Virus record (IMG/VR): IMGVR_UViG_3300044796_000401
Reading direction: 5' to 3' (one strand)
From: a virus
Taxonomy: Duplodnaviria; Caudoviricetes
DNA length: 64,000 nt
The notes under the pieces are model-generated. The model saw only the letters and a list, made by a program, of their open reading frames with translations, had not been told where the DNA came from and ran no database searches. Below, in pieces: positions 1-64,000 of this stretch; positions within the stretch are counted from its first letter, which is position 1, and each line of letters opens with the position of its first letter. A program made the translations under genes and the position numbers.

Positions 1-1503
1 TCTGACCTTCTCAACCAGATCATGGTTAAAATCAAGTCTGACAAGGAAGAGGACATCACCGTGGTGCTGGACATCGTTCACACCGAGAAAGCGGCCTACT
101 TGGTCAACGACCCCAAGGCAGCGGAGGAATGGAACGCCGCTCTTCTCGCTTGCGCCAAGCCCGAAGGGGCGGAAAAAGTATGCTCCCTGAGCGGGGTTTC
201 GGCGGCAACGAGTTCCGACCCCATCGGTCCGGTCAACCTCCCGGCGCTCGGCAAGACATCCCTTTATTCGCGGTTCGGCGAGGTCCCCTGCCTTGAGCGC
301 TACGGTCGATCCGACCGGGATGGGTTCTTGGTTTCCGACGCTAGCATCGCGGAAGCTCGGGACGCCATCCAGTTTCTTGCTACGGGGGACGAACGCAAGA
401 ATCGGACGTATGCCGCGATCGGCAAAGATTCGCTGCTGATCGCCTATCTCGACGAGCGCCCCGAACTGGTTGCGGATTATGTTTCCCCGTTCCGGGACAT
501 CGACGAAGCCGACATCAGCCAGTACGAAGAGCGCTGCTCCAAACTGTTCCAGATGCTCCACGCAAAGAAGGTCAGCGGCCTCGACCATTTGAGCGTCTTG
601 GTGATCGAGAAGGTGAACAAAGGAACCAAGCGGGTCGTTTTGGACGAGCACCTCACGGTCGATGCCATCCGCAAGGCAGTTCAAGACTGGCGCGACGGCT
701 TGACCAATTGCCCGACCGTCGAAACTTTTATTCCGCAGAAAAAGGGAGAGCCCGCCAAGTGTGTCAAGAACGAGCCGTTTTCCCCGACCTGGTTCAGCCG
801 CAGCTTCGGCAAGCCGTGGATTCGGGGCGGGGACGAGAACACCAAGATTCGCGGGCTGTCGATCCCCGAAGCCTATTCGCTTTTCCTGCATGGCGGAACG
901 CGGGCGGCGGAGCAAGCGCACACCCTGCTCCAGCGGTATGTCGGCTTGGTCAAGTCCCTCCTGTACGGTTTCGGGAAGGGTGAACAGGGCTTCAAGGTAA
1001 TGGCTCGGCAGGAAGCGCTTCGGCAGGAAGCGCTTCGGCAAGAGGCGCTTGTTGCGGTGTCGATTTTGGGGTTGTTGCTCTACAAACAGGGACGGTTGAA
1101 GGAGGAATACATGCGGGACATTTATTTTGCGATTGGGCAGGGCTGCAAGGCAGCCGACGGCTTGCACAAGCGGTATTGCGCAGGAGTTCGGGACGGCGAC
1201 GTGCCGTCGCAACTGCTGGGCAACTCCTCGCTGACGGCCATCATCAGGAACCCGGCCAAGGGCCTGAAGATGCTGCTCGGCGACAGCCGCCTGCGGGTCT
1301 ATATGGGCTGGGTGGAGCAGAACGGCGACGGCCTCGGCATCGGGTTCAAGCGCCAGCTTGAAGCCGTAGCCGAAGCGATTTCCGGGCAGGACCTGCCGAA
1401 GCGCTTGACCCCCGAGCAGGAAGCGGAATTGATGCTGGGCTGGCTTGCCCCCCTTCCGAAGCTGGCGAACAGCGGCTCGGACAAGACAGTTGCACAGCAG
1501 TAG
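1..1503 (+). CDS. cas8c: Cas8c (Csd1)-like large subunit of type I-C Cascade; 5' end probably upstream of the window
   Basis: Frame is open from base 1 (SDLLNQIMVK...). C-terminal YFAIGQGCKAADGLHKRYC...VPSQLLGN resembles the Cas8c/Cas11c region. Lies directly upstream of cas7 and a CRISPR array. Confidence 0.75.
   Translation, partial: SDLLNQIMVKIKSDKEEDITVVLDIVHTEKAAYLVNDPKAAEEWNAALLACAKPEGAEKVCSLSGVSAATSSDPIGPVNLPALGKTSLYSRFGEVPCLERYGRSDRDGFLVSDASIAEARDAIQFLATGDERKNRTYAAIGKDSLLIAYLDERPELVADYVSPFRDIDEADISQYEERCSKLFQMLHAKKVSGLDHLSVLVIEKVNKGTKRVVLDEHLTVDAIRKAVQDWRDGLTNCPTVETFIPQKKGEPAKCVKNEPFSPTWFSRSFGKPWIRGGDENTKIRGLSIPEAYSLFLHGGTRAAEQAHTLLQRYVGLVKSLLYGFGKGEQGFKVMARQEALRQEALRQEALVAVSILGLLLYKQGRLKEEYMRDIYFAIGQGCKAADGLHKRYCAGVRDGDVPSQLLGNSSLTAIIRNPAKGLKMLLGDSRLRVYMGWVEQNGDGLGIGFKRQLEAVAEAISGQDLPKRLTPEQEAELMLGWLAPLPKLANSGSDKTVAQQ
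1006..1050 (+). repeat. 15-bp tandem repeat x3 inside cas8c (RQEAL x3)
   Basis: CGGCAGGAAGCGCTT twice, then CGGCAAGAGGCGCTT; in frame. Confidence 0.9.
1111..1503 (+). CDS. cas11: Putative internally translated Cas11c small subunit (130 aa)
   Basis: GGAGG at 1101-1105 and an in-frame ATG at 1111. Internal Cas11 translation from cas8c is established for type I-C. Confidence 0.55.
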   Translation: MRDIYFAIGQGCKAADGLHKRYCAGVRDGDVPSQLLGNSSLTAIIRNPAKGLKMLLGDSRLRVYMGWVEQNGDGLGIGFKRQLEAVAEAISGQDLPKRLTPEQEAELMLGWLAPLPKLANSGSDKTVAQQ

Positions 1504-1507
1504 CGGT

Positions 1508-1565
1508 GTCGCCCGGTGCAATATGGCAAGTGGAAACACTTCCGGCTTCGGGCGTGAATTGAAGA
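1508..1565 (+). other. Repeat-like hairpin between cas8c and cas7
   Basis: GTCGCCCG...CGGGCG stem (1510-1515/1549-1554) followed by TGAATTGAAG, matching the 3' handle of the array repeat. Inner hairpin AAGTG-GAAA-CACTT. Confidence 0.55.
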
Positions 1566-1614
1566 AGGAAGCAAATTTGGGTGGCGACCTACCGCCGATA
1601 CATGAAAGGCTTTT

Positions 1615-2520
1615 GTGAAGAACGCGAAGGAACTGAAAGAACTGAACCGCGCAACCCTGCTGCTCGTGGTTGAGGCGGTGAACTCCGGGATCAACCAAGA
1701 CCCGGACAACGAGAGCGACCCGCGCACCCAGCCGGATGGGCGCGGGCTGTGCACTCCCGTGTCATTCAAGGCGAAGCTCCGCACGCTGGTGGCCGACAAG
1801 GAATTCAACCTCTGGAAGGAACTGTCCAAGAACCTTTCGTTGGCGGACAAGGAATTCGACGTGCTTGAGCGCCGGGACACGGTGCTGAAAGAAATCTTCG
1901 ATATGACGCCGGAAGCGTTCAAGAGCAAGTATTGGGATGCCCGGTTGTTCGGCAACACCGCGCTTGAAGGCAAGGACTCGGGCGGTGAGAAGGCGGAAAA
2001 GGACCGCTTCGTCCGCACCGGGGTCGTGCAGTTCGGGCTGGGCGTCAGCGTTTGCCCGGTGGACATCATCCGCCTGACGACCACTGGCCAGCGCGCCGTG
2101 CAGGCGGGCAAGAGCCGCGCCATGGCTGCGCTGGGATACAGGGTCGTCAAGCACGGGCTGTACGTGATGCCGGGGTATGTCAACCCCGCCGTAGCCTCGA
2201 AGAGCGGCTGCACCGCGACCGACGTGGAACTCATGAAGCGCGTCATTCCCTACGCCTATTCGCACACTACCTCCTATGTCCGCAGCGAAATCAACATCCT
2301 GCACGCATGGTACGTGGAGCACAAGTCGCCCCTCGGGTCGTGCCCCGACTGGAAGATCATCGAGGCCCTCACCCCGAAGCGGATCGGCGACCCGGAGACG
2401 CCGAGCCAGTCCCGCAAGGACTACGAAATCCCTTCCGCGCTGCCGGAAGAACTCCGCAAGCAGGTCAAGTCGGCCGTGGACCTGATGGAGTACATGGCAC
2501 AAGCGACCGACGCGAAGTAA
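1615..2520 (+). CDS. cas7: Cas7 (Csd2) backbone subunit, type I-C
   Basis: NQDPDNESDPRT, TPVSFKAKLR, YWDARLFG, GVVQFGLGVSV, HGLYVMPGYVNP..A.KSG motifs of Csd2/Cas7c. GTG start. Confidence 0.9.
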   Translation: MKNAKELKELNRATLLLVVEAVNSGINQDPDNESDPRTQPDGRGLCTPVSFKAKLRTLVADKEFNLWKELSKNLSLADKEFDVLERRDTVLKEIFDMTPEAFKSKYWDARLFGNTALEGKDSGGEKAEKDRFVRTGVVQFGLGVSVCPVDIIRLTTTGQRAVQAGKSRAMAALGYRVVKHGLYVMPGYVNPAVASKSGCTATDVELMKRVIPYAYSHTTSYVRSEINILHAWYVEHKSPLGSCPDWKIIEALTPKRIGDPETPSQSRKDYEIPSALPEELRKQVKSAVDLMEYMAQATDAK

Positions 2521-2576
2521 GGATGCTCGCAAACGGCGGGGCAGCACGTTTATTTGCATAGACTTGCTGCCCTGGA

Positions 2577-3308
2577 CTTGTCAGGTACTTGAAACTATCT
2601 GTGAATTGAAACATGCAGACAAGGGGCTTGGAAGCCGCGTGGAATATCTTGTCAGGTACTTGAAACTATCTGTGAATTGAAACCAAGTCACTTGCACGGG
2701 CTGCACAAACGGTTCCACCTTGTCAGGTACTTGAAACTATCTGTGAATTGAAACGTGAAAAACCTGCGCTCCCAGCTTCCGATTCCCGCTTGTCAGGTAC
2801 TTGAAACTATCTGTGAATTGAAACCAAGACACAAGGCACAGTGACCGTTCAGTCTTGCTCTTGTCAGGTACTTGAAACTATCTGTGAATTGAAACTGAGC
2901 CCCCATCGGGCGGCGTACCACGGGAAGGCCTTGTCAGGTACTTGAAACTATCTGTGAATTGAAACACGTTCTGCGCCACGTAGGATGCGGCCTTGTCGGC
3001 CTTGTCAGGTACTTGAAACTATCTGTGAATTGAAACATTTCCGTTCCGGGAATTTGCGACATCATGCCTGGCCTTGTCAGGTACTTGAAACTATCTGTGA
3101 ATTGAAACATTACCCGCAATGGGGCGGTGACCCCCGCATCGACTTGTCAGGTGCTTAAGACACCTGTGAATTGAAACATGTTATGCTGGTCTTACAACAG
3201 TTAGCCGCACTGCAAGGTGCGTGAATTGAAACAATCCCGAGGCGAATGGCAGGAAGCGGATCAAAGCGTAATGTTTGTCAGGTGCTTAAAACACCTGTGA
3301 ATTTTAGG
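2577..3308 (+). CRISPR. CRISPR array, 11 repeats / 10 spacers
   Basis: Eight identical 36-bp repeats CTTGTCAGGTACTTGAAACTATCTGTGAATTGAAAC start at 2577, 2648, 2719, 2789, 2860, 2930, 3001 and 3073, with 34-36 nt spacers. Variant repeats at 3143-3177, 3210-3232 (internal deletion) and 3274-3308. Confidence 0.97.
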
Positions 3309-3392
3309 AGTAGAAATCCTCTGGAAGTTGCAGAGGAACGATTTTATATTTGAATATTCGTAGAAAATTCTAAAGCTTGAGAGTGGGGTTTT

Positions 3393-3878
3393 ATGCCTTT
3401 TACTTCTCGTCATCTTGGCGAATTTTCTTATTGCCCCCGGCTCTTTTTTCTCGAAGAAATCGAAGGCTTCGATGCGGAGTCCTCCGACACCGAAACAGGG
3501 CATTATGTCCACCAACCCCATGAAGCCAAGGTTCGCGCTCGCCACAACGGTGGCTGTAATCAACCCCATGAAGTAAGAGTTAGATGCGGTCTTCAAAAGG
3601 CCGCAAACGGGCTTCTCGATAGAATACGTGCCTTGCCGCAAACCAAAGAGGCACAACGAAGGATGGGTCTCATCTATGGTCGCAAAAACGTCGAGAGCGG
3701 ACAGATCGCAAGTTTGAGAACACCCGAGCACCAAGCAAAAGCTGGTCGCATCGGCGGTTTTATCAGCCGCCACAACTGCTGGCATGTCAGGGGATTTTCT
3801 CGAATCGGCAAGTGGTATCCACCAAAGCCAAACCCCAAATGCCGCCTCTGTGCAGAATCCGCCAGTAAAAGTCTGTAA
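3393..3878 (+). pseudogene. cas4: Chimera: Cas4 N-terminal fragment fused to a mobile-endonuclease C-terminal tail
   Basis: HLGEFSYCPRLFFLEEIEGFDAESSDTETGHYVH is a Cas4-type N-terminus, but no nuclease core follows. The C-terminus matches tails of ORFs 30648 and 39860. Confidence 0.6.
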
Positions 3879-3894
3879 ATCAACAGTTTGGGAG

Positions 3895-3923
3895 TAGCCA
3901 AAACCCCTCGACCCCTGTATACT
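3895..3923 (+). promoter_or_regulatory. Phage promoter motif TAGCCA-17-TATACT, ATG 6 nt downstream
   Basis: TAGCCAAAACCCCTCGACCCCTGTATACT; the motif recurs about 10 times in intergenic positions. Confidence 0.7.
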
Positions 3924-3929
3924 GTAGGC

Positions 3930-4754
3930 ATGGGACGAAAACCATACATTCCGAAATCCGATCAGGACATCCGCGTCGTCAGGCTGTACAACGACGAGGT
4001 CACGATCACGTACAAAAACGGCCGTCACACCTACTCCGTTGAGGACCCGGCGAACGGCGTCAACGGTCTCGTCCTCAGCGTGACCCAAGTCCTGAACGTG
4101 CTAGACAAACCGGCCCTGGTATCGTGGGCTGTTAATTGCGGGGCGGACTATATCCGCTCCCGCTTCAAGGCGGGCGAGGAACTGTGGCTCACGCAGGAAG
4201 AGATCGACAGGATCGCCGATGGTGTCAAGTCGGCGCACCGCAAGGTCAGCAAGGCGGCTCGCGACATCGGCTCCGAGGCCCACGACTGGATCGCTTCCTG
4301 CATAGCCGCGCAGGCGGAGGGCGGGGATGCCCCCGTGCTTCCCGAGAATCCCGCCGTAAAAAATTGCTGCGTCGCCGCCAAGAACTGGCTCGCCGAAGTC
4401 GGGCTGCGCCCCATCGCAATAGAGGAAATCGTCTACAGCCGCAAGCACAAGTACCTCGGCTGCATGGACGCGGCGGGCGGGCTGGTGGAAATCCGCGGGC
4501 GGAAAGCCGTGATCGATTGGAAATCCTCCAAGGGGTTGTACAATGAGTACCGTTTCCAGCTAGCCGCCTATCGCAACGCGTACGAGGAAATGACCGGGCT
4601 GAGCGGATTCGACCGTTATGTCGTCAGGCTGGGCAAGAACGACGGGTCGTTCGAGCCGTTCTTGCTGCCGGACGAAGATTACGAAGGCGACTTGGCTGCG
4701 TTCCTCGGCTTGATCCCCGTGGCGCGGCGATTGAAGGAGTTGGGGTCGCGATGA
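3930..4754 (+). CDS. Phage PD-(D/E)XK exonuclease (Cas4-like superfamily)
   Basis: SVTQVL..LDKPALVSW, G...H, VIDWKSSK, YRFQLAAY motifs. Confidence 0.75.
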   Translation: MGRKPYIPKSDQDIRVVRLYNDEVTITYKNGRHTYSVEDPANGVNGLVLSVTQVLNVLDKPALVSWAVNCGADYIRSRFKAGEELWLTQEEIDRIADGVKSAHRKVSKAARDIGSEAHDWIASCIAAQAEGGDAPVLPENPAVKNCCVAAKNWLAEVGLRPIAIEEIVYSRKHKYLGCMDAAGGLVEIRGRKAVIDWKSSKGLYNEYRFQLAAYRNAYEEMTGLSGFDRYVVRLGKNDGSFEPFLLPDEDYEGDLAAFLGLIPVARRLKELGSR

Positions 4755-5617
4755 ACAAGGACAAGCAGAAGCGAAATCAGAATCGCCCGCAAAAACCGGG
4801 AGCACCATTCCAACCAATACTCGGGGGGGAAACATTCGGCGCTCTAACAGCCACAGGTCACAGCAAGCCCGGCGACAGGTCGGCAATTCCCCGCATTTAT
4901 CCCCAAGATGAAGTTGAGTGCGAGTGCGGCTGGGTAGGATGGATACACCACTCCCGTTTAATGGGCAAGAAGCCCCAGCAATCTTGCAGCAACACTTGCC
5001 TATTTAATTCACGCAAGAAGCCGCCCGTGAAAGGCGAGAAGTTTCATCATTTGACGGCGACGGGCAAGTGGAAAATGGAGACTACACCTAGTGGCTTCCG
5101 CTATATCGCTGCGGAGTTTGTCTGTGACTGCGGCAGACCCCCCTGCTGGAAGTCCTTCAACAATGTAAAGTTTGGTCAAGCCACGTCTTGCGACAAACGG
5201 TGCTCCTGCAACGGACTTCGCATTGGTGACCTTGCAGAGCAAAGAGACGCCTATCGTAACTACAAACGTGCCTGCCTTGTTCGAAACTTTGTCCCCCTTA
5301 CTTTTGAGGATTGGCTGTCTGTAGCAAAGCTGTCCTGCATTTACTGTGGCGCATTGCCAACACTCTACAAGGTAAACATGGGATTCAAAGGATTCGACCG
5401 GAAGCCATTTTTTCGTAATGGCATCGACCACTTTGACCCAAAGATAAAAGCCCCTGTGGGAAACTCCCTCCCGTGCTGCCTCCCCTGTAACCACGAAAAG
5501 AATGTGATGACCCCGCAAGAGTGGAAAGATCGCCTCATCCAGACCCGCGGGAAGACGAAGGCGACTAAGATTTGGCGGCGGGTGAAGGCTTTCCTGCGGA
5601 AGCAGAAGGAACAGTAG
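4751..5617 (+). CDS. HNH homing endonuclease with two N-terminal Cys-rich repeats
   Basis: GETFGALT/GEKFHHLT..CDCG repeats; CIYCG..NGIDHFDP..CCLPCNHEK. Confidence 0.7.
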   Translation: MNKDKQKRNQNRPQKPGAPFQPILGGETFGALTATGHSKPGDRSAIPRIYPQDEVECECGWVGWIHHSRLMGKKPQQSCSNTCLFNSRKKPPVKGEKFHHLTATGKWKMETTPSGFRYIAAEFVCDCGRPPCWKSFNNVKFGQATSCDKRCSCNGLRIGDLAEQRDAYRNYKRACLVRNFVPLTFEDWLSVAKLSCIYCGALPTLYKVNMGFKGFDRKPFFRNGIDHFDPKIKAPVGNSLPCCLPCNHEKNVMTPQEWKDRLIQTRGKTKATKIWRRVKAFLRKQKEQ

Positions 5618-5644
5618 CTATTTCGCTTCTGGATGTGGTACACT
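5615..5644 (+). promoter_or_regulatory. Promoter TAGCTA-18-TACACT
   Basis: Variant of the recurring motif, upstream of ORF 5660. Confidence 0.55.
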
Positions 5645-5659
5645 AGGAGTGGAGGAGTT

Positions 5660-5854
5660 ATGAGCATCAAAAGAGTTGTAGCCGTTCTGATTTTCATTCT
5701 TGTTTTAGCGGCGGGGGCTTGGGCTGGTTGGCCGTGTCCGATGCACCCGGCCTCACAGTGCAATACAGATGGTCAAGTTAAGTATCTCAACGGGCAACGG
5801 TGGGAACACTATCGCTGTGCCCCTTGTGGCGATTCTGGATGGAAACAAAACTGA
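5660..5854 (+). CDS. Small secreted Cys-rich protein (CPMHP motif)
   Basis: GGAGG RBS, hydrophobic signal peptide ending AWA, four Cys. Confidence 0.6.
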   Translation: MSIKRVVAVLIFILVLAAGAWAGWPCPMHPASQCNTDGQVKYLNGQRWEHYRCAPCGDSGWKQN

Positions 5855-5879
5855 AGAGGATCGACCTTTGGGGGGCTCT

Positions 5880-6599
5880 ATGAAACTCGCAATCGCAATG
5901 ATCCTTGGATTGATACTTTGTGCATCGGCTGCGGGACAAACAACCCCGTCGTTGGCGGATACGGCGGCATTTCTCAACACTATGGGTGTCCCCGATGGAC
6001 ATTTTGTAACCGTTGACGCCTGTACTATGAGAGTTGGACAAGTTGATGCTGACGGGTTTCCCCTTGATGGCGGTGGAATGCTGCATTTGTCAGGCAACCG
6101 TGCCCAGCTTGCTGAGTTTGATCCGGTAAAAGGCTACTTGTGGTATGCTTGGAATCCAGAACCTCTTGCGGCAGAATTCAAACTGTCAGATATTGACACC
6201 ACCCACATCGGTTCTTTCGGGGTGGTTACGGTGGACATTTTTTTGGACAAGAAACTCCCTGAACTCCCTAAAGAACCTTCGCTTGATGAAGACCCCAACT
6301 TATTCGCTACACACATCAAGGAGTACCGCGCTGCACTCAAGGTATACCATGAAGCGCACCACCAATTTAACTCTTGGGCCGTAGTAATTGACACTAAGGA
6401 TCGCGTGAAAGCCATAAAAGAAACATACGTTGACGATCACAACCCCAACCCCCAAACTCCTCAGTATTGTAACTCCAGCGGAACGCATTTCTTCTTTTCC
6501 TCCAAAGACAGGGCGGAGAGATTTGTCACAGGATTGAAGCACGCCGCCGAACTTTGCGGGGGAGGACCGAGCCTTTTCCCGCCTACCCCTGCGAAATAG
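5880..6599 (+). CDS. Secreted hypothetical protein
   Basis: Signal peptide MKLAIAMILGLILCASAAG. Confidence 0.6.
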   Translation: MKLAIAMILGLILCASAAGQTTPSLADTAAFLNTMGVPDGHFVTVDACTMRVGQVDADGFPLDGGGMLHLSGNRAQLAEFDPVKGYLWYAWNPEPLAAEFKLSDIDTTHIGSFGVVTVDIFLDKKLPELPKEPSLDEDPNLFATHIKEYRAALKVYHEAHHQFNSWAVVIDTKDRVKAIKETYVDDHNPNPQTPQYCNSSGTHFFFSSKDRAERFVTGLKHAAELCGGGPSLFPPTPAK

Positions 6600-6628
6600 T
6601 TGCCGACGCCCCCGGCGTATGCTATACT
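6600..6628 (+). promoter_or_regulatory. Sigma70-like promoter TTGCCG-17-TATACT with TG extension
   Basis: Directly read; upstream of ORF 6646. Confidence 0.6.
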
Positions 6629-6645
6629 GCTCTGGGAGAAGCAAA

Positions 6646-7299
6646 ATGGAAAAATCGGAGAAAAAAGCCCTTAGATACCTCAGGTTGATGTATCCGCAGT
6701 ATGAGTGGGCCAAGACCGCGGGGGGCGGATTTTTGGATTTTATGGGTTCACCTCCATCCGGCTCCACGTCTCCGACACAGCACGTTGAAAGCAAGTGCGG
6801 CTTGGACAAACTCCGCGATACTCAGATAAAGTGGGCTGCGGGCGACTTTGCTATGCGGGGACGCAGGTGCGTGGCTTACAGTCCCGACGAGAATTCCGGT
6901 CCGGTTTTTCTGTACCCATGGGATGACTATGTTCAAATGGAAAAAGACGGCACCCTTCCCCGTCCCCCAAAGAAAGCCAAGACTGAGCGGACTGTCCCCG
7001 AAAATAAAGAACAACCCGAACCCGCTAGCGAACCCCCCGCATCGGGCAACTACACCGCGGTGTGGACGGCCGAACTGGAGAAGATCGCCAAGGACAATCC
7101 GGGAAGTCTGAAGCGTCTGGTGGGAAAGCCGGGCTTCGGCTTTTTGCATCCAACGCTTGAAGACCTGAAAGAAAAACGGACAACGACATGGAAAAGGCAC
7201 GTTGTCGTGGATGGCGTTTATATCACTACAAACTTGAGCACCGCCGACAAGAAGAGGTACCTCAAGAAGATCGAGGAAGAGATAGCCCGCCCGCGCTGA
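6646..7299 (+). CDS. VRR-NUC-like PD-(D/E)XK nuclease with C-terminal extension
   Basis: GFLDF...VESKCGLDKLRDTQIKW resembles the VRR-NUC D..EVK...L...Q..W pattern. Confidence 0.45.
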   Translation: MEKSEKKALRYLRLMYPQYEWAKTAGGGFLDFMGSPPSGSTSPTQHVESKCGLDKLRDTQIKWAAGDFAMRGRRCVAYSPDENSGPVFLYPWDDYVQMEKDGTLPRPPKKAKTERTVPENKEQPEPASEPPASGNYTAVWTAELEKIAKDNPGSLKRLVGKPGFGFLHPTLEDLKEKRTTTWKRHVVVDGVYITTNLSTADKKRYLKKIEEEIARPR

Positions 7300-7312
7300 T
7301 TTGTGTTATACT
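7283..7312 (+). promoter_or_regulatory. Promoter TAGCCC-18-TATACT
   Basis: Recurring motif, upstream of ORF 7333. Confidence 0.5.
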
Positions 7313-7332
7313 TCTTCCAGAGGAGCCCCACA

Positions 7333-7653
7333 ATGTCTTCTTTCTCTAAGCGGTTTCCCGACCTCCGACCCGGCGAGTACGAAGAGATCGGCGTCCCCGT
7401 TGGCATCCTGAGTCAATTGCCCAAGGGGATTTCCGTCCGCGTGTTCGCGACGCCCTCGCGCACCCACGCCAGCGAGGGATATTTTATCCAAGCCACAAAA
7501 AACGCCAAGGCGGGCTGGTCGAACAGGACGGCCACGATCCAATGCTCCTGTCCCGGCTCCATGCTGAGGTGCGCCCTTGTCCTTCTGGGGCTCGTCAAGA
7601 CCCCGTGCAGTCATGCGCGGGCATTGCGCATGGCGCTCAAGCGGGGATTGTAG
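7333..7653 (+). CDS. SWIM-type zinc finger protein
   Basis: CSCP...PCSH motif; AGGAG RBS. Confidence 0.55.
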   Translation: MSSFSKRFPDLRPGEYEEIGVPVGILSQLPKGISVRVFATPSRTHASEGYFIQATKNAKAGWSNRTATIQCSCPGSMLRCALVLLGLVKTPCSHARALRMALKRGL

Positions 7654-7682
7654 TAGCCGAAATCCCCCGGCCCCTGTATACT
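7654..7682 (+). promoter_or_regulatory. Promoter TAGCCG-17-TATACT; probably drives the operon ending in the pentamer array
   Basis: TAGCCGAAATCCCCCGGCCCCTGTATACT. Confidence 0.7.
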
Positions 7683-7741
7683 AGGGCAGTTAGTGCGACT
7701 GGCAACCCCACCGCACCGCAGAAGATTGGCAGGGGTAAATT

Positions 7742-8587
7742 ATGAAAAATACTTTGGTTCTGAACGATTGGCATGTGGGTAGCCCATTTGGGTTGCAACA
7801 CCCGAACTATGTGAACGTGGACGGCCAGCACATCGACCTGAGCCACGATTCTAAACAAGACTATCTCTATGACAACTTTGAAGACAAGCTGGAAAGCATC
7901 CGGCGCGACCACGAAATCCACTACATCCAATACATGGGCGATATTATCGACGGTCTTCCGGCGAAAGGCGATTTCACGGAATCCGCACTTCCGCGGATAG
8001 AAGATCAAATTCGCTGTGCACGGATGCTGCTTGAAGAGGTCCGCACCCGGTTCCCGAAAGCGATCTGGAATCCGTTTGTTTTTGGCACGAAGAACCACGA
8101 GAAACCCGAGGATACTCGCCGCCTCGCCATGGATTTCATCCGCACCAAATGCCGCATGACTTACAACATGCGGGTAGTTGAAGACGGGGCTGACGATGTT
8201 TTGGTCCGGTTCCACCACGAGGTCGGTTTCAGCGGCGCTGTGGCCGGACGTTCGGGTTCCATGGAACGGGAGATCGTCCAAGGCATGCTCGCCTACGCAG
8301 AAGGCTCCACGGAACGCTTCGATGCCGAGGTGCGGGGCCACGTCCACTACCACGCCCGCGTCTTGCAGCGGAACATTTGGCTGGTGACCGCTCCGAGTTT
8401 TCAAATCCAAAATCTCTACGGCACGAAACCCACGCCCAACCGTTTCCCGTCTCTGGGTTTCTTGGTTGTACATACGGACGGGCGGATGCGGCGGCACGGT
8501 CAAAATCCGGTGGATTTCACCGCCTACACCTTTAATCACCCCAAGACCAAGGCGACCACGCCGGAGGAAGAGAATGGCATTTCCTAA
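7742..8587 (+). CDS. Calcineurin-like metallophosphoesterase
   Basis: DWH, GDIIDG, GTKNHE, GHVH motifs. Confidence 0.8.
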   Translation: MKNTLVLNDWHVGSPFGLQHPNYVNVDGQHIDLSHDSKQDYLYDNFEDKLESIRRDHEIHYIQYMGDIIDGLPAKGDFTESALPRIEDQIRCARMLLEEVRTRFPKAIWNPFVFGTKNHEKPEDTRRLAMDFIRTKCRMTYNMRVVEDGADDVLVRFHHEVGFSGAVAGRSGSMEREIVQGMLAYAEGSTERFDAEVRGHVHYHARVLQRNIWLVTAPSFQIQNLYGTKPTPNRFPSLGFLVVHTDGRMRRHGQNPVDFTAYTFNHPKTKATTPEEENGIS

Positions 8588-8825
8588 AACGCCCGGCAAG
8601 GTCATCCTGATCCCCAAGAACATTTGGGACACAACATTGGCGGAGAAACGCAAGCAGCAGCGCAAGGCGTTTGACAACAACAAGCCGCAAGAGCCGCTCA
8701 AGGTCCCGCCGAGGGCGGAGCCTGAGCAAAAAAAGTTTAGCAAGCCCGTGCCTTACGCAGCGCCGGATGGTCCGCAGTTTAGACAGCCGCCGCCGCGAAA
8801 ACGGTTCGGGCTGCTGAAGAAGTAA
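8574..8825 (+). CDS. Basic Pro/Lys-rich hypothetical protein
   Basis: GGAGGAAG upstream; overlaps the previous stop and fills the gap before the RAMP gene. Confidence 0.5.
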   Translation: MAFPKTPGKVILIPKNIWDTTLAEKRKQQRKAFDNNKPQEPLKVPPRAEPEQKKFSKPVPYAAPDGPQFRQPPPRKRFGLLKK

Positions 8826-8847
8826 ATCTGACACGAAAAGAGGATGT

Positions 8848-9423
8848 ATGAAATACATAGTTGAAGTAAAGGGGATGGAAGGCTCCAGCCTTCTGTTCGG
8901 CAAGCACATCGAGTCCCCGAAACGAGATGGAGAAAACGAAGGAGCCTATGAAGACCGCGTATGGCGGGAACGCCTACACGTCGATTCCGAGGGCTTCGTT
9001 GTTTTCCCGGTCGAGGGTTTCAAGCGCTCGCTTGAAACCGGAGCCAAGGGAAAGAAAACCGGAAACGGCAGGCAGACTCTCACCGACTCGTTCCTCAAGG
9101 CGGTCGTGAGCAACAATGCCTTTGCCCAGATTCTCACCCCTAAGGGCAAGCCGATCAAGGCGGATAGCGTGGAACACCTCTGCTTGTTCGTTCCCAGCAA
9201 GGGCGAACGGAACGGCCCCAAGCGGGTCGCCAAGAACTTCCCGTGCATCCCTGAGTGGAAGGCGGCATTTCCCTTGACCGTGCTTCTCGACGACCTCATC
9301 ACCATGGACGCCATCAAGCGGGTTGTTCCCGATGCTGGGCTGCTTGAGGGCATCGGCTCCATGCGTGCCGGGAACGGCAACAATAACGGACGATACGAAC
9401 TCGTTTCCATCCGCAAGGCGTAA
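8848..9423 (+). CDS. Solo RAMP/Cas7-like RNA-binding protein (Vipr-like effector)
   Basis: VVFPVEGFKRSL resembles the Cas7/Csm3 'IP..SLKG' motif. C-terminal G-rich loop AGLLEGIGSMRAGNGNNNGRY. 191 aa; abuts the repeat array. Confidence 0.75.
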   Translation: MKYIVEVKGMEGSSLLFGKHIESPKRDGENEGAYEDRVWRERLHVDSEGFVVFPVEGFKRSLETGAKGKKTGNGRQTLTDSFLKAVVSNNAFAQILTPKGKPIKADSVEHLCLFVPSKGERNGPKRVAKNFPCIPEWKAAFPLTVLLDDLITMDAIKRVVPDAGLLEGIGSMRAGNGNNNGRYELVSIRKA

Positions 9424-9430
9424 ATCTGAC

Positions 9431-10236
9431 GAGACCAGAAGCAGGGACTTTCGAGCCTCTGCTCCTGCTCTCAAGGCAGGAATCCGATCCGATCTGATGG
9501 GATACGACATGACAAGATGCGACTGGAACCGATATGATGCGACATGCTGAGATTAGAGGCAAGGGGCTTCGGCCCTTTGCTCCTGCTCTCAAAGGCAGGA
9601 CTTAGACCTGACCCGATAAAATACGATGTGATATGACCCGGTGGGACGTGACAAGACCCGACACGTTGAGATTCGAGGCAAGGGGCTTCGGCCTTTTGCT
9701 CCTGCTCTCAAGGCAGGCTGTGATTAGATAAGATATGATGGGACGTGACGGGACGTAACTTGACGCGCCAAGCTGAGATTCGAAGCAAGGGGCTTCGGCC
9801 CTTTGCTCCTGCTCTCAAGGCAGGCTGAGATAAGATGCGACGTAACAGGGTGTGATGTGACGTGATTTGTTAAGACGTGGCGGGACATGGCGAGACCAGA
9901 GGCAAGGGGCTTCGGCCCTTTGCTCCTGCTCTCAAAGCAGGAATCGTTAAGATAAGAATAGATGCGGCGCGATGCGATTCGATTGGATTGGAAGGGATTG
10001 GTTCTGATAGGTTGAGTTCAGAAGCAAGGGGCTTCGGCTCTTTGCTCCTGCTCTCAAAGGCAGGATGCGATTTGATTTGATTCGATTGGATTGGACAGGA
10101 TTGGACACGATGGGACCAGACATGTTGAGACCTGAAGCAAGGGCTTTCGAGCCTTTGCTCCTGCTCTCACGGATGGGATGCGATGTGATGGGACATGACG
10201 TGATGGGACTGGATAAGACGCGCTGAGACGAGACAC
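9431..10236 (+). ncRNA. Array of 7 structured ~50-nt repeats alternating with GAY-NN pentamer tracts (putative gapped guide RNAs)
   Basis: Repeat consensus TGAGA-N3/4-GARGCAAGGGGCTTCGGCCCTTTGCTCCTGCTCTCAA(A)GGCAGG at about 9431, 9548, 9666, 9774, 9892, 10012 and 10125. Intervening tracts parse as 5-mers, e.g. GATCC GATCT GATGG GATAC GACAT GACAA GATGC GACTG. Confidence 0.85.
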
Positions 10237-10243
10237 GAAAAAG

Positions 10244-10267
10244 GAGCCCAGAAATGGGCTCTTTTTT
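10244..10267 (+). terminator. Rho-independent terminator ending the array
   Basis: GAGCCCA-GAAA-TGGGCTC followed by TTTTTT. Confidence 0.85.
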
Positions 10268-10583
10268 GTTTTCCCAGTATTGTATCCCGAAGCGGAGACG
10301 CACAACGACGGATGCAGTGCGTGTCGATCCTCCATCGCCGGGAAGGAAAGATGATAAGCCTGAGATTCAAGTACTTGTTCCTCATCTGCCCCAACGGGTG
10401 CTACGCACGGGAGTTGCGCGCCATCGGCGGTAGGGCGGCATGCGCCAAATGCGGTTATTGGCTGCTCGTGCTCACGATTGACGACCTGCGGAAGAACGGT
10501 CCCCGGAAGGGGAAGATATGGACGAAGGTGAATCCGCTGTGGACCGGGGGAAAGTGCGAATAGCGTTTGCGGGGGACAGGCGC

Positions 10584-10868
10584 ATGTCGCGCCAAAAACG
10601 GTCCATCAAAAACCGCAGAGTAAGCTGGCACGCCATCACCGTGCCGATGGGCGGGCGGACCTCAAAGGTTATCTACGTTACTGACAAGCAGCTTGCCCGG
10701 CTCAACGCCGTCCCGGTCGGCAAGGAAGTGTTCCTGAGCAACGCCTACTGCATGATCGGCAGCGGCTGGGTGATCCGCACCGTGGACGGGTTGCAACACA
10801 TGCCGTTCCCGAGCGGCGCGAGCAGGGACGAGGACGTTTGCCTGCTGGAAAATATGATGAAGGATTAG
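10584..10868 (+). CDS. Hypothetical protein
   Basis: ORF with GGGGA upstream, in a run of + strand genes. Confidence 0.45.
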   Translation: MSRQKRSIKNRRVSWHAITVPMGGRTSKVIYVTDKQLARLNAVPVGKEVFLSNAYCMIGSGWVIRTVDGLQHMPFPSGASRDEDVCLLENMMKD

Positions 10869-10924
10869 CCGTATCCTTTTGACTGCGTTGCAAGCCCTTT
10901 GCTTTTAATACAATACAGTAGAGG

Positions 10925-10953
10925 TAGTTAGAATCGCCCGGCCCCTGTATACT
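10925..10953 (+). promoter_or_regulatory. Promoter TAGTTA-17-TATACT
   Basis: TAGTTAGAATCGCCCGGCCCCTGTATACT. Confidence 0.65.
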
Positions 10954-11000
10954 ATTGTGGAAGTCAACCCACTTTCCCTTCACGGGTACGGAGGCCGTAA

Positions 11001-11552
11001 ATGAAAGACATAGTAGCAGTTCATGAAGCGGGTCATGCGGTCGTTGCCGCTTTATTGCATTTGCCGTTCGAATACGTTGAAATCTATGACGAAGCCGTTC
11101 CCCTTGAAGATGGATATGTAGGCGGACAAGTTTGCTTGAAATTTTCCCATCCGAAGACCGTCAGATGTTTTGTTAGGAGAGGAGAGGAGTATATTCCCAG
11201 AACAGAAGATGATCTTCGCAAGGCATACGCCAAAAAAGCCAAAAAATACATCGTTATGTATTTTGCCGGAATGGCAGCGGTTCGTCACTTCCCGGCGGTA
11301 TCGGAGGCGGAAATTTTGGAGGGGGGAACCAAGGATTTGGAGCAGATCAGGGATTGGAAAGCCGATGCGGGGCTTACGGACTTGGACGTGGAGCAATGCA
11401 AGCGGAAAGCGGAATCCTTGGTCCACAAACACTTTTTGGGCATTGGATGGGTTGCAAAGCTTCTGGCGGAGAAAAAACGGCTTACAAGCCGGGAAGTTCG
11501 GAAGAACATTTTGATGTGTTGGAACACGAGGAATTCGGCACGCTGGAGTTGA
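11001..11552 (+). CDS. Stand-alone M41 (FtsH-like) metallopeptidase domain
   Basis: VAVHEAGHAVVA, ...AGMAA, G..KDL motifs; GGAGG RBS. Confidence 0.75.
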   Translation: MKDIVAVHEAGHAVVAALLHLPFEYVEIYDEAVPLEDGYVGGQVCLKFSHPKTVRCFVRRGEEYIPRTEDDLRKAYAKKAKKYIVMYFAGMAAVRHFPAVSEAEILEGGTKDLEQIRDWKADAGLTDLDVEQCKRKAESLVHKHFLGIGWVAKLLAEKKRLTSREVRKNILMCWNTRNSARWS

Positions 11553-11715
11553 TCAGCAAGCTTTCCGACGCCGTGCGGAACACCGTTCGCTGCGGCCTCA
11601 CGGCGGGCACGTCGGTGGCCGTGATCGGCAAGCAGGGCGCGGCCCTCGACGACGTTTACACGAAGGATTACCCCGCTGTTTTGTTTGTCAACGTGTATCC
11701 CGAGGAAAAGAAGAA

Positions 11716-12159
11716 ATGACAGAGAAGCGCATCTACGTGGTGATCGCCGAGACGGTGGATACGCCGTTGGGCGTCGTGCATCAAGTCCCCGGTCGCATGG
11801 CGGCGCAGGGCGGGCACGCCCTCAGCCGCATGAAGATGCGCCGCCTGATCGAGGATATGCGCAGCAAGAGGCATCCCCGCACTTTCGAGCGCCTGGAAGC
11901 ATTGGCGGACGAGAAGATCACCACGATCTGGAAGTCCTGCCGGGACAGCCGGGAACTTGAGCACATCCACCGCCTGCTCGCCAAGGCGAGGATCAAGCAC
12001 TGCGATTTCGAGGACGAGAACGACGAGGTTTACGGCACTTACGACGACGGTGCGGGCTGCCATCCGCGCACGGCGCTGGCGACGGTGCCTGTTTATCCCG
12101 AGCAGGTGATCGACATCGCTGATTACTTGCCGCTTTGGAAACCAAAAGGAGACGATTGA
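11716..12159 (+). CDS. Peptidyl-tRNA hydrolase PTH2-like protein
   Basis: YVVI..., GRMAAQGGHA, TTI, D..., T.LA..P pattern of the PTH2 family. Confidence 0.65.
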   Translation: MTEKRIYVVIAETVDTPLGVVHQVPGRMAAQGGHALSRMKMRRLIEDMRSKRHPRTFERLEALADEKITTIWKSCRDSRELEHIHRLLAKARIKHCDFEDENDEVYGTYDDGAGCHPRTALATVPVYPEQVIDIADYLPLWKPKGDD

Positions 12160-12181
12160 CAATGAAATTCCTGTTTGCAGG

Positions 12182-12211
12182 TAGCTAAAATCCCCCGGCC
12201 CGATGTATACT
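12182..12211 (+). promoter_or_regulatory. Promoter TAGCTA-18-TATACT, ATG 6 nt downstream
   Basis: TAGCTAAAATCCCCCGGCCCGATGTATACT-AGGGGC-ATG. Confidence 0.7.
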
Positions 12212-12217
12212 AGGGGC

Positions 12218-12478
12218 ATGAACACGAACTCCGCTTTGGTTGTTCGAATCCCGGCAGGGACCATAACCCTGCCCGACAACGACCAGTGGACCAACCGCTT
12301 CGAAATCCACTCCTCGTCCTCAAACCGTGTTTATATCATCGCACAGAATAAGTCTGGTCGGTTCTGGGGGTGTTCATGTTTTGGGTGGGTACGCCACGAG
12401 CATTGCCGCCATCTGGACTCTCTCGGACTCCCCGGCGATCACCAGCCGCGTGAAGCCCGTTTGACGGGGGGCAAGTAA
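12218..12478 (+). CDS. SWIM zinc finger protein, likely leaderless
   Basis: CSC.GW..H.HCRHL. Confidence 0.6.
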   Translation: MNTNSALVVRIPAGTITLPDNDQWTNRFEIHSSSSNRVYIIAQNKSGRFWGCSCFGWVRHEHCRHLDSLGLPGDHQPREARLTGGK

Positions 12479-12879
12479 TGGCTCGCCGCTCCGCCAATCC
12501 GAAGCCGAAGCGCACATTCGCCGACATTGATGCGGCTCGGAAACGTTACAATCCCGAAGCCGAAGGCTACGGCAACCCGTCCGAGTGGCGCGGGGCTTTC
12601 TACCAGCGCATGGGATTCGAGGAAGCGCAGCGGGTAAAGGAAGAAGCACAAGCCGCTGGCAAATGGCGCTCGGAATATCGTATAATCGGTGATATGGCTG
12701 GCGTCGTCCTCGGCGAGAACAGCACATGGGGCGAGATCAAGGCGGCTTTCCGCAAGGCGGCGCTGAACTGCCATCCCGACCGAGCGAAGGGCAACGGGAT
12801 GTCCGAGGAGACCGCCAAAGTGAAATTCCAAGAAGTGCAGGCCGCTTACACCATCCTGGCGGAAAGGTACGGAGAATAA
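12478..12879 (+). CDS. J-domain (DnaJ-like) protein
   Basis: EIKAAFRKAALNCHPDR...KFQEVQAAYTIL. Confidence 0.85.
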   Translation: MARRSANPKPKRTFADIDAARKRYNPEAEGYGNPSEWRGAFYQRMGFEEAQRVKEEAQAAGKWRSEYRIIGDMAGVVLGENSTWGEIKAAFRKAALNCHPDRAKGNGMSEETAKVKFQEVQAAYTILAERYGE

Positions 12880-13147
12880 AGCCATGAGCAAAATTCCCTC
12901 GACGCCATGCTTGCTCTGCAACCAGCCTGTGACGCTGGCGATGCGGCAAAAGTTTACGCCGTGCCCCAAAAGCAAGGATGGCAAAAGCGGACACGCTTTG
13001 GTTCGCTCCCCGGATTCGCTCGGGAAGATCATGCCGAAGAGGGGGCGCTAACATGCACGTTTTACTTTTCTTGGCGCTGCTTTGGATTGCATACAAGATC
13101 GGTCAGAGTAACAGCCAGCACAGATAAATCGCATCGAGGAGAGTGTC

Positions 13148-13669
13148 ATGAGAAAGAGAAACAGGGCAATGTTCGAGGAGCCGACGGTCGAAGTCGTGGA
13201 CACGCGCGTGGTTGCGAATGGGGTGATCGTGCCCAAGAATAGATGCGCCGAGCACGCTTATACGCCGGTGCTGAATGATGCGCCGTGGTTCACGGTGCTG
13301 CTGGTCCACCCGGACCCGGCAAAGCCGACCGACATAAAGGCGACCAGACTCTTCCATACTTCGGATTACAAGCAGGCTTGCAGGGAGGCCACCAAATTCG
13401 CGAGCCAGCATCCGTGCGACAAGTTTGTTCCCGTCTCCCGCATGGGCTGGCCGCCCAGCGCAGCGTGGAGTTCAGAGCACAAGCACATGGCCGTGTATGT
13501 GACCGTGGACGAGGAACGCAGCACGGAGCCATACGTCAAGGCCACGCAAGCCACGCTGCTGCGCAGGTGCCGCGGACTGCACCAGATCGTGTTCCGGCTA
13601 GGCTCAAACGGCCACATGGTTGGCGAACCCAGCGCCGTCTCGGACGAACACAAGTTCAGGCTTATTTGA
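13148..13669 (+). CDS. Hypothetical protein
   Basis: GAGGAG RBS; 173-aa ORF. Confidence 0.5.
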   Translation: MRKRNRAMFEEPTVEVVDTRVVANGVIVPKNRCAEHAYTPVLNDAPWFTVLLVHPDPAKPTDIKATRLFHTSDYKQACREATKFASQHPCDKFVPVSRMGWPPSAAWSSEHKHMAVYVTVDEERSTEPYVKATQATLLRRCRGLHQIVFRLGSNGHMVGEPSAVSDEHKFRLI

Positions 13670-14140
13670 AATCCCCCAGTTCGGGGGCACAAGGAGAAGC
13701 AAATGATCCATCTCGGAACCGACAACGAATCGCAGGACGCCAAGAACTACCCGGTGCTCCATCGCCGGACGGACCACATCGTCACGCTCTCGAACATCGA
13801 GGCGGACGTGAGGAAGAACAGGAACAGCTACGGCGCGGCCGTGGTGCAGACGGTAAGCAGGCGGATGGCGCGGACCGTCTCCGTCATCCGGCGCGACCTG
13901 AATTCCACCAAACGCCAAGAACGCCGCCGCAACTGAGGACCCATGAAAACCGCGCCGGAAAAAGCCATGCTGCGAATCATCTGGCTCATGCTGTGTTCCT
14001 TGGCGCTGGTCTGGGCGTGCGACCGCGCTGCCTGGTTCATCTTCTGGGAACCAGCCCTCCCAGTCTTGCTCATGGCGTATCTCCTGCTGCTCTACGCCGG
14101 GTTCAAGCTGATAAACAAACTCCATTACGGTGGGTGCTAA

Positions 14141-15019
14141 ATGCCGATCAAGGGGGAAAATGCGTGGAAATTCGCCGCGTCGATCCTGCTGTTCCTGTCG
14201 GGTGTCGGCCCCGCTTTCGGGCAAGCGGAAATGAAGAGCTTTCTGTTCCTGCAGAACGATTATCCCGTGTTCATCTCGACCGACGGAAAAAAGCTCAACG
14301 AGCAGATCATGTATCTGTCCGCCGACGACGAGTATGTCCGCTTGCACTACACGTTCTGCGAGACCGCCAAGGAAGCGCCCGCCCTCAACGCATCGAGGGA
14401 ATTGAACAAGGCCGCCGTGTACGGCGGGCATTGCGACTACCAGATTCTTTCGGCTCCCGTAGGCGACCTGACCAATGTGTCGCTGCTATGTTCGGTCAGG
14501 ACCGGGGAGATCATCGCCGCCAGCAGCCCCGAGGGCGTCTCCGGCTTGTCGCAAGCGGTCGATTGGTCCCCGATGAAGAAGACTCCCGCCGAATGCCCCG
14601 TTGTCGGAACCGGCTGGAACGGCTTCTTTGCCATCCGTGCGCCGGAGCCGATCGCCAGGATGCCTTTGGCATTCAACGGTTCCGACCTGATAACCGCCGG
14701 ATGGGTGAACGGCAAGCTGGCATTCCTGAGCTTGGACACCGGCGCTAGCTCCATCGCCCTCAACTTTTCCTCTTTCTCCATCCCCGTTTCCGGCACCAAG
14801 GAAGTGACCCTCGGCGACGGGAGCGCCACGACGCTCTCCACCGGGAGCGCTTCCTTCTGCTATGTCGGCACGCTGTGCTCCACCGTGGCTGTCGATGACA
14901 TACCCGCCAAGGCGGAACCGCTGCTCGGGCTGTCCTTCCTCGGGCTTTTCGACAAGGTGACGATCAACATGACGGACCATACTCTCGACTTGATTGTCAA
15001 GAAAAAAGCGGCAGAGTAG
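14141..15019 (+). CDS. Secreted retropepsin-like (clan AA) aspartyl protease
   Basis: Signal peptide; LDTGASS catalytic motif and LLGLSFL flap-end motif. Confidence 0.75.
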   Translation: MPIKGENAWKFAASILLFLSGVGPAFGQAEMKSFLFLQNDYPVFISTDGKKLNEQIMYLSADDEYVRLHYTFCETAKEAPALNASRELNKAAVYGGHCDYQILSAPVGDLTNVSLLCSVRTGEIIAASSPEGVSGLSQAVDWSPMKKTPAECPVVGTGWNGFFAIRAPEPIARMPLAFNGSDLITAGWVNGKLAFLSLDTGASSIALNFSSFSIPVSGTKEVTLGDGSATTLSTGSASFCYVGTLCSTVAVDDIPAKAEPLLGLSFLGLFDKVTINMTDHTLDLIVKKKAAE

Positions 15020-15056
15020 GGTATAATGTATGGAGAGGCTGCGAACGCCACAAACC

Positions 15057-15182
15057 ATGAAAGGCTCCCGAGGCAATGAGGCGGTAAAGGTTGTCGTGAT
15101 CGAGGCGGTCATTTTCGTCGTCTCGGCATTCGGCATCATCATGTGGTGCCGCCACCTGCTGCGCACGGCGATACGACCGTGA
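15057..15182 (+). CDS. Small single-TM protein (41 aa, not in ORF track)
   Basis: MKGSRGNEAVKVVVIEAVIFVVSAFGIIMWCRHLLRTAIRP; TATAAT at 15022-15027. Confidence 0.4.
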   Translation: MKGSRGNEAVKVVVIEAVIFVVSAFGIIMWCRHLLRTAIRP

Positions 15183-15374
15183 CCCCGGTTAAATGCAAGA
15201 GCCGTGGTAAGAACCACGGTCCTACAGCTACAGGCAAAGTAAAAGACTGCCCCTATCGGACAAAGAAACTTCGGCGCAGGCGAAACCGCAATGCTTAAAC
15301 GAGTTCTAGTCACATCCGAGCCCCTGCCCCAAAGATGGCTGCACACCGTCGTCAGCGGTCTGTGCGGGAGAGAC

Positions 15375-15548
15375 TTAGGGGTTAATCGGAAATTTCAACG
15401 TAATTAAACGCCACGGGCCTTTTCGGATGAGGTTGCCTTCAAGATCGAATTGTCCGCTTGATTTGCCGCACTTGCAGCTTCTTACCCCCCGGCGTCTTAA
15501 CTTCACAACATCATGGCATTTTAGGCAATTCAACAACTTTATCGGCAT
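15375..15548 (-). CDS. Small Zn-finger protein (57 aa, not in ORF track)
   Basis: MPIKLLNCLKCHDVVKL...SCKCGKSSG. Confidence 0.5.
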   Translation of the reverse strand: MPIKLLNCLKCHDVVKLRRRGVRSCKCGKSSGQFDLEGNLIRKGPWRLITLKFPINP

Positions 15549-15557
15549 AGTTGTATC

Positions 15558-16049
15558 TTAACGCGTGCACCGCGATTGTGGAAGATCGCGAACAATTAGA
15601 TGTTTCTTTTTAAGATACGCGATAGCCTTGTATAAAAGCTCCACGTTATCTTGAAACAAGCCAAGGGCTCGATTATGCGCGTCACATAACAAGCCGCGTA
15701 TCTCGTCCGTCTCATGGTCGTGATCTACGGACAGTCTACGATTCTTTTTGGGAGGACGACCGCAAAGGGCGCAACCTCCTCCTTGCTCTTCGGAAAGTCG
15801 TTGATATAGCGTCTCTGAAATTCCGTGTCTCAAGCGAAGATCGGTTTTTCTTTGTGCCTGTTTTACGGCTTCTGGATGTGTTTTACACCATTGTCTATAG
15901 CGATCATTATCGCACGACTTACAATAAGCACGTAAGTATCCGTTTTTTCTGACGCCGAATTCGGCTATAAGTTTTGGGAGTGTACAAATGGGGCACCGTT
16001 TCGTTTCTATCGGTCGTTTATGACATCGTTTTGTTGGTTGTGCAGTCAT
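15558..16049 (-). CDS. Endonuclease VII-type HNH endonuclease
   Basis: CALCG...LSVDHDHETDEIRGLLCDAHNRALG..DN...KAIAYL. Confidence 0.85.
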   Translation of the reverse strand: MTAQPTKRCHKRPIETKRCPICTLPKLIAEFGVRKNGYLRAYCKSCDNDRYRQWCKTHPEAVKQAQRKTDLRLRHGISETLYQRLSEEQGGGCALCGRPPKKNRRLSVDHDHETDEIRGLLCDAHNRALGLFQDNVELLYKAIAYLKKKHLIVRDLPQSRCTR

Positions 16050-16093
16050 ACTAGATAGAGCAAAAGTCGAAACATTGTAACTGACAAACGGGC

Positions 16094-16122
16094 TTGCTAA
16101 GTTCCTGCCAGTTTGCTATTCT
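16094..16122 (+). promoter_or_regulatory. Promoter TTGCTA-17-TATTCT, ATG 6 nt downstream (16129)
   Basis: Directly read. Confidence 0.55.
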
Positions 16123-16941
16123 AGTCCCATGAAAAAGCCCCGGATAGAATTGGCACCGACGCAACAACTGGACGCCCGCCAGCCGACGCTGGACCGCTTC
16201 CTTGAGCAGTTCAAGAAGGCGACGAGGATCAAGCCCCTGCTGGTGACCGACGAGAGCCGCCTCAGCGACTTCGGGCTGGACGAGAAGGACTTGGAGAAGC
16301 TGCAAAAGCGCCTCGGATTCCCCGTTGAGCGCACGGCGCTGATCGTGGACATTGTGATGTTGATGGAAGCGAAGGAAGGAAGGGTCCAATGAGACGGGGG
16401 CAAAGCCCGAAGCTGGTGGCGCTGGATACTGCCATCAATGGAAGCTTCGACTGGTCGAATTTCGGTGTGGTGGCGCTGGTCGCAAAAGTCGAGGAGCGCC
16501 TCCCGAATTTCCAGCGCGAGATTCCCCTAACGGAGGGCGAATAATGACACAGGCCGTGGTCAGCGTCCGGCGGGACGGCAAGGTGGTGATGAAGCTGGTT
16601 TGCGGCTGCTGCGGCACAGAGGCGCGAACTCTGGCGGCGGCACTCAGGGCACTGGGGCGGGTGCCGACCCTCCCAGAAGCGCTGCAAATGGCGGCAAATG
16701 CCCGTTACGGGTGCCCGGCGTGCATCGCCGCAGTCACGCCGGAGTTGACCTGCCTCCCGGACGGGGAGTACCGGGACGAAACCGAGTACCCGTGGCTTAT
16801 GTTCTACCGGACGACATTCGACGATCCGAATTTCAATCCCCGCTGGGCTCTGGGCACAGCCGACTACGTGGAAATCGTTGACTTCTGACCTCAAGTTATT
16901 TTTAAGTCGTTGAAAATCAACAGGTTATAGGAACGGAAAAC

Positions 16942-16970
16942 TAGCGAAAACCCGCTTTCCGATGTATACT
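16942..16970 (+). promoter_or_regulatory. Promoter TAGCGA-17-TATACT, ATG 6 nt downstream (16977)
   Basis: TAGCGAAAACCCGCTTTCCGATGTATACT-ATAGAC-ATG. Confidence 0.65.
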
Positions 16971-17622
16971 ATAGACATGAAAACCACAAAGACAGCCAAG
17001 ACCATCACCGCCGCCGAACTCAAGTCCCGCGGTTATGTCAAGACCGCCAGCGGTACGTGGGAAAACCCCACTGCCGAAAAGAAGATGCTTGCCGACCTGA
17101 ATTTCAAGCGCCAGTTCGCAGCCGACACCAAAAAGCTTGCTGCCATCGAAACTCGCATGCGCAAGTTTCCCAAGACCAGCGCCGAATACAAAGCCGCCGA
17201 GAAAGAATTCTTCGCTTTCTTCAACTAGCCATGCCCCGTTCCCGCACCGATCTCATACCAATCATCATCAACCCCGAACGGTGGCCGACCCACACCCTAG
17301 AACGTGCGAGAAGTCGCAAAGCCCCTCCCGAATTTTGGGCAGCCCTGAAGTCGTGGGGCAGCGGTGTACCACACGTCGGTTACGGCGAGGAGTGGTACAA
17401 AGAATTTGACCTGTACCATCTGGCGCTTCGCGGCTGGCGGCTAGTGGGGCGAGGGGAAATGCCCACATCCGTCCTCGGTCCCGATGAGAACAAGTACACC
17501 CGAGGCCGCCGATTGGCAACGAACATTGAGCTTGTGGACACCGCGGCGGACTGGCTTGCCGGGCACCCCGAATGGAAAAAGTAGAACCCGTAGCTAACTG
17601 CTTACTTAAAGCGAAACCTCGG

Positions 17623-17651
17623 TAGCCAAAACCCCCGGACTCCTGTATACT
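17623..17651 (+). promoter_or_regulatory. Promoter TAGCCA-17-TATACT, ATG 6 nt downstream (17658)
   Basis: TAGCCAAAACCCCCGGACTCCTGTATACT. Confidence 0.7.
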
Positions 17652-20442
17652 TGGGGTATGACCGGAGCGGTTCCAGTTTTGCCCGAGGAGATGACGGATG
17701 ACCAAGCGCGTCGAAGAGAACCTTGAGGAATACGGCGAACGGCTGGGCAGGATGCCCGACACCGGACTTGTGAAGGAAATCCGCAGCTACAAGTTCGTCC
17801 CCCGCCCGCCGATAGTGGACATGGTGGTGCTGGAGTTCTGCATGAAGCATCTCGCGCTGCCCAAGGAACAGCGCCAAGCGGCTCCGCGCACCGTACAAAT
17901 TCTGGAGCCCAAGAAGATGAGCTACGAGGAGGAGTAGTGCGCGGCTGCAAGCCATCGCTGAAGCGGACCATCTGGCGCTGGCTGGACGAAATCCACCAGC
18001 GCAACATGGCGCCGCGGGAGCACACCGACTGGCGGAAGGCTGGCAAGCTGGTTCCTTACGTGAATGCTTTCGTCAAGGAATGCGGCGGCGAGATTCCAGA
18101 GCACCTGTTGCCGAAGAGAAAGGAAAAGACTGATGAAGGAAACGAGACAACTCAAACCGGGGAATAGGTTCAGCTTTCTTCCCCCAGCATGGCACGGTCC
18201 CAGCATCGTCAGGGAATCCCATGCCTCCGGGAACCTGTGGACGCTGAAGTTCGACAACCCGAAGATCGTCAATCCTCCGGGCGTTTGGTACGGGGAGCCG
18301 GGAACAAAAGTCCGGCTGTTGAAGAAAGGAAAGGCATGAAGAAAGAGACGAAAAAGGCCGAGCGTACGCGGCGGCTGCGGCACATGGCGGGGCTGTTCGA
18401 CGACCTGTCGTTCTTCTACAAGGCCACGGGCGACGACGACCGCTCCAAGGGATTGAAGAAAGCGGCACGCAAGCTGCGGAGGAAAAAGTGAATATCGAGG
18501 GCCTATTCGTCGGGCAGAGGGCCTGGAGCGTCACCAAGGGGAAGATGGGGAACACGACCATCGTCACGACCCGCGTGCATCCGGTGGACATCGTCGGGAT
18601 CGACCCCGAGAAGCGTTGGGTCCTCGCATCGTGGAACGGCAACCGGCCAGAGAAATGCTACAGGCTTCGCGTCTCTGGATGGCGCAAGAGCGAACCGATC
18701 TTGATCGAATCGATGACCGGGCGGAGCCGCTTGGCGACGCGGGAGGAACTCAAGGCCATCGCGGACGGGACTTTCACCGGAAGGCACAGCCGGGACACCG
18801 TCCGCTGGCGGGAGGAAGGGCTTTCGCAACTGGCGAAGATCGATCCCGTCAACGAAGTCCTGTGCCCTTACCAGCTTCCCATCGACATCGGGAAGTCGGT
18901 CAACGAAATCCAGAAGGAATGGAACCGTGGAAACTGCTGACCTGACAACGGCGACCGACATGGAACTGACCTACCATGGGTATGAACGTGCGCGATTACT
19001 GCGGATGCTCCATACCGGGCTGGAAACAGTGAAGCGCCAAGCCGAAGTCAAGGAAAGCATCATTTGCGATCTCGAACGGGACTTGGACCTGATCAACGCG
19101 GAGTTGAACAACCGGAATTACCACGACATCGGGCATGCCCGAGAACAGTTCGAATGCAAGGCCGTGGACGGCCACAAGGTCTTGCTGGCGGACGACGAAC
19201 TCGACCCTCGGGTGAGGGCGTTCCGGGACGAGGGGGTACTGTGAAGCCGAAACTTTTCGTGGGGCTGGTCGAGTTCTGGCTGGCGAACTTCGTCAACGAC
19301 GGGCCCATCACGTTCAGGATTCCATTGGATGGATTGGAGAAAAAAGATGTTTGACGACAAGATCACGAAGCACGAGAGCTTCGGCGCGATCACGGTGAAC
19401 CGCGTGAGCGGCCAGTCGTATTTGTTCGGCTCCGAGGCGCTGCACCACGGCTTCATCCGCGTGGAGATCAGCGATGCGGACATGCGCCGGAGCCTGAGCG
19501 ACGACCACGTCTACGCCGACCGCAGGCTGGTCACCGTCGACATGACGTACGAGCAGTGGGCCCGGTTCGTGTCGAGCTTCGGGCTCGGCATGGGCACGCC
19601 CTGCACCCTGCGGCAGGTCGGCACCAAGCGGTACGAGGAGCCGCCCGAGCCCGAGAGCTTCACCAGCAAGTTCCAAGACGACCTGAAAGAGACCGTGAAC
19701 GAAGCCATGGAGAAGCTGGAGGGGCTGATCACGAAGCTCACCGAATCGAACCTGCCAGGCAACAAGCCCCTCGGCAAGAAGGAACAAGCCGTGGTGCTCG
19801 GCGATATCAAGCAAGCCGTCATGCGGATCAAGAGCAACGTCCCCTTCATCGAGCGCCAGTTCGACGAAGCGATGGAGACCAAGGTCGCCGCCGCCATCAT
19901 CGAGGTCGAGGGCACCATCGCCCACGGGCTCCGCGAGGCGGGGCTCGCCTCCCTGCGGCAGAACATGCCGGAGTACGATAGGATGTTCGCGGTGGGCAAG
20001 CCGCAGGAGCAACTGCCGGAAATCGTCGATGCCGAGATCATCATCGAAAATGACGACCGCGGCATCGGAAAGCCGTAAGCATGGTCTACGTCACGAAGGA
20101 AGGCCACGAGGTCGAATACAAGCATCCCCAGCGGCCGTTGATGAAGTCCATCAGCGTCACGCTGCTGGACAAGGCGACGTTTAGCTCGGACCAGCTTCTC
20201 GACGTGATCTGGAAGCACGCCAGGTTCCTGTGCCGCCGTGTCGTGTTCAACCATTCCTACAGGCATGAGAACGGCTCCCTTTCCCACACTTACGACTTGT
20301 ACTTCGATTGGGGGCCGTTCGGCTCCCAGCGCCTTGGCGGCAAGGAGATCAACACGATCGTCGCCGCCATCGAGGAAGACCTGCCGAGCCACATCCCGGT
20401 CAGCCTGCGCGGACGGTCGCATCGGGCCGGACAGGAAGCTAA

Positions 20443-20976
20443 ATGAAGCACATGCTCCTTTCGATTTTGCTTGTTTTGCTTGCTATCCCGGCGAGGGCTG
20501 ACTGCGGCCGCAAGGAGTGGCACACCCGCGTCCGTTCCATCTTGGTCCGGCTTTTTCCGAACGATGAGATGGCCAGCAATGTCCGCCTCGTCTTCATTTG
20601 TGATCCCCGCCCGGACGCCACCTACTCGAACGGCAACATGGTCATCGACTCCGGATTGATGAAGTTCAAAAGGGCCGAGATCGCCGCCGTCCTCGCCCAC
20701 GAGATGGGACACGCGAAACTGGAACAGGACATAGCCTTCGGGCTGTTCGGCGAAAGCCTCGCCGCGCTGGAAAAGGACGAAATAGATGCCGACGACTTCA
20801 GCCTCGTCACCCTGCGCCGGGCGGGATACGGCCCTTGCGATGCCTATCATGCCATGGCGAAGGCGTTGCCGTACTTTCCCAGCATTCTCAAGAATCCTAC
20901 CGGCCCGCACAACCGGATAGTCGTCCATCGCTTCGGCAGGCTCCAAGAGGCATGCAAACAGGGGGGCGTGACATGA
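20443..20976 (+). CDS. Secreted M48-family metallopeptidase
   Basis: Signal peptide; AVLAHEMGH and EIDADDFS...RAGY. Confidence 0.8.
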   Translation: MKHMLLSILLVLLAIPARADCGRKEWHTRVRSILVRLFPNDEMASNVRLVFICDPRPDATYSNGNMVIDSGLMKFKRAEIAAVLAHEMGHAKLEQDIAFGLFGESLAALEKDEIDADDFSLVTLRRAGYGPCDAYHAMAKALPYFPSILKNPTGPHNRIVVHRFGRLQEACKQGGVT

Positions 20977-22380
20977 CATGGATTTTCGAATGCCCGGACT
21001 GCGATGCGAGGGTTACTCTCGACCCCCACGCCCTAGAGTCGCCGCAGACCCGGTGCCAGAGTTGCGGCCGCGCATTCAAGACATCCGGGTTGCGGGCGCA
21101 CGGGTTCATCTATTCGATAGGAACCGAGGAAGAAGAGGAATAAAACATGGCGCACGCGCACAAAGTCACGAAAGCCGACCGCCGCAATAAGGGCCGCCGC
21201 AAGGACCAGGGCGCGGCGACGATGGCCGCCCTCAAGCGGCTCGACGCCCGGAACGCCCTTGAAAAAGCCGTTATCGCCGAGGACAAGCCGCCGCTCGGGC
21301 CGAGGAGTAGCGGATGATTAGCATCAACGTCAACGGTAACGTCCGGGTGAAACTGACGCCGTCAGGCGAGGCGCTGTGGGCCGAGCACTGGAAGAGGACG
21401 AACCCCAAAGGCGTGCCGGACGCCATCCGCAGATCGCAAGTCGAAGCGTGCGGGTGGACGCGGTTCCAGTTGCACGAACTCATGCTCGTTTTCGGCAAGG
21501 CGATGTGGAACGGCAACATGGAGTTGCCGTTTGAAATGAACGAAACCAGGCTGACTCGCAACTGAGGAAACATGCCAAGGTCAATAACAGCAATCTGCGG
21601 CGTGCCGTTTCGCAAGATCGTGAAGCACGCGCGGAAAAACCTCCGGACCTCCACCGAAACCCTGTCATGCGGGCACACGATGCTGCGCCGGGAGGATGCC
21701 AACGGTTTGGGAACTATACGCTTTACACCACAAGGAGATAAACCATGAGAAAGAAAGAAGCTAGACCTAATGAATCGGACAACAGAATCTTCAAAGTCGA
21801 GGCACAAGGAGACACACTCTATATCCAAGCGCCTACGCAGGAAGATGCTCATTTACAACTAACTGAAAAGATTGGCCCTATTCCTGATCGGCTGCTCACA
21901 TGGGGCGAAGTCAAAAAATTACCAAAAGGCGAAGAGTTTTTGTAGGGTATCAAGCGTATAATTCCCAACGGTTTCTGTTGCGCATCCCAGCGGAGGTGCT
22001 ATACTTGCAAGAGGGAAGGCTACGAGAGCCTGAAGAGCCGCAAAATCCGCCTTGCGAACGAACGCTGGGACAAAGAAATGGAGCCGTTCCTTGAGGAAAA
22101 CCAGTCGAAAGCCAAGAAGTAAGTATCCGACCGTCCGCGCTGGCTGCCGCCACTGGTTCGGAATCGTGCCCACCGACAAGCGGATCGATAAATATGCGCA
22201 AGCGCATTGCATCCTCAAGGAGGATATTCCCGAGGACATCTTCGACACCATGGACCGGGACTTGTTCATCAATATCATCGTGGAGGATGCGCTTGGCAAG
22301 GGGTATAATCGGCCCATGAATTGCGACTCCGACGAGTACAAGAACAAGTTCTATCCGCTGTTCTACCAAGTCGCGCCGTA

Positions 22381-22648
22381 GAGCCCCTGCCTTCAGGCAT
22401 GGGGATATAAGGCGCGTTATACAGCTTAAAGATATTTATTGACAAACAGAAAGCGAAGGCGTACACTTTCATTGAAGGTTTGAGAATCCTAGCCGAGGGA
22501 CGCTCGGTATCAGCCTGTGGAGGCACAGTAAGTCTTGAGCGCGAGCCCAAGCATGTGCCTGTGAAGCAGGAAACATCGTTGGAGACGTGCGGCAATGCCG
22601 CATAGTAACTCCAAAGAATCCCCCGCCTTTAGGCGTGGGGAGTCTCAA
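22381..22648 (+). mobile_element. Internally deleted IS200/IS605-family element (non-autonomous)
   Basis: Left hairpin CCCCTGCCTTCAGGCATGGGG (22384-22404) and right hairpin CCCCCGCCTTTAGGCGTGGGG (22620-22640) ending in TCAA. 22474-22605 encodes a TnpB-like C-terminal tail (EGLRILAEGRSVSACG...VKQE). Confidence 0.75.
22439..22467 (+). promoter_or_regulatory. Near-consensus sigma70 promoter TTGACA-17-TACACT inside the IS remnant
   Basis: Directly read. Confidence 0.75.
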
Positions 22649-22668
22649 AGGAAGGCAATCAAGAAGGG
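22474..22668 (+). ncRNA. Putative stand-alone TnpB omega-RNA (scaffold plus flanking guide AGGAAGGCAATCAAGAAGGG)
   Basis: TnpB omega-RNAs overlap the tnpB 3' end and the right end. Here exactly that segment follows a promoter. Confidence 0.5.
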
Positions 22669-22920
22669 CATCAAGGTCACGGCTGCCGCCCGGAGGATCG
22701 CATGTACGACGAACTGATAGCCACAGCCCCGAGCGGGGAAATCGCCATGAGGCTGGTCAAGGCGCTCAGGGAGGTGTTCGGCATCAAGGTCACCGCGAGC
22801 GGCACGCTTGTCACCTCGGCGGGCACGAGCGTGAAAATTTTCGGGGATGTCACTCCCATCTTCCTTCCCATCGTGAAAGCCTACACCAAGGGATTCCTCG
22901 AAGGAGCCAGCAAATAAGCC

Positions 22921-23412
22921 ATGGCTGAAACGCAGAAATCCGTCCATGAATGGTGCAAGACGACCTTTTCCCGGTTTGCGGGATTGCAGGGGCGGGCGAC
23001 CGCCTTGTTGGAAGAAGCTGTTGAATTGGCGTTGACTGCTGGACTGAGCAGTGAAACCATTTACGCCACTGCGAGGGTGCCGATCCTCAAGGAAGCCGCC
23101 AGAGCCAAGAGTGGTTGGCCCACGATTCAATGCCGCAAATGCGCCGCCTTTTTCTGGGTTCCGGACGGATGCGCCTGCGGCGAGCACAAGCCGTTCAATT
23201 CGATGACTGGAAAAAACGGGGACGCGGAGGAGATCGCGGATGTCATGATCTGCGTCTACGCCTGCGCCGAGGAGGCGGGGTACGATGCCCGCAAGGAACT
23301 GGACGAAAAAATGGCATTGAACCGCAGCCGCCCGGCGGAGTATTATGCCGAGAAGACGGCACGCAAGGAAGAGTTGGGCTACGTCCTTCCGGAGAGCGGG
23401 GTGCCGCGATGA
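22921..23412 (+). CDS. MazG-like nucleotide pyrophosphohydrolase with Zn-finger insert
   Basis: LLEEAVEL...EEIADVMI; CRKC...CACGEH insert. Confidence 0.65.
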   Translation: MAETQKSVHEWCKTTFSRFAGLQGRATALLEEAVELALTAGLSSETIYATARVPILKEAARAKSGWPTIQCRKCAAFFWVPDGCACGEHKPFNSMTGKNGDAEEIADVMICVYACAEEAGYDARKELDEKMALNRSRPAEYYAEKTARKEELGYVLPESGVPR

Positions 23413-24296
23413 GCAAAACGGTTCCGCCGCTGCGGACGCGGCTGTGGGAATTGGCGCGGTACATGCGAATGGAATTGCACACGGCGAGTCTCATCACGGA
23501 CGAGGAATACGCCGAACTGGCCCAGGACCACGACGCCGTGCGCCGACTGGAGGAATGGGATGCCATCCGGGCGGCGGAAAAATCCCCGGAAGACGGGAAT
23601 AGCGCGGCAACCGCGATCCCGCAGCAGGTCATCGCCGACGAGATTCTGCGAAGGATCGCAATGCGCTACAAGCATTGCGATGCGAACATCTATCCTGCGT
23701 TTCCGGGATTGACGGCGGTCGAAGCGGAATTGACGGTGGTCGAAGCGGTTTTGCGCTGCGCAGCCAAGGAAGGATTCTGGCTGACAAACATGCCGAGGTG
23801 ACCGATGGCGAAAAACATGGACCTTGAAAAGCTGCGGGAATCCGCCCGCAAGCTTATCATGCTGATCGACACGAAGAACGACTGGGTGGGCCTGATGCCG
23901 GGGCAAATGGCATTCCACGACCTCCTGAACGGCATACGCTGGGAGATCGACGGCGAGGAGAGCGAAGTTCTTCGCACGACGGGGTGCTTGGAAAAGTACC
24001 TGAGGAGAGGATAAATGCGGCCGATCAAGAAGACCTTGCCTTGCGGGGTGGTGCTGCGGCAGATGCCCTCCCCCGAAGACGAGAATTTCGACAGGGATTA
24101 CGTCCAGTTCCACATCGAACCCACGGGGCCGGAGATCAGCAACAATTTCGTCCGCGCCTACAACGGGGACGAAAAACCCAATAAGGACTTCGCCCCCTAC
24201 AAAAGGCAGGCGGATATCATCGTCGCCCGCAGGAACCTGCGGGCGTTGCGGGCCTTGATCGACCGATTGATCAGGCAAAAAGTCTAAGGGGGCAAA

Positions 24297-24890
24297 GTGG
24301 GCATATTGGTTCCGATGGTGGTCGAGCAGACCAGCCGCGGCGAACGCGCCTACGACATCTATTCCCGCCTGCTGAAGGACCACATCATCTTCCTCGCGGC
24401 GGAAATCGACGACGACGTTGCCAACCTCGTGATCGCGCAGATGCTCTTCCTCGAAGCGGAAGACCCGAACCGCAGCATATCCCTCTACATCAACTCGCCG
24501 GGCGGCAGCGTCACGTCGGGGCTGGCGATCTACGACACCATGCAGTTCGTCAAGCCGAGCATCGAGACGATATGCATCGGGCAGGCGGCGAGCATGGCGG
24601 CGGTGCTGCTGGCGGGCGGCGCTCCGGGGAAGCGGCTCACCCTGCCGCACGTCCGGATCATGATCCACCAGCCGATGCTGTTCGGGCTGAGCGGACAGGC
24701 GACGGACATCGAAATCCACGCCAAGGACATCCTGCGCATAAAGAGGCGCTTGAACGAGATCATGTCGAAGCACACCGGGCAGCCGCTCGAAAAGCTGGAG
24801 AAGGACGCCGACCGGGACTTCATCATGGGCGCGGAGGAAGCGAAGGAATACGGGATCGTGGACACCATCGTCGGGAAGAAGGGCAGCTAG
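24297..24890 (+). CDS. clpP: ATP-dependent Clp protease proteolytic subunit
   Basis: [43 protein letters not shown]. Confidence 0.97.
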
Positions 24891-24917
24891 CCGATTCCTC
24901 CCCGGTCGCTGTATACT
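24888..24917 (+). promoter_or_regulatory. Promoter TAGCCG-18-TATACT
   Basis: Recurring motif; upstream of ORF 24928. Confidence 0.6.
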
Positions 24918-25179
24918 AGGAGTGCGTATGATTCTCAAGTGCCAATGCTGCGGGTTCGAGCGGGAGTTCGCCGACGCCGAGGAGGCGTTCGAGGCGGGCT
25001 GGGACGCCCCGCCGCATTTTTTCTATGTTTGCTGCGATTGCTGCCCCGCTTCTTATCTGATACTGGGCACGGATCACAGCGAGGTTCACGAACGGTGGAA
25101 GAGGGATGGGAGACCAACGCCATAAATACCACTAACAAATGAATTAGGATACTTTCAACTCCCTAAATGGGGGTTGAAA

Positions 25180-25791
25180 ATGACTTTAGAACAGAGAAGG
25201 ATTAACGCGGAAAAAGCTCTAAAGCTGTACCATGATAGGCGCTTGTCGGGAATTTGTGTGGCGTGCGGGAAGCGACCACCAATCCAAGGGGTGCTAAGAT
25301 GTGCTAGCTGCCGTAAGATACGAAAAGCCATCTCGCAAAAACAAAAGGAAAACAGACCGGAGGGGAGTTGTAGGCAATGTTTAACTCGCCCGGCAGTACC
25401 CGGATTGACTAGTTGCCAAAAATGCCGTGAACGTGGCTGTAAGAAAATGAACAATCTAACCCGTGAAACTAGACTCAAAGTTCTTGTTTTATATGGGGGA
25501 AAATGCCAGTGTCCCGGCTGTACGGTTTCAAACTTCAAATACCTGCAATTGGATCACAAAAACAACGATGGCGGTATAGAACGAAAAGCGTTGCCGCCAT
25601 CGATTCGGGGAACCAAGTTTTTTAAGCTAGTGTTGAGCCAAGAAAAGCGAAATGATTTGCAATTACTGTGTGCAAACTGCCATAATACTAAGAGGTATGG
25701 TGGTTGCACCGAGGAAGATCATGCCGGGACAAGAACGAATCCGCTACCCGAGAACCCCGCATCTGATGTGGAGCCCCGGAGCCACGTCTGA
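25180..25791 (+). CDS. HNH endonuclease with N-terminal Cys repeats
   Basis: CQCPGC...LQLDHKNNDG...LLCANCHNTK. Confidence 0.75.
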   Translation: MTLEQRRINAEKALKLYHDRRLSGICVACGKRPPIQGVLRCASCRKIRKAISQKQKENRPEGSCRQCLTRPAVPGLTSCQKCRERGCKKMNNLTRETRLKVLVLYGGKCQCPGCTVSNFKYLQLDHKNNDGGIERKALPPSIRGTKFFKLVLSQEKRNDLQLLCANCHNTKRYGGCTEEDHAGTRTNPLPENPASDVEPRSHV

Positions 25792-26383
25792 TGACCGCGT
25801 GCTGAAAACGACCGCTTCGTGGGAGGGAACGGAGGTCGTCATCACGGAAAAAATGGATGGCAGTCAGTGCACGTTATACTGTGACGGCCTGCATGGACGG
25901 TCGTTGGAGTTGGATTCGCATTGGCAATGGGACAAGCTCAAGGCGATGCATGCCGCTATGTCCCACGAAATACCCGTGGGCTGGCGCATATGCTTGGAGA
26001 ATATGACAGCCGTCCATTCCATTGAATATGACAACCTGCCTTCGCTATTTTTAGTTTTTTCCACTTGGGACCGAGACAATATTTGCCTTGGCTGGGTAGA
26101 AACAACCGAATGGTGCGCGTTACTGGACTTAACGCCTGTTCCGGTGCTTTACCAAGGACTGTATACCGATGATGCTTGCAAAGCGCTCTGTGATTCGCTG
26201 GACACAAATCACCAAGAGGGGTTGGTTGTACGCCCTGCAAACCGTTTTCACTTTGACCGATTCAGCGTTCTGACTGGAAAGTGGGTCAGAAAAAACCATG
26301 TGCGGACTTCTGACCATTGGAAAGAACAGCCACCACGGTACAACCGGACCCGGCATATCGAATTCAACGAGGTGCAAGAATGA
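25697..26383 (+). CDS. RNA ligase (Rnl2-like nucleotidyltransferase)
   Basis: YPRTPHL.WSPGATSDD, TEKMDG, EGLVVR, KWVR..HV.T..HW. Confidence 0.8.
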   Translation: MVVAPRKIMPGQERIRYPRTPHLMWSPGATSDDRVLKTTASWEGTEVVITEKMDGSQCTLYCDGLHGRSLELDSHWQWDKLKAMHAAMSHEIPVGWRICLENMTAVHSIEYDNLPSLFLVFSTWDRDNICLGWVETTEWCALLDLTPVPVLYQGLYTDDACKALCDSLDTNHQEGLVVRPANRFHFDRFSVLTGKWVRKNHVRTSDHWKEQPPRYNRTRHIEFNEVQE

Positions 26384-26891
26384 TCCGTATCATTGTCATA
26401 TCCGTCGGTATCCTCAGCCTAGCCTATGTTTTCGGCAGCGCTGTTTTCGTCTACCGCTGGTTCCGCCTGTACGGGAAACTGGTGGACAAGCCGTGGGGAG
26501 AAGCCATAGCTCGGGAAGACTGGGACGAAAGCTACTACTGGCATGAAGTGGCCGCGTCCCACCTCAAGGTAAACCCCCTCAACCCGGTGAACTGGGTGCG
26601 CCGCTGGAACTGGGCCCCTAAGCCAAGGAGCGACCGATGACCAACTGGGAAAAAGCGAAGTGGGCGTGGAACAACTTCTGCGCGCTGATAGTCTGCGCCG
26701 CCTACGCCTCCGTGGCGGCCGTGGCCCTCGGGGACGCCTGCTGGCGGACCTATCACCATGAATGGCTCCAGTGCGGCAAGGATTTGCTGGTCGTCGTCAT
26801 ATGCCTCGGGGGAGGGGCGCTGACCTGGAAGTTCTACCAATGGACGAACGGGCTGTTCAAGAGATGGATTGACAAGGCCCCCAAGACCTGA
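26380..26891 (+). CDS. Two small membrane proteins (26380-26640, 26637-26891)
   Basis: Hydrophobic TM segments; ATGA-coupled starts. Confidence 0.55.
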
Positions 26892-26897
26892 TACCAT
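26869..26897 (+). promoter_or_regulatory. Promoter TTGACA-17-TACCAT, ATG 6 nt downstream (26904)
   Basis: Directly read. Confidence 0.6.
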
Positions 26898-27756
26898 GCG
26901 TCCATGAACTACCAGTACGAGCAGCTTGCAAGCCGACTCTCCGTGGTGGGGGACTGCTTCCCGATGGGGGAGCCCGTCCGGTGCAAGTTCTGCCGCAAGG
27001 TCTACGACCTGACCATCGTCCGGATCGTTGGCGACTACGGCGTCCACGGCGTCACCACCCGCAACATCGCCTTCGAGACCCCGTGCTGCCGCCAGATAGC
27101 GAGCAGCGGGGCGCACTGCGACTTCACGCGTCTGACCAAGGGCAACTCGATCTTCGCACGCTAATCTGTCGGAGGACTGCCCCCGCCTGCTATGTATTGC
27201 ATGCCGTACCGGTCAATCAAATCCGCCAGAACGCAATTCAGGGATGCCCGCCTGCCCACCGTTTCGTCGATCAAAAACGATTTCATGGCATCTTTTCCCC
27301 GTTGGCTGGAAATCACCGAGATACACATAAACGAGCAGTTGTAGGTAAGGCGGGTTTCGGTCGGGGGGCTGTCCGAAGGCACGGTGATCAAGCAAGAGAT
27401 CGCAGCCGCACGGTCCTTAATCCTGACGAACGAGGGCGAATTCCTTGTAGGGTATCCGGCCGAGGCGTATGGGTTTTTTGTCGGGACCGTTGGACACGTA
27501 GAGTTCGCCCGTGTCCGTGCAAAGCATGAGTTGGGAGGGAACCGAATTCACGATTCCTTTTTTCAAGTTCTTTTTCAGTCCCCGGTACGGTTTCAAGTAG
27601 CCGATAAGATGTGCCATAGATTCACCTCTGATTCCTCCTAATATTCGCAGCCGAAGCCGTTCCGTCCCCGCTCGGCGGGAACGCCGAGGCACCAGCCAAC
27701 GCTAGCCGGATATCGGCGGCGATTGGTCTGCGGCGATTTCCGCTTGGCAGTAGGCG

Positions 27757-28266
27757 ATGGCGCAGGTTAGCTGGCAGAACTGCGACGGAATTCCCACCAG
27801 ATTCAACTGGGTGTTGTCCCCGGAGCGCGTCGTATTGTACCCGATTACCCACTTGATGTCCGGGCGGTCGGTGACGCCGTTTGTCACCGTTTCCACCGTG
27901 GGACTCGATGGGTACGGAGAACCCGTCCCGGTGCAGGACAATGCCTTGCTCGGCTTCGGGGCTGCGGACCTGAACAGGGCCATCGACCTCATCCTCAGCA
28001 CCAAGCACGACAGGGAAAAGAACATCGTCACGGATGTCGATCTTGCGGGCCTCGGGTTCAAGCCCGAGATTTACGACGAATGCAGCATCCGCATACGGCT
28101 GGAGTACTCCGACTTTTCCGATGATGAATGGAAAGCCGGAAGATCGGCCTCCCTTGCCCGGCTCCTGGCTTCCGAACGCATCTTCGTCACCCCGGATTTC
28201 CTCCAGTTCGAGGCCCCGGCGAGGGAGAACATGCGCCGGGAACTCAACGATTTGACCCTGAAATAA
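27757..28266 (+). CDS. Hypothetical protein
   Basis: 169-aa ORF with AGG upstream. Confidence 0.5.
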   Translation: MAQVSWQNCDGIPTRFNWVLSPERVVLYPITHLMSGRSVTPFVTVSTVGLDGYGEPVPVQDNALLGFGAADLNRAIDLILSTKHDREKNIVTDVDLAGLGFKPEIYDECSIRIRLEYSDFSDDEWKAGRSASLARLLASERIFVTPDFLQFEAPARENMRRELNDLTLK

Positions 28267-28346
28267 GCCATTTCCACCCCCCGATCCCGACAGTGCGGAG
28301 CGAATCGCCTTTGCGATCCCTTAGGAAGAGGCGTCAGTGCCGCTCC

Positions 28347-29519
28347 ATGCCGACCACAGGGACCAAAAGAATGAAGACCGGGACGAAGCAGCAGCTTGAT
28401 CCGAGCCGCCGCAGCACAGAAGCGAAGGACTTCGAAGCCAATCTCCGCAGCAGGATCGTGGGGCAGGATGCCGCGATCGAAAAAATGGTCGAGGTGTACC
28501 AGGTTTTCCTGGCCGGGTTGAATCCCGTGGGACGCCCTGTCGGCAATCTTCTCTTCCTTGGACCCACCGGCTCCGGCAAAACGCGCATCGTCGAATCCAC
28601 CGCGGAAATCCTGTTCGGCGATTCCCACGCCATGATCAAGATCGACTGCGCGGAATTCCAGCACTCCCACGAGATCGCGAAACTCATCGGCTCGCCCCCC
28701 GGCTACCTCGGGCACCGGGAAACCCACCCGCTCATCACGCAGGAGGAACTGAGCAAATACCACACCGACAAGCTGAAGCTCTCCGTCCTGCTTTTCGACG
28801 AGATCGAAAAAGCGTCCGATGCGCTGTGGCAACTGCTCCTCGGCATCTTGGACAAGGCCACGCTCACCCTCGGCGACAACCGCCGCGTCGATCTCAGCCA
28901 ATGCATCATCGTCATGACATCCAACCTCGGCAGCGGCAGCATGATCCAGATTCAGGAGGGCGGCGGGATGGGCTTCACGATTGGCAAGCCCGTCGTGGAC
29001 GAAAAATTCGATACCCGGATCAACGACTCGGCGATCAACGCCGCCCGCAGGAAGTTCACGCCGGAGTTCATGAACCGGATCGACAAGGTTGTCGTCTTCA
29101 ACACGCTCCGCGACGAGCACCTGCGGCAGATTCTCGACATCGAGCTTGGCATATTGCAGCAGCGGGTGCTCGCCGCGCAGGGGAACAACCACTTCGTCTT
29201 CTCCTGCACGCGGGCGGTCAAGGACAAGATTCTGGCCGAGGGCACGGACGTGAAGTACGGTGCCCGCCACCTGAAGCGGGTGATCGAGCGCAGCCTCACC
29301 TTCCCGCTGGCGAACCTCGTGGCGACCGGGCAGATCAAGCTCGGGGACATAGTCAGGATCGACCTGAACGACCAAATGGAGCTTGTGTTCACTAGGGAGG
29401 CCGAGGGGGCGCTGATCCCGATCCTCCTCGAAAAATGCGGATCGCCGACGGGTTCGCAGAATCCGGCCCCGGTAGCGCCGTCGCCCGTCGCGGCGGTAGC
29501 GCCGAGGCGCAAGAAATAG
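28347..29519 (+). CDS. Single-domain ClpB/ClpA-type AAA+ ATPase (D2 domain only)
   Basis: RIVGQ, LFLGPTGSGKT, IDCAEFQHSHEIAKLIGSPPGYLG, LFDEIEKA, MTSNLG, PEFMNRID, GARHLKR. Confidence 0.9.
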   Translation: MPTTGTKRMKTGTKQQLDPSRRSTEAKDFEANLRSRIVGQDAAIEKMVEVYQVFLAGLNPVGRPVGNLLFLGPTGSGKTRIVESTAEILFGDSHAMIKIDCAEFQHSHEIAKLIGSPPGYLGHRETHPLITQEELSKYHTDKLKLSVLLFDEIEKASDALWQLLLGILDKATLTLGDNRRVDLSQCIIVMTSNLGSGSMIQIQEGGGMGFTIGKPVVDEKFDTRINDSAINAARRKFTPEFMNRIDKVVVFNTLRDEHLRQILDIELGILQQRVLAAQGNNHFVFSCTRAVKDKILAEGTDVKYGARHLKRVIERSLTFPLANLVATGQIKLGDIVRIDLNDQMELVFTREAEGALIPILLEKCGSPTGSQNPAPVAPSPVAAVAPRRKK

Positions 29520-29673
29520 AATCCTGAATAGCGGCCCCGTTTTATAGCGTCTACAGGCTCCCTAAGCGGAGGCGGATATGCGATTCCCATGGTTCGAGAA
29601 AATGCGGCGAATGCCGTTCCGGTTCTACAACGGCGCAAAAACGAGGGCGATTGCAGCTTGGGGCAGCGCCAGC

Positions 29674-29913
29674 ATGATGCCCATCTACGACAAGCTGGGC
29701 GGAAGAAGCTGGATTCTTGTCGGCTTTTTCGCCTTGGCGGCGACGGTATTGGCGTGGTACGGCAAGCTGACGGACTCCTACGCGGCGGTCATCACCGCGC
29801 TTTCCGGCTTCCATATCGGGCGGGCCATAGCCCAAGACTACCACGACCGGAAAATGTCCGAAAACGGGAACGGAAACGGAAACCACTCGGTTTCGCCGCC
29901 AGCCGCAAGCTAA
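29674..29913 (+). CDS. Small 2-TM protein, holin-like
   Basis: Two TM segments and a charged C-terminus. Confidence 0.4.
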   Translation: MMPIYDKLGGRSWILVGFFALAATVLAWYGKLTDSYAAVITALSGFHIGRAIAQDYHDRKMSENGNGNGNHSVSPPAAS

Positions 29914-29919
29914 CCGGAC

Positions 29920-30651
29920 ATGGATTCCATAACCTTTTTGACCCCGAATGACCTTTGTTGGCCCCTCGGCGTGCAAGACACGACGCCGCAGTACACCTTC
30001 GGCTCGGGCACCCACCAGCGCAGCCTCAAGGTCGATCCGTATCCCGCCTACCCGCATGATCTGGAGCTTGTGGAAAGAACCCTCGGCCATTGCATGGATG
30101 TCTTCCCCCTCAAGGCTGCCAAGTTCGGGCTGTGGGTGCTGAGCCACGACCTGATCGACAGGATAAACGGGCTCACCTACGAGGATTACGAGTATTACCG
30201 GGAGGACGGCTCCGACTGGGAGGACATGATCCCCCGCTACGACGGCTCCGGCGAGATGCGCAAGTTCTACGGGCAGGCGATCAGCATCGCGCTGGCGGCC
30301 AAGCGCGTTCCTATTCATCCGGCGATGACCCGCTACCTCGTGTCCCACGAATACGGGCACGCCGCCTTCTATGCCGTCGCACGAGCCATGGGCTACAAGG
30401 ACAGCGAGAGGGACAAGCTGGAAGCGAAGTACATGGAGCTTCGGGGAATCGAGGATTACGCCAAGAAATACCGGGGCGGCGACTGGCACCGCAACCCCGG
30501 AGAGATCATCGCCAACGATTTCCGCATATTATTCACAAAGCAAGAAATGGAGTTCTGGCCCCACGACTGTTGTCCGCTTCCGGCATGGTCCCAGCCCGAG
30601 GGGAAGTGGTGGCGGGAAGCGGCTGAGTTGTGCGGGGTGGCACTTAGATGA
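29920..30651 (+). CDS. Zincin-like metallopeptidase
   Basis: VSHEYGH plus downstream EIIANDF. Confidence 0.5.
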   Translation: MDSITFLTPNDLCWPLGVQDTTPQYTFGSGTHQRSLKVDPYPAYPHDLELVERTLGHCMDVFPLKAAKFGLWVLSHDLIDRINGLTYEDYEYYREDGSDWEDMIPRYDGSGEMRKFYGQAISIALAAKRVPIHPAMTRYLVSHEYGHAAFYAVARAMGYKDSERDKLEAKYMELRGIEDYAKKYRGGDWHRNPGEIIANDFRILFTKQEMEFWPHDCCPLPAWSQPEGKWWREAAELCGVALR

Positions 30652-31337
30652 CATCGGGACGAACATACGAGGTTTTCGTGGACGGCAAGCCTGCGGGGCT
30701 TGTGGGGAGCACCGTGAAGACCTTGGAACAGCGCCGGAAAAACAAGTACCCCAAACGATTCGGTTCCACGGTAGAGCTTCGCCTTATCCGGGAAATCCCT
30801 CGTCCGGAAGGCTATTTGGACTTTGACTACAACTTTTACCTCAAGGCCTGCGAGGCGATGGACATCGCGAGGAAAAAGACCTATGTAGAAGACGGGGGAC
30901 TCAACAGGATATCCCCGTTGATTCAAGCACTAGGACACCCGATGCTTGAAAGAGAAATGGGGCGGATAGGCGGACGTACGGCTGCACGTAAGAATATAGA
31001 AAGCGGACAGGTTGCTAAGATTGCTACCTATGAATCCCGCGCTAAAGGTGGACGTACAGGCAGTCGCAAGCACAACGAGCTTTATGGCAACCCAGCCACT
31101 TCTGAGGGGCGTGCTAAAGCCGGGCGCACAAACATAGAGAGCGGGCAAGTTCTAAAACTTGGATACAAGCAAGGACGCAAAAACGCTGAGAGCGGATATA
31201 TTCAAGCCCTCGGGCACAAGCAGGGATGTAAGAACGCCAAGAATGGGCATCTTGCTCGCATTCGTCATATCCGTTGGCATGTCAACCGGAATCTCAATAA
31301 TCCGAATTGCGAACTGTGCAGAAAACACGAGGGATAA
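30648..31337 (+). CDS. GIY-YIG-like homing endonuclease with GRKN.ESG repeats
   Basis: YEV...VGST...R, ...E..I...T..GGLN pattern; C-terminal repeats and HIRWH...CELC. Confidence 0.5.
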   Translation: MTSGRTYEVFVDGKPAGLVGSTVKTLEQRRKNKYPKRFGSTVELRLIREIPRPEGYLDFDYNFYLKACEAMDIARKKTYVEDGGLNRISPLIQALGHPMLEREMGRIGGRTAARKNIESGQVAKIATYESRAKGGRTGSRKHNELYGNPATSEGRAKAGRTNIESGQVLKLGYKQGRKNAESGYIQALGHKQGCKNAKNGHLARIRHIRWHVNRNLNNPNCELCRKHEG

Positions 31338-31610
31338 AATTTCAAAAACTGCTTTTAGTGCGTCGGCACTCCGTGTTGTTCCATGCACCGGACGCAGATC
31401 GCCGCGATCTTGCGCACGACGGCGAGCTTTGCCCTCGGATCATTGGGCGAGGTGGCCGTCTCATCCAGAACCATGCTGTACTGGCGGATGTGGGTGGCGA
31501 ACGCATCAATCTCGTGCGGGTTGCCCCCGAACTTGAGGTCCTGATAGTCCCGTTCGCTGTCAATGGCGGCGTATACAGCGTCTCTAGTGACTTTGTCCAT
31601 TTGCGGCTCC

Positions 31611-32921
31611 TTATTCTTCGAGGAAAATCGGTGTGGACATCGTTTTCGCGTTCCAACGTTTGTTCACGAGAAAAAACGCTTGGGTGGGTGGCTCAAAGCT
31701 GGCTTTGATGCTCACGGCGAAATCATTGTAGCCGATAAGCGATCCGTTGCATATGAAGTTTCCGGTGTTGATGTACTGGTGGTAGTGCCCGAATACGTCG
31801 AGGTTCACGTCGCGGACGGCTTGGTTCCAGTTGGCGATTGCCCTGTTCGCCGGGATCGTGATGCCGCCTATGCCCCCGCTGTACCTAATGGCGTGCCCGT
31901 GGTGCCAGCGGATGACGTAGCTGTCGTCAAACAAGCGGGTGAATGTGTGGTAGCCTTCGCCGATCTGCCACTGGATGCGCTTCTCGCCGTCGAAGTAGCG
32001 GCGGAGATGGTGGTACATCCAATACTCCAAGGAATTCCCGGCTTCTGTCGTGATCATCCGCTTCTTGGTGGTGCGGGCGTGATTGCCGGAATGACAAGGA
32101 ATGAGGAATCGAGTGTCCGGGTCCGTGTTTTCCAGCATGAACTTAAGGCCGCTGACAAGCTGATCTTCCGCGTGCTGGATGGCCTCCATCGGAAGGAGCA
32201 AGTTGCTGGCCGCTGCATCCTCGTGGATGTTGTTCGTGATGAAGTCGCCCAGCAGCGCGATGATGACCTGCTTGATGGCGGTGTCCCGCTTGAGGATATC
32301 AATCAAGCGAAGAGCCCCCTGCCAGAACCGTGCGACACGCGCAGCGCCGATCTCAAGGTTAAACTCGTTAAGACCCGCTACGTGCGTGTTGATGACCTCT
32401 TCCTCAAGGTGCCAGTCGGAAGCGACAACACACGCCACGGACTCGCTGGTGCTGGACGGCGTACGTGGGGCAAGTATGGTGACTTGGGGCGTGTATTGCC
32501 CGAGGGACACAGCGGCTTCCAGTTCTTTTTCAAGCTTAATGATGCGCGTGGCCGCTACTTTTAGCTGTCCCTTGGCGTCCTCTTGCTTGGCCTTGATCTT
32601 CTCTTTTTCCAGATCAAGCTTCAATTCCGGGGTTAACTTTGGTTCAATCGGCGTGGGTGCCTTCGGTTCTGGGGTCAAATCGGCTGCCTCGCACCCGGCC
32701 TCCTTCACCAGATCGCTGAACTTCGGGAAGTAAAGGGAAATGGCCTTGTCGGCGAATTTGCCCTGCTGGCGGTAGAAATCGCGGGTGATTACGGCGTTTG
32801 GAAAGCTCTTGCGGATACTGCGTATGTCATTCAGGAGTTGCTCACGGGAAGCGGTGGCCCTTTTGTGGCCCTCCGCTGTCCTTGACTGGGGTTTCTTAGA
32901 CAAAGTGGACGTTCCCTCCAA
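31611..32921 (-). CDS. Metallophosphoesterase with N-terminal helical/coiled-coil region
   Basis: SDWH, LGDFI, GNH, HHGH, GHYH. Confidence 0.8.
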   Translation of the reverse strand: MEGTSTLSKKPQSRTAEGHKRATASREQLLNDIRSIRKSFPNAVITRDFYRQQGKFADKAISLYFPKFSDLVKEAGCEAADLTPEPKAPTPIEPKLTPELKLDLEKEKIKAKQEDAKGQLKVAATRIIKLEKELEAAVSLGQYTPQVTILAPRTPSSTSESVACVVASDWHLEEEVINTHVAGLNEFNLEIGAARVARFWQGALRLIDILKRDTAIKQVIIALLGDFITNNIHEDAAASNLLLPMEAIQHAEDQLVSGLKFMLENTDPDTRFLIPCHSGNHARTTKKRMITTEAGNSLEYWMYHHLRRYFDGEKRIQWQIGEGYHTFTRLFDDSYVIRWHHGHAIRYSGGIGGITIPANRAIANWNQAVRDVNLDVFGHYHQYINTGNFICNGSLIGYNDFAVSIKASFEPPTQAFFLVNKRWNAKTMSTPIFLEE

Positions 32922-33119
32922 CGGAACTTTCTACTTAAGAACTCAATAGCTCTGGCACAGCATAATTGGTGTCCCCATCCGTGCGAGCAAGCTGCACGCC
33001 GGGAACAACGCTCAGACCTTCAATACTCGTTATCGCTTGGAAATACCGTATTTGAAATACATTAGATGGGGAGTGCGTGAGCGCTGCCTTTCGGTTTTTC
33101 CAGTGTTGTTGGGGATACA

Positions 33120-33824
33120 ATGGAGCTATCTAGTAGGCGCATCAAAAATCTGGCGGGGCGAACAATGGGCTGCTGGGCCGTGCTGGATTGTGCGGGCAAC
33201 AACAAGCACGGGCAAGCCATGTGGAACTGCCGATGCGGATGCGGGCTTGAACGGGTCGTGCGGGGGGGTCGGCTTTTGGGGGGTCGGAGCATTTCCCGTG
33301 GCTGCGAGAAAATCAGCAGCCTCACCGGACGCAAATTCGGTAAATTGCTGGTTCTACAGCGGCTTCCCGCTTCATCCGCAAGACAGTCTGTTTGGCTCTG
33401 CCGCTGCGATTGTGGCGAAAAAGGCGCTGTTCATGGCACCAATTTATTGAGAAACCTAGTTAAAAGCTGCGGCTGTTTACGCCGTGAAATCACGCAAGCT
33501 CGAATGACTGGGCCTTCCAATCCCGGCTGGAGGGGAGGCATAACCCCTGAAGTCCAACGGATTAGAAACCATCGAAAAACGAGAAACTGGAAACGATCCG
33601 TATTTAAGCGGGACAACTTTACTTGCCAAAAGTGCAATGTCCGTGGCGGACGATTGGAAGCCGACCGCCACCCAAGGCCGTTTCGAAGCTTGGTCGTGGA
33701 AATCACAGGGTTGTACGGCACAGCCAATCTACACGAAAAGGCGCTGGAATACGCCCCGATGTGGGATATCGACAACGGCCGAACACTATGCTATGAATGC
33801 CACGGAGGAAAATCAAATGCTTAA
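33120..33824 (+). CDS. HNH homing endonuclease with Cys-rich N-terminal repeats
   Basis: GRKFGKL..WLCRCDCG..SCGC; WRGG; CQKC...RTLCYECH. Confidence 0.75.
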   Translation: MELSSRRIKNLAGRTMGCWAVLDCAGNNKHGQAMWNCRCGCGLERVVRGGRLLGGRSISRGCEKISSLTGRKFGKLLVLQRLPASSARQSVWLCRCDCGEKGAVHGTNLLRNLVKSCGCLRREITQARMTGPSNPGWRGGITPEVQRIRNHRKTRNWKRSVFKRDNFTCQKCNVRGGRLEADRHPRPFRSLVVEITGLYGTANLHEKALEYAPMWDIDNGRTLCYECHGGKSNA

Positions 33825-35397
33825 ATCGGCCGATAAACTACCAAATATGCACAGCACGGAGGTTCGTGGATTGCCGATAGTCATTCAATGGCCTCGCGGC
33901 AGCATCCGGGTGGGCAAGCGCGAAGACGGCACCGAATTCAAGTCAGAGATGAAGTCAGATTACGGTTATGTGCCCGGAACGACGGACGCCGATAATGATG
34001 GCCGTATTGATGTGTACATCGGGCCGGACGAAAAAGCCGAATATGCCTATGCGGTTGAACAACTCAAGGATGACGGCTCGTTCGACGAATACAAAGTCAT
34101 GTTGAATTTCTCCTCTTTGGAAGACGCCGAGGAAATATACGCCGTCCATGCGGGGGAGGACCGCCTCGGGGAGATTCAGGAAATCCCGTTCGACGAGTTC
34201 GCCGAACAGGTTCAGGCCCACCAAAAAACACGGACACCGGATCGCCAAGAAAAACTGGAAGAAAAGACCGCCGGGGAGCACGCCCTGATCGAGGCTTACG
34301 TAAAAAATTATGCCCATGAAATTGACTTCTATGAAGAGGTCGCCCATCTTGCACAAGACAAGCTCGACTCCGCCTTGCAGGACGGGGGCATCAAGGCGGT
34401 CGTGTCATCCCGTGCAAAACGCCCCAGCCGCCTAGAAAAGAAGCTCCTCAAGCGCGAGTCGGAGAAAGGCTACAAGACCTTCCGCAATATTACCGACGAC
34501 ATCGTGGACCTCGCGGGATGCCGCGTGGCGCTCTATATGCCCAAAGACCGCGAAGAGGTGGGGGCGATCATCCAAGAACTGTTCACCGAGGTCCGCCCGA
34601 CCAAACACTTTCCCGAGGATAGGGGGCCGGGAGACTCCCTCGGCTATGTCGCCGACCACTATTTGGTGAAGCTCAAGCCCGAAGCCCTGCGGAAGAAAGA
34701 ATTCCGGTATGCCGACACGCAGGTCGAGATACAAGTGGCGAGCGTGCTGATGGCCGCTTGGGCTGAAGTTTGTCACGACCTCATCTACAAGCCGGAGAAG
34801 GGCAAGCTGACTCCCGCGGAAATGAGCCTGCTCAAGGACCTGAACGACATCGTGCAAATGGGCGAGCAGCAGCTTGAGAAGCTCCAGAACGCCATCGAGC
34901 ACCGCACGTCGGAAGACCTGAGGTTCGACATCGTGGCGACGCTGGAGAAGCTCGCCAAGATCGGCCGCGGCGACGTGGAAGAGTTCAGGTTGCAGGCGGG
35001 CAAGATCGCAGCCGGATTTAACCCCAAGGACATCTGGCGCTACGGCGGCTGGCTCCTTTCCAATACGAATGTCGTGCCTTCGGTGGGGAACGAGAAGACG
35101 GCTTTGGATAACGGCGCGGCGAAATTCGACCTTGACATGTCCGGGGCGATGGTGATCGAGCGCAAGGGTGGCGACCGCCACGCGGAAGCCCGCCTTATGG
35201 ACTTCATCAAGAAATTCCCCCCGCCCGAAACTCTTCTCCTGAAGTTCAAAAGCGTCGGCGCGGAAGAGGATGCCGCAAAGCTTCTGAAGGACCTCGGCGT
35301 CACTGCTGCGGCTCCGACACAGCCCGCCAAGAGCCAATGGGCATCGTACTTGAAAGCCCGGCTGGCGATGATCAAGTCCGGCAGAAACCCCCAGTAA
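33817..35397 (+). CDS. Polyvalent protein: inorganic-pyrophosphatase-like domain plus RelA/SpoT nucleotidyltransferase
   Basis: DYGYVPGTTDADNDGRIDVYIG..EYKVM; SRAKR...KKL, DLAGCRV, GYVADHYLV, VEIQVASVLMAAWAEVCHDLIYK. Confidence 0.85.
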   Translation: MLKSADKLPNMHSTEVRGLPIVIQWPRGSIRVGKREDGTEFKSEMKSDYGYVPGTTDADNDGRIDVYIGPDEKAEYAYAVEQLKDDGSFDEYKVMLNFSSLEDAEEIYAVHAGEDRLGEIQEIPFDEFAEQVQAHQKTRTPDRQEKLEEKTAGEHALIEAYVKNYAHEIDFYEEVAHLAQDKLDSALQDGGIKAVVSSRAKRPSRLEKKLLKRESEKGYKTFRNITDDIVDLAGCRVALYMPKDREEVGAIIQELFTEVRPTKHFPEDRGPGDSLGYVADHYLVKLKPEALRKKEFRYADTQVEIQVASVLMAAWAEVCHDLIYKPEKGKLTPAEMSLLKDLNDIVQMGEQQLEKLQNAIEHRTSEDLRFDIVATLEKLAKIGRGDVEEFRLQAGKIAAGFNPKDIWRYGGWLLSNTNVVPSVGNEKTALDNGAAKFDLDMSGAMVIERKGGDRHAEARLMDFIKKFPPPETLLLKFKSVGAEEDAAKLLKDLGVTAAAPTQPAKSQWASYLKARLAMIKSGRNPQ

Positions 35398-35460
35398 AAC
35401 AGGCAAAATGACAACTTCGGAGAAACCTCGATTTTCCAGTACCTTAAGATAGAGGGTATC

Positions 35461-38439
35461 GTGGAATCATCATTGCTCAAATCCGCCATCAGTGTCGCAC
35501 CCGAGAACGGAAAAATCGCCAAGACCACGGCCAAGCATGCCAGCACGCAAATCAACCTCCCGGAGGAACTGGCCGAGAAGCTACGGGAAGCCGTGCGGGA
35601 GGTCATCCCGGAGTCCGACCTCATGGCTGACGGCTACGAGGAAAATTTGCACGTGACGACCAAATACGGGGTTAAAGAGTCCGAAGACGACCTCGTCAAA
35701 GCGGTTGCCGGGCAAGCTGCGTTCGTCGTCGAGTTGGGCAAGACGCACGTCTTCGACCCGAGCGAGTCCAGCGACGGCGCGGCCCCGGTAGCGGTCTTGG
35801 TCGATGCTCCCGAGCTTCACGAACTGCATACGGCTATCGACAAGGCCATGGGCGTCAAGGAAGACAGCTTTCCGGACTACTTACCGCACGTTTGTTTGGC
35901 GTACGTCAAGCCCGAGGCCGCGAGCAAGTACGAAGGCTTGGACATCTTCAAAGGCATCGCCTTCGAGGCCGACAGCATCACCATCTCGAAGAAGGACAGG
36001 GTTTGCGTCGCCGTGCCGTTCGGGAAGGCCAAGACGGCGGCGAGCGACAGGGGAAGCTGCGTGACTCTGGCAGCCGATGCGGAGGGATTCCCGCCCGCGG
36101 TGGTCGTCCGCTTTCCGCAGCGCGGCATGCAGTGGCGTCAGGTGCTCAAGATTGTAAAACAAATTGTCGGAGAGGTCGCCGGGAAGCGCGTCCCTTGGAG
36201 AGACATCCGTATCTTCGAAAACCCGTGGGGCGGATACGCCGAACAGCAAGAGAGATTCCCCGAATGGGCGGCCAAGCAGAAACTCGTGATGTACGACATC
36301 ATGCCCGACGGGTCGTTCCAATCGGTCGGGAAGCCCCATGCCCCGCTTGCGATCCAAGGCAGCCACAAGACCCCGCCGCTCTCCGACACCGTGTACGAGA
36401 ACCCGGAAATCGGGCAGGAGACCAATGCCTATGCCGACATCCCGGAGCGCGTGAAGGGCGTCGAAGCCCTTCCGACTCTGGAGGAACTTGCGCCGGAGAT
36501 GTTCGAAAAGAAGGCAGCCGGATTTCCATCCTTGGAAGAAGTGCTCGAATACGGCGGCGGCAGCGTCGAAAGCGTGGTCAACGACCTCGTGGACTGGGAA
36601 CCGCTCCGCAAAAAGGTAAAGAATTTACCTGAAGCCGAGCAGGAAACCGCCCTCAACAAGCTGGGCTTGAAGGAGGTCACCCGGCGTTGGAAACAAGTCA
36701 ATGCGCTCATGCAATCGCACAAATTCCCGCTCACCGTCTACCGCGGCGTTTGCGCGAACAGCGCGAAAGAGGTCGTCACCGATCCCGATTTCGTGTCCAA
36801 GGAAAGCATAACGGGACGTGGGCTGGGGGTCTATTGGGCATACGACGAAGATAGCGCCTACCTGAGCAAGGAGCTTCTCCACAATTGTCCGGCGTGGGGC
36901 AAGAAGGGCATCATCATGTTCCGCGCCGTCATCTCCGATCCCTCCAAGGTGGATTGGCTGCATACGGCTTGGACAAACCTTGCGGCGGAGGACGAGAAAG
37001 AAGTCCATCTGGTCAAGGGCGCTCGAATCCAAGTCACGGGCGTGAAGAAATATGGCGAGACCACATGGCGCAATCCGCCTCCGAGGTTCCGCAGCGTGAC
37101 CGCCGTCTTCGCCGAGGCGCAGAACCAAGTGCAGCACACCGACCACAAGCCGGTCGGCATGTACAAGACCCCCAAGCGCGACCCGTTCCAAGAGGAATGG
37201 GATTTGTTCGCTCCGAAGGACGAGCCCGAGGCGCAGGAGCCGGAGACGAACGCCCCCATGACGCCGGGCGGGGAGATCAAGAGCCTTTTGAACAAGGCTG
37301 CCGCCAAGGCAACCTACGTGACGCTGTGGGATTTGGTGAATATCGCTGGCGGGCCGCTCCGCATCAAGAACCAGTGCAAGACCCCCGAGGAGGCGCTGGC
37401 ATTGCTCAACGACACCCACGCGAAATACCTCAGGAACTTGCGGACGAAATTCATCGGCATGCATGTGGTTCCCGAAGATCCGTCAAGGATCGCCGCTTGG
37501 GTCGAGCAGCTGTATTCCGAAAACAAAAAGACTGCCGCGCCGCTTCACGATGAAGCGAAGCAAAAGACATATTATCATGGCACCGATGAAGAAGCTCGGG
37601 CTCAAGCCATTCTCAAAGAGGGCATCCAGCCCCGCGAAATTATCCTGCCAAACAAAGCCAAGAGCCGGGCGATGCAAGCTCCGGTGCCGGATCGTGTTTA
37701 TCTGACTGACAGCTTTGGTTATGCCGCGATTTACGCCTTGGGCGGTCAAGCGTTCGGAATGGGGCTCAGCGACCGGACGAAAACCAATTATACCGCCGAC
37801 ATGTGGCTCAAGAATCACATCAAGGCGGGAGAATACGGATACATTTTCGAGGTGCGGGGAGCCGACCTCGCCGGGGATGTGGTGCCTGACGAGGATAGCA
37901 TCGGCGAAGCCCTCGCGTGGATGATCGACTACAAAAAGGATACGCGCAGGCTGGAAGAGCTTGAGACCCAGCCCGAACGCTGGAAGGGCGAGAAGGAAGG
38001 CTTGCAGCGCGGCTTGAAGGCCGTCATGGAGCAGCCGATCGCCAAAGCCCCGGAAGACATTCAAAACCGGCTTGCCTGGCTCAAGACTTACCTGACACCG
38101 GCGCAACTGGACCGCATCGACGAAGCGGCCGTGCAGTCGCAGGTCGGCAAAAAGCTCCAGAAGCGGCTGCCGCCCGATGTCGCCGAATGGCTTCTCGACC
38201 ACGGGGCTCACGTTGCGCACCAAGGCCCCGTATTCCCGGATCGCTGCTGGCGCTTCGGCAAGAAAGACGCCCTATATACCACAGACTTGCAAAGCATCCT
38301 GCAAGAAGTCCCCATTCGGAAGATAGCCGCGGCACAGCCAGTCGCCCCCGTGTATTTCTACATAGAAGTGCCGCGCTGGGCTCGGGAACGCTTCTGTCGC
38401 CTTCACCACATTGAAGAGAAGGACAAATACGATGTTTGA
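35461..38439 (+). CDS. Polyvalent protein: 2H phosphoesterase plus two ADP-ribosyltransferase-like domains
   Basis: LHVTTKYG / PHVCLAY (paired HxT/C motifs); VYRGV..GVYW..EKEV; YYHGT..ILKEGI..VYLT...YIFEV. Confidence 0.75.
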   Translation: MESSLLKSAISVAPENGKIAKTTAKHASTQINLPEELAEKLREAVREVIPESDLMADGYEENLHVTTKYGVKESEDDLVKAVAGQAAFVVELGKTHVFDPSESSDGAAPVAVLVDAPELHELHTAIDKAMGVKEDSFPDYLPHVCLAYVKPEAASKYEGLDIFKGIAFEADSITISKKDRVCVAVPFGKAKTAASDRGSCVTLAADAEGFPPAVVVRFPQRGMQWRQVLKIVKQIVGEVAGKRVPWRDIRIFENPWGGYAEQQERFPEWAAKQKLVMYDIMPDGSFQSVGKPHAPLAIQGSHKTPPLSDTVYENPEIGQETNAYADIPERVKGVEALPTLEELAPEMFEKKAAGFPSLEEVLEYGGGSVESVVNDLVDWEPLRKKVKNLPEAEQETALNKLGLKEVTRRWKQVNALMQSHKFPLTVYRGVCANSAKEVVTDPDFVSKESITGRGLGVYWAYDEDSAYLSKELLHNCPAWGKKGIIMFRAVISDPSKVDWLHTAWTNLAAEDEKEVHLVKGARIQVTGVKKYGETTWRNPPPRFRSVTAVFAEAQNQVQHTDHKPVGMYKTPKRDPFQEEWDLFAPKDEPEAQEPETNAPMTPGGEIKSLLNKAAAKATYVTLWDLVNIAGGPLRIKNQCKTPEEALALLNDTHAKYLRNLRTKFIGMHVVPEDPSRIAAWVEQLYSENKKTAAPLHDEAKQKTYYHGTDEEARAQAILKEGIQPREIILPNKAKSRAMQAPVPDRVYLTDSFGYAAIYALGGQAFGMGLSDRTKTNYTADMWLKNHIKAGEYGYIFEVRGADLAGDVVPDEDSIGEALAWMIDYKKDTRRLEELETQPERWKGEKEGLQRGLKAVMEQPIAKAPEDIQNRLAWLKTYLTPAQLDRIDEAAVQSQVGKKLQKRLPPDVAEWLLDHGAHVAHQGPVFPDRCWRFGKKDALYTTDLQSILQEVPIRKIAAAQPVAPVYFYIEVPRWARERFCRLHHIEEKDKYDV

Positions 38440-39316
38440 TGATGCCGTCCTCTGCCAGAAAAACGTTGTTTACTGTTTTCGTAACAAGATAACAGGTAAA
38501 GTGTATATAGGAAAAACTGTTAAGTCCATGCGGACACGCTGGAAAACCCATCATTGGCATGCTTTTTCAAATAATAGCCCCGCCTTCTTCCATCGGGCGC
38601 TGCGTAAATATGGAGAAGAAGCATTTGAACTTAGCATCCTCGCAACCGCCACTACCAATGATGAACTTTGTCGTTTGGAAAAGAAGTACATTCAAGAACT
38701 GCAAGCTGATAACGCGGATACTGGATACAACCTCACGTCTGGAGGAGAAGGAAGCATTGGATACCATCCGAGTAAAGAGACACGTTTGAAGCTCAGCCGA
38801 GCAACGTCTGGGACTAGAAACCCGAATTATGGCAAAGCCAGTGTTTGGAGGGGAAAACCCCTGCCGTTGGCCGCCAAGATAAAATTAAGCATAGCCAATT
38901 CCGGCTCCTCTCATCCGTTGCACGGTCAACAATTCTCAGAGGATAAAATTGGGGCATTTAAGAGCCTCTTGGGGGGAGTAAAGCAAAAACAAAGAAAGGT
39001 GAAATACGCCCCGTCTGAAGAAACTCGCAGAAAAATCAGCCTCGCTAATCGGGGAAAAGTGAAACAAGCACCGTCTGAAGAAACGCGTAGGAAGATCAGC
39101 CTCGCTAACCGAGGCAAAGTTAGGTCGGAAGAATCACGCCAACGCTATCGTGAATCAAAAACTGGGGCAAAGAACCCGCAGTTTGGAAAGCCCGGCACGA
39201 AGCGGGGCACAAAATGGATACACCAAGAATCGGGAAAAGCAAAGATGGTACCCTTAAATGAAGTGCCAGAATCTTTGAATGCGGGCTGGCTGCTTGGTAT
39301 GGGAGCAAGGTCATGA
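38432..39316 (+). CDS. GIY-YIG homing endonuclease with NUMOD3 repeats
   Basis: VVYCFRNKITGKVYIGKT...R, LE..YI, GYNLT.GGEG; SEETRRKIS repeats (60-bp period at 39011/39071). Confidence 0.9.
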   Translation: MFDDAVLCQKNVVYCFRNKITGKVYIGKTVKSMRTRWKTHHWHAFSNNSPAFFHRALRKYGEEAFELSILATATTNDELCRLEKKYIQELQADNADTGYNLTSGGEGSIGYHPSKETRLKLSRATSGTRNPNYGKASVWRGKPLPLAAKIKLSIANSGSSHPLHGQQFSEDKIGAFKSLLGGVKQKQRKVKYAPSEETRRKISLANRGKVKQAPSEETRRKISLANRGKVRSEESRQRYRESKTGAKNPQFGKPGTKRGTKWIHQESGKAKMVPLNEVPESLNAGWLLGMGARS

Positions 39317-39683
39317 CCGACCACAACCTCGAATTCTGGGCGTTCCGCGACCGCCCGCGGTGCTTCTACGACCAGAAGATCGTCTTCACGTTCGACCGCA
39401 AGCCCATCGCGGAAGCGACGGTGCTGAAGATCGAGGAGCCAGGCCAGAGCGTATGCAGCGAAACTCAAGAGTACCTTAACTACTACAAAGTTCTTTGGCG
39501 TCCGGATACCTTCAGGAAATATACCCAAGCAGGTTAAAAGGCATTTGATAAATCGACTTTCGCCTGTGCCGCATCCGAAGGGCGGTGGCACATAAACGGG
39601 AATCTGTCAACGCTATTTAGGGGAATTATACGCTTGATTCCACAGATTTAGACCCTTTGTTTTGAAGGCTATGCGCTTCACCC

Positions 39684-40928
39684 CTCCCAATTGTTGTTAA
39701 TAAGGGTGGTCAACCCATCAAGTTGTGATCGAAGAGTGGAAACTTCATGCTTGTCCTTCAGCCGCCAGAGGGCGGTGCGTGGGAAACACAGGTACACGGG
39801 GGGCGAAGGCCCCCTACGACTAGGGGTTAGACAGACGGAATTTGGGAGTAATTGGGGGGCTAGGCGGCGGCTTTGATCAGACCGGCGGCGATGCAGAGGG
39901 CGCACTTCGCACTGGGCTTGGGGAGATAGAACTTGCCGCTGCGAGAGTAGCCGTTGACATGCCAATGAAGGTGGTTGGACATACGACCAGCTTGGGAAGA
40001 AATCTTCTGAAGATGCCCGTTCTCAACATTATTACGCCCGTTCCGTCGTGCCGCCGCTCTTGTTTGTGGTAAATCTTGAAGGGCTTGTATCTGACCCCTT
40101 TCCGCCGCCTCACACCCGCTCTTAAGACCGCCCCTGCGACTGTCTTCTGTCCTCTGCTTTAATGTACGCCCAAACAATCCTGTTTTGTTTTTGAAGTTCT
40201 TGCGACCTTGAGTGCGGCCGTTTTTTCGTTGCGCTTCTTTTGTTTGCGGCAAGTTGCGGATGCGGTCCCATTCACCACTTTCCACAATTTGACGGCCCCG
40301 AATGGGACCTTGAATGAGCCCAGCTTTACGCCCATCTTCCGACATCTTTTCAGGTGTACGTCCACAAAAACCTGTCTTGTTTTTTGCATTGCTGCGACCA
40401 CCAGCCCGAGGACCTATACCAACCCGAAACTCAAGTTCAAGCAGTTCGACATCGGTGTACGTGTGCGGCCTGCCAACGGCCTTGTCCAGCCCCAGAGAGA
40501 ACCACAGTTTCCGCGACTTTCCAAGTTTTACATGGTTGCACCGGCAGTGCACCGCCTTCAAATTCATCGGCGCGTTGGCTAACGCAATAGCTTCCTCGAT
40601 GGGCAAATCGGACTTTGCGATCCATATGACGGGGATGCTATGATCAAGAGCCGCCAAGATCAAATCCTGAATCCCCTCCCCGCACAGGTCGCACAGCCGC
40701 CGCTGGTTCTTATAGCACGCTTCGAGGAGATCGGGCGTTGCGTTGCGGATAAGCTTGGCGCGTGTTTTGATTTCGGCCTTGGTCATGACGTTGTCCTACC
40801 TATAGGATACGGCCAAAAATGGTAAATCGGCTATCCGTAAGTGGCTGATTATCATAGGTTTGGATAGTGGGCCTAGTTGTCCGAGGTTACTCCCAATTGT
40901 TGTTAATAAGGGTGGTCAACCCATCAAG
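39684..40928. repeat. 39-bp exact direct repeat (39684-39722 and 40890-40928) flanking an HNH gene
   Basis: CTCCCAATTGTTGTTAATAAGGGTGGTCAACCCATCAAG in both places; encodes the LDGLTTLINNNWE end of ORF 40887. Confidence 0.9.
39860..40786 (-). CDS. HNH endonuclease with GRKN/GRNN repeats and C-terminal H-H-C-C finger
   Basis: CDLCG...LDHSIP...NLKAVHCRCNHVK. Confidence 0.75.
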   Translation of the reverse strand: MTKAEIKTRAKLIRNATPDLLEACYKNQRRLCDLCGEGIQDLILAALDHSIPVIWIAKSDLPIEEAIALANAPMNLKAVHCRCNHVKLGKSRKLWFSLGLDKAVGRPHTYTDVELLELEFRVGIGPRAGGRSNAKNKTGFCGRTPEKMSEDGRKAGLIQGPIRGRQIVESGEWDRIRNLPQTKEAQRKNGRTQGRKNFKNKTGLFGRTLKQRTEDSRRGGLKSGCEAAERGQIQALQDLPQTRAAARRNGRNNVENGHLQKISSQAGRMSNHLHWHVNGYSRSGKFYLPKPSAKCALCIAAGLIKAAA

Positions 40929-41339
40929 GTCAGTTACCGAGCGCATTTTAGAACGGGGGGTAATTTGCTCTTGTAGCCAACGGATGGAGCAAGGCTTTTG
41001 ACCCCCGCCACCGTGAACAACATAGGTAGGAATACCCGTCTTTTTTATGTTTTCGTGAAGGAAAACAAACTTTTCGTCCACTGAACCTTTGCTTTTTTGA
41101 TATTTGCATTCGATGCACTTCTTGCTGCCGTCTCGCTCCGTTATCAAAATATCCACGTGCCGCTTAGACCCGTAGACGGTTTCCCCGACATAAACATGCC
41201 GCTGAAAGGTTTTTTCTCCCGCAACGGGGGGCTGTTCCTTATAGCCGTTTTCCTCCAAGAGAGGCACGATTTGCCTTTCGAGAATCCGCCCGTTTTTGTT
41301 GGCTTCCCCTCCTGATGTTCGTTTTTTATTTCTTGGCAT
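40887..41339 (-). CDS. PD-(D/E)XK restriction-endonuclease-like protein
   Basis: G..LE..I, VDILI, IECKYQ...GSVDEK; AGGAGG RBS; overlaps the MTase 3' end. Confidence 0.7.
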   Translation of the reverse strand: MPRNKKRTSGGEANKNGRILERQIVPLLEENGYKEQPPVAGEKTFQRHVYVGETVYGSKRHVDILITERDGSKKCIECKYQKSKGSVDEKFVFLHENIKKTGIPTYVVHGGGGQKPCSIRWLQEQITPRSKMRSVTDLDGLTTLINNNWE

Positions 41340-42000
41340 GGTCAATCCTCCTGAGTTGTTGTTGCGCGAACTTGACGTACACCGGGTCCATCTCAAAACC
41401 CAAGTATTGACGATTGAGATTTTTGGCGGCGAGTAAGACCGTTCCGCTGCCAGCGAAGGGGTCACAAACCAAATCCCCCTCATTCGTGGTTAAAATGATG
41501 ATTCTCCGTGCAAGTTCATACGGGATGGGGCATGGGTGGGGGTTTTCTTTTTTGCTGACATTCTTGACTTGATTGATCTCCCACCAATCATATAGCTTGC
41601 AGGCTTTGCCCTCCGCGATGCGCTTGGCGATGCGTTTGTCCGTGGGGTTTTTGTAGGGCTGTGTGATCCTGCGCATATCGGGCTTGCAGTTAAACCATGT
41701 GATTGAGCGATGCTGCTTTGCGGTGTTCGACGGATAGACCCAAGCAACCGACTGCTCCGCTTGTCCGAGTAAGCCGCCGCCCAAAAGATTGATGGTCTCT
41801 TCCGGGTAGTGTATGACAACAGATTTCCTGTCTTTGAAAGCCGCCGCCAGCAATTGGCGGTATTCCTGTAAGGCCAAAGAGTCTCCATACTCGGCGTAGT
41901 GGTACCCTTGGTTATACGGCGGATCGGAGATAATGTAAGCATCGGGAGGAACGTCAGCCATCAACTTTTGGCAGTCACCGAGTACGATTCTGTTTATCAT
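41326..42000 (-). CDS. DNA N6-adenine/N4-cytosine methyltransferase (beta class)
   Basis: GDC, DPPY, HPCPIP, DPFAGSGT. Confidence 0.9.
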   Translation of the reverse strand: MINRIVLGDCQKLMADVPPDAYIISDPPYNQGYHYAEYGDSLALQEYRQLLAAAFKDRKSVVIHYPEETINLLGGGLLGQAEQSVAWVYPSNTAKQHRSITWFNCKPDMRRITQPYKNPTDKRIAKRIAEGKACKLYDWWEINQVKNVSKKENPHPCPIPYELARRIIILTTNEGDLVCDPFAGSGTVLLAAKNLNRQYLGFEMDPVYVKFAQQQLRRIDHAKK

Positions 42001-42335
42001 CACGAGTTTCCTTCCACGGCGTCAAACCAAGTCTTGCCTTGGGTCAACCGCTCGTAAGTGATTCTGCAACCTGCGACCGCATCCACGAAACTGTCAAGCC
42101 GCTCCCACGTATGCCCGCCAACGTTCCCCGCGTTGAGCCTGAACGCAAACTCGTCCACATATCGCCCGAGATGCTTCTTGCTAGCGTGGTGGTAGACTCC
42201 GTGAAGTCCCCGCTTCATCACGGCCCACACGCTCTCAATACCGTTCGTGTGGACATTCCCACGAACATATTCATCCTTGATGTGCGAGACCGTCTGGACT
42301 TCATAGCCGAGGATCATCGCTTCCCCAACTCGCAC
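42000..42335 (-). pseudogene. IS1595-family (ISXO2-like) transposase, C-terminal fragment
   Basis: TVSH..EYVRGNVHTNGIESVWAVMKRGLHGVYHH.S.KHL.RYVDEFAFRLN; N-terminus absent. Confidence 0.85.
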
Positions 42336-42661
42336 TCGACGATGACCCGCAGGATGTCCTTGGACAGCGGGCTGAGTTCGATGCCGTTCTCGTTCTTCAC
42401 GGCGGCGATCAATTCTTCCAGCTTAGATTCGAGCGTGTTGGCTTGCGCGGGGGTCATCCGCGGTCCTTGATCGCCCGCAGGATTTCGGCATGGCGTTCAT
42501 CCCGTTCTTTTTCCCAAGTCTGCACGATGGAAAACGCCAAGCAGCCGAAGCCGATGCACGCCAGCACTTGACTGTGACTGCCGGTAATCCACGCAATCAG
42601 ACCGCAAAGTAAAAAGACCAGAAAGAATATCGCGGGCATGGCATTTCTCCTTTACACCCCT

Positions 42662-42690
42662 AGTATACAGCGGCGCGGGGATTTTAGCTA
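42662..42690 (-). promoter_or_regulatory. Promoter TAGCTA-17-TATACT on the minus strand
   Basis: Reverse complement TAGCTAAAATCCCCGCGCCGCTGTATACT, upstream of membrane ORF 42454-42639. Confidence 0.7.
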
Positions 42691-43499
42691 CCTATAACCC
42701 CTTGAAAATCAGATATTTGGGGGAAGACTACTCGGATTCCGCAACGGTAAGCCCGCCAAGGCTGCCGGATTTCGGTTTTTTCCATGTTTCGGGATGCTTC
42801 AAGTCGGCGTGGTCTGGACTGGGGCGGAACCGTCCTTTGGACCAAACTATGAAAGGGCACGTTTCCCCGGCTTTTCCTTCGAGCACGAAGTCAGCGAATT
42901 CCCAGTACCAAGGCTGGTTGTCGGGAATTGGGTATTCTCGCCATGAAAGGAGGTTTTCAATTTCGTTAAAGAACGATTCGGCCTTAAGCTGGTCGCCTCC
43001 CGCCAGCCTGAGAAATTCCTCGGCGATATCTAGAAGGCGCTTGGCGTTGCAGTTGTACAGGCTCGGTTCGAGCTTTTTACCGGGCATGCTCGTCTCGCAA
43101 AGCCTTCAAATATTCTTTGAACGCTTGAAGCCTCTGCGTCGAGCCTTGGGGATGGGCAAAAGCCGCGGCGAACAGTTCTTGGGACTTGCGGCGTGCGGGA
43201 ATCTTCATTGCCGCCTCATGGGCGGAAAACACGGTTTGGTTGGCTTCCGCTACGGCTTGTTTTGGCTGTGCGCCCATGCCGTCCATCTTAGTGGAGTTCT
43301 TCTGTTTTGTCAAATGCTTCTTCCATGCCTTTTCGGCAGCTTGCAGCACGGATTCCATTGTTTCAGGAGATGCCATGGTTTGCCCTCTGTTATGGGTTTT
43401 ATAGTCGTCTAATACTGAAAAATCAGCCGCTTGGATGTTGTTTTAGGCTGGCTTTCCAAATCCCGTCTATCCGAGCCCTTTAGGTAGGGAGGCCGACCG

Positions 43500-45590
43500 T
43501 TGTCCAAGCTGCTCCAGATGGATTTCCACAAGGGGTTTGTTGCCTTGGACGAATGTGCCGAGGTGCCATGGGCATCCGACCTCGAACGCTGGGACGAACT
43601 GTGCGAGGCGGAAGAGGAAGAGATGGCTCCGGCTTCCCTCACCTCGGAAGAGGCGGAGGAGAAGTACCGCCTCGGCCCGTCGTCCGAGACCCGCATAGCC
43701 GCCGAGAAGCCCAAAGCCGTCCCGATGCCGCAGGAGATCGACGACGACGGCTGGGTGACGCCACAGGGCAGATGGATTCATGTCGGCGTCGCCGAGACGC
43801 ATGCCGACATCGCCGCGGACTTCGGGTTCCGGGGCAAAGACCCGGTGCGGGAAGCCATCGACGCCGGATATGTGCGGGTGGTCGTGTGGCTGGAGAAGGG
43901 AACGGCTTTCCTCCTGTTCCGGAGCGCAGCCGACGCGCTGCGCCGCGCCGGGGAAATCATGCGCCGCTTCCCCGCGGGGATCGGGACTGTCGGCATGGAA
44001 TACGGCCAAGGCAAGTTCCTCGAAATGCCCTTCGAGATAGCCGAGGAAAAATTTCCCGGCGGCAGCCTCATGTCCGTGACGGCGGCGAAGCGTGAAAAAC
44101 CCGCCAGCAAAACAGCCGGGGAGCACATCCTCGGAGGCATGCCCAATCCCCTGACCCTCGTGGACACGCGACCGGACATCATCGAGGACTGGGTCTACTT
44201 GCCGGAGCGGGACCGCAAGGAGATGCTTTCCGAGGCCAAGGAGATCATGGTCGATCCGAACGACCTGAAGACGGACCAGCTTACCGTGGGCAAGGACGAG
44301 GTGGAGGAGCTTGTAAAGAACATCGGCAGCATCGACGAGCCCACGGAGAGCACGGACGAGGAGCATCTCGCCCACCCGCTGGTCCTCGGAACCGATCAGG
44401 GCATGTTCGTGTTCGACGGCAACCACCGCTGCTCCGCCGCCAAGCTCGCTGGCGTGCCGATCAAGGTGCTGTACATAAACTTGCACCCGATGGAAGACCT
44501 CGTGGGGGACGATGATTGGGGCAAGACCGGGGTGAGCAAACTGGCATCCATCGACACAAACACTCGTGTCCTCTACCATGGAACAAATAAGGATGAGGAT
44601 TTCAATGAGGTTAAACCCGACATGTACGGAATCTTGTGGCTTGCTGAAACAGATGCCGCTCAAGACTACACGATCCGCAGCTATCGCGAAGGTGAGCCCC
44701 GTCTGTTTGAGGTTCGATTGAAGTCAAACACCAAGCTGATAGACATCCGCGACCTATCCGATCCCATCGTGCGGGAGTACAAGGAAGTCGAGTTCCCCGA
44801 TACACTGGACGCCGAATACTTGGAGCGTTGGGCGACATGGCGTCGCGTGGAGGGCAGCCCAAAGCTGGTGAAGTTCATGAAGGATCGGGGCGTCGATGGG
44901 GTCATCGTCAATGACCAACTGAAGCGGGGGCGTCCGCACGACAGCGTGGCCCTTTTCAACCGTGACAAGATCGAGTCACAGAAAGTAGTAAAGACCGCCG
45001 ACAGGTACAATCCCGAGGGCTTCTGGGCGGGCGAAGGCGACGCCGCGTCCGGCATCCTCCCTGTATGCCCCGCCACGGGGCGTGTGGGGCTCGCCATGCG
45101 CTCCGGAGCCGTGGACTATCCCCATACGTATTCCACGGTGGGAGGGGCTGTCAAATCGGGAATGTCGCCCCAGCAGAGCGCCAAGGCGGAACTCAAGGAA
45201 GAGACCGGATACGGCGGCGGAATCAATTTGATCCCCGCATACACCTTTGCGTCCGGGGGCGGATTTAAATACCACAACTTCATCGGCGTGGTTGGCAAGG
45301 AGTTCGGGCTGCATCCCCAAAAGGGCGAGAGCGCGAACCTCGCGTTCGAGGACGAGAACGTCGGCATCGACTGGGTGCCGTTCCAAGAGGTGCTGGACGA
45401 CATCAAGGCGAACAGCGGCAAGTACCACCCGGAATTCGCCAAGTTCCTGGCCAACTCCGAGCAGGCCATCAGGCGGGCGCTGCGCGAGGAGCGGCATGGC
45501 GTCTCGAAGAAAGAGGCCTCCGGCGAGAAGCTCATGCCGGGACGGATCGCCGCCATGCTCGCAACCAAGACTGCCACTATTTCTTCTTGA
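43500..45590 (+). CDS. Polyvalent protein: unknown domain, ParB/Srx-like, ART-like and NUDIX hydrolase
   Basis: FDGNHRCSAA; LYHGT..LWL..LFEV..GVDGVI; GGAVKSGMSPQQSAKAELKEETG Nudix box. GGGAGG RBS, TTG start. Confidence 0.75.
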   Translation: MSKLLQMDFHKGFVALDECAEVPWASDLERWDELCEAEEEEMAPASLTSEEAEEKYRLGPSSETRIAAEKPKAVPMPQEIDDDGWVTPQGRWIHVGVAETHADIAADFGFRGKDPVREAIDAGYVRVVVWLEKGTAFLLFRSAADALRRAGEIMRRFPAGIGTVGMEYGQGKFLEMPFEIAEEKFPGGSLMSVTAAKREKPASKTAGEHILGGMPNPLTLVDTRPDIIEDWVYLPERDRKEMLSEAKEIMVDPNDLKTDQLTVGKDEVEELVKNIGSIDEPTESTDEEHLAHPLVLGTDQGMFVFDGNHRCSAAKLAGVPIKVLYINLHPMEDLVGDDDWGKTGVSKLASIDTNTRVLYHGTNKDEDFNEVKPDMYGILWLAETDAAQDYTIRSYREGEPRLFEVRLKSNTKLIDIRDLSDPIVREYKEVEFPDTLDAEYLERWATWRRVEGSPKLVKFMKDRGVDGVIVNDQLKRGRPHDSVALFNRDKIESQKVVKTADRYNPEGFWAGEGDAASGILPVCPATGRVGLAMRSGAVDYPHTYSTVGGAVKSGMSPQQSAKAELKEETGYGGGINLIPAYTFASGGGFKYHNFIGVVGKEFGLHPQKGESANLAFEDENVGIDWVPFQEVLDDIKANSGKYHPEFAKFLANSEQAIRRALREERHGVSKKEASGEKLMPGRIAAMLATKTATISS

Positions 45591-45673
45591 GCCCGATCTT
45601 CTTCATCGTTGCGCCGATGTCTTCGCAGTCGGCGCACGGAACAACTTTCCCGCATTCCTTGGCGCGTCGGGTT

Positions 45674-47464
45674 TTATCCGCTCTCGTCCTTCCATCCTTC
45701 CGGGGCGCATGCGGGGCAAAGCGTCGAATACCATCCGCCCCGCTGCCCGAGCTTGCCGGGCTTGCCGCACGCCTCGCAGGTGATTCCCGAAAGCCTTTCC
45801 GCTTCCCTGATGAAGGAGCGGATTTTGTCATTGCAAGAGCAGTAGAATCTGAGGCTGTTTCCACTCCATACAGATTTCCCGTTTCGCCGCACGTATAGTA
45901 GTCCGTTTGGAACAGTGGCGCAGTGCACCTTACCTGTGTACCCCAACCACCCCTCCTTGGCGTTCGCTGGCACGGTATGCCGAAAGCTTTTCTTCATCCA
46001 GCTAATACAAAAACAGGGAAAGTTACCTTTAATAACTCGTCCGTTTCTTAAAACAGTAGTGCTTGGCGGACGGGTATCCACGTCAGCGACATCCCCCGCT
46101 TTCAAAATCAACTCAGTCGCATCATCTGACAATTTTGGAGATACAGTATACAAGGTATGCGCGGTGCGGGCTTTGTGCCCATCTCCAGCGAATAAGGCAT
46201 CCAGAAAAATCCGTATCTGGTCCGGGGGCAGTTCCTTGATAAAAGACGGAACATGTTTGTTCTCGGCAAAATGCCCACATTCGTCCAAAAGCCAAGGGGC
46301 TAGCTGCGCATCATAAAAATTATAAACGACCGCCGATTTGTCTTCCATGCTTGGGATCGGATCATAGCCTATGGCTTTGATGGCCGCTTCGACTGTCTGC
46401 CTCTCAATACCCCCATCCGCATTGTTGGCGCTTATGCTGATTTGAGATATGTTGATCTGATCAGAAGAGCAACAGCCCTCAGCCACATACCAGCCAAGAA
46501 AAGTCAACCACGCCCCCATGGGCACGCTTCGCACTTCCCGAATGTACCCGCGGGTCATAAGGGTTCCGTCCGACCGGAAAGGATTTCGAGTTTGATTGGA
46601 TCGACGATATTCGGGCAAAAGGAATTCATCCTGTTGCCGCCCCAGCCACAAAGCGCCCTTTTGCATGTCTTTCTTTTTTCCAAAAAACTCATGGGGAAGA
46701 TGAAAGCCAAGCGGATAAATCCGTTTTACAAGCGGGGGTAGGTACCTTCCAAACCAGAACGGAGCCTTGGCTAAATAAAGGCGATGGTTGGGAGTGACAA
46801 GCAAATCTACCCCACGAGACTCAAGAAAGTACATGGGTCCAGCGTAATCATAGGCGATCAAATCATTTGGCTTTTGATAGACGAGAAATCCGTGTTCATC
46901 CAGCGTAGCCAGATCGTCTTCCATCGTTAATGACGAGAAAAGCTTCCAACCACCCTTTGTAAGGGTTTCCGTTTTTTCATCGTAGCAGCCGAACTTTTCC
47001 TTGACTTGGTCCACCGCCAGCCCCGTGGACGGGAACCAGGCGAGATTTTTCAGCCCGAGGCGCGTGATATTGAAGTTCCCGGCCTTGCGGTGCTTGCCGA
47101 AAACGGCCTGTATGATGCGTTCGTCCCAAGCTGGCTTTCCTTCGTGCACGACAAAGCGGCAGGGATCGTCCTTGGTGCCCGCGCCCAGAGTTTCCCGCGT
47201 GTTCCGCGTTACGGGAGACAGCCGATAAACAAGGCGGTTCCAGCGCACGGAAAGCCGCTTTTTGAAGAGCAGCCAAAGGCCGGGAAAGGCGCTGTCATAC
47301 CCCATCTCGGCATTGATCGCCTCGGAAAGGTTCCAGATTATGCCAAACCAGCCATCGCCGCATGAAAAGCCCCAGCACATGCAGGTCTGGGTCATCGGGC
47401 TGTAGTAGTCTTGGTACAGCACGGGGAAGGCTTCCAGCAAACGCTTGGTGTTTTCCTTGTTCAT
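45674..47464 (-). CDS. Conserved phage protein (QVKEKFG-LRFY, CE.CG finger) interrupted by an intein
   Basis: Extein rejoins as QVKEKFG|SLRFY; GAGG RBS before ATG at 47464. Confidence 0.75.
   Translation of the reverse strand: MNKENTKRLLEAFPVLYQDYYSPMTQTCMCWGFSCGDGWFGIIWNLSEAINAEMGYDSAFPGLWLLFKKRLSVRWNRLVYRLSPVTRNTRETLGAGTKDDPCRFVVHEGKPAWDERIIQAVFGKHRKAGNFNITRLGLKNLAWFPSTGLAVDQVKEKFGCYDEKTETLTKGGWKLFSSLTMEDDLATLDEHGFLVYQKPNDLIAYDYAGPMYFLESRGVDLLVTPNHRLYLAKAPFWFGRYLPPLVKRIYPLGFHLPHEFFGKKKDMQKGALWLGRQQDEFLLPEYRRSNQTRNPFRSDGTLMTRGYIREVRSVPMGAWLTFLGWYVAEGCCSSDQINISQISISANNADGGIERQTVEAAIKAIGYDPIPSMEDKSAVVYNFYDAQLAPWLLDECGHFAENKHVPSFIKELPPDQIRIFLDALFAGDGHKARTAHTLYTVSPKLSDDATELILKAGDVADVDTRPPSTTVLRNGRVIKGNFPCFCISWMKKSFRHTVPANAKEGWLGYTGKVHCATVPNGLLYVRRNGKSVWSGNSLRFYCSCNDKIRSFIREAERLSGITCEACGKPGKLGQRGGWYSTLCPACAPEGWKDESG
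45857..46987 (-). mobile_element. Intein (377 aa) with LAGLIDADG-type endonuclease
   Basis: Starts CYDEKTETLT, ends VHC..VPNG..YVRRNGK..WSGN before Ser; FLGWYVAEG and FLDALFAGDG blocks. Confidence 0.9.
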
Positions 47465-47709
47465 TTCATCCTCAGTTTGCAATTGTCGAAATGGTGCCGC
47501 ATCACCCCCGGCGGTGCTTTGCTGACCCCGCGGTGCGGACAAGTATACAGCTTTCGTTCGACACCCAAAGCCTTGCAGTTCTCAAAATGCCACCGCTTCA
47601 AGTCTAACGGCTTCCTCGGGTGAGACCTCGTTACGTTCCTCCAACATGAGCTTCGGGTGCTCATGCAAAAAATGGTACACATCATAGGCGTTGCTGATCT
47701 TATGCTTTT

Positions 47710-48153
47710 TCATGGCTTGTTCCCCGCCAAATCGAACCCGGTCACCTTGCCATCAACAAAATCGCGAGTTCGTTTCGGACTTTCCTCAGCCTCTCGCTCT
47801 TCCCGCTCTTTCCAGGCGAGTTTGTGCCGTTCAATTTTGGCTTGTGTTTCTGCGTCGCTGGCGGCGCTGAATGCTCTGACAACCGAAGCCCCAAGCCGCT
47901 TCTGCGCTCCGTTGAAGTACTTCGCAGCAAGACGGTCGTCTGTCAATTCGATGATGGGGGTATGCTTGCCTTCCCACGATACTTTGGCCATGGTGAGGGG
48001 CACGTCTTCCGTCTCGCACCGCGGACACACGTCAATGGGACCGAGCTTGTCCGGCGCAGGGCTAAACTCCCGTTCACATTCCCGGCAGGTCTGCTTTCTT
48101 ACCACGGTCCCTCCACCCACAGTATACCGCATCGGGGCGATTTTGACTAGCAT
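47710..48153 (-). CDS. Zn-ribbon hypothetical protein
   Basis: CREC...CPRC. Confidence 0.45.
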   Translation of the reverse strand: MLVKIAPMRYTVGGGTVVRKQTCRECEREFSPAPDKLGPIDVCPRCETEDVPLTMAKVSWEGKHTPIIELTDDRLAAKYFNGAQKRLGASVVRAFSAASDAETQAKIERHKLAWKEREEREAEESPKRTRDFVDGKVTGFDLAGNKP

Positions 48154-48154
48154 G

Positions 48155-48826
48155 CTAATCCCAAAGCGAAAAGAACGATTTCGTAAAACACGCCAGTCCT
48201 TCCTCGAAGATTTTCTGATCCCGTTCCTCAAGAAGGCGGCTGGCCTTGTAGCGGTCGTCGCTGACCTTGCACCATTCTTCCTTAGTTACGCCCTCGGGGC
48301 GATCCATGGGGTATTCGCCAAGCTCCTTCTCGTACAGGCCGTCGTTGATGCGCCACGCGGCCTCGAACCCGGCAATCATCTTGTCCATTGTGGCGTCCCA
48401 GTTGCGAATGGCGATCTCGTGGGCCTCTTCCGTGGGATTACCATCGGATTGAATGTATTCGGCCTCCGTGGGGAACATGGTCATGGGCGTGCCGTGCTTG
48501 TGCGCCTTGAGGCGGCGGAGGAAGGCGGGCATCATCGTGGGCTCGCAGAGGTACCAGTCGATGCTCCAAGCGTCGCGATCAGACCAGCCCCTACGGCCGC
48601 GCTGGATAAAGTACTTGATGTCGTAGTAAATGTCGCGGGGGTGGAAGACCTTGGTGTTGGCAAAGAAGCGATAGACAGCCCAGTAGACGTGGGTGTACCA
48701 CGGGTCTTTGCTGTCGTCCCAAAGACCCTCCCAGTAGTCATCATTGACTTCGATGAGTTCGTCGGGTTTACGGATGGGGGTATTGCGAAGGAAGGAATTG
48801 ACCTTCCGAAGTAGTTTGGGAAACAT
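48155..48826 (-). CDS. Hypothetical phage protein
   Basis: AGGAGAG RBS; aromatic-rich ORF. Confidence 0.6.
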   Translation of the reverse strand: MFPKLLRKVNSFLRNTPIRKPDELIEVNDDYWEGLWDDSKDPWYTHVYWAVYRFFANTKVFHPRDIYYDIKYFIQRGRRGWSDRDAWSIDWYLCEPTMMPAFLRRLKAHKHGTPMTMFPTEAEYIQSDGNPTEEAHEIAIRNWDATMDKMIAGFEAAWRINDGLYEKELGEYPMDRPEGVTKEEWCKVSDDRYKASRLLEERDQKIFEEGLACFTKSFFSLWD

Positions 48827-48980
48827 ATGCGTGCTCTCCTGTAGCACTAATACGGAGCTAATCGCATATGTTCTCCTTTCGGAAGATCAAGGAGAGGAAC
48901 CCCGTAGGGCTTCTGGAAGCCTCGTAAAGCTTCCTCGCCTCTCCTATCATAATACCGCGAAAGCCGGAAAAGTCAAGAGC

Positions 48981-49142
48981 TTAATACGGCAGAAGGAATG
49001 AAAGGCCCCAGCAAGCCAAGCCCCATCCGATGAAACGGAAACGGGCCGGTTCCGGAAGCCCCAGACCTGCGAGTATGAAAAGCACGGTGCCTGCGACTTG
49101 CAGGAACAACGCTATCGAAACGTGTGTATAAGATGGATGCAT
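48981..49142 (-). CDS. Small membrane protein (53 aa, not in ORF track)
   Basis: GAGGAG RBS; MHPSYTHVSIALFLQVAGTVLFILAGLG...IGWGLACWGLSFLLPY. Confidence 0.6.
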   Translation of the reverse strand: MHPSYTHVSIALFLQVAGTVLFILAGLGLPEPARFRFIGWGLACWGLSFLLPY

Positions 49143-49230
49143 AATAGCTCCTCAACGCTCGTTCGGCCCAGAATTCTACCCGATGAATCGAGCACTCTTA
49201 TAGGGTCGCTAAAGTCGGAAAAGTTGAGGT

Positions 49231-49422
49231 TCAACGCCCGAAATGGATATTGGACATAAGCCCCAAAACCCCAAAGACTTCCAAAAGCCACAGCACGAGG
49301 GCGATGAAGACGACGACGTTCAGGATTTTCTTGATCGGGGCTTCCATGGGAACGTAGCGGTTCACCAAGTACAGCAGCAGGCCGATTACCGTCAGGATAA
49401 CTATAAGCTGGATGACAAACAT
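49231..49422 (-). CDS. Thivi_2564-like small membrane protein
   Basis: L.VIGLLLYLVNRYVPM...IKKILNVVV....LWLL.VFG. Confidence 0.65.
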   Translation of the reverse strand: MFVIQLIVILTVIGLLLYLVNRYVPMEAPIKKILNVVVFIALVLWLLEVFGVLGLMSNIHFGR

Positions 49423-49795
49423 AGGTTGCTCCCCAACTATGGCGTTGAAAGTCCGGTTAGGACTTGGGCCGGATGTCCAGATCGTCCAAGCGCTCCGGCT
49501 TGCCGCCGAACTCCCGGACCAAGACGTAGTAGTTGACCGAGCGGGCCTCGGTGTCCACGCTAAGCTGTTCCTTCTTGCCGCCGTAGGACCGCAGGAGGAA
49601 CATCGGATGGGCGCGGCCGCACTCGCTGTCCACCTCCGGTCTTTGCGCCCAGTTGTGGTAGCGCAGGGAGTCCCGGAGGTTCTCGGGCGGCAGGGCCGTA
49701 AGCGGCGGATGGTTCCAGCCAAAGTATCGCTTCAGCCATGCGAGGATTCGGCGCATGCCTCATTATAGGCGGACAGGAAACAAAAAGCAAACAGT

Positions 49796-51691
49796 TTACC
49801 CGGCTACGGTGGCTAGGTCCGCCTTAAGCTGCGCCGTGTTGAAGCCCGCGGGGTCCCAAGCGGCACCCAGCAGCGTGTGGGATTCGTCGCAGTACTTCTC
49901 CCAGAACGCTCGGGTCATCTTCTGGAGCATGCCCCACGTGATGCAGGTGATGGTCGTCGCGCCGCCCGCCATGGTGTCCTTGACGTGGTAGGCGGGGCAA
50001 TTATGGGCGAAAACGCCAGCGGACAAAGCAAAGTTGTGGTAGTCATCTACCGTAAGGTCGTACACGTCCTCATATCCTGCGAACTCTATCGAAACCACTT
50101 TATGGTTGGGGGAGGTCTCAGCCGCGTTTCTGTGGTGATCCAAGTAGGCCTCAAATGTATTGAATTTGCCTTTGTGCCACTTTTCATAGCAAGATTTCAG
50201 GCCGTTCATTCTTCTTGCTTTCCGCTGACAATCTGTGATAAACAAGTTGGAGGCGATACCGCCAAGCTCGCTAATTTTGGTCAAGTGAGCCCGATATTCT
50301 GGATCGTTCTGATATCTCTCTTTGTTTGTTTTCGAGAGAGTTTCAAGGGCCTCAGGAGTACGCGCCAAAGCAAGACTTTTTCGCCAAATCGCTTTTCCTT
50401 GAGCGGAGAGAATACTTTTATCAACCACTTGAAACCCACATCTGCCCTCTGCCTTCAGTAACTCCGTCGCTTTCTTACCGTTTTCAGCGAGTCTCAACAA
50501 GCTGGCGGCTCTCCATTCTGGGTCTGCCCACAATCTGGACATATTTTGTTGGGATATTTCTCGCCGCTCTGGACTCTGAGAATGGTACAGTTGATGGTCC
50601 ATCCACCGCATCCACTCCAGCATTTCCGGGCGATTGTCCCGTTGGTTGAAGTCGCTTGTTTCTGGGTTAAACTTGTGATGCACGACCCAACCACCGTGAT
50701 CCACGCCATCCGCATCGCGCCTGAGAATTTCAGGTTTGGGAAGTTCTGAAGCAATAATTTTGTGGGTAAACTGGGTATCTCTCCATTTTGATATCCGAAT
50801 CCTCTCATATCCTTTGCAGTCCCACCGATACAGCCCAACGAGAGATTCCCCGACTTCTGGAAATTTCCAAGTCCCATCCAGCATTTGAAAGGAGTGGTCT
50901 TTTGTTGCCTTGAAAGATTCTCCAGAATCTAAGGTAACTCTGTACACGGGAGCGTTCTCTTTAGTTTTTCTTACGCTATGTGCCCTACCGGGAACTAGTT
51001 TGTCCTTTTCGTAATCATAGCTATAGACCCAAAAATACTCATCTTTGAACTCTTCTTGTGCCTGCTTTATGGATACCTCCCGTCCGTCCAGCAGGGAAAC
51101 TTCGGTGTCTCCCGAAAGACAATAAACAGCGTGTCCGCCTGCGATCCCGCCGTCGTTCTTGACGACATCCCAAATCTGGCCGTTCTGGTTCTGGGTGATC
51201 GCCGAATTTGGCAATTGTAACCCGATGTAGATGCCGCCGAACTCCGCGATGGAATGCATGACGTGCCCGAAGTTCTGGGGCTGCGGGCTGACGTAAGCCA
51301 CGAGCACGTGCCCGCCGAACGTCTGGTTGTACCAGTCCTTGATGACGGTGCTTTCGACGCCGCCCTCATCGGTATTCGGATTGCCCGGCACATAGCCGTC
51401 CCACTGCTCGTACTTGGCTAGGATGAGGCTGTCCGGAGGGGTGGTCTTGCCCTTCGTCCAGACCTGCTCGGCGTGGCCGCAGGCGGCGACGGTGCAATCG
51501 CCCAATCCTGCCGCGGGAACCTTGCCCCCGTAGGTATTGGGTCCGTTTAGCATCATGCCCCAGTTCGTAATGCCCCAGGTGTTTTGGGCATACGGCGGCG
51601 GGACGTAGGTTGACAGCACATAGTCCTTCATGTGTGGTACGGTGGAATCGAACTTGGCGTCTTTCTTGCCGAACCTGTATTCAAATCGCAT
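49796..51691 (-). CDS. Papain-like cysteine peptidase interrupted by an intein
   Basis: GDCTVAA, GGIYIGLQLP, GGHAVY|CPAY, TWG; AGGAGG RBS. Confidence 0.7.
   Translation of the reverse strand: MRFEYRFGKKDAKFDSTVPHMKDYVLSTYVPPPYAQNTWGITNWGMMLNGPNTYGGKVPAAGLGDCTVAACGHAEQVWTKGKTTPPDSLILAKYEQWDGYVPGNPNTDEGGVESTVIKDWYNQTFGGHVLVAYVSPQPQNFGHVMHSIAEFGGIYIGLQLPNSAITQNQNGQIWDVVKNDGGIAGGHAVYCLSGDTEVSLLDGREVSIKQAQEEFKDEYFWVYSYDYEKDKLVPGRAHSVRKTKENAPVYRVTLDSGESFKATKDHSFQMLDGTWKFPEVGESLVGLYRWDCKGYERIRISKWRDTQFTHKIIASELPKPEILRRDADGVDHGGWVVHHKFNPETSDFNQRDNRPEMLEWMRWMDHQLYHSQSPERREISQQNMSRLWADPEWRAASLLRLAENGKKATELLKAEGRCGFQVVDKSILSAQGKAIWRKSLALARTPEALETLSKTNKERYQNDPEYRAHLTKISELGGIASNLFITDCQRKARRMNGLKSCYEKWHKGKFNTFEAYLDHHRNAAETSPNHKVVSIEFAGYEDVYDLTVDDYHNFALSAGVFAHNCPAYHVKDTMAGGATTITCITWGMLQKMTRAFWEKYCDESHTLLGAAWDPAGFNTAQLKADLATVAG
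50000..51121 (-). mobile_element. Intein (374 aa) carrying an HNH endonuclease
   Basis: Starts CLSGDTEV, ends VYDLTVDDYHNFALSAGVFAHN before Cys; internal VVHHK...DNRPEML. Confidence 0.9.
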
Positions 51692-51722
51692 CTGTGTTTC
51701 TCCTCCTAAAGGGGTTTGAAAG

Positions 51723-53717
51723 TTAGACTGAGGGGCGGTGGTGGTGATGGTGATGGCGGTGGCGGCGCTTATGGTGCTTGGGTTTGGGCGGCTCGTGATG
51801 GTGGTGGTGCTTGGGCTCGTGATGTCCCTCGTCAACCAGCTTGCGCATCATAGGCGGCTTGCCTTGCGCCGCATAGTAGCGGTGCGAAAGCTTGTCGTTC
51901 ACTCCAATCTCAGACTGATGCTCCCACATGCGCTCTTTCCAGTGGACCCATTCTCGCACTCCCTGTGGGCCGATTTGCGGATGCCAAAGATGCAAGACTT
52001 GGTTGGACAGGGTCTTGTGTGTCCAGTAAAGCGTATCCATCGCACGCATCGCAGCATGGTCTTCGCCACCCCAACCGCTATTGCCTGTAAAGTAGGTTTT
52101 GCCCTTACGCCTTGCCAACCATGTTTTATTTTCGGTTGTGGGGCACCAAACGACCCCTTCAAACATTACGGCAGTGTGCTTACCCTTGCATAGTTTGAAA
52201 CGGTCTTGCTGGCGTATTCTTAGGGCCGTCATACCATAGTCGTAGCCTTTTATCGTTTTCTCCGTATGTACGGATGTGCAATGACCGGCTAAGATACAAG
52301 CGAACTGAAAAGTGTCTATCGCAGCCGGATTTTTTTGCCCGAGTGCTGTTTCCCCATTTTTCGGCCTAACGTGACCGTCCCCTAGAATGGAGCATTCGAT
52401 AAACAGGTCAAGTTGGGGTTTTGTTAACGACAGCAAGAAATCATGGGACGGCACACGATTGGGGGCGTACTTTTGCAGGATCGATCCGGCTTCCGCATTC
52501 AAATTGAAAATTACGTTTCTTCGATCCGGACGTTCATTCCAACGAGGAATATCAGGCGCAATAGACGCCCCCCTGCGTGGAAAAGAGCTTGGTTTTCCAA
52601 AAGCCTTGATTAAAACCGTTCGTATACGTTCACATTTATCAGGATTAACAACAATCGACTGAGAAATAGCAACATTGCGACCGTGATGCCCGTTTCGCAG
52701 ACGGCTAATTGAACCTTCAGTCCAAAACCATGCTACACATTCAACAATTGCATCACTATATTTTGCAACAGCGGGAAGAGTGGCGTGCGGAGCCGCCATA
52801 GGAACCATGCTCTCGGAGGTAAAACCGCTGGAAGTCGCCCAGCCTCGGGTTTCTTCTTTTGAGCCCCAACCTGTCTTGGAGCGGTAATCTGGACGACAAA
52901 TAATAGGCCAATTGTGGTTCATGGTAGTCAACGAAGAATGAGTTTTGCTTTCAATTGACAACATTTTATGCTGGCCATAGTACACGTTGACGGCTTTCAC
53001 AGGCTGCCACTCGCTCAGCCCCGTGTTATGATTCAAAGTCAAAACTGCATCACCGACCCTTAATTCTTGGTAGAATTTCCAGCCTTGCTGTGTAAGGATT
53101 TGAGTTGAATCATCAACACAAAAACGTTCGTCCCAGCCTCCCACAAGCTCGAATGCTTCGCGGGGCATGATCTGGATCATCGCCCCGTACCAATGCCCGA
53201 CGTTGGGATCGGTGTCGCCCAAGATGGAGTCCCCGTCCGGAGGCGAGGGAAACACATAAGGCGATGCTGGGTCGGATTCCAGCAGAAAACACGACGCCTC
53301 CTCCGTCAGACGATAAAACTTGCGGTAGGGGACGAACCACAGCCTGCGGCCCCTCTTCCGTGCGCGGCGAATCTCCCTGACACAGTGGAGAACTGCGTTG
53401 GCGGGAACGTATCCGTCTGCATCTACGATCACAAACACGTCGCCGCTTGCCTTGGACGCCGCGTTGTTCACTGCGGCCGACTTGGAGAAAGGTTCACCCG
53501 AGTCATCGCCCAGGATGATCTCGGCACCCGGAAACTGGGCGGCCCAGTACTTCTTAAGCCATTCAACATTTCTTACACGGGAAGAAAATTTATCTGAGCA
53601 GCGGAATGGGATTAGGATGCTGACGCCGTGACCTTTGCGAAAACGCGGGGCGGCTGCATATGCGGCCCCGGCCGCAGCCGACAGGATCGCCACCACGGTG
53701 AGCAAAACGTTTATCAT
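51723..53717 (-). CDS. GT2-family glycosyltransferase with intein and His-rich tail
   Basis: ILIPFR, FSKSAAVN, VIVDAD, GGWDERF|SGWGGED. Confidence 0.8.
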   Translation of the reverse strand: MINVLLTVVAILSAAAGAAYAAAPRFRKGHGVSILIPFRCSDKFSSRVRNVEWLKKYWAAQFPGAEIILGDDSGEPFSKSAAVNNAASKASGDVFVIVDADGYVPANAVLHCVREIRRARKRGRRLWFVPYRKFYRLTEEASCFLLESDPASPYVFPSPPDGDSILGDTDPNVGHWYGAMIQIMPREAFELVGGWDERFCVDDSTQILTQQGWKFYQELRVGDAVLTLNHNTGLSEWQPVKAVNVYYGQHKMLSIESKTHSSLTTMNHNWPIICRPDYRSKTGWGSKEETRGWATSSGFTSESMVPMAAPHATLPAVAKYSDAIVECVAWFWTEGSISRLRNGHHGRNVAISQSIVVNPDKCERIRTVLIKAFGKPSSFPRRGASIAPDIPRWNERPDRRNVIFNLNAEAGSILQKYAPNRVPSHDFLLSLTKPQLDLFIECSILGDGHVRPKNGETALGQKNPAAIDTFQFACILAGHCTSVHTEKTIKGYDYGMTALRIRQQDRFKLCKGKHTAVMFEGVVWCPTTENKTWLARRKGKTYFTGNSGWGGEDHAAMRAMDTLYWTHKTLSNQVLHLWHPQIGPQGVREWVHWKERMWEHQSEIGVNDKLSHRYYAAQGKPPMMRKLVDEGHHEPKHHHHHEPPKPKHHKRRHRHHHHHHRPSV
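52080..53120 (-). mobile_element. Intein (347 aa) with LAGLIDADG-type endonuclease
   Basis: Starts CVDDSTQILT, ends VWCPTTENKTWLARRKGKTYFTGN before Ser. Confidence 0.9.
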
Positions 53718-53718
53718 T

Positions 53719-54450
53719 TTAGTTCCCCCTTAAGAGGCTAAGAAAGTCATCCCCATGCATATCATGTTTATGATAGTTACAGGATATGCAAGCACGAACT
53801 AAGTTCCACCAATGGTCGGTACCTCCTTTAGCTAGGGGGTTATAGTGGTCGTCCTGTTCACCGAGATCACCGCAGTAAAAACAAGGGTCGTTGGCAATGG
53901 CTTTTCGATAGGCTTTTGACAGTTCTATATCAAAAGCGTCCATATTAGCGGCTACACGAGTTCTACGACGGGCACAGTATGCGTGGCTGGTTTCTGGGTG
54001 GGCTTTTTTCCACTTACGGTTCAACTCATTACACCGTGCCAAATTGTTACGTTTCCATCTACGGTGGTTTTCATACGCCCGTTCTGGATTGTTGTGTCTC
54101 CATTGTAAAGACCTATCTTTTATCTTCGCTTGATGGGCTTTGTAGTATTCGGCGAGGGTAGCTGCCACCTTTTCTGGGTTATCTTCACAATATTTCTTTG
54201 ATCTCGCTCGTACTTCATTCCTATGTGTTAAATATCGTTGATGATCCTGTTTTTTGATCTCTTCCAAATGGGCCTTTCGATATCGGGTGTTGATTTCAAC
54301 ATTTTTTCCAGAGGCTATTCGCTTTCTCATTTGTTCCCGTGTGTTGCACAACTTGCATCGAACATTAAGGCGGGACACCGAAGCAGTGCATTCTTTGCCC
54401 GCAGTCCCAACACACACGTGCTTTAACGCGAATTTATAGCCCGTTCTCAT
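53719..54450 (-). CDS. HNH endonuclease
   Basis: CFYCG...DDHYNPLAKGG...NLVRACISCNYHK. Confidence 0.85.
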   Translation of the reverse strand: MRTGYKFALKHVCVGTAGKECTASVSRLNVRCKLCNTREQMRKRIASGKNVEINTRYRKAHLEEIKKQDHQRYLTHRNEVRARSKKYCEDNPEKVAATLAEYYKAHQAKIKDRSLQWRHNNPERAYENHRRWKRNNLARCNELNRKWKKAHPETSHAYCARRRTRVAANMDAFDIELSKAYRKAIANDPCFYCGDLGEQDDHYNPLAKGGTDHWWNLVRACISCNYHKHDMHGDDFLSLLRGN

Positions 54451-55232
54451 TGCCCCTTCCTTATGGCATCCTTCAAAGCTCGGTATGCGTCATATATTTC
54501 GAATTTTCGATCTTCAACCCGAAATCGAGATGGGGCGGTTACTTTGCCGATTTCGAGCGGAGTTTGAATTGACGCACTATAGTCTTTGAATTTATACAAA
54601 CCCCCATCTTTCTCCATTGCCGAGCACATTTCTACCCGGCGCGGGATGGCAAAAGCGTCCGCGGCGATCATTCCGTGCAGCGAAGAGGTCACGATCTTGC
54701 GGCACGCGCCGATCTGGCGCAGCACCTCCAGCGGGTCTCCGCTCGGGTTGATGACCTTGGTGATGTAGGGCTTTTGAATCAGGGGGATAAACCTTGCCGC
54801 CAATTCCTTGTCCTGCCAATGGGGAACGATCCCCAGGTCCCATTGCTTTTCCTGCGGCCCGACAAGCTCGTCGGCCAGTATGCCGGGATCGCCCAAGGCG
54901 AAGCTGCCCGGTATTCCCCTCGCCGACAGCGGCCCGCGTATGGCGAGAATCTTGGCGGTCACGCCGGACCTAAGCTGCTGCAATTGCAGACGGGAGTTTT
55001 CGATCAGCCTGCCGGACCCGAGGATGTAGCCGTCCCAGAGCGGCGGGATGTGCTCAAGGATCGAGCCCACCGAGACTATCGAGGAATGGGAAATCGTGTC
55101 CCACTCGACTTCGATCTCGGCAAAGTGTTCGAGCAGGAGCGGAGCTATGGCGTCGCCGAAATTGGGAACCTGGTTCCACCAATAAGCTTTAACTGGACGC
55201 TTCCTAAAAGGGTTTTTGAATCCAAGCTTCAT
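54447..55232 (-). CDS. Polysaccharide pyruvyl transferase family protein
   Basis: NFGD, VGSIL, AIRGPLS, LGDPGIL, GIVPHW, TSSLHGMIAADAF.IP. Confidence 0.8.
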   Translation of the reverse strand: MKLGFKNPFRKRPVKAYWWNQVPNFGDAIAPLLLEHFAEIEVEWDTISHSSIVSVGSILEHIPPLWDGYILGSGRLIENSRLQLQQLRSGVTAKILAIRGPLSARGIPGSFALGDPGILADELVGPQEKQWDLGIVPHWQDKELAARFIPLIQKPYITKVINPSGDPLEVLRQIGACRKIVTSSLHGMIAADAFAIPRRVEMCSAMEKDGGLYKFKDYSASIQTPLEIGKVTAPSRFRVEDRKFEIYDAYRALKDAIRKGQ

Positions 55233-55358
55233 CGCCCGGCCGCCTCACTCAAAGGGGCAAAAAGTCGGGCGAAAATTATCTCACTGGCAATGCGAAAAAG
55301 CCCAATAAAAAAGCCCCTCCGGAGAGAGAGGCTCAAAATTTCTGCTTGCGGGTTTTTG

Positions 55359-55991
55359 CTAGCTGTGGTCGTCGTCCCCGGCTGCGATTATTTCCTCGGA
55401 GCGTTGGTCGCTAATGGCAGCGATGTGCACGGCTTCTCGGGTTGCCTCGTCGGCCGCTTCTATGGTGGCATCGCATTCTTCGGGCCGGGATATCGACCCC
55501 CCCGTGGTTTCGGCCGCCTCATCAGGGGTATCTGCTAATTCCGGTTCCGGTTCTTGAGGGGATTCGGCTCCCGGCGTCTCGGTCGGGACGACGGTCATGG
55601 GCTGGCCGGGCTGCTGGATCGGCTGGACCGCATAAGTAAAGACGAATGACGCCGCCTCCGCCGCTTCCGTCACGCCCTCGGGAAGCTCCCACTTGATGTT
55701 GATGCGCTGATCCTTGAAGGATTCCGTCTCCTCCTTGGTGAGCACTACCTTGTCGCCCGATTTCTTGAGCAGGCAGGCGCAGAGGACGGAGAGGCGGCTG
55801 TTCTGCGAGGATAGTTCCCGGTACTGGGTGAAGAACTTCCCGATCATGGTGCCGGGATCGAACCGCATCGCCTCATTGTCCTTCTCAAGTTGGTCGATAT
55901 ATTTGACCGCTTGGGTGAGGGTCTGGCGCTTCATCGCGTTTTTCTGCCGCAGGTATCCCGGAGTGCCCTTCTTAGGTTTTCTTTGGGCCAT
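55359..55991 (-). CDS. Hypothetical protein with acidic tail
   Basis: AGGAAG RBS; coiled-coil N-terminus. Confidence 0.6.
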   Translation of the reverse strand: MAQRKPKKGTPGYLRQKNAMKRQTLTQAVKYIDQLEKDNEAMRFDPGTMIGKFFTQYRELSSQNSRLSVLCACLLKKSGDKVVLTKEETESFKDQRINIKWELPEGVTEAAEAASFVFTYAVQPIQQPGQPMTVVPTETPGAESPQEPEPELADTPDEAAETTGGSISRPEECDATIEAADEATREAVHIAAISDQRSEEIIAAGDDDHS

Positions 55992-56131
55992 CTGATCTTC
56001 CTTTCGCCTTGCACACAGCGCAGAAATTGGGAATGACCTGCACCGGGGGCTCCCCCCAGCATCCGCAGCCCCTCACGACAACCCTGCCGCAGGAGCATTT
56101 GATGGTGCCTTGTTTGGGCCTTCCGCCCAAC

Positions 56132-56392
56132 TTACTTCGCCTTTTTGGATTTCTTCGCCTTCTTGGGCTTGGCCGTGGTCTCGTCGCTCTTCACCACGCG
56201 GGCGCTGGTGTCCACGCCCGGCTTCGGCGGGGCGTCCGGGGCGTTGATCTTCTCGTCGAAGCCCAGTTCGCTGCCGATGTAGTGCTCCAGCCCTATCGAA
56301 TCGTCATAGGTCAATTCGCTGGTTTTCTTGAACCTCATGCCGTCCGCAGTGAAGTACGTACCGGCCTTGATCGCAGAGAAATTTTTTCCCAT
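56132..56392 (-). CDS. Hypothetical protein with Lys-rich tail
   Basis: AAAGGA RBS. Confidence 0.55.
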   Translation of the reverse strand: MGKNFSAIKAGTYFTADGMRFKKTSELTYDDSIGLEHYIGSELGFDEKINAPDAPPKPGVDTSARVVKSDETTAKPKKAKKSKKAK

Positions 56393-56494
56393 AGTTTGTC
56401 CTTTAGCCCGTGGGGCCATCGCTGGTTAATACTGCTTTTCCCATAGTTTGTCCTTTAGCCCGTGGGGCCATCGCTGGTTAATACTGCTTTTCCC
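56384..56494. repeat. 52-bp exact tandem duplication
   Basis: TTTTCCCATAGTTTGTCCTTTAGCCCGTGGGGCCATCGCTGGTTAATACTGC x2, then TTTTCCC. Confidence 0.92.
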
Positions 56495-56871
56495 CGTTTC
56501 TCCACCTTTTTCTTCTCGGCCCTCGCCCGGCGCATCAAGAGGGTCTTTGCCAGATGGTGCTCATAGCATAGGGCCCTCAAATTTGATAGCTCAAAGAAGC
56601 TGCCGCCATCCGCCAACTCGACGATGTGATCGACATCGGAGGCCCAATTCCCGCAAATCTGGCACTTGCGGCGGTCGCGGCGGAGGACGCTCGCCCGGAT
56701 ATACCGCCACTCGACCCGGCGAAGGACTTCCCTGAGGCATTTCTTGTCGCACCAGGCGGTCCTGCGGCCCGTGAGCGCCTTTCCGCAATAGCGGCAGTGC
56801 CAGCCATCGGCCTCTTTCCGCGCGGGGAAATCGTCCCATGCAAGCTGATTCGCAGACCTTTTTACGCCCAT
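56455..56871 (-). CDS. HNH endonuclease
   Basis: CQICG...DVDHIVELADGG...NLRALCYEHH. Confidence 0.85.
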   Translation of the reverse strand: MGVKRSANQLAWDDFPARKEADGWHCRYCGKALTGRRTAWCDKKCLREVLRRVEWRYIRASVLRRDRRKCQICGNWASDVDHIVELADGGSFFELSNLRALCYEHHLAKTLLMRRARAEKKKVEKRGKAVLTSDGPTG

Positions 56872-57244
56872 GCTAATGGGCTTTGAAGCGGAGACTCCCA
56901 AGACGACATGGGCCGGTCGGAGGACGAGCAATAGCCCTCTTCCGGCCAAGCGACCGAGGATTCCGTTGGCTCGTCCTTTTCTTCTAGTCGATCTTCCGCC
57001 ATTTCCAGCAACTCCCCGTAATTATAAACTCATGCTTGCATATCCAGCACTGGGCCCGGTTTCCCAATTCGATGCCTGTGCCATCCGGACAGATGATTTC
57101 CTGAGCGCCGCATTTGGGACATGTCAGGTCTTCCGCTTCTTTGGGCCAGCTACCGTCGTTTTGGCGAGGGTAGCGAGTGTAGAATGCGTACAGATGCTCC
57201 CCCGCCGCCGAGTAGTTGTAATCCACGAGACTCAATACCGCGGA

Positions 57245-57708
57245 TTAGGCTGTTTCTCCCTTTGCTTCCGAAGTTGAGACTTCCCCGGCTTCCGCGGGCG
57301 CGCCCGTGCTCAGATCGACCACGAAAGAGGCGACGGCGGAATTGCGGGCCGGTGCGCTCGCGAAAGTGACGTTGCCCGTCAGGGCGTTCACGCTCGCCCC
57401 GCTGATGGCGGCGTCCGGCAAGCCGCTGCCGCAAGCGGTGCTGGCGAAGGTAAGGCCCGCATCGTTCACGAAATTCGACGTGCCGATGGTCGGGTTGGAA
57501 GCGTTGACGCTCCCGGCATTGCCAGTGCGGACGACGTTCCTGGCCGTGTTCAAGTTTTGGGTGGTAGTGGTTGGCTGCTGGTACGGAGTAGTCGTCCAGT
57601 TCCCGTTCTGCCAGTAGCCGTTTTGGGGCTGGGGCCACGTGTAGTACTCCCCACGAGCCTTATAGGCTCGCCGTCCACAAAGACCTCATACGTGCGTCCG
57701 TGATTCAT
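57245..57708 (-). pseudogene. Chimeric remnant: 22 codons of a GIY-like endonuclease N-terminus joined out of frame to a Thr/Ala/Asn-rich ORF
   Basis: MNHGRTYEVFVDGEPIRLVGST (ATG 57708) matches MTSGRTYEVFVDGKPAGLVGST of ORF 30648. Confidence 0.5.
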
Positions 57709-58241
57709 AAACTATTTACGCTTACTTGCACCAGATTGCTGCTGGCGAAGAACTGCACGCTGCCGTCCGTCTGCGTGAAGACCGAGGACGGGAGAACCTG
57801 AAACTGGATCGCTCCTCCGGGAATGCTGGGGCTGCTGGGAGCGACCGTGATATCCGGAACGGGATAGCTCACGACATCGGACTTGCGTCCCGTGCAGGCG
57901 TCCGGAGCCGAGTACAAGGTGATCGTAGAGCTCGTGTACACCGCCCAGTACGATGCGTTCGGAGGAGCCTGACCGAAGCTGGGAGCGGTCGCGATGTAAG
58001 TATTCGGCGGGCTGCCAGCAACGTTGACGACCTGCCCCACGGTGTAGTTGACAGTAGCGCTCCATGCCGGGGCGGAGGCGGCTGGCAGGCTGTAGAACGT
58101 CACCAAGTCGCGCCCAGTGGCGGTGAAATAATTCCCGTTGAGAGGGTCGCAGGCGACGAAGACCGGGTTCAGCGCGGGAGATGACGCCCCCGTGGGCTGA
58201 AGCGTGAGCAATGCTCTATTGGATACGGCTGTTTTTGGCAT
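57705..58241 (-). CDS. Probable virion protein with CBM5/12-like module
   Basis: PAWSATVNYTVGQVV....NTYIA......PP...YW. Confidence 0.5.
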   Translation of the reverse strand: MPKTAVSNRALLTLQPTGASSPALNPVFVACDPLNGNYFTATGRDLVTFYSLPAASAPAWSATVNYTVGQVVNVAGSPPNTYIATAPSFGQAPPNASYWAVYTSSTITLYSAPDACTGRKSDVVSYPVPDITVAPSSPSIPGGAIQFQVLPSSVFTQTDGSVQFFASSNLVQVSVNSL

Positions 58242-58290
58242 GTTAACCCCCTAACCTCTATGTCGTACAAATCTATGGGCGGAACGGGCA

Positions 58291-58848
58291 TTAAGAGACC
58301 CCCACTACTTTGAATTTCGTAGTTCTAAGTTTAAGCTGCTGCAAAGCTTGAGCCATACACAGCCATTCGTCATGAGTATAGCGGTTAGTTTTTGAGAGGT
58401 TGCAACGGGCGCAGCAGACGACCAAATTTTCTTCCAGATACCCAACTTTGGGGTCTTTACGATCAAGTCGATAAGCCTGAATTCCCTGGGGCTTCCACGT
58501 TATGACTTCTCCGCAATAGTGGCAAACAGTGACTTTGGTGTACCCTAGAAATTTTTCGTACGAAATTTGAACGTCGGCATTCATTAATTTTGCCATGCGT
58601 TTCAGGTTGTTGTAGGCCGCTTCGAAAGGACGAAGTTTGTTCGCCTCGCTGCGTTCATGTTGGATTTCCCGCTGCAAGCAGCCACAGCTTTTGCTATTTC
58701 CGCTCGTGAGGTTGCCGCCTTGAACTGTGACTTCTTTGCCGCATCTACACCTGCAATCCCAATGGATAAAGCGAGTCGCCGATACACCCCGCCGAAGGAC
58801 AGTCAATCTGCCAAACTTTCTTCCCGTAAGATCAACAAATTTAGGCAC
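58291..58848 (-). CDS. HNH homing endonuclease
   Basis: DLTGRKFGRLTV..WDCRCRCG..SCGC; CHYCG..LDRKDP..GY...N.V.CC.RCN..K. Confidence 0.85.
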   Translation of the reverse strand: MPKFVDLTGRKFGRLTVLRRGVSATRFIHWDCRCRCGKEVTVQGGNLTSGNSKSCGCLQREIQHERSEANKLRPFEAAYNNLKRMAKLMNADVQISYEKFLGYTKVTVCHYCGEVITWKPQGIQAYRLDRKDPKVGYLEENLVVCCARCNLSKTNRYTHDEWLCMAQALQQLKLRTTKFKVVGVS

Positions 58849-59015
58849 TTTTGCTAAATAACGCCTCTACCGCCGAGACAATGCGACCCGCAATGCCGGG
58901 GTATTTGATGGCAAAGAACATGCCACCGAAAAAGACAACAACTGCAAGGACAAACTCAAGTACAATTTTAAATAACTCAAACATATAAAATCACCCCTAT
59001 GAAAGAGGGTGGTAG

Positions 59016-59747
59016 TCAGACGTTTCTTGGGGTGTGGACGATTTCGAACCTGCCGTCCGGGTGCTCTACAACAGCCGAACAGTGCTCCAGCCAATCACCC
59101 GCATTGACATAAATCAATCCGTTTATTTCCTTGATGACGGGAGAGTGTATGTGCCCGCAGATCACCCCATCGCAGCCCTTGGTCCGGGCGTACTCGACGG
59201 CGATCTCCTCGAATTCCCGCATATAGGTCACCGCTTCCTTGACCCGCTTTTTCAGGTAGGCGCTGAGGCTCCAATGGGGCATATGCAGCCAGCCCCGGAC
59301 TTTGTGGACGATATGATTGAAGACAATGGTCATGTCGTAGGCCCAGCTTCCGACCTTCATCATCCAGATCGGAACATGCGTATCGAACTGGTGCCCGTGG
59401 ATGACAAGGTACCGTTTGCCGTCCGCCGCGGTATAAATGTACTCGTGCTGCACGGTGACCTGCCCGAGCGCCGTGCCGAGAAGGAATTCGAAGAACTCGT
59501 CGTGGTTGCCGGGTATCAGCAGGATTTGCGCCCCTTTGCGTCCCTTGCGGAGAATTTTCTGTATCACGTCATTGTGGGATTGCGGCCAATAGAACCGACG
59601 CCTGAAGGACCAGCCGTCGATGAAATCGCCGACGAGCCCGAATACATCGGCGTCGGTGTCACGAAGAAAACGAAGGAACGCCCTGTCCTGCGAAAGCGGG
59701 TTGCCTAAGTGGTGGTCGGAGGTCCAAACGCTACGGTATCGGTTCAT
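59016..59747 (-). CDS. LpxH-like UDP-2,3-diacylglucosamine hydrolase / metallophosphoesterase
   Basis: SDHHLG, LVGDFIDGW, PGNHDE, IHGHQFD, CGHIH, N.GDWLEH.SA.VE..DG. Confidence 0.85.
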   Translation of the reverse strand: MNRYRSVWTSDHHLGNPLSQDRAFLRFLRDTDADVFGLVGDFIDGWSFRRRFYWPQSHNDVIQKILRKGRKGAQILLIPGNHDEFFEFLLGTALGQVTVQHEYIYTAADGKRYLVIHGHQFDTHVPIWMMKVGSWAYDMTIVFNHIVHKVRGWLHMPHWSLSAYLKKRVKEAVTYMREFEEIAVEYARTKGCDGVICGHIHSPVIKEINGLIYVNAGDWLEHCSAVVEHPDGRFEIVHTPRNV

Positions 59748-59779
59748 TTTGCCTCTCACCAATTAGGCGGGAAGCTGGG

Positions 59780-60550
59780 TTATTGGCGCGTGACTGGAAG
59801 GTTGATGCCCGGCGAGTACTTGTCGATCAGCGTTTGGACAAAATCGTTCAACAGGCGCTTTTTCCTGCCTCCGCTCACCCGCACATAGGCTGTGTCTTCA
59901 TCGTCGTAGGAGAAATATTCGACCAAACACGCATCGATGTTCAACTGGTCGGAAAGGCCCTCGATGAGGTAGGTTGGCTTATCATCCTGCGGGCGGCAGG
60001 TTTCCATAAGCAGTGCGAAACGTCCCCCGGAAAGCAGGGTGGTGTCGATGCCGATTCCCTTGAACCTGCGCGAGTCCACCTTGCGCTGCCAAAGCCCAAA
60101 TGGCCAGCGGTTAGGGTCGCCCGGACCAGCGCCGCGGCCCGGTCCACCAAACGGATCGGAAACATATCCTCGGTCGGTTCCCGATTCGTGAATCCATCCG
60201 CATCCGGTGTTATGCCCGTGGCAAATGTCGTGGTGCTTCTCGATTACCCGCATGAACCTTGTCTGCGACTCAAACGTGTCAAACCTCTTGCCATCGATGG
60301 TGATCGCCTTCCGTAGGGACAGTTCTTGCCATTTCGGGCTCTTAATTAGCTCTTCCACGCTCAAAAGCTCCGGGAGTTCCGGAGCCAGCAACTTGCGCTT
60401 GACCTCCTCGTCGCAGTCGAATGTCCACGCTTCGATGCCGAGGGACTCCAATGTCTTCCGGATGATAGGAAGATGCGGAGTATCGGGACGCACGATGCCC
60501 AGCAAAAAGACCGCTTTCTTGAAGGCCTCCCAGCAGCGCGGGCAGTACAT
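59780..60550 (-). CDS. Hypothetical protein
   Basis: Long ORF beginning MYCPRC. Confidence 0.5.
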   Translation of the reverse strand: MYCPRCWEAFKKAVFLLGIVRPDTPHLPIIRKTLESLGIEAWTFDCDEEVKRKLLAPELPELLSVEELIKSPKWQELSLRKAITIDGKRFDTFESQTRFMRVIEKHHDICHGHNTGCGWIHESGTDRGYVSDPFGGPGRGAGPGDPNRWPFGLWQRKVDSRRFKGIGIDTTLLSGGRFALLMETCRPQDDKPTYLIEGLSDQLNIDACLVEYFSYDDEDTAYVRVSGGRKKRLLNDFVQTLIDKYSPGINLPVTRQ

Positions 60551-60645
60551 CAGATAGTAATGATCCGGCCCAATGAAAGAAAGTCCCCGTTGAGCCAAGG
60601 CTGGTTCTACGGGACTGGTGCGCGCAAAACCCTGATCCCGTCTTC

Positions 60646-61668
60646 TCATACAGCTTCCGGCGCAGCCGCCGCGGCTTTCTTTTTCGCCGACCGCTCCTTG
60701 GCTTCTTTCGTCCGCGCCTCAACATCGGCGTGCCACTTGACCAATTCAGACTCAAAAGCTTCCGTGTTGATCTCCGGGGAGCAGATCAGGTACTCCTGCT
60801 GGTGGTTCCAGGCATCCTTCGAGCCGTTGATCGAATACCGAAAGGGAATTTCCAGCATTTTCTGGTTCTCATAAAGCTTCTCGATTGGTTTGCAGATGTC
60901 GTACGATATGATCCAGTTGGTTCGAGCGCCAAGCACAGCCGCTAAACGTTCGTGCTCAAAATCCTTCATCGCTACGGGGTACAAAGCTTTTCCCTTAACA
61001 TAGTAAGGGGCATCTAGATACATCGGGGCGTTTTTCGGTATGCCGGGCAGCCAATCCCAGATGTCGGCATCGCTGACAGTCATCCGTCCGCGGAGGAGGG
61101 TGCGGAGGTTGCGCACCTTCTCGACCAGGAGCGGCGCGTTGAAGCGGCAGTCGATAACCCACTTCGACCGTTGGAAGTACCCGCCGATGGGCTGGGACAT
61201 AGCGATACCGGAAAAACAAGTACGGTTGAAAAAGATGGCGTAGAACGCACGTTCTACCAGTGTCGCCGGGGGATTGGTGCGAAGCTGGCGAAAGTACCGT
61301 ACTTTCGCGCAGTACTGGTCCTCCCCCTCGGTGTCCAATGGGCCTCCTTGGATCATCGGGAAATTCAGTATTAGGTTTTCGAGTTCGGCGGCTTCCTCGT
61401 CCGTGCCGTTGGCGATCAGTTCCCAGAACCCGCTGATGGTTGGGTCCTTATCGGTGACGAATATTCTCTTTTCGGGGAACTGGATGGCGACGGCGAGGGA
61501 GACCGCGGCGGAGCCAACGAATCCCTCGTAGAAAACCTCCCCACTCTGGGCGAGCGGGTACAGCAACGCCAAAAAGGCTGGGTTGATTATGAGCTTGCTT
61601 TTGCCACCCGGATAACGGAACGGCTGGTAGTTTTTAACGGTAGCGATAGACGCAGATTTCTTCGCCAA
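60646..61668 (-). CDS. Dam-like (D12 class) DNA adenine methyltransferase
   Basis: FRYPGGKSK, EGFVGSAAV, FFNRTCFSG, YLDAPYY. Confidence 0.9.
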   Translation of the reverse strand: MAKKSASIATVKNYQPFRYPGGKSKLIINPAFLALLYPLAQSGEVFYEGFVGSAAVSLAVAIQFPEKRIFVTDKDPTISGFWELIANGTDEEAAELENLILNFPMIQGGPLDTEGEDQYCAKVRYFRQLRTNPPATLVERAFYAIFFNRTCFSGIAMSQPIGGYFQRSKWVIDCRFNAPLLVEKVRNLRTLLRGRMTVSDADIWDWLPGIPKNAPMYLDAPYYVKGKALYPVAMKDFEHERLAAVLGARTNWIISYDICKPIEKLYENQKMLEIPFRYSINGSKDAWNHQQEYLICSPEINTEAFESELVKWHADVEARTKEAKERSAKKKAAAAAPEAV

Positions 61669-61698
61669 GCGGGGCTCCCTCCAACAGGACTCGCCTGA

Positions 61699-62094
61699 CT
61701 AATACTGCGCCGCAACGCCTTTGGCCCGTTTGGAACGGGCCTTCAGGGAATGTTCCCACAGCACCATAGCGTTCCAGCCCATCCTGCGGTATTCCTCCAA
61801 AACCTCGGCGTCCCGGGCCTTGTTGCGGGCAAGCTTGGCGGACCAGAATCCCGCGTTGGATTCCGGCACGGTGCCGTGCTCGGGGCAGGCATGCCAGAAG
61901 CACCCGTGGACGAACACGGCGGTCCTGCGGCGCTTGTTGAAGTAGTCCGGTCGGCCGGGGAGCCCGGACTCGCCCCTGCGGAGCCTGCATCCGGCGATCC
62001 GCTCCGCCTCGGCCTTGGCGGAAAGCTCCAGCTTGGACACGGAGCGTATCCTCGCCATGAGGCGGCTGCGCTGCTTTTTCGTGAGGAAGTCCAT
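61699..62094 (-). CDS. vsr: Very short patch repair endonuclease
   Basis: MDFLTKKQRSRLMARIRS, LPGRPD, FVHGCFWHAC, FWSAKL.RN..RD, VLWE. Confidence 0.92.
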   Translation of the reverse strand: MDFLTKKQRSRLMARIRSVSKLELSAKAEAERIAGCRLRRGESGLPGRPDYFNKRRRTAVFVHGCFWHACPEHGTVPESNAGFWSAKLARNKARDAEVLEEYRRMGWNAMVLWEHSLKARSKRAKGVAAQY

Positions 62095-62168
62095 TATGCT
62101 TCTAGGAATCTCCCCGATAGTGTACTCCGAAAACCGCTAAATGGCAAGGCGACAAGTATTAATACCCG

Positions 62169-62462
62169 ATGATGGTCTACGGAAGCGTATGCAGCGGGAT
62201 AGAGGCGGCCACGGTCGCTTGGGAGCCCCTCGGCTGGAAGGCCGCGTGGCTCAGCGAGATCGAGCCGTTCCCGAACGCGGTGCTGGCATATCGATTCCCG
62301 AACATTCCCAATCTGGGAGGAAACGACAATCGGGGGGAAAATAGCGTCCGCGCATCGCTTTTTCATGCGTTCCGCAACATCCGGATAGAGGTCGATCCCG
62401 ATGAATCGCCTACCGAGCTTGATGCTCAGCCTTCATGTGACAAGGCTGACAAAGTCCGATAA
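62169..62462 (+). pseudogene. dcm: Truncated DNA (cytosine-5) methyltransferase
   Basis: SVCSGIEAATVAWEPLGW....SEIEPFPNAVL..RFPNIPNLG (motif I region) stops after about 50 aa; no PCQ catalytic motif. Confidence 0.8.
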
Positions 62463-62775
62463 GGTTGTCTCTGCTATTTGCTTCAGCCGCAGTCTCAAAT
62501 AAGCGAAACGGCTTAATGCGGTGAACGGGTAAGCTGCTCCCAAGGTAGGCGGGACAGTGGCTACACTTTCCTCCCTGTTCAGTCACCACAACACGACGAA
62601 TGGCCTTCCAGCCCCTTCCGCGATACGTTTTAGGGCCGCCAACCCAGTCGGGAGAGTTTTCTCCGCTACAGTACTCCCGCCAATGAGCGGTCTTACATTC
62701 AAAAGAGCAGAATTCTCCGCTGTGTCCGTTGTGTAATCTCCATTCCTTTTTCTCAAAGACCGCCTTACAGTATTT
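62410..62775 (-). pseudogene. HNH endonuclease lacking a start codon (not in ORF track)
   Basis: EFCSFECK..W.GG...GWKAIRR..CSHC...VHRIKPF..NLIGLCQPCHMKAE; in-frame TGA directly upstream. Confidence 0.7.
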
Positions 62776-62779
62776 TCAA

Positions 62780-63958
62780 TTACTTATAGGTTGGCCATGC
62801 AGTCGGTGTTGCCGCTGCTGCCTTGGTGCGTTTCTTGTATGGGCGGCGCTGCTTTGGCACAGGCAGACCCTTCTCGAAGCATTCGCCAAGTTGCTTCAGG
62901 CGGTTGCGGAACCTCGAAAATTCGCCGCCGCTGACTTCCATGAATTTGGCCGCATCGCCGATGGTGCCCGTGGATTCCAGTGCTTCAAGAGCCGGATAAA
63001 CGGACGGGTCAACATTCTCCACGAACTGCTTGAACTCGTTCGTGTACAGGCGGTCGTCGTGCTGCTTGGCGAGCCGGGTGGTCTGGCTTGCCAGATAGTT
63101 GCTGCTGGCGTGTATGAACTCGTCGCTGGTTCCCCCGCGGCGCTCCTTCGACTCGTCGGGGTCGGAGCCGAACGAGATGTTGCCGGGGCGGAGCACGGGG
63201 TTCTTGCTGCGCTTGCTCTGCACCGTCAAGAATTTGTTGCCGAGGATGTTGTTCACGTAGTTGCGGAAGCGGCGCTCGCTCGCTCCGTACTGCTGGAGCG
63301 GATCGAACGTCTCGATAATGTCGGTGCATCCCCGCGGGCGGCCGTTAGCGCCGGGACGGCGGTGCTTCGAGCTTTGCGGCAGGTAGCGGAGGTGGATGAG
63401 CAGGTCTTGCGTCCAGTCCTCGACCTCGTCGTCGACCTGGAACCGGTTCAGGCGCTTCTTCACCCATGTCAGGACGTACTCCGGCCTCCATGCGTAGAAC
63501 TCGTCGAAGTTGTTGGGGACGATGAACCGCTTCCCCGCGGGCTTTTTCAGTTCGTCCTCGTCCATGAAATGCCCGGACTCCGTCACGATGAACGGGTCGC
63601 CGGTGTAGGGAACGTCCGGAGCCGCTGGCGCTACAGGAATGCCGTCCTCCGGCGTCTCGGCGGCGGGTTCCTCGGCCTGCGCACTGATGGCCGCTTGGGC
63701 GGTCTTCAGGCACCACGACCCCTCGTGGTTGGCGGCGATCCGGGATAGCTGGCGCTGGATTTCGTGCTGCCACTCGTAGCTCTTGCTCGTCTTTTTGCGG
63801 TGCGGGCAAAAAATATCCGGGCAGTCCTGGGGCTGGCGCTCCAGTGCGATCTGGTAGATTTCCTTGACCCGTTTCGGACCTTCGGTCAAGGCTTCTGTGA
63901 TAAGACGATTGAATTTTGCAATTGATGCTGGCGGCTGTGCGACTGTATCTTCTGCCAT
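62780..63958 (-). CDS. Sigma70/ECF-like phage transcription factor with N-terminal extension
   Basis: DEVEDWTQDLLIHL and FRNYVNNILGN resemble region 2; TIGDAAKFMEVSGGEFSRFRNRL resembles the region 4 HTH. Confidence 0.55.
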   Translation of the reverse strand: MAEDTVAQPPASIAKFNRLITEALTEGPKRVKEIYQIALERQPQDCPDIFCPHRKKTSKSYEWQHEIQRQLSRIAANHEGSWCLKTAQAAISAQAEEPAAETPEDGIPVAPAAPDVPYTGDPFIVTESGHFMDEDELKKPAGKRFIVPNNFDEFYAWRPEYVLTWVKKRLNRFQVDDEVEDWTQDLLIHLRYLPQSSKHRRPGANGRPRGCTDIIETFDPLQQYGASERRFRNYVNNILGNKFLTVQSKRSKNPVLRPGNISFGSDPDESKERRGGTSDEFIHASSNYLASQTTRLAKQHDDRLYTNEFKQFVENVDPSVYPALEALESTGTIGDAAKFMEVSGGEFSRFRNRLKQLGECFEKGLPVPKQRRPYKKRTKAAAATPTAWPTYK

Positions 63959-64000
63959 GGGCCTCCGACAACCACGAGGTAATTAGGGATGCTGTGGCCC

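What the first reader, a model, noticed from the sequence alone, without database searches (positions are those of the whole stretch)
22381..22668. IS200/IS605 remnant reduced to a promoter-driven omega-RNA cassette
Seen: both end hairpins are intact 270 bp apart. All of tnpA and tnpB is gone except the last 43 codons, which start right after a near-perfect TTGACA-17-TACACT promoter. Knowledge: TnpB omega-RNA overlaps the tnpB 3' end and right end, with the flank serving as guide. Inference: a stand-alone guide RNA of about 195 nt with guide AGGAAGGCAATCAAGAAGGG, for a TnpB or TldR acting in trans. This would be a third RNA-guided module in the window.
Basis: partly seen in the sequence, partly recalled or inferred. 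Interest (0 to 1): 0.75.

Follow-up and report, generated by a model that had tools for sequence, protein, structure and literature searches.

The report
Gene-less IS605 mini-transposon keeping its guide RNA
A 282-base, protein-free derivative of an IS605-type jumping gene recently landed in a small gene of this giant peat phage; it keeps the transposon's own promoter joined to a complete TnpB guide-RNA gene, a kind of element already described in bacteria, and no partner nuclease was found in the phage DNA I could check.

Summary
An empty-site relative (L119) shows the element is exactly window 22367-22648. That is 282 nt, with no target duplication, inserted 3' of CTAC and ending in TCAA. 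It removes the last 22 codons of a 114-codon phage gene.

A full-length parent (tnpA + ORF191 + tnpB, L126-L128) is 98% identical to both halves. The mini-element is therefore this IS with about 2,070 nt deleted.

TTGACA-17-TACACT is the parent's own tnpA promoter. The deletion places it about 6 nt before the first helix of the omega-RNA.

A covariance model built without the window or its parent scores the retained 175 nt at 211.6 bits (E 4e-52). All 50 pairs are standard, and covariation is strong.

The guide (22649 onward) plus CTAC matches the uninterrupted allele of the sister phage.

Not shown: a separate transcript, or a TnpB in the phage. Cognate TnpBs occur in other mobile elements, Acidobacteria genomes assembled from metagenomes (MAGs) and a 300-kb phage.

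Omega-RNA-bearing PATEs (gene-less IS200/IS605 derivatives) that need TnpB in trans are already described (Meers 2023). The insertion is recent: flanks are 97-99.5% identical to the empty allele. This is a new member of a known kind, not an evolved phage module. An earlier first-stage note in this scan (e1-5377756) flagged this same stretch of the same genome.

The parts
22363..22366 (+). CTAC, the target/TAM-like tetranucleotide immediately 5' of the left end (phage DNA, not part of the element)
   Evidence: It is kept in the empty site of L119. CTAC precedes the left end at 9 of 11 distinct insertion sites of this IS family; the others are TTAC and CTAT.
22367..22648 (+). The whole mini-element: 282 nt, no target-site duplication
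   Evidence: Alignment with the uninterrupted allele L119 reads ...GTTCTAC|AGGAAGG.... The element is 98% identical to the ends of the full-length IS in L126-L128.
22384..22404 (+). Left-end subterminal hairpin, inside a longer imperfect palindrome at 22372-22416
   Evidence: It is identical in the parent copies L126-L128.
22439..22467 (+). Sigma-70-type promoter TTGACA-17-TACACT, inherited from the parent's tnpA promoter; predicted start near 22474
   Evidence: Promoter scan, 10 of 12 matches. It sits at the same place in front of tnpA in the parent and in relatives L162, L366, L380, L336 and L346. Activity is inferred, not shown.
22469..22473 (+). Deletion junction; about 2,070 nt of the parent (L126:240-2307) are missing here
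   Evidence: The BLAST segments 22363-22468 and 22474-22648 map to L126:134-239 and L126:2308-2482.
22474..22605 (+). tnpB 3' remnant: 43 codons plus the TAG at 22603-22605
   Evidence: 96% identical to the C-terminus of TnpB P0003, E 5e-19.
22474..22648 (+). Complete omega-RNA scaffold. Helix 1 pairs 22480-22485 with 22643-22648. A GCGA-tetraloop stem lies at 22534-22551 and a hairpin at 22587-22603. The right-end hairpin is the last stem.
   Evidence: Model R1, built without the window or its parent, scores it 211.6 bits, E 3.8e-52, over the full length with no non-standard pair. Covariation: 10 of 50 pairs among close relatives and 47 of 50 in the wide set, with 0 of 500 shuffles reaching the observed values. 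Fold z-score -3.9.
22620..22640 (+). Right-end subterminal hairpin
22645..22648 (+). TCAA, the last four bases of the right end
   Evidence: The empty-site alignment fixes the border. The same end occurs in the parent and in L129.
22649..22668 (+). Would-be guide AGGAAGGCAATCAAGAAGGG; this is phage flank, codons of the interrupted gene
   Evidence: It lies directly 3' of the right end. In L119 the same 20 nt follow CTAC without interruption. It is the only match in the window.
22091..22381 (+). Truncated phage gene (P0001, 96 aa). Its last four codons (QVAP) and the TAG come from the left end.
   Evidence: P0001 compared with P0002. No known family.
22649..22717 (+). Orphaned 3' end of that gene (RKAIKKGIKVTAAARRIACTTN, then stop). 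In the intact allele it overlaps the start of the next gene at 22702.
   Evidence: P0002 ends ...FYRKAIKKGIKVTAAAGRIACTTN. Gene layout of L119.

Best explanation
This is a non-autonomous, protein-free derivative (a PATE/MITE) of an active IS605-family element that carries tnpA, a 191-aa ORF and tnpB.

Shown:
- An internal deletion of about 2.07 kb joined the element's own tnpA promoter to the last 175 nt. Those 175 nt are the complete omega-RNA scaffold of its ISDra2-type TnpB.
- The element inserted recently, by the IS200/IS605 mode. It lies 3' of CTAC, has no duplication, and sits in the 3' end of a small phage gene.

Inferred:
- An RNA of about 190-195 nt probably starts near 22474. Its 3' part, the guide, reads the phage flank.
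- The element can act only when a cognate TnpB is supplied in trans, by full-length copies in the host chromosome or in a co-resident mobile element.
- TnpB plus this RNA would then cut any copy of the locus that lacks the element: CTAC followed by AGGAAGGCAATC.... That covers the donor joint left after TnpA excision and the allele of sister phages such as L119.
- Recombination would restore or spread the insertion, which is the published selfish retention/homing role of TnpB.

It is transposon baggage rather than a module that the phage evolved. Without TnpB it is inert apart from truncating the gene and supplying an outward promoter.

The confidence given covers the identity and the intact, expressible guide RNA gene. 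I put actual use by a TnpB in natural infections at about 0.35-0.45.
For: Borders, and an insertion without duplication: the empty site in L119.

Parentage:
- 98% identity to both ends of the IS in L126, L127 and L128. These copies sit at three different sites with three different flanks, so the parent is active.
- The parent TnpB has all three Pfam domains and aligns with the solved ISDra2 TnpB at E 4.5e-72. The D192/E278/D359 motif contexts are intact.

Promoter: it is ancestral and conserved in front of tnpA.

Scaffold:
- The consensus fold has 50 pairs and 98.5% of cells are paired. Ten pairs carry compensatory changes. No shuffle reached this, and slid controls reach at most 3.
- In a 63-sequence set the model hits lie at the 3' end of tnpB in all 57 distant loci. 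Of 50 pairs, 47 covary, including all six pairs of closing helix 1.
- The window scores 211.6 bits over the full length.
- The three substitutions relative to the parent all fall in unpaired columns.
- Nucleotide-level invariance begins at about 22477-22480. Before it, 1 of 20 third codon positions is invariant; after it, 8 of 12. The deletion therefore keeps the whole RNA with about 6 nt to spare.

Target: CTAC plus the 20-nt guide is contiguous in L119.

A source of TnpB in trans is plausible:
- Relatives of 77-87% identity occur in many copies in Acidobacteria gp2 MAGs and in a complete 300-kb phage.
- Inference: the insertion itself required a TnpA of this family in an infected cell.

A second independent mini-element of the same family also keeps the promoter and scaffold (L315, 184.5 bits).
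Against: - No transcript with its own 5' end is shown. The one metatranscriptome holds an assembled contig over 22085-22610 that is continuous with the upstream gene and at the same depth as its neighbours. That fits read-through or contaminating DNA equally well.
- No TnpB or TnpA is in the 64-kb window.
- None of the roughly 45 TnpBs that are at least 63% identical to the parent sits on a contig longer than 40 kb, whereas this phage assembles into contigs of 208-270 kb.
- The insertion is very young. All occupied copies are identical over 5 kb, and the empty allele is 99.5% and 97% identical in the flanks. There has been no time for selection to show that the RNA matters.
- This exact mini-element was found at no second site.
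- The host of the phage is unknown.
Confidence: 0.7

Rival explanations
1. It is a passive MITE. The element is dead cargo that happens to retain the promoter and scaffold. It meets no cognate TnpB or TnpA in the cells this phage infects, so its only effects are truncating the gene and possibly some transcription.
For: No TnpB or TnpA in the window, or on the long contigs of this phage. No sign of a distinct small RNA. The insertion is too recent for selection to be visible. This mini-element was seen at only one site.
Against: The insertion needed a TnpA of this family inside an infected cell, so such cells exist (inference). The scaffold has no damaging change. The parent is active at three or more sites in similar samples. 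Two independent mini-elements of this family both keep the promoter and full scaffold, far more than the hairpin ends.
Confidence: 0.4
2. It works as a mobile outward promoter. What matters to the phage is that the element's strong promoter reads out through the right end into the downstream genes (22702 onward), replacing the translational coupling that the insertion destroyed.
For: The promoter is near consensus and points at the downstream genes, and no terminator-like site follows on the + strand. The intact allele has overlapping genes that the insertion separates by 320 nt.
Against: The upstream genes are on the same strand, so read-through already supplies transcripts; the RNA-library contig is continuous from 22085 into the element. 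Nothing shows a benefit. The promoter is simply inherited.
Confidence: 0.1
3. It is a domesticated regulatory guide of the TldR type. The RNA would steer a nuclease-dead TnpB relative to repress a target.
For: Only the general precedent for TldR systems (bioRxiv 10.1101/2023.11.30.569447, listed).
Against: No TnpB-like gene lies nearby. The closest TnpBs keep the RuvC motifs. The guide is just the insertion flank and has no other match in the window. The ends are intact and the element is 98% identical to an active IS.
Confidence: 0.02

Closest known systems
PATEs (palindrome-associated transposable elements) of IS200/IS605 that carry omega-RNAs, as noted for Geobacillus stearothermophilus by Meers et al. 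2023 (bioRxiv 10.1101/2023.03.14.532601; first defined in Haloquadratum, PMC3119063)
   Same: Protein-free, bounded by left-end and right-end hairpins, and dependent on TnpA in trans for mobility. It carries an omega-RNA that needs TnpB in trans.
   Different: It sits in a giant phage genome, inside a phage gene. Its exact parent, deletion junction and empty site are all recovered. The deletion puts the tnpA promoter about 6 nt in front of the scaffold.
ISDra2 TnpB and its omega/reRNA (PDB 8bf8, 8ex9, 8h1j)
   Same: The parent TnpB aligns over residues 12-387 at E 4.5e-72 with the catalytic motifs kept. The RNA overlaps the tnpB 3' end, ends at the right end, and takes its guide from the flank.
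   Different: No tnpB lies in cis. The target motif is CTAC rather than TTGAT (the ISDra2 motif is from my own knowledge). The match of the fold to the solved RNA was not tested.
IS608 of Helicobacter pylori (the model for peel-and-paste transposition)
   Same: Insertion 3' of a YTAC tetranucleotide, a right end ending in TCAA, subterminal hairpins and no duplication. The IS608 details are from my own knowledge and from the description.
   Different: A different host range and sequence family, and this copy has lost both genes.
Homing endonuclease genes of T4-like phages (intronless homing and marker exclusion; review PMC13565253)
   Same: If TnpB is supplied, the element would cut the allele of a co-infecting sister phage that lacks it and be copied in.
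   Different: The nuclease would be borrowed and RNA-guided. Only the guide is carried by the phage. None of this was demonstrated here.

Membership tests
IS200/IS605 non-autonomous element (PATE/MITE) | Subterminal imperfect palindromes at both ends, and no terminal inverted repeats | tested here: met
   Hairpins at 22384-22404 and 22620-22640 in direct orientation.
IS200/IS605 non-autonomous element (PATE/MITE) | Insertion without target-site duplication, 3' of a short conserved motif | tested here: met
   The empty site in L119 reads ...CTAC|AGGAAGG.... CTAC lies at 9 of 11 family insertion sites.
IS200/IS605 non-autonomous element (PATE/MITE) | Derived from a full-length element, with no transposase or nuclease gene left | tested here: met
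   98% identity to both ends of L126-L128. Only 43 tnpB codons remain.
IS200/IS605 non-autonomous element (PATE/MITE) | Can be mobilised by a Y1 TnpA in trans | not testable with these tools
   Both ends are intact and nearly identical to those of the active parent. An excision assay is needed.
TnpB omega-RNA (reRNA) | Encoded at the tnpB 3' end through the right end, on the tnpB strand | tested here: met
   Homologous to that position in the parent. In all 57 distant loci the model hits lie at the 3' end of tnpB on its strand.
TnpB omega-RNA (reRNA) | Conserved secondary structure supported by covariation, complete in this copy | tested here: met
   The window scores 211.6 bits over the full model length with all pairs standard.
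TnpB omega-RNA (reRNA) | Guide equals the flank 3' of the right end, matching the TAM-adjacent sequence of the empty site | tested here: met
   L119 has CTAC directly followed by the 20 nt of 22649-22668.
TnpB omega-RNA (reRNA) | Present as a stable RNA in cells | tested here: inconclusive
   An RNA-library contig covers 22085-22610, but it is joined to the upstream gene and assembled contigs show no ends.
TnpB omega-RNA (reRNA) | Bound and used by a TnpB nuclease | not testable with these tools
   No TnpB in the window. Candidates exist elsewhere: P0003, Acidobacteria MAGs and phage G001.
Rfam RNA families (any curated omega/IS605-related model) | Match at or near the gathering score | tested here: not met
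   No match at gathering thresholds in the window. Only chance-level hits (E above 1) in 22200-22850.
TldR-type guide RNA | Partnered with a nuclease-dead TnpB homologue, with a guide aimed at a regulatory target rather than the insertion flank | tested here: not met
   No TnpB-like gene in the window. The parent keeps its RuvC motifs. The guide is the flank.

The most novel reading that the evidence does not exclude
The phage carries only the guide, and borrows TnpB from IS copies in its host's chromosome. In mixed infections this would destroy or convert sister phages that lack the insertion. That would be an RNA-guided 'guide-only' homing or exclusion element in giant phages. The promoter-to-scaffold fusion would then be favoured because it makes guide RNA without tnpB mRNA processing.
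Probability: 0.15. Interest if true: 0.6.

Novelty: new member of a known kind. Interest (0 to 1): 0.35.

Why it matters
This is an unusually complete natural case. The same data set holds the parent IS, the deletion junction, the empty site and the guide's target. The data also show by covariation where the omega-RNA of this ISDra2-like clade begins, and that a natural deletion trimmed the element to 'promoter plus guide RNA'.

If TnpB is supplied by the host, the phage-borne guide would bias inheritance of this locus among competing giant phages. Phage and plasmid assays could test that idea.

Otherwise it is ordinary. Omega-RNA-bearing PATEs and TnpB elements in phages are already known, and the insertion is too recent to be called a phage function.

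Tried and rejected
**Rfam.** Nothing at gathering thresholds. In 22200-22850 only chance-level hits such as Hrs1 and TLS-PK3, all with E above 1.

**Reaching the rest of the genome.**
- No whole genome is held for the window.
- The ENA locus L120 could not be used as a genome handle. The rest of the phage was therefore not searched directly for tnpB.

**Looking for relatives of the region.**
- The phage collection has no relative of 20000-26000. For the element it has only 35-nt right-end hairpin matches, in Nodularia phages.
- The flanking ORFs have no relatives in IMG/VR.

**Leads that came to nothing.**
- A weak tblastn hit of TnpB to 13097-13288 (E 0.002, 64 aa) was rejected. It lies in an unrelated 173-aa ORF, and the neighbouring ORFs have no Pfam match.
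- tblastn of the 45-aa tail against phages and plasmids gave only E of 1-10, although the hits fell on insQ/TnpB tails.
- The exact junction of this mini-element was found in neither JGI metagenome contigs nor IMG/VR.
- CTAC plus the guide was not found in IMG/VR.

**RNA run X19.** No contig covers 22611-22825. DNA runs show similar holes, so this says nothing. No joint that skips the element appeared in the four runs laid.

**Context of the parent copy L126.**
- It is a small mobile element with a Prim-Pol gene, seen only on contigs of 3-4 kb.
- The lookup in earlier scan notes found no stretch like its Prim-Pol protein.
- It could not be tied to this phage.

**Other mini-elements, from a related IS family (L102/L060, L115).** They match the model only weakly (23.6 and 34.5 bits) and helix 1 aligns poorly. 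I do not count them as evidence that scaffolds are kept whole.

**TldR reading.** Rejected; see the rival explanations.

Full report
**1. What is in the sequence**

The two hairpins are real. CCCCTGCCTTCAGGCATGGGG lies at 22384-22404 and CCCCCGCCTTTAGGCGTGGGG at 22620-22640. They are in direct orientation and 236 nt apart. A degenerate pattern for them gives 5 matches in the window (both strands of both sites, plus one 3-mismatch hit) against 0.31 expected. None of 100 shuffles reached that number.

Between them lies TTGACA-17-TACACT at 22439-22467, with 10 of 12 consensus matches. After it comes an open frame ending in TAG at 22603-22605.

Rfam has no family for the region.

**2. Exact borders, from an empty site**

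The upstream ORF (P0001, 96 aa) has a 93%-identical homologue, P0002. It does not stop at ...FYQVAP. It runs on as ...FYRKAIKKGIKVTAAAGRIACTTN.

The contig of P0002 (L119) aligns with the window on both sides and lacks 22367-22648. It reads ...CCGCTGTTCTAC|AGGAAGGCAATC....

- The element is therefore 282 nt long, has no target duplication, follows CTAC and ends in TCAA. Neither border can be shifted.
- It removes the last 22 codons of the phage gene. Its left end supplies four codons and a TAG.
- In the intact allele the gene overlaps the start of the next gene at 22702.
- L119 is 99.5% identical to the window upstream and 97% downstream. Six occupied contigs from other samples are 100% identical to the window over up to 5 kb.
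- The insertion is therefore recent.

**3. The parent element**

The 45-aa translation of the remnant finds the C-terminus of a 411-aa TnpB (P0003) at 96% identity, E 5e-19. About 45 further TnpBs follow.

P0003 lies on three short metagenome contigs (L126-L128). Each carries tnpA (Y1_Tnp, 132 aa), an unassigned 191-aa ORF and tnpB.

- Window 22363-22468 is 98% identical to L126:134-239. Window 22474-22648 is 98% identical to L126:2308-2482.
- The mini-element is therefore this IS with about 2,070 nt deleted, with the junction at 22469-22473.
- The three parent copies have identical ends but different flanks. They are independent insertions of an active element.
- CTAC precedes the left end at 9 of 11 distinct insertion sites of the family.
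- P0003 aligns with the solved ISDra2 TnpB (8bf8, 8ex9, 8h1j) at E 4.5e-72 over residues 12-387. It keeps the SVD(192)INT, VVE(278)TL and RD(359)ENA contexts, which are invariant in 17 homologues.
- It therefore looks like an active nuclease, not a TldR.

**4. The promoter**

TTGACA-17-TACACT is not a new feature. It sits at the same place in the parent, 6-7 nt before the tnpA ATG. Relatives keep it as TTGACA-17-TACACC, TTGGCA-17-TATCAT and similar forms.

The deletion removed everything from just before the tnpA start codon to codon 368 or so of tnpB. A transcript from this promoter would therefore start at about 22474. Promoter activity was not measured.

**5. The retained 175 nt are a whole omega-RNA scaffold**

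Close relatives:
- Nineteen right-end regions, 83-98% identical, align without trouble.
- RNAalifold gives 50 pairs in nine helices. 98.5% of cells are paired.
- Ten pairs carry compensatory changes. No shuffle reached these values, and structures slid by 1-3 columns give at most 3 such pairs and about 40% pairing.
- The three differences between the window and its parent lie in unpaired columns.

Model test:
- A covariance model built from 15 relatives, leaving out the window and its parent, scores the window at 211.6 bits, E 3.8e-52.
- The match covers positions 1-175 with no non-standard pair. It is the only full hit in the 64 kb.
- The same model finds full-length matches at the 3' end of tnpB, on its strand, in 57 loci whose TnpBs are only about 40% identical. 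These come from Ktedonobacterales, Burkholderia, Endozoicomonas, cyanobacteria and viral contigs.
- On that alignment 47 of 50 pairs covary. This includes all six pairs of helix 1, which joins 22480-22485 to the last bases of the right end, 22643-22648. That alignment is fitted to the model, so it leans towards the structure. The controls were run on the same alignment.

Where the RNA starts:
- Extending the alignment 120 nt upstream adds no covarying helix.
- In the 60 nt before the scaffold, 1 of 20 third codon positions is invariant. In the first 36 nt of the scaffold, 8 of 12 are.
- RNA-level constraint therefore starts at about 22477-22480, only 4-10 nt after the junction.
- The single-sequence fold of 22474-22668 has a z-score of -3.9 and leaves the 20-nt flank unpaired.

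**6. Guide and target**

The flank AGGAAGGCAATCAAGAAGGG occurs once in the window. In L119 it follows CTAC directly. A TnpB loaded with this RNA would therefore recognise the uninterrupted allele. That is what the published retention/homing model predicts.

**7. Is it expressed, and is there a partner?**

Expression:
- One metatranscriptome (X19) holds a 526-nt assembled contig over 22085-22610. It has no differences from the window, it is continuous with the upstream gene, and its depth matches that of its neighbours.
- Assembled contigs show neither ends nor strand, and DNA carry-over is possible.
- Expression as a separate RNA is therefore undecided.

Partner:
- No tnpB or tnpA is in the window.
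- Among 3,890 TnpB homologues, the roughly 45 that are at least 63% identical to P0003 sit on contigs of at most 40 kb. This phage assembles into contigs of 208-270 kb. A cognate TnpB in the phage is thus unlikely but not excluded, because assemblies break at repeats.
- Earlier first-stage notes on this genome mention other IS605/IsrB-type elements, but no intact TnpB. I did not check those notes.
- Close relatives (77-87% identical) occur in many copies in Acidobacteria gp2 MAGs, once in a Binatia MAG, and once in a complete 299,875-bp phage that has one tnpB and one scaffold.
- Inference: the insertion itself needed a TnpA of this family in an infected cell. At least some hosts or co-resident elements therefore carry the family.

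**8. Comparison with what is known**

Meers et al. describe minimal IS200/IS605 elements without genes (PATEs). [quoted passage not shown]

The present element fits that description feature by feature. A second, independent mini-element of the same family in soil metagenomes (L315 = L378 = L301) also keeps the left end, the promoter and the full scaffold, and scores 184.5 bits. About 120 nt of tnpB coding sequence lie between its junction and the scaffold start.

Three things are particular here:
- the setting, a gene of a giant phage that also has CRISPR and VIPR systems according to earlier notes;
- the recovery of parent, junction and empty site together;
- the tight fusion of promoter to scaffold.

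**9. Verdict**

- The reading as a 'stand-alone omega-RNA cassette' is structurally right and fits a known class.
- Its function in this phage is unproven.
- The promoter is inherited, the insertion is young, and a passive MITE remains a serious alternative.
- I rate it a new member of a known kind, of moderate interest.

Noticed in passing
L126:636-1211 (parent IS; also in L127 and L128): A 191-aa ORF lies between tnpA and tnpB of the parent IS605 element. It overlaps both neighbours by a few bases and has no Pfam or PHROG match. It may be an uncharacterised IS605 accessory gene.
   Followed up: partly
L126:211-247 and the equivalent window 22439-22474: In the parent and its relatives the tnpA start codon lies only 6-7 nt after the -10 box. 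The tnpA mRNA is therefore probably leaderless.
   Followed up: partly
L315 (= L378, L301), minus strand, about 340 nt ending at the right end: A second, independent mini-element of the same IS family occurs in soil metagenomes. It has the left end, the promoter and the first four tnpA codons fused to the last ~290 nt, and it is also inserted after CTAC.
   Followed up: partly
L102:2755-3011, L060:2241-2502 (-), L115:7655-7807: Mini-elements of a related IS605 family occur in IMG/VR phage contigs. The L102/L060 type has an extended -10 promoter-like site (TTTGCA-18-TGATACTAT) upstream of its scaffold-like part and occurs at different sites. L115 has no promoter, and the 5' strand of helix 1 seems to be lost.
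   Followed up: partly
G001 = IMGVR_UViG_3300036766_000194, 31.6-32.0 kb (L214, L395, L396): A complete 299,875-bp phage genome with direct terminal repeats carries one full tnpB (78% identical to the parent) and one scaffold (202 bits). It shows weak DNA similarity (67-69%) to two other parts of the window, so it may be a distant relative of this phage.
   Followed up: partly
L127:2491-2925 (-): One copy of the parent IS sits next to, or inside, a fragment of another transposase gene (phrog_506, E 3.5e-31). This looks like nested insertion.
   Followed up: no
window 22651-22674: The guide region contains a 12-nt tandem repeat, GAAGGCAATCAA / GAAGGGCATCAA, which codes for KAIK-KGIK in the interrupted gene. 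A near-copy of part of the guide therefore lies 12 nt downstream, without a CTAC.
   Followed up: no
window 22595-22717: An ATG inside the scaffold hairpin opens a 40-codon frame. It reads out through the right end into the orphaned C-terminal codons of the interrupted gene and ends at that gene's original stop, overlapping the start of the next gene. Whether it is translated is unknown.
   Followed up: no
window 15558-16049 (-) = L120:3468-3959: A 163-aa Endonuclease_7 (HNH-type) gene is called on contig L120, but no gene is called there on other contigs of the same phage. I did not check whether the DNA differs or only the gene calling.
   Followed up: no

Follow-up and report, generated by a model that had tools for sequence, protein, structure and literature searches.

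The fusion gene and its neighbours

The window, a stretch of 64,000 nucleotides from a virus of the Caudoviricetes (IMG/VR record IMGVR_UViG_3300044796_000401), carries an inorganic pyrophosphatase-like (InPase) domain and a RelA/SpoT-type synthetase in a single open reading frame (P0001; Table 1). This combination had been proposed in a sequence-only reading of the DNA, and it was borne out by matches to PF18823 and PF04607, by the AlphaFold model and by fold matches. The reading frame is open already from 33637. As judged from the DNA, the true start is the ATG at 33817 and not the upstream open frame, because a GGAGGA motif precedes that ATG, the homologues begin at the same place and the upstream stretch overlaps the HNH gene. 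The N-termini of the homologues (M-x-K-T-A-D-K-L-P) coincide with this methionine, and the fusion N-terminus, MLKSADKLP, aligned with the family consensus MxxKTADKLP. The DNA was recovered in virome runs, which points to a phage origin. Contigs from the metatranscriptome library X20 were identical (100%) to parts of the gene but do not show that it is transcribed: on both coding strands they also covered 28 of the 30 bins of a 9-kb stretch, and carried-over DNA could not be ruled out as their source.

Table 1. Features of the fusion locus, with positions in the window
Feature	Position	Strand	Details
Exonuclease, conserved divergent neighbour	31611..32921	-	436 aa; phrog_284, E 3e-30
HNH homing-endonuclease gene	33120..33824	+	directly upstream of the fusion gene, overlapping its start by 8 nt; phrog_374, E 9e-30
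Shine-Dalgarno GGAGGA	33803..33808	+	8 nt 5′ of the ATG; read off the sequence
Fusion CDS	33817..35397	+	InPase-RelA/SpoT, 526 aa; stop codon at 35395-35397
InPase domain	33850..34230	+	aa 12-138; minimal family I pyrophosphatase-like OB fold; PF18823
Disordered inter-domain linker	34231..34278	+	aa 139-154; bears K150-T-A152
RelA/SpoT-type synthetase (SAS) domain	34279..34911	+	aa 155-365; PF04607; Syn4 is EIQVAS
C-terminal tail	34912..35394	+	aa 366-526; lineage-specific; low-confidence helices and a small beta unit
Conserved downstream neighbour	35461..38439	+	992 aa, multi-domain; N-terminal 2H/Acb1-like phosphoesterase; PF13563, PF23474

The gene order was conserved in six loci, one of them divergent: a minus-strand gene, the fusion gene and then the giant polyvalent genes with 2H and ART domains. 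The minus-strand gene (405-550 aa) held the same position in L001, L002, L003, L012, further contigs and the Tunturiibacter phage Tunturi_5; its annotation as an exonuclease comes from the window and Tunturi_5. The HNH gene is an insertion that is missing from an 83%-identical relative, and in L002 and L003 the exonuclease and fusion genes adjoin without an intervening gene. The downstream neighbour reaches 1078-3651 aa in the relatives, where ART-PolyVal, GNAT and PARP domains are added, and the neighbours together carry 2H, ART-PolyVal, GNAT, NUDIX and ParB domains. Further out, the surroundings include a ClpX-like ATPase, the exonuclease and replication-type genes, with no head module.

No conserved small partner gene for an antitoxin or immunity protein was found beside the fusion gene in the window or in the six related loci. 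Intervening reading frames in the relatives encoded a GIY-YIG-like homing endonuclease or a JAB peptidase (Prok-JAB). Two candidate antitoxins 3′ of the gene, a 207-aa frame in L001 and a 185-aa frame in L012, were rejected as they resemble GIY-YIG endonucleases. Prophage toxin-antitoxin pairs, Phrann gp29/gp30 among them, are known to exclude superinfection. Such a role had also been suggested for the fusion protein, but it is unsupported here because no antitoxin gene is present.

The InPase domain

The first domain matched PF18823 over aa 12-132 (E 1.7e-30; 106.1 bits against a cut-off of 26.8), and its AlphaFold model had a pLDDT mostly above 90 across aa 12-138. Five family I inorganic pyrophosphatase entries aligned with aa 15-146 of the model with moderate but consistent VIA-align scores (Z 5.9-6.8; the domain was not folded alone). 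The acidic metal ligands of the family I pyrophosphatase of E. coli are D65, D67, D70 and D102, to which K104 and Y55 are added as reference residues. The InPase family consensus retains Y49, D60, E62, D65, D90 and K93, in a register to the pyrophosphatases 3d53 and 5tea that is backed by a weak profile alignment of the InPase family. The window copy reads D57-A-D59-N60-D61-G62 in this loop, with N60 in place of the family's D and G62 in place of its E, a variant that is partly common to P0005, P0048, P0062, P0069 and P0087. These two replacements may weaken hydrolysis by the window copy.

InPase domains occur elsewhere in portals and polyvalent proteins, and the C-terminal domain of the solved phage portal 9b41 resembles the domain described here (E 8e-17). 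Iyer et al. (2017; PMC5512222) report InPase fused to portals and thought to be injected, and propose infection-induced nucleotides as its possible target. A recent paper on the T7 portal (bioRxiv 10.64898/2026.01.27.700999) was discarded as evidence on InPase; it concerns binding of the portal to RelA/SpoT and is unrelated.

The synthetase domain

The second domain matched PF04607 (RelA_SpoT) over aa 198-327 (E 1.4e-9; 38.6 bits against a cut-off of 27) and was modelled with a pLDDT mostly above 90 across aa 155-362. Foldseek matched the predicted model to the small alarmone synthetases RelQ and RelP with TM scores of 0.77-0.79. In VIA-align comparisons with the same model RelQ scored highest (Z 17.6, rmsd 2.7, 182 residues aligned), ahead of RelP (16.9), CapRel (11.2), Tas1 (9.8) and FaRel (7.2). 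Going by profiles and predicted folds, the two-domain match is far above chance. Two further searches were not used for assignment: NCBIfam returned only RelQ, far under its cut-off, and PADLOC returned only a weak PDC-S33 match (E 7e-7).

Invariant in 64 relatives were R199, K201, K209, R213, D231, G234, R236, E304, Q306, H320, Y324 and K325. They include the Syn1/Syn2 set of the ATP-phosphate residues R-x-K...K, two adenine-sandwiching arginines and the Mg2+-binding aspartate in D-x-x-G-x-R. The set from R199 to R236 (R199, K201, K209, R213, D231, G234 and R236) maps to R241, K243, K251, D264 and R269 of RelP/RelSeq, and the donor residues likewise map to R64, K66, K74, R77 and D90 of FaRel2. 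The catalytic residues as a whole correspond to ATP, Mg2+ and G-loop residues of RelP, RelSeq and FaRel2, and the domain was mapped residue by residue onto RelQ and CapRel as well. In Syn3 the G-loop tyrosine that stacks on the acceptor base and the histidine are present, with G276, Y277 and H281 invariant or nearly so in the 64 sequences. Ala279, also invariant, takes the place of the Syn3 serine, and V, I or T (V278 in the window) that of the basic residue behind the tyrosine. Syn4 also departs from the usual E-x-Q-x-R-T: E304 and Q306 are invariant, and R-T is replaced by an equally invariant A308-S309. R-T is kept at this place in CapRel, RelQ, RelP and the SAS proteins of a mycobacterial prophage and a Vibrio inovirus.

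V278 and A308 stand where (p)ppGpp synthetases have basic residues, which argues against plain (p)ppGpp as the product. Since both basic residues are absent from the clade, the acceptor is not readable from the sequence. The Syn4 arginine is dispensable for pyrophosphotransfer, since active Apk2-type (p)ppApp synthetases lack it and have YH in its place (PMC12226406). Degeneracy of the catalytic residues had been named earlier as the observation that would speak against an enzyme; the residues were found intact and invariant. The synthetase domain had a dN/dS of 0.11 against a relative, indicating purifying selection. We conclude from the conserved residues and the predicted fold that the domain is probably catalytically competent.

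Linker, tail and K[TS]A motif

Within the linker, aa 143-151 had a pLDDT below 50. The C-terminal tail was modelled with a pLDDT of about 45-65, and its dN/dS against the L002 copy was 0.14. Searches with the tail (aa 366-526) gave no Pfam match, and Atlas feature scores of 0.76-0.78 were in the noise range. A homologue search restricted to this region returned only near-identical proteins, and no similarity was found to the HEPN-like tail of the bacterial relatives or to the 207-aa frame of L001.

A short motif, K[TS]A, marks the domain boundaries. It occurred 45 times in the linkers and termini across the family, against 13.3 +/- 3.4 in shuffled sequences, and once inside the folded domains, against 8.4 expected. 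A third K-T-A of the window protein lies in the tail (aa 427-429). The motif turns up again in the adjacent polyvalent proteins, and Tunturi_5 gp272 has it between its two domains. Two further occurrences, in the frame at 42702-43412, were discounted, as this frame looks non-coding. The position of the motif at boundaries is suggestive of virion delivery, though K-T-A could instead be a linker habit of the lineage and not a cleavage site.

Distribution and relatives

About 95 metagenomic protein clusters (90% identity) carry the InPase-synthetase fusion, on contigs of up to 894 kb. The gene in the window belongs to a giant phage found in peat and pond communities. Megablast of a 10-kb region against 50,697 phage records (GenBank phages, INPHARED release) gave no match, and tblastn with the synthetase domain and tail against the same records gave four weak matches of at most 33% identity. 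With matches so few and weak, we consider the clade to be absent from this collection.

The closest relatives of the synthetase domain belong to a large family of bacterial proteins of about 420 aa with an N-terminal RelA_SpoT domain, 45-50% identical to the domain in the window. At E <= 1e-30 this family comprised about 680 representative clusters, and it has the invariant EIQVAS in common with the phage domain. Its C-terminal domain contains RxxRNxxVHG (an Rx4H motif) and matched the HEPN toxin 7ae9 weakly (E 1e-3). In the tree it was the sister group of the fused forms, with which it grouped at a joint support of 0.997. In an outgroup-rooted FastTree analysis the monophyly of the main fused clade was weakly supported (0.54), and five divergent fused sequences fell outside it. 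The bacterial RelA_SpoT-HEPN-like family seems to be undescribed so far.

Function of the fusion protein

With moderate confidence, based on conserved residues and predicted folds, we interpret the protein as a phage effector of the polyvalent type that would combine two enzymes, an active 3′-pyrophosphokinase and an InPase. The InPase would be a minimal family I pyrophosphatase-like phosphoanhydride hydrolase; in this phage group it always stands at the front of the gene that opens the effector cluster. In the synthetase, ATP would be bound between R199 and R236 with its phosphates held by K201, K209 and R213, Mg2+ would be bound via D231 and E304, and the acceptor purine would stack on Y277. 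The beta-gamma pyrophosphate would then be moved from ATP to a 3′-OH, most likely giving a 3′-pyrophosphorylated purine nucleotide, an alarmone-like compound. The protein may act on the host early in infection, possibly after cleavage at K-T-A and delivery from the capsid in the manner of the neighbouring 2H and ADP-ribosyltransferase proteins. As the locus lies outside the head genes, packaging can be proposed only from the domain repertoire and the motif. Of the earlier suggestion of a phage effector that manipulates the stringent response, the effector part stands, in that a phage gene heads a conserved effector cluster. The stringent-response target does not follow, for the product may not be (p)ppGpp, given V278 and A308. 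The stringent response is moreover reported to restrict phage T7 (bioRxiv 10.64898/2026.01.27.700999), so what a phage would gain from making (p)ppGpp is not obvious.

One rather unlikely alternative that deserves some weight is an enzyme that targets translation in the manner of the toxSAS proteins CapRel, FaRel2 and PhRel2. The validated phage-borne SAS enzymes PhRel, PhRel2 and CapRel are tRNA-directed, and in enzymes of that class the basic acceptor patch is smaller (PMC11782079), which agrees with the lack of basic residues at 278 and 308 in this clade; an RNA ligase is also encoded in the window. However, the fold clearly resembles RelQ/RelP (Z 17-18) more than it does CapRel (11.2) or FaRel (7.2), CapRel reached only 15.9 bits with the family profile, a dedicated tRNA-binding N-terminal element was not identified, and a tRNA block would harm translation of the phage too. 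A different target is envisaged if the synthetase came from the regulatory half of the bacterial RelA_SpoT-HEPN proteins. It might then serve counter-defence, neutralising HEPN RNases or consuming or modifying a defence nucleotide, with the InPase and the Acb1-like 2H domain destroying related signals. We consider this quite unlikely. It draws on the kinship with the bacterial family (45-50% identity, 0.997 joint support), on the Acb1-like 2H domain that opens the next gene, and on the proposal by Iyer et al. that InPase may target infection-induced nucleotides (PMC5512222). In HEPN/MNT pairs, furthermore, a nucleotidyltransferase of the Pol-beta fold neutralises HEPN by modification (PMC7641770). 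The argument is nevertheless purely associative: the bacterial family has no known function, its HEPN assignment is weak (a motif and E 1e-3), and the tree does not fix the direction of gene transfer.

The protein could also be a metabolic or regulatory enzyme internal to the phage, neither delivered nor aimed at the host. As a Rel-like pair with the InPase in place of the HD hydrolase, it would degrade the synthetase product and so tune a phage-made nucleotide signal while the giant phage goes through its long infection cycle. The hydrolase-then-synthetase order is that of long RSH enzymes, the locus lies among non-structural genes, and the two-domain fusion is strongly conserved. We judge this reading very unlikely. 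The gene is always the first of the ART/2H polyvalent cluster, and the InPase is also found with unrelated partners (GP88 at the same locus in Tunturi_5, and many polyvalent proteins), so that it is not reserved for the synthetase. That a catalytically dead structural or scaffold protein merely retains both folds is extremely improbable. The altered Syn4 and the deviating InPase loop of the window might be taken for decay, but the donor-site and metal-binding residues are all invariant in the 64 sequences, about 680 representative clusters exist and dN/dS is about 0.11. The A-S in Syn4 is itself invariant, which makes EIQVAS a feature of the clade and not decay.

A broader combination of these ideas is also very unlikely as a whole. 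The EIQVAS clade would be a new RelA/SpoT subfamily with an acceptor other than GTP, GDP or tRNA, and its bacterial form a defence module with a fused HEPN RNase. Giant phages would have captured the synthetase half behind an InPase to disarm that defence, mimicking the regulatory half and modifying or pre-empting the HEPN effector or its signal, and K-T-A would serve as the code by which a hitherto undescribed protease cleaves effector polyproteins delivered from the capsid. For the two-enzyme effector that we prefer, the intact catalytic centre with two changed acceptor-side residues may mean a new substrate. The conserved gene order and the K-T-A motif offer a concrete picture, open to testing, of the way in which giant soil phages arrange and perhaps process their enzymes for host takeover.

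Comparison with known systems

Enzymes of the RelA/SpoT type are familiar from the stringent response, from toxin-antitoxin and secretion systems, where they act as toxins, and from temperate phages, whose MuF proteins carry them as cargo. The fusion adds a widespread version specific to giant phages, and it draws attention to a large bacterial sister family, so far uncharacterised, in which a HEPN-like domain is fused to the synthetase. These bacterial proteins (e.g. P0121 from Kaistella antarctica, annotated as "GTP pyrophosphokinase") lack the InPase, and their genes are chromosomal and stand alone, unlike the phage fusion.

The best structural matches, RelQ and RelP (PDB 5dec, 6ewz and 6fgk; Z 17.6, 16.9 and 16.1), cover the whole domain including the C-terminal helices, and all their donor and catalytic residues are common to the phage domain. 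Identity is only 17-20%, however, and GY[RK]SxH and EIQIRT are replaced by GYVAxH and EIQVAS. The phage-encoded protein further differs in its N-terminal InPase and unrelated tail.

Both InPase and RelA/SpoT are listed as phage-type polyvalent domains by Iyer, Burroughs, Anand, de Souza and Aravind (2017, J Bacteriol; PMC5512222), in line with the earlier statement that both occur in polyvalent proteins of phages and plasmids. At least two domains of that repertoire are thus joined in one phage polypeptide, as in the polyvalent proteins defined there, and the neighbours share the repertoire of 2H, ART-PolyVal, GNAT, NUDIX and ParB. Unlike the polyvalent proteins described there, the fusion is a separate protein of 400-750 aa and not part of a giant chain (only one form, of 1422 aa, was found), lacks an internal peptidase domain and lies outside the head module. 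A direct InPase-synthetase fusion and the EIQVAS clade are not described in the article text consulted. Effectors of this kind were predicted in 2017, and the present fusion is real and probably active.

MuF-Apk2 (PMC12226406), PhRel/Phrann gp29 and CapRel SJ46 (PMC7229694, PMC9712102) are likewise RelA/SpoT-type domains borne by phages. The Apk2 domain sits behind an N-terminal domain that is constant and virion-associated, and the arginine is missing from its Syn4 as well. Unlike MuF-Apk2, the fusion has no MuF domain (no Pfam or PHROGs match) and no immunity genes; unlike all three, it is carried by a giant phage instead of a prophage and has no antitoxin gene. With the family profile the mycobacterial prophage SAS scored 66 bits and CapRel only 15.9.

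The closest cultured relative of the locus is the jumbo phage Tunturi_5 (PP885688.1). As in the window, a minus-strand exonuclease gene is followed by a gene with an N-terminal InPase (gp272) and by a polyvalent giant, gp273 (NUDIX-ART-GNAT). The InPase of gp272 is 43% identical to that of the window and K-T-A again separates the two domains, but the second domain is GP88 (PF17338) and not RelA_SpoT. Tunturi_5 is a cultured relative that is amenable to proteomics.

The fusion gene and its product

The reading frame of the fusion gene was open for 586 codons (33637-35397). We placed the start at the ATG at 33817, which has GGAGGA 8 nt upstream; every homologue begins with M-x-K-T-A-D-K-L-P at the corresponding Met. 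The open stretch before this ATG is the 3′ end of an HNH homing-endonuclease gene, read in another frame. In the window the HNH gene lies between an exonuclease gene and the fusion gene. No gene lies at that spot in the 83%-identical relatives L002 and L003, so the HNH gene is a recent insertion in the window.

The product, P0001 (526 aa), matched two Pfam domains above their curated cut-offs, which bears out the sequence-only reading that pyrophosphatase and RelA/SpoT motifs share one ORF. An AlphaFold model based on 64 homologues was confident at aa 12-138 and 155-362. It showed disorder at aa 1-5, 143-151 and 416-430, and its confidence was low from aa 365 on. The model was compared with all representative PDB chains. 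Its first domain resembled five family I pyrophosphatases (Z 5.9-6.8, aa 15-146), with concordant Foldseek results. By sequence, the InPase domain matched a solved phage portal in its C-terminal domain (9b41, E 8e-17), as well as portals, “minor head proteins” and DarB-like polyvalent proteins in more than 400 phage records of the collection. The second domain ranked closest to Bacillus subtilis RelQ (Z 17.6), followed by Staphylococcus aureus RelP (16.9), B. subtilis RelP (16.1) and Rel (13.7). CapRel (11.2), an exported Streptomyces small alarmone synthetase (SAS; 11.1), Tas1 (9.8) and FaRel (7.2) ranked lower.

The InPase family consensus retains Y49, D60, E62, D65, D90 and K93. In a profile alignment, which is weak, these fall on Y55, D65, D67, D70, D102 and K104 of the Escherichia coli enzyme. 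In P0001 the loop reads T-D-A-D-N-D-G-R-I-D, with N and G at positions 60 and 62 and Asp at 57, 59 and 61, a type partly common to five relatives; the hydrolase of this copy may be weakened. Between the window and its closest relative, L002, dN was 0.22 in the InPase domain (dS saturated) and 0.08 in the synthetase domain, and the acidic loop types of the InPase region (33850-34230 in the window) differ. This divergence suggests mosaic exchange or recombination between InPase variants.

Features of the fusion protein and its surroundings in the window
Feature	Position	Strand	Details
Small M48-like zinc peptidase	20443-20976	+	HEMGH
ClpP protease, full	24297-24890		PF00574, E 3.7e-82
RNA ligase	25652-26383	+	PF09414, E 6e-26
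ClpX/ClpB-like AAA_2 ATPase	28128-29519		phrog_4871, E 2e-81
243-aa ORF	29920-30651		HEYGH zincin motif, no Pfam match
HNH homing endonuclease	33120-33824		phrog_374, E 9e-30; 8-nt overlap with fusion-gene start, other frame
InPase domain of P0001	aa 12-132		PF18823, E 1.7e-30
RelA_SpoT domain of P0001	aa 198-327		PF04607, E 1.4e-9
2H protein	35461-38439		992 aa
GIY-YIG/NUMOD3 endonuclease	38411-39316		overlaps end of 2H gene
Block of mobile genes	39860-42335	-	contains PD-(D/E)XK nuclease PF20472
ParB-like/NUDIX protein	43500-45590

The synthetase catalytic centre

Residues R199, K201, K209, R213, D228, D231, G234, R236, Y277, A279, H281, E304, Q306, A308, S309, H320, D321, Y324 and K325 did not vary among 55 fused and 9 unfused relatives. 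They were mapped by HMMER alignments to RelQ and RelP and, with MAFFT, by alignment to CapRel-SJ46 and two further SAS enzymes of phages, following the residue roles described in PMC7983052 and PMC11782079. In these alignments R199 and R236 correspond to the Arg pair sandwiching the adenine of ATP, K201 and K209 to the phosphate Lys, D231 and E304 to the Mg2+ ligands, and Y277 to the G-loop Tyr. Degeneracy of the catalytic residues, which would have undermined the sequence-only reading, was therefore not found. Relative to the 83%-identical L002, dN/dS was 0.11 in the synthetase domain and 0.14 in the tail.

The clade has two signatures. GY[V/I/T]AxH stands where others have GY[R/K]SxH, and EIQVAS replaces EIQxRT; its A and S never vary. 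R-T is retained, by contrast, in RelQ, RelP, CapRel and the SAS enzymes of the mycobacterial prophage and the Vibrio inovirus. The Apk2 (p)ppApp synthetases have Y-H at this position (PMC12226406), so the Arg is dispensable for pyrophosphotransfer as such.

Distribution and bacterial relatives

A search of 5.8 billion proteins recovered about 95 clusters in which both Pfam domains occur (375-745 aa). They derive from metagenomes of soil, peat and other sources, and their contigs reach 438-463 kb, with a single one of 894 kb. Their architecture was InPase, a linker of 7-263 aa, a synthetase of 210 aa and a tail of 22-236 aa. A single protein was much longer (1422 aa, with DUF4116); the remaining long matches share the InPase alone. 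The region had no Megablast match in the phage genome collection, and the EIQVAS clade was absent from every record searched there. Window DNA was detected in peat and pond metagenomes from 13 studies, three virome runs included (74-100% of sampled words).

In a profile search with the synthetase domain, 9177 representative clusters scored E <= 1e-3, of which 680 reached E <= 1e-30. About 12 fused representatives came first; the list then consisted of proteins of about 405-460 aa with an N-terminal synthetase domain. The C-terminal 210 aa of these proteins contain RxxRNxxVHG, whose R...H is nearly invariant, and matched the HEPN toxin 7ae9 at E 1e-3. One such relative is a stand-alone chromosomal gene. 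Two of the homologues collected (P0121 and P0101) and about 130 of P0138-P0272 have this form (about 420 aa, N-terminal RelA_SpoT with EIQVAS, HEPN-like C-terminus), and this large bacterial family is annotated just as “GTP pyrophosphokinase”. It is not described in the 2013 HEPN survey. In a FastTree phylogeny of 256 synthetase domains, 90 fused sequences and 4 truncated calls formed the main fused clade (support 0.54), with 154 unfused sequences as its sister (joint support 0.997). Another five fused sequences, all divergent, branched outside it.

The conserved locus

The same gene order was found in six loci (L001, L002, L003, L012 and two further contigs). An opposite-strand gene of 405-550 aa, in the window an exonuclease (phrog_284), is followed by the fusion gene and then by a protein of 1078-3651 aa starting with or containing a 2H (Acb1-like) phosphoesterase, often with ART-PolyVal, GNAT and PARP. 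Directly after the fusion gene, some loci carry a homing endonuclease or Prok-JAB gene, and often another giant with ADP-ribosyl toxin, NUDIX, ParB and GNAT domains follows the 2H protein. The place of the giant ART polyvalent gene of relatives is taken in the window by the GIY-YIG/NUMOD3 endonuclease and the minus-strand genes, which seem to interrupt the effector cluster; it seems to resume at the ParB-like/NUDIX protein. Tunturi_5 (PP885688.1), a cultured 308-kb jumbo phage of an Acidobacteriota host, has an exonuclease (minus strand), Prok-JAB, InPase-GP88 and a 1489-aa NUDIX-ART-GNAT protein. Its InPase partner is thus GP88 (PF17338) and not RelA_SpoT. Since the same locus carries either domain behind InPase, the InPase is the constant head of the cluster's first gene, and the second domain is exchangeable.

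Small ORFs after the fusion gene in L001 (9260-9883) and L012 (10194-10751) resemble GIY-YIG endonucleases. One of them shares an IRWHVNRN...C-x2-C tail with window ORF 30648-31337, which argues that mobile endonucleases of one family target this locus again and again. The RNA ligase and M48-like peptidase genes lie upstream of the fusion gene. The AAA_2 ATPase is conserved upstream of the cluster in relatives, the L001 copy with an intein-like Hint/homing-endonuclease insertion. In L001 and L002, ORFs of 242-262 aa occupy the place of the HEYGH ORF; the HEYGH ORF is a candidate processing peptidase of the neighbouring multi-domain proteins.

A motif at domain borders

K-[T/S]-A occurs in P0001 at aa 3, 150 and 427, each time in a segment with pLDDT <50. 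The termini and linkers of the 55 fused proteins held 45 motifs against 13.3 +/- 3.4 (maximum 26) in composition-preserving shuffles, and the folded domains 1 against 8.4 expected, counts that are inflated by the relatedness of the proteins and do not amount to a P value. None occurred among their 13,452 synthetase residues. Within the window the motif was concentrated in the fusion, 2H and ParB/NUDIX proteins; one further ORF counted is probably no gene. Giant neighbours in relatives have 6-8 each, and gp272 of Tunturi_5 has one exactly between InPase and GP88. The form K-[T/S]-A-[A/G/S/D] lies at domain borders of multi-domain effectors in this phage group (the window, L002, L012, L007), the cultured Tunturi_5 included, and hardly occurs in folded domains or other window genes. 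The natural reading of the sequence pattern is a putative protease site for capsid-delivered polyproteins.

Possible functions

The fusion is real, under selection and widely conserved, has an intact synthetase centre and heads a polyvalent-type effector cluster in giant phages. The protein would act on the host, and may first be processed and delivered from the capsid. The proposal of a phage effector agrees with this position in the cluster. Its target may not be the stringent response: a (p)ppGpp product cannot be assumed, because the clade has lost two basic residues next to the acceptor site. The fold ranking of the model favours a RelQ/RelP-like nucleotide synthetase. A tRNA-directed enzyme is a less likely alternative, given the same missing residues and the tRNA-directed toxSAS enzymes already known from phages, and the HEPN-linked sister family of the synthetase domain suggests counter-defence. 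Superinfection exclusion on a toxin-antitoxin model, also proposed from the sequence, is unsupported, as no antitoxin partner is conserved.

Proteins of this kind were already predicted in 2017 by Iyer et al. (PMC5512222). The present analysis adds the form in which the two domains make up a separate protein, the EIQVAS clade with its HEPN-linked sister family in bacteria, and the locus conserved among giant soil phages. A constant head with an exchangeable domain fits the scheme of polymorphic and polyvalent effectors (PMC5512222).
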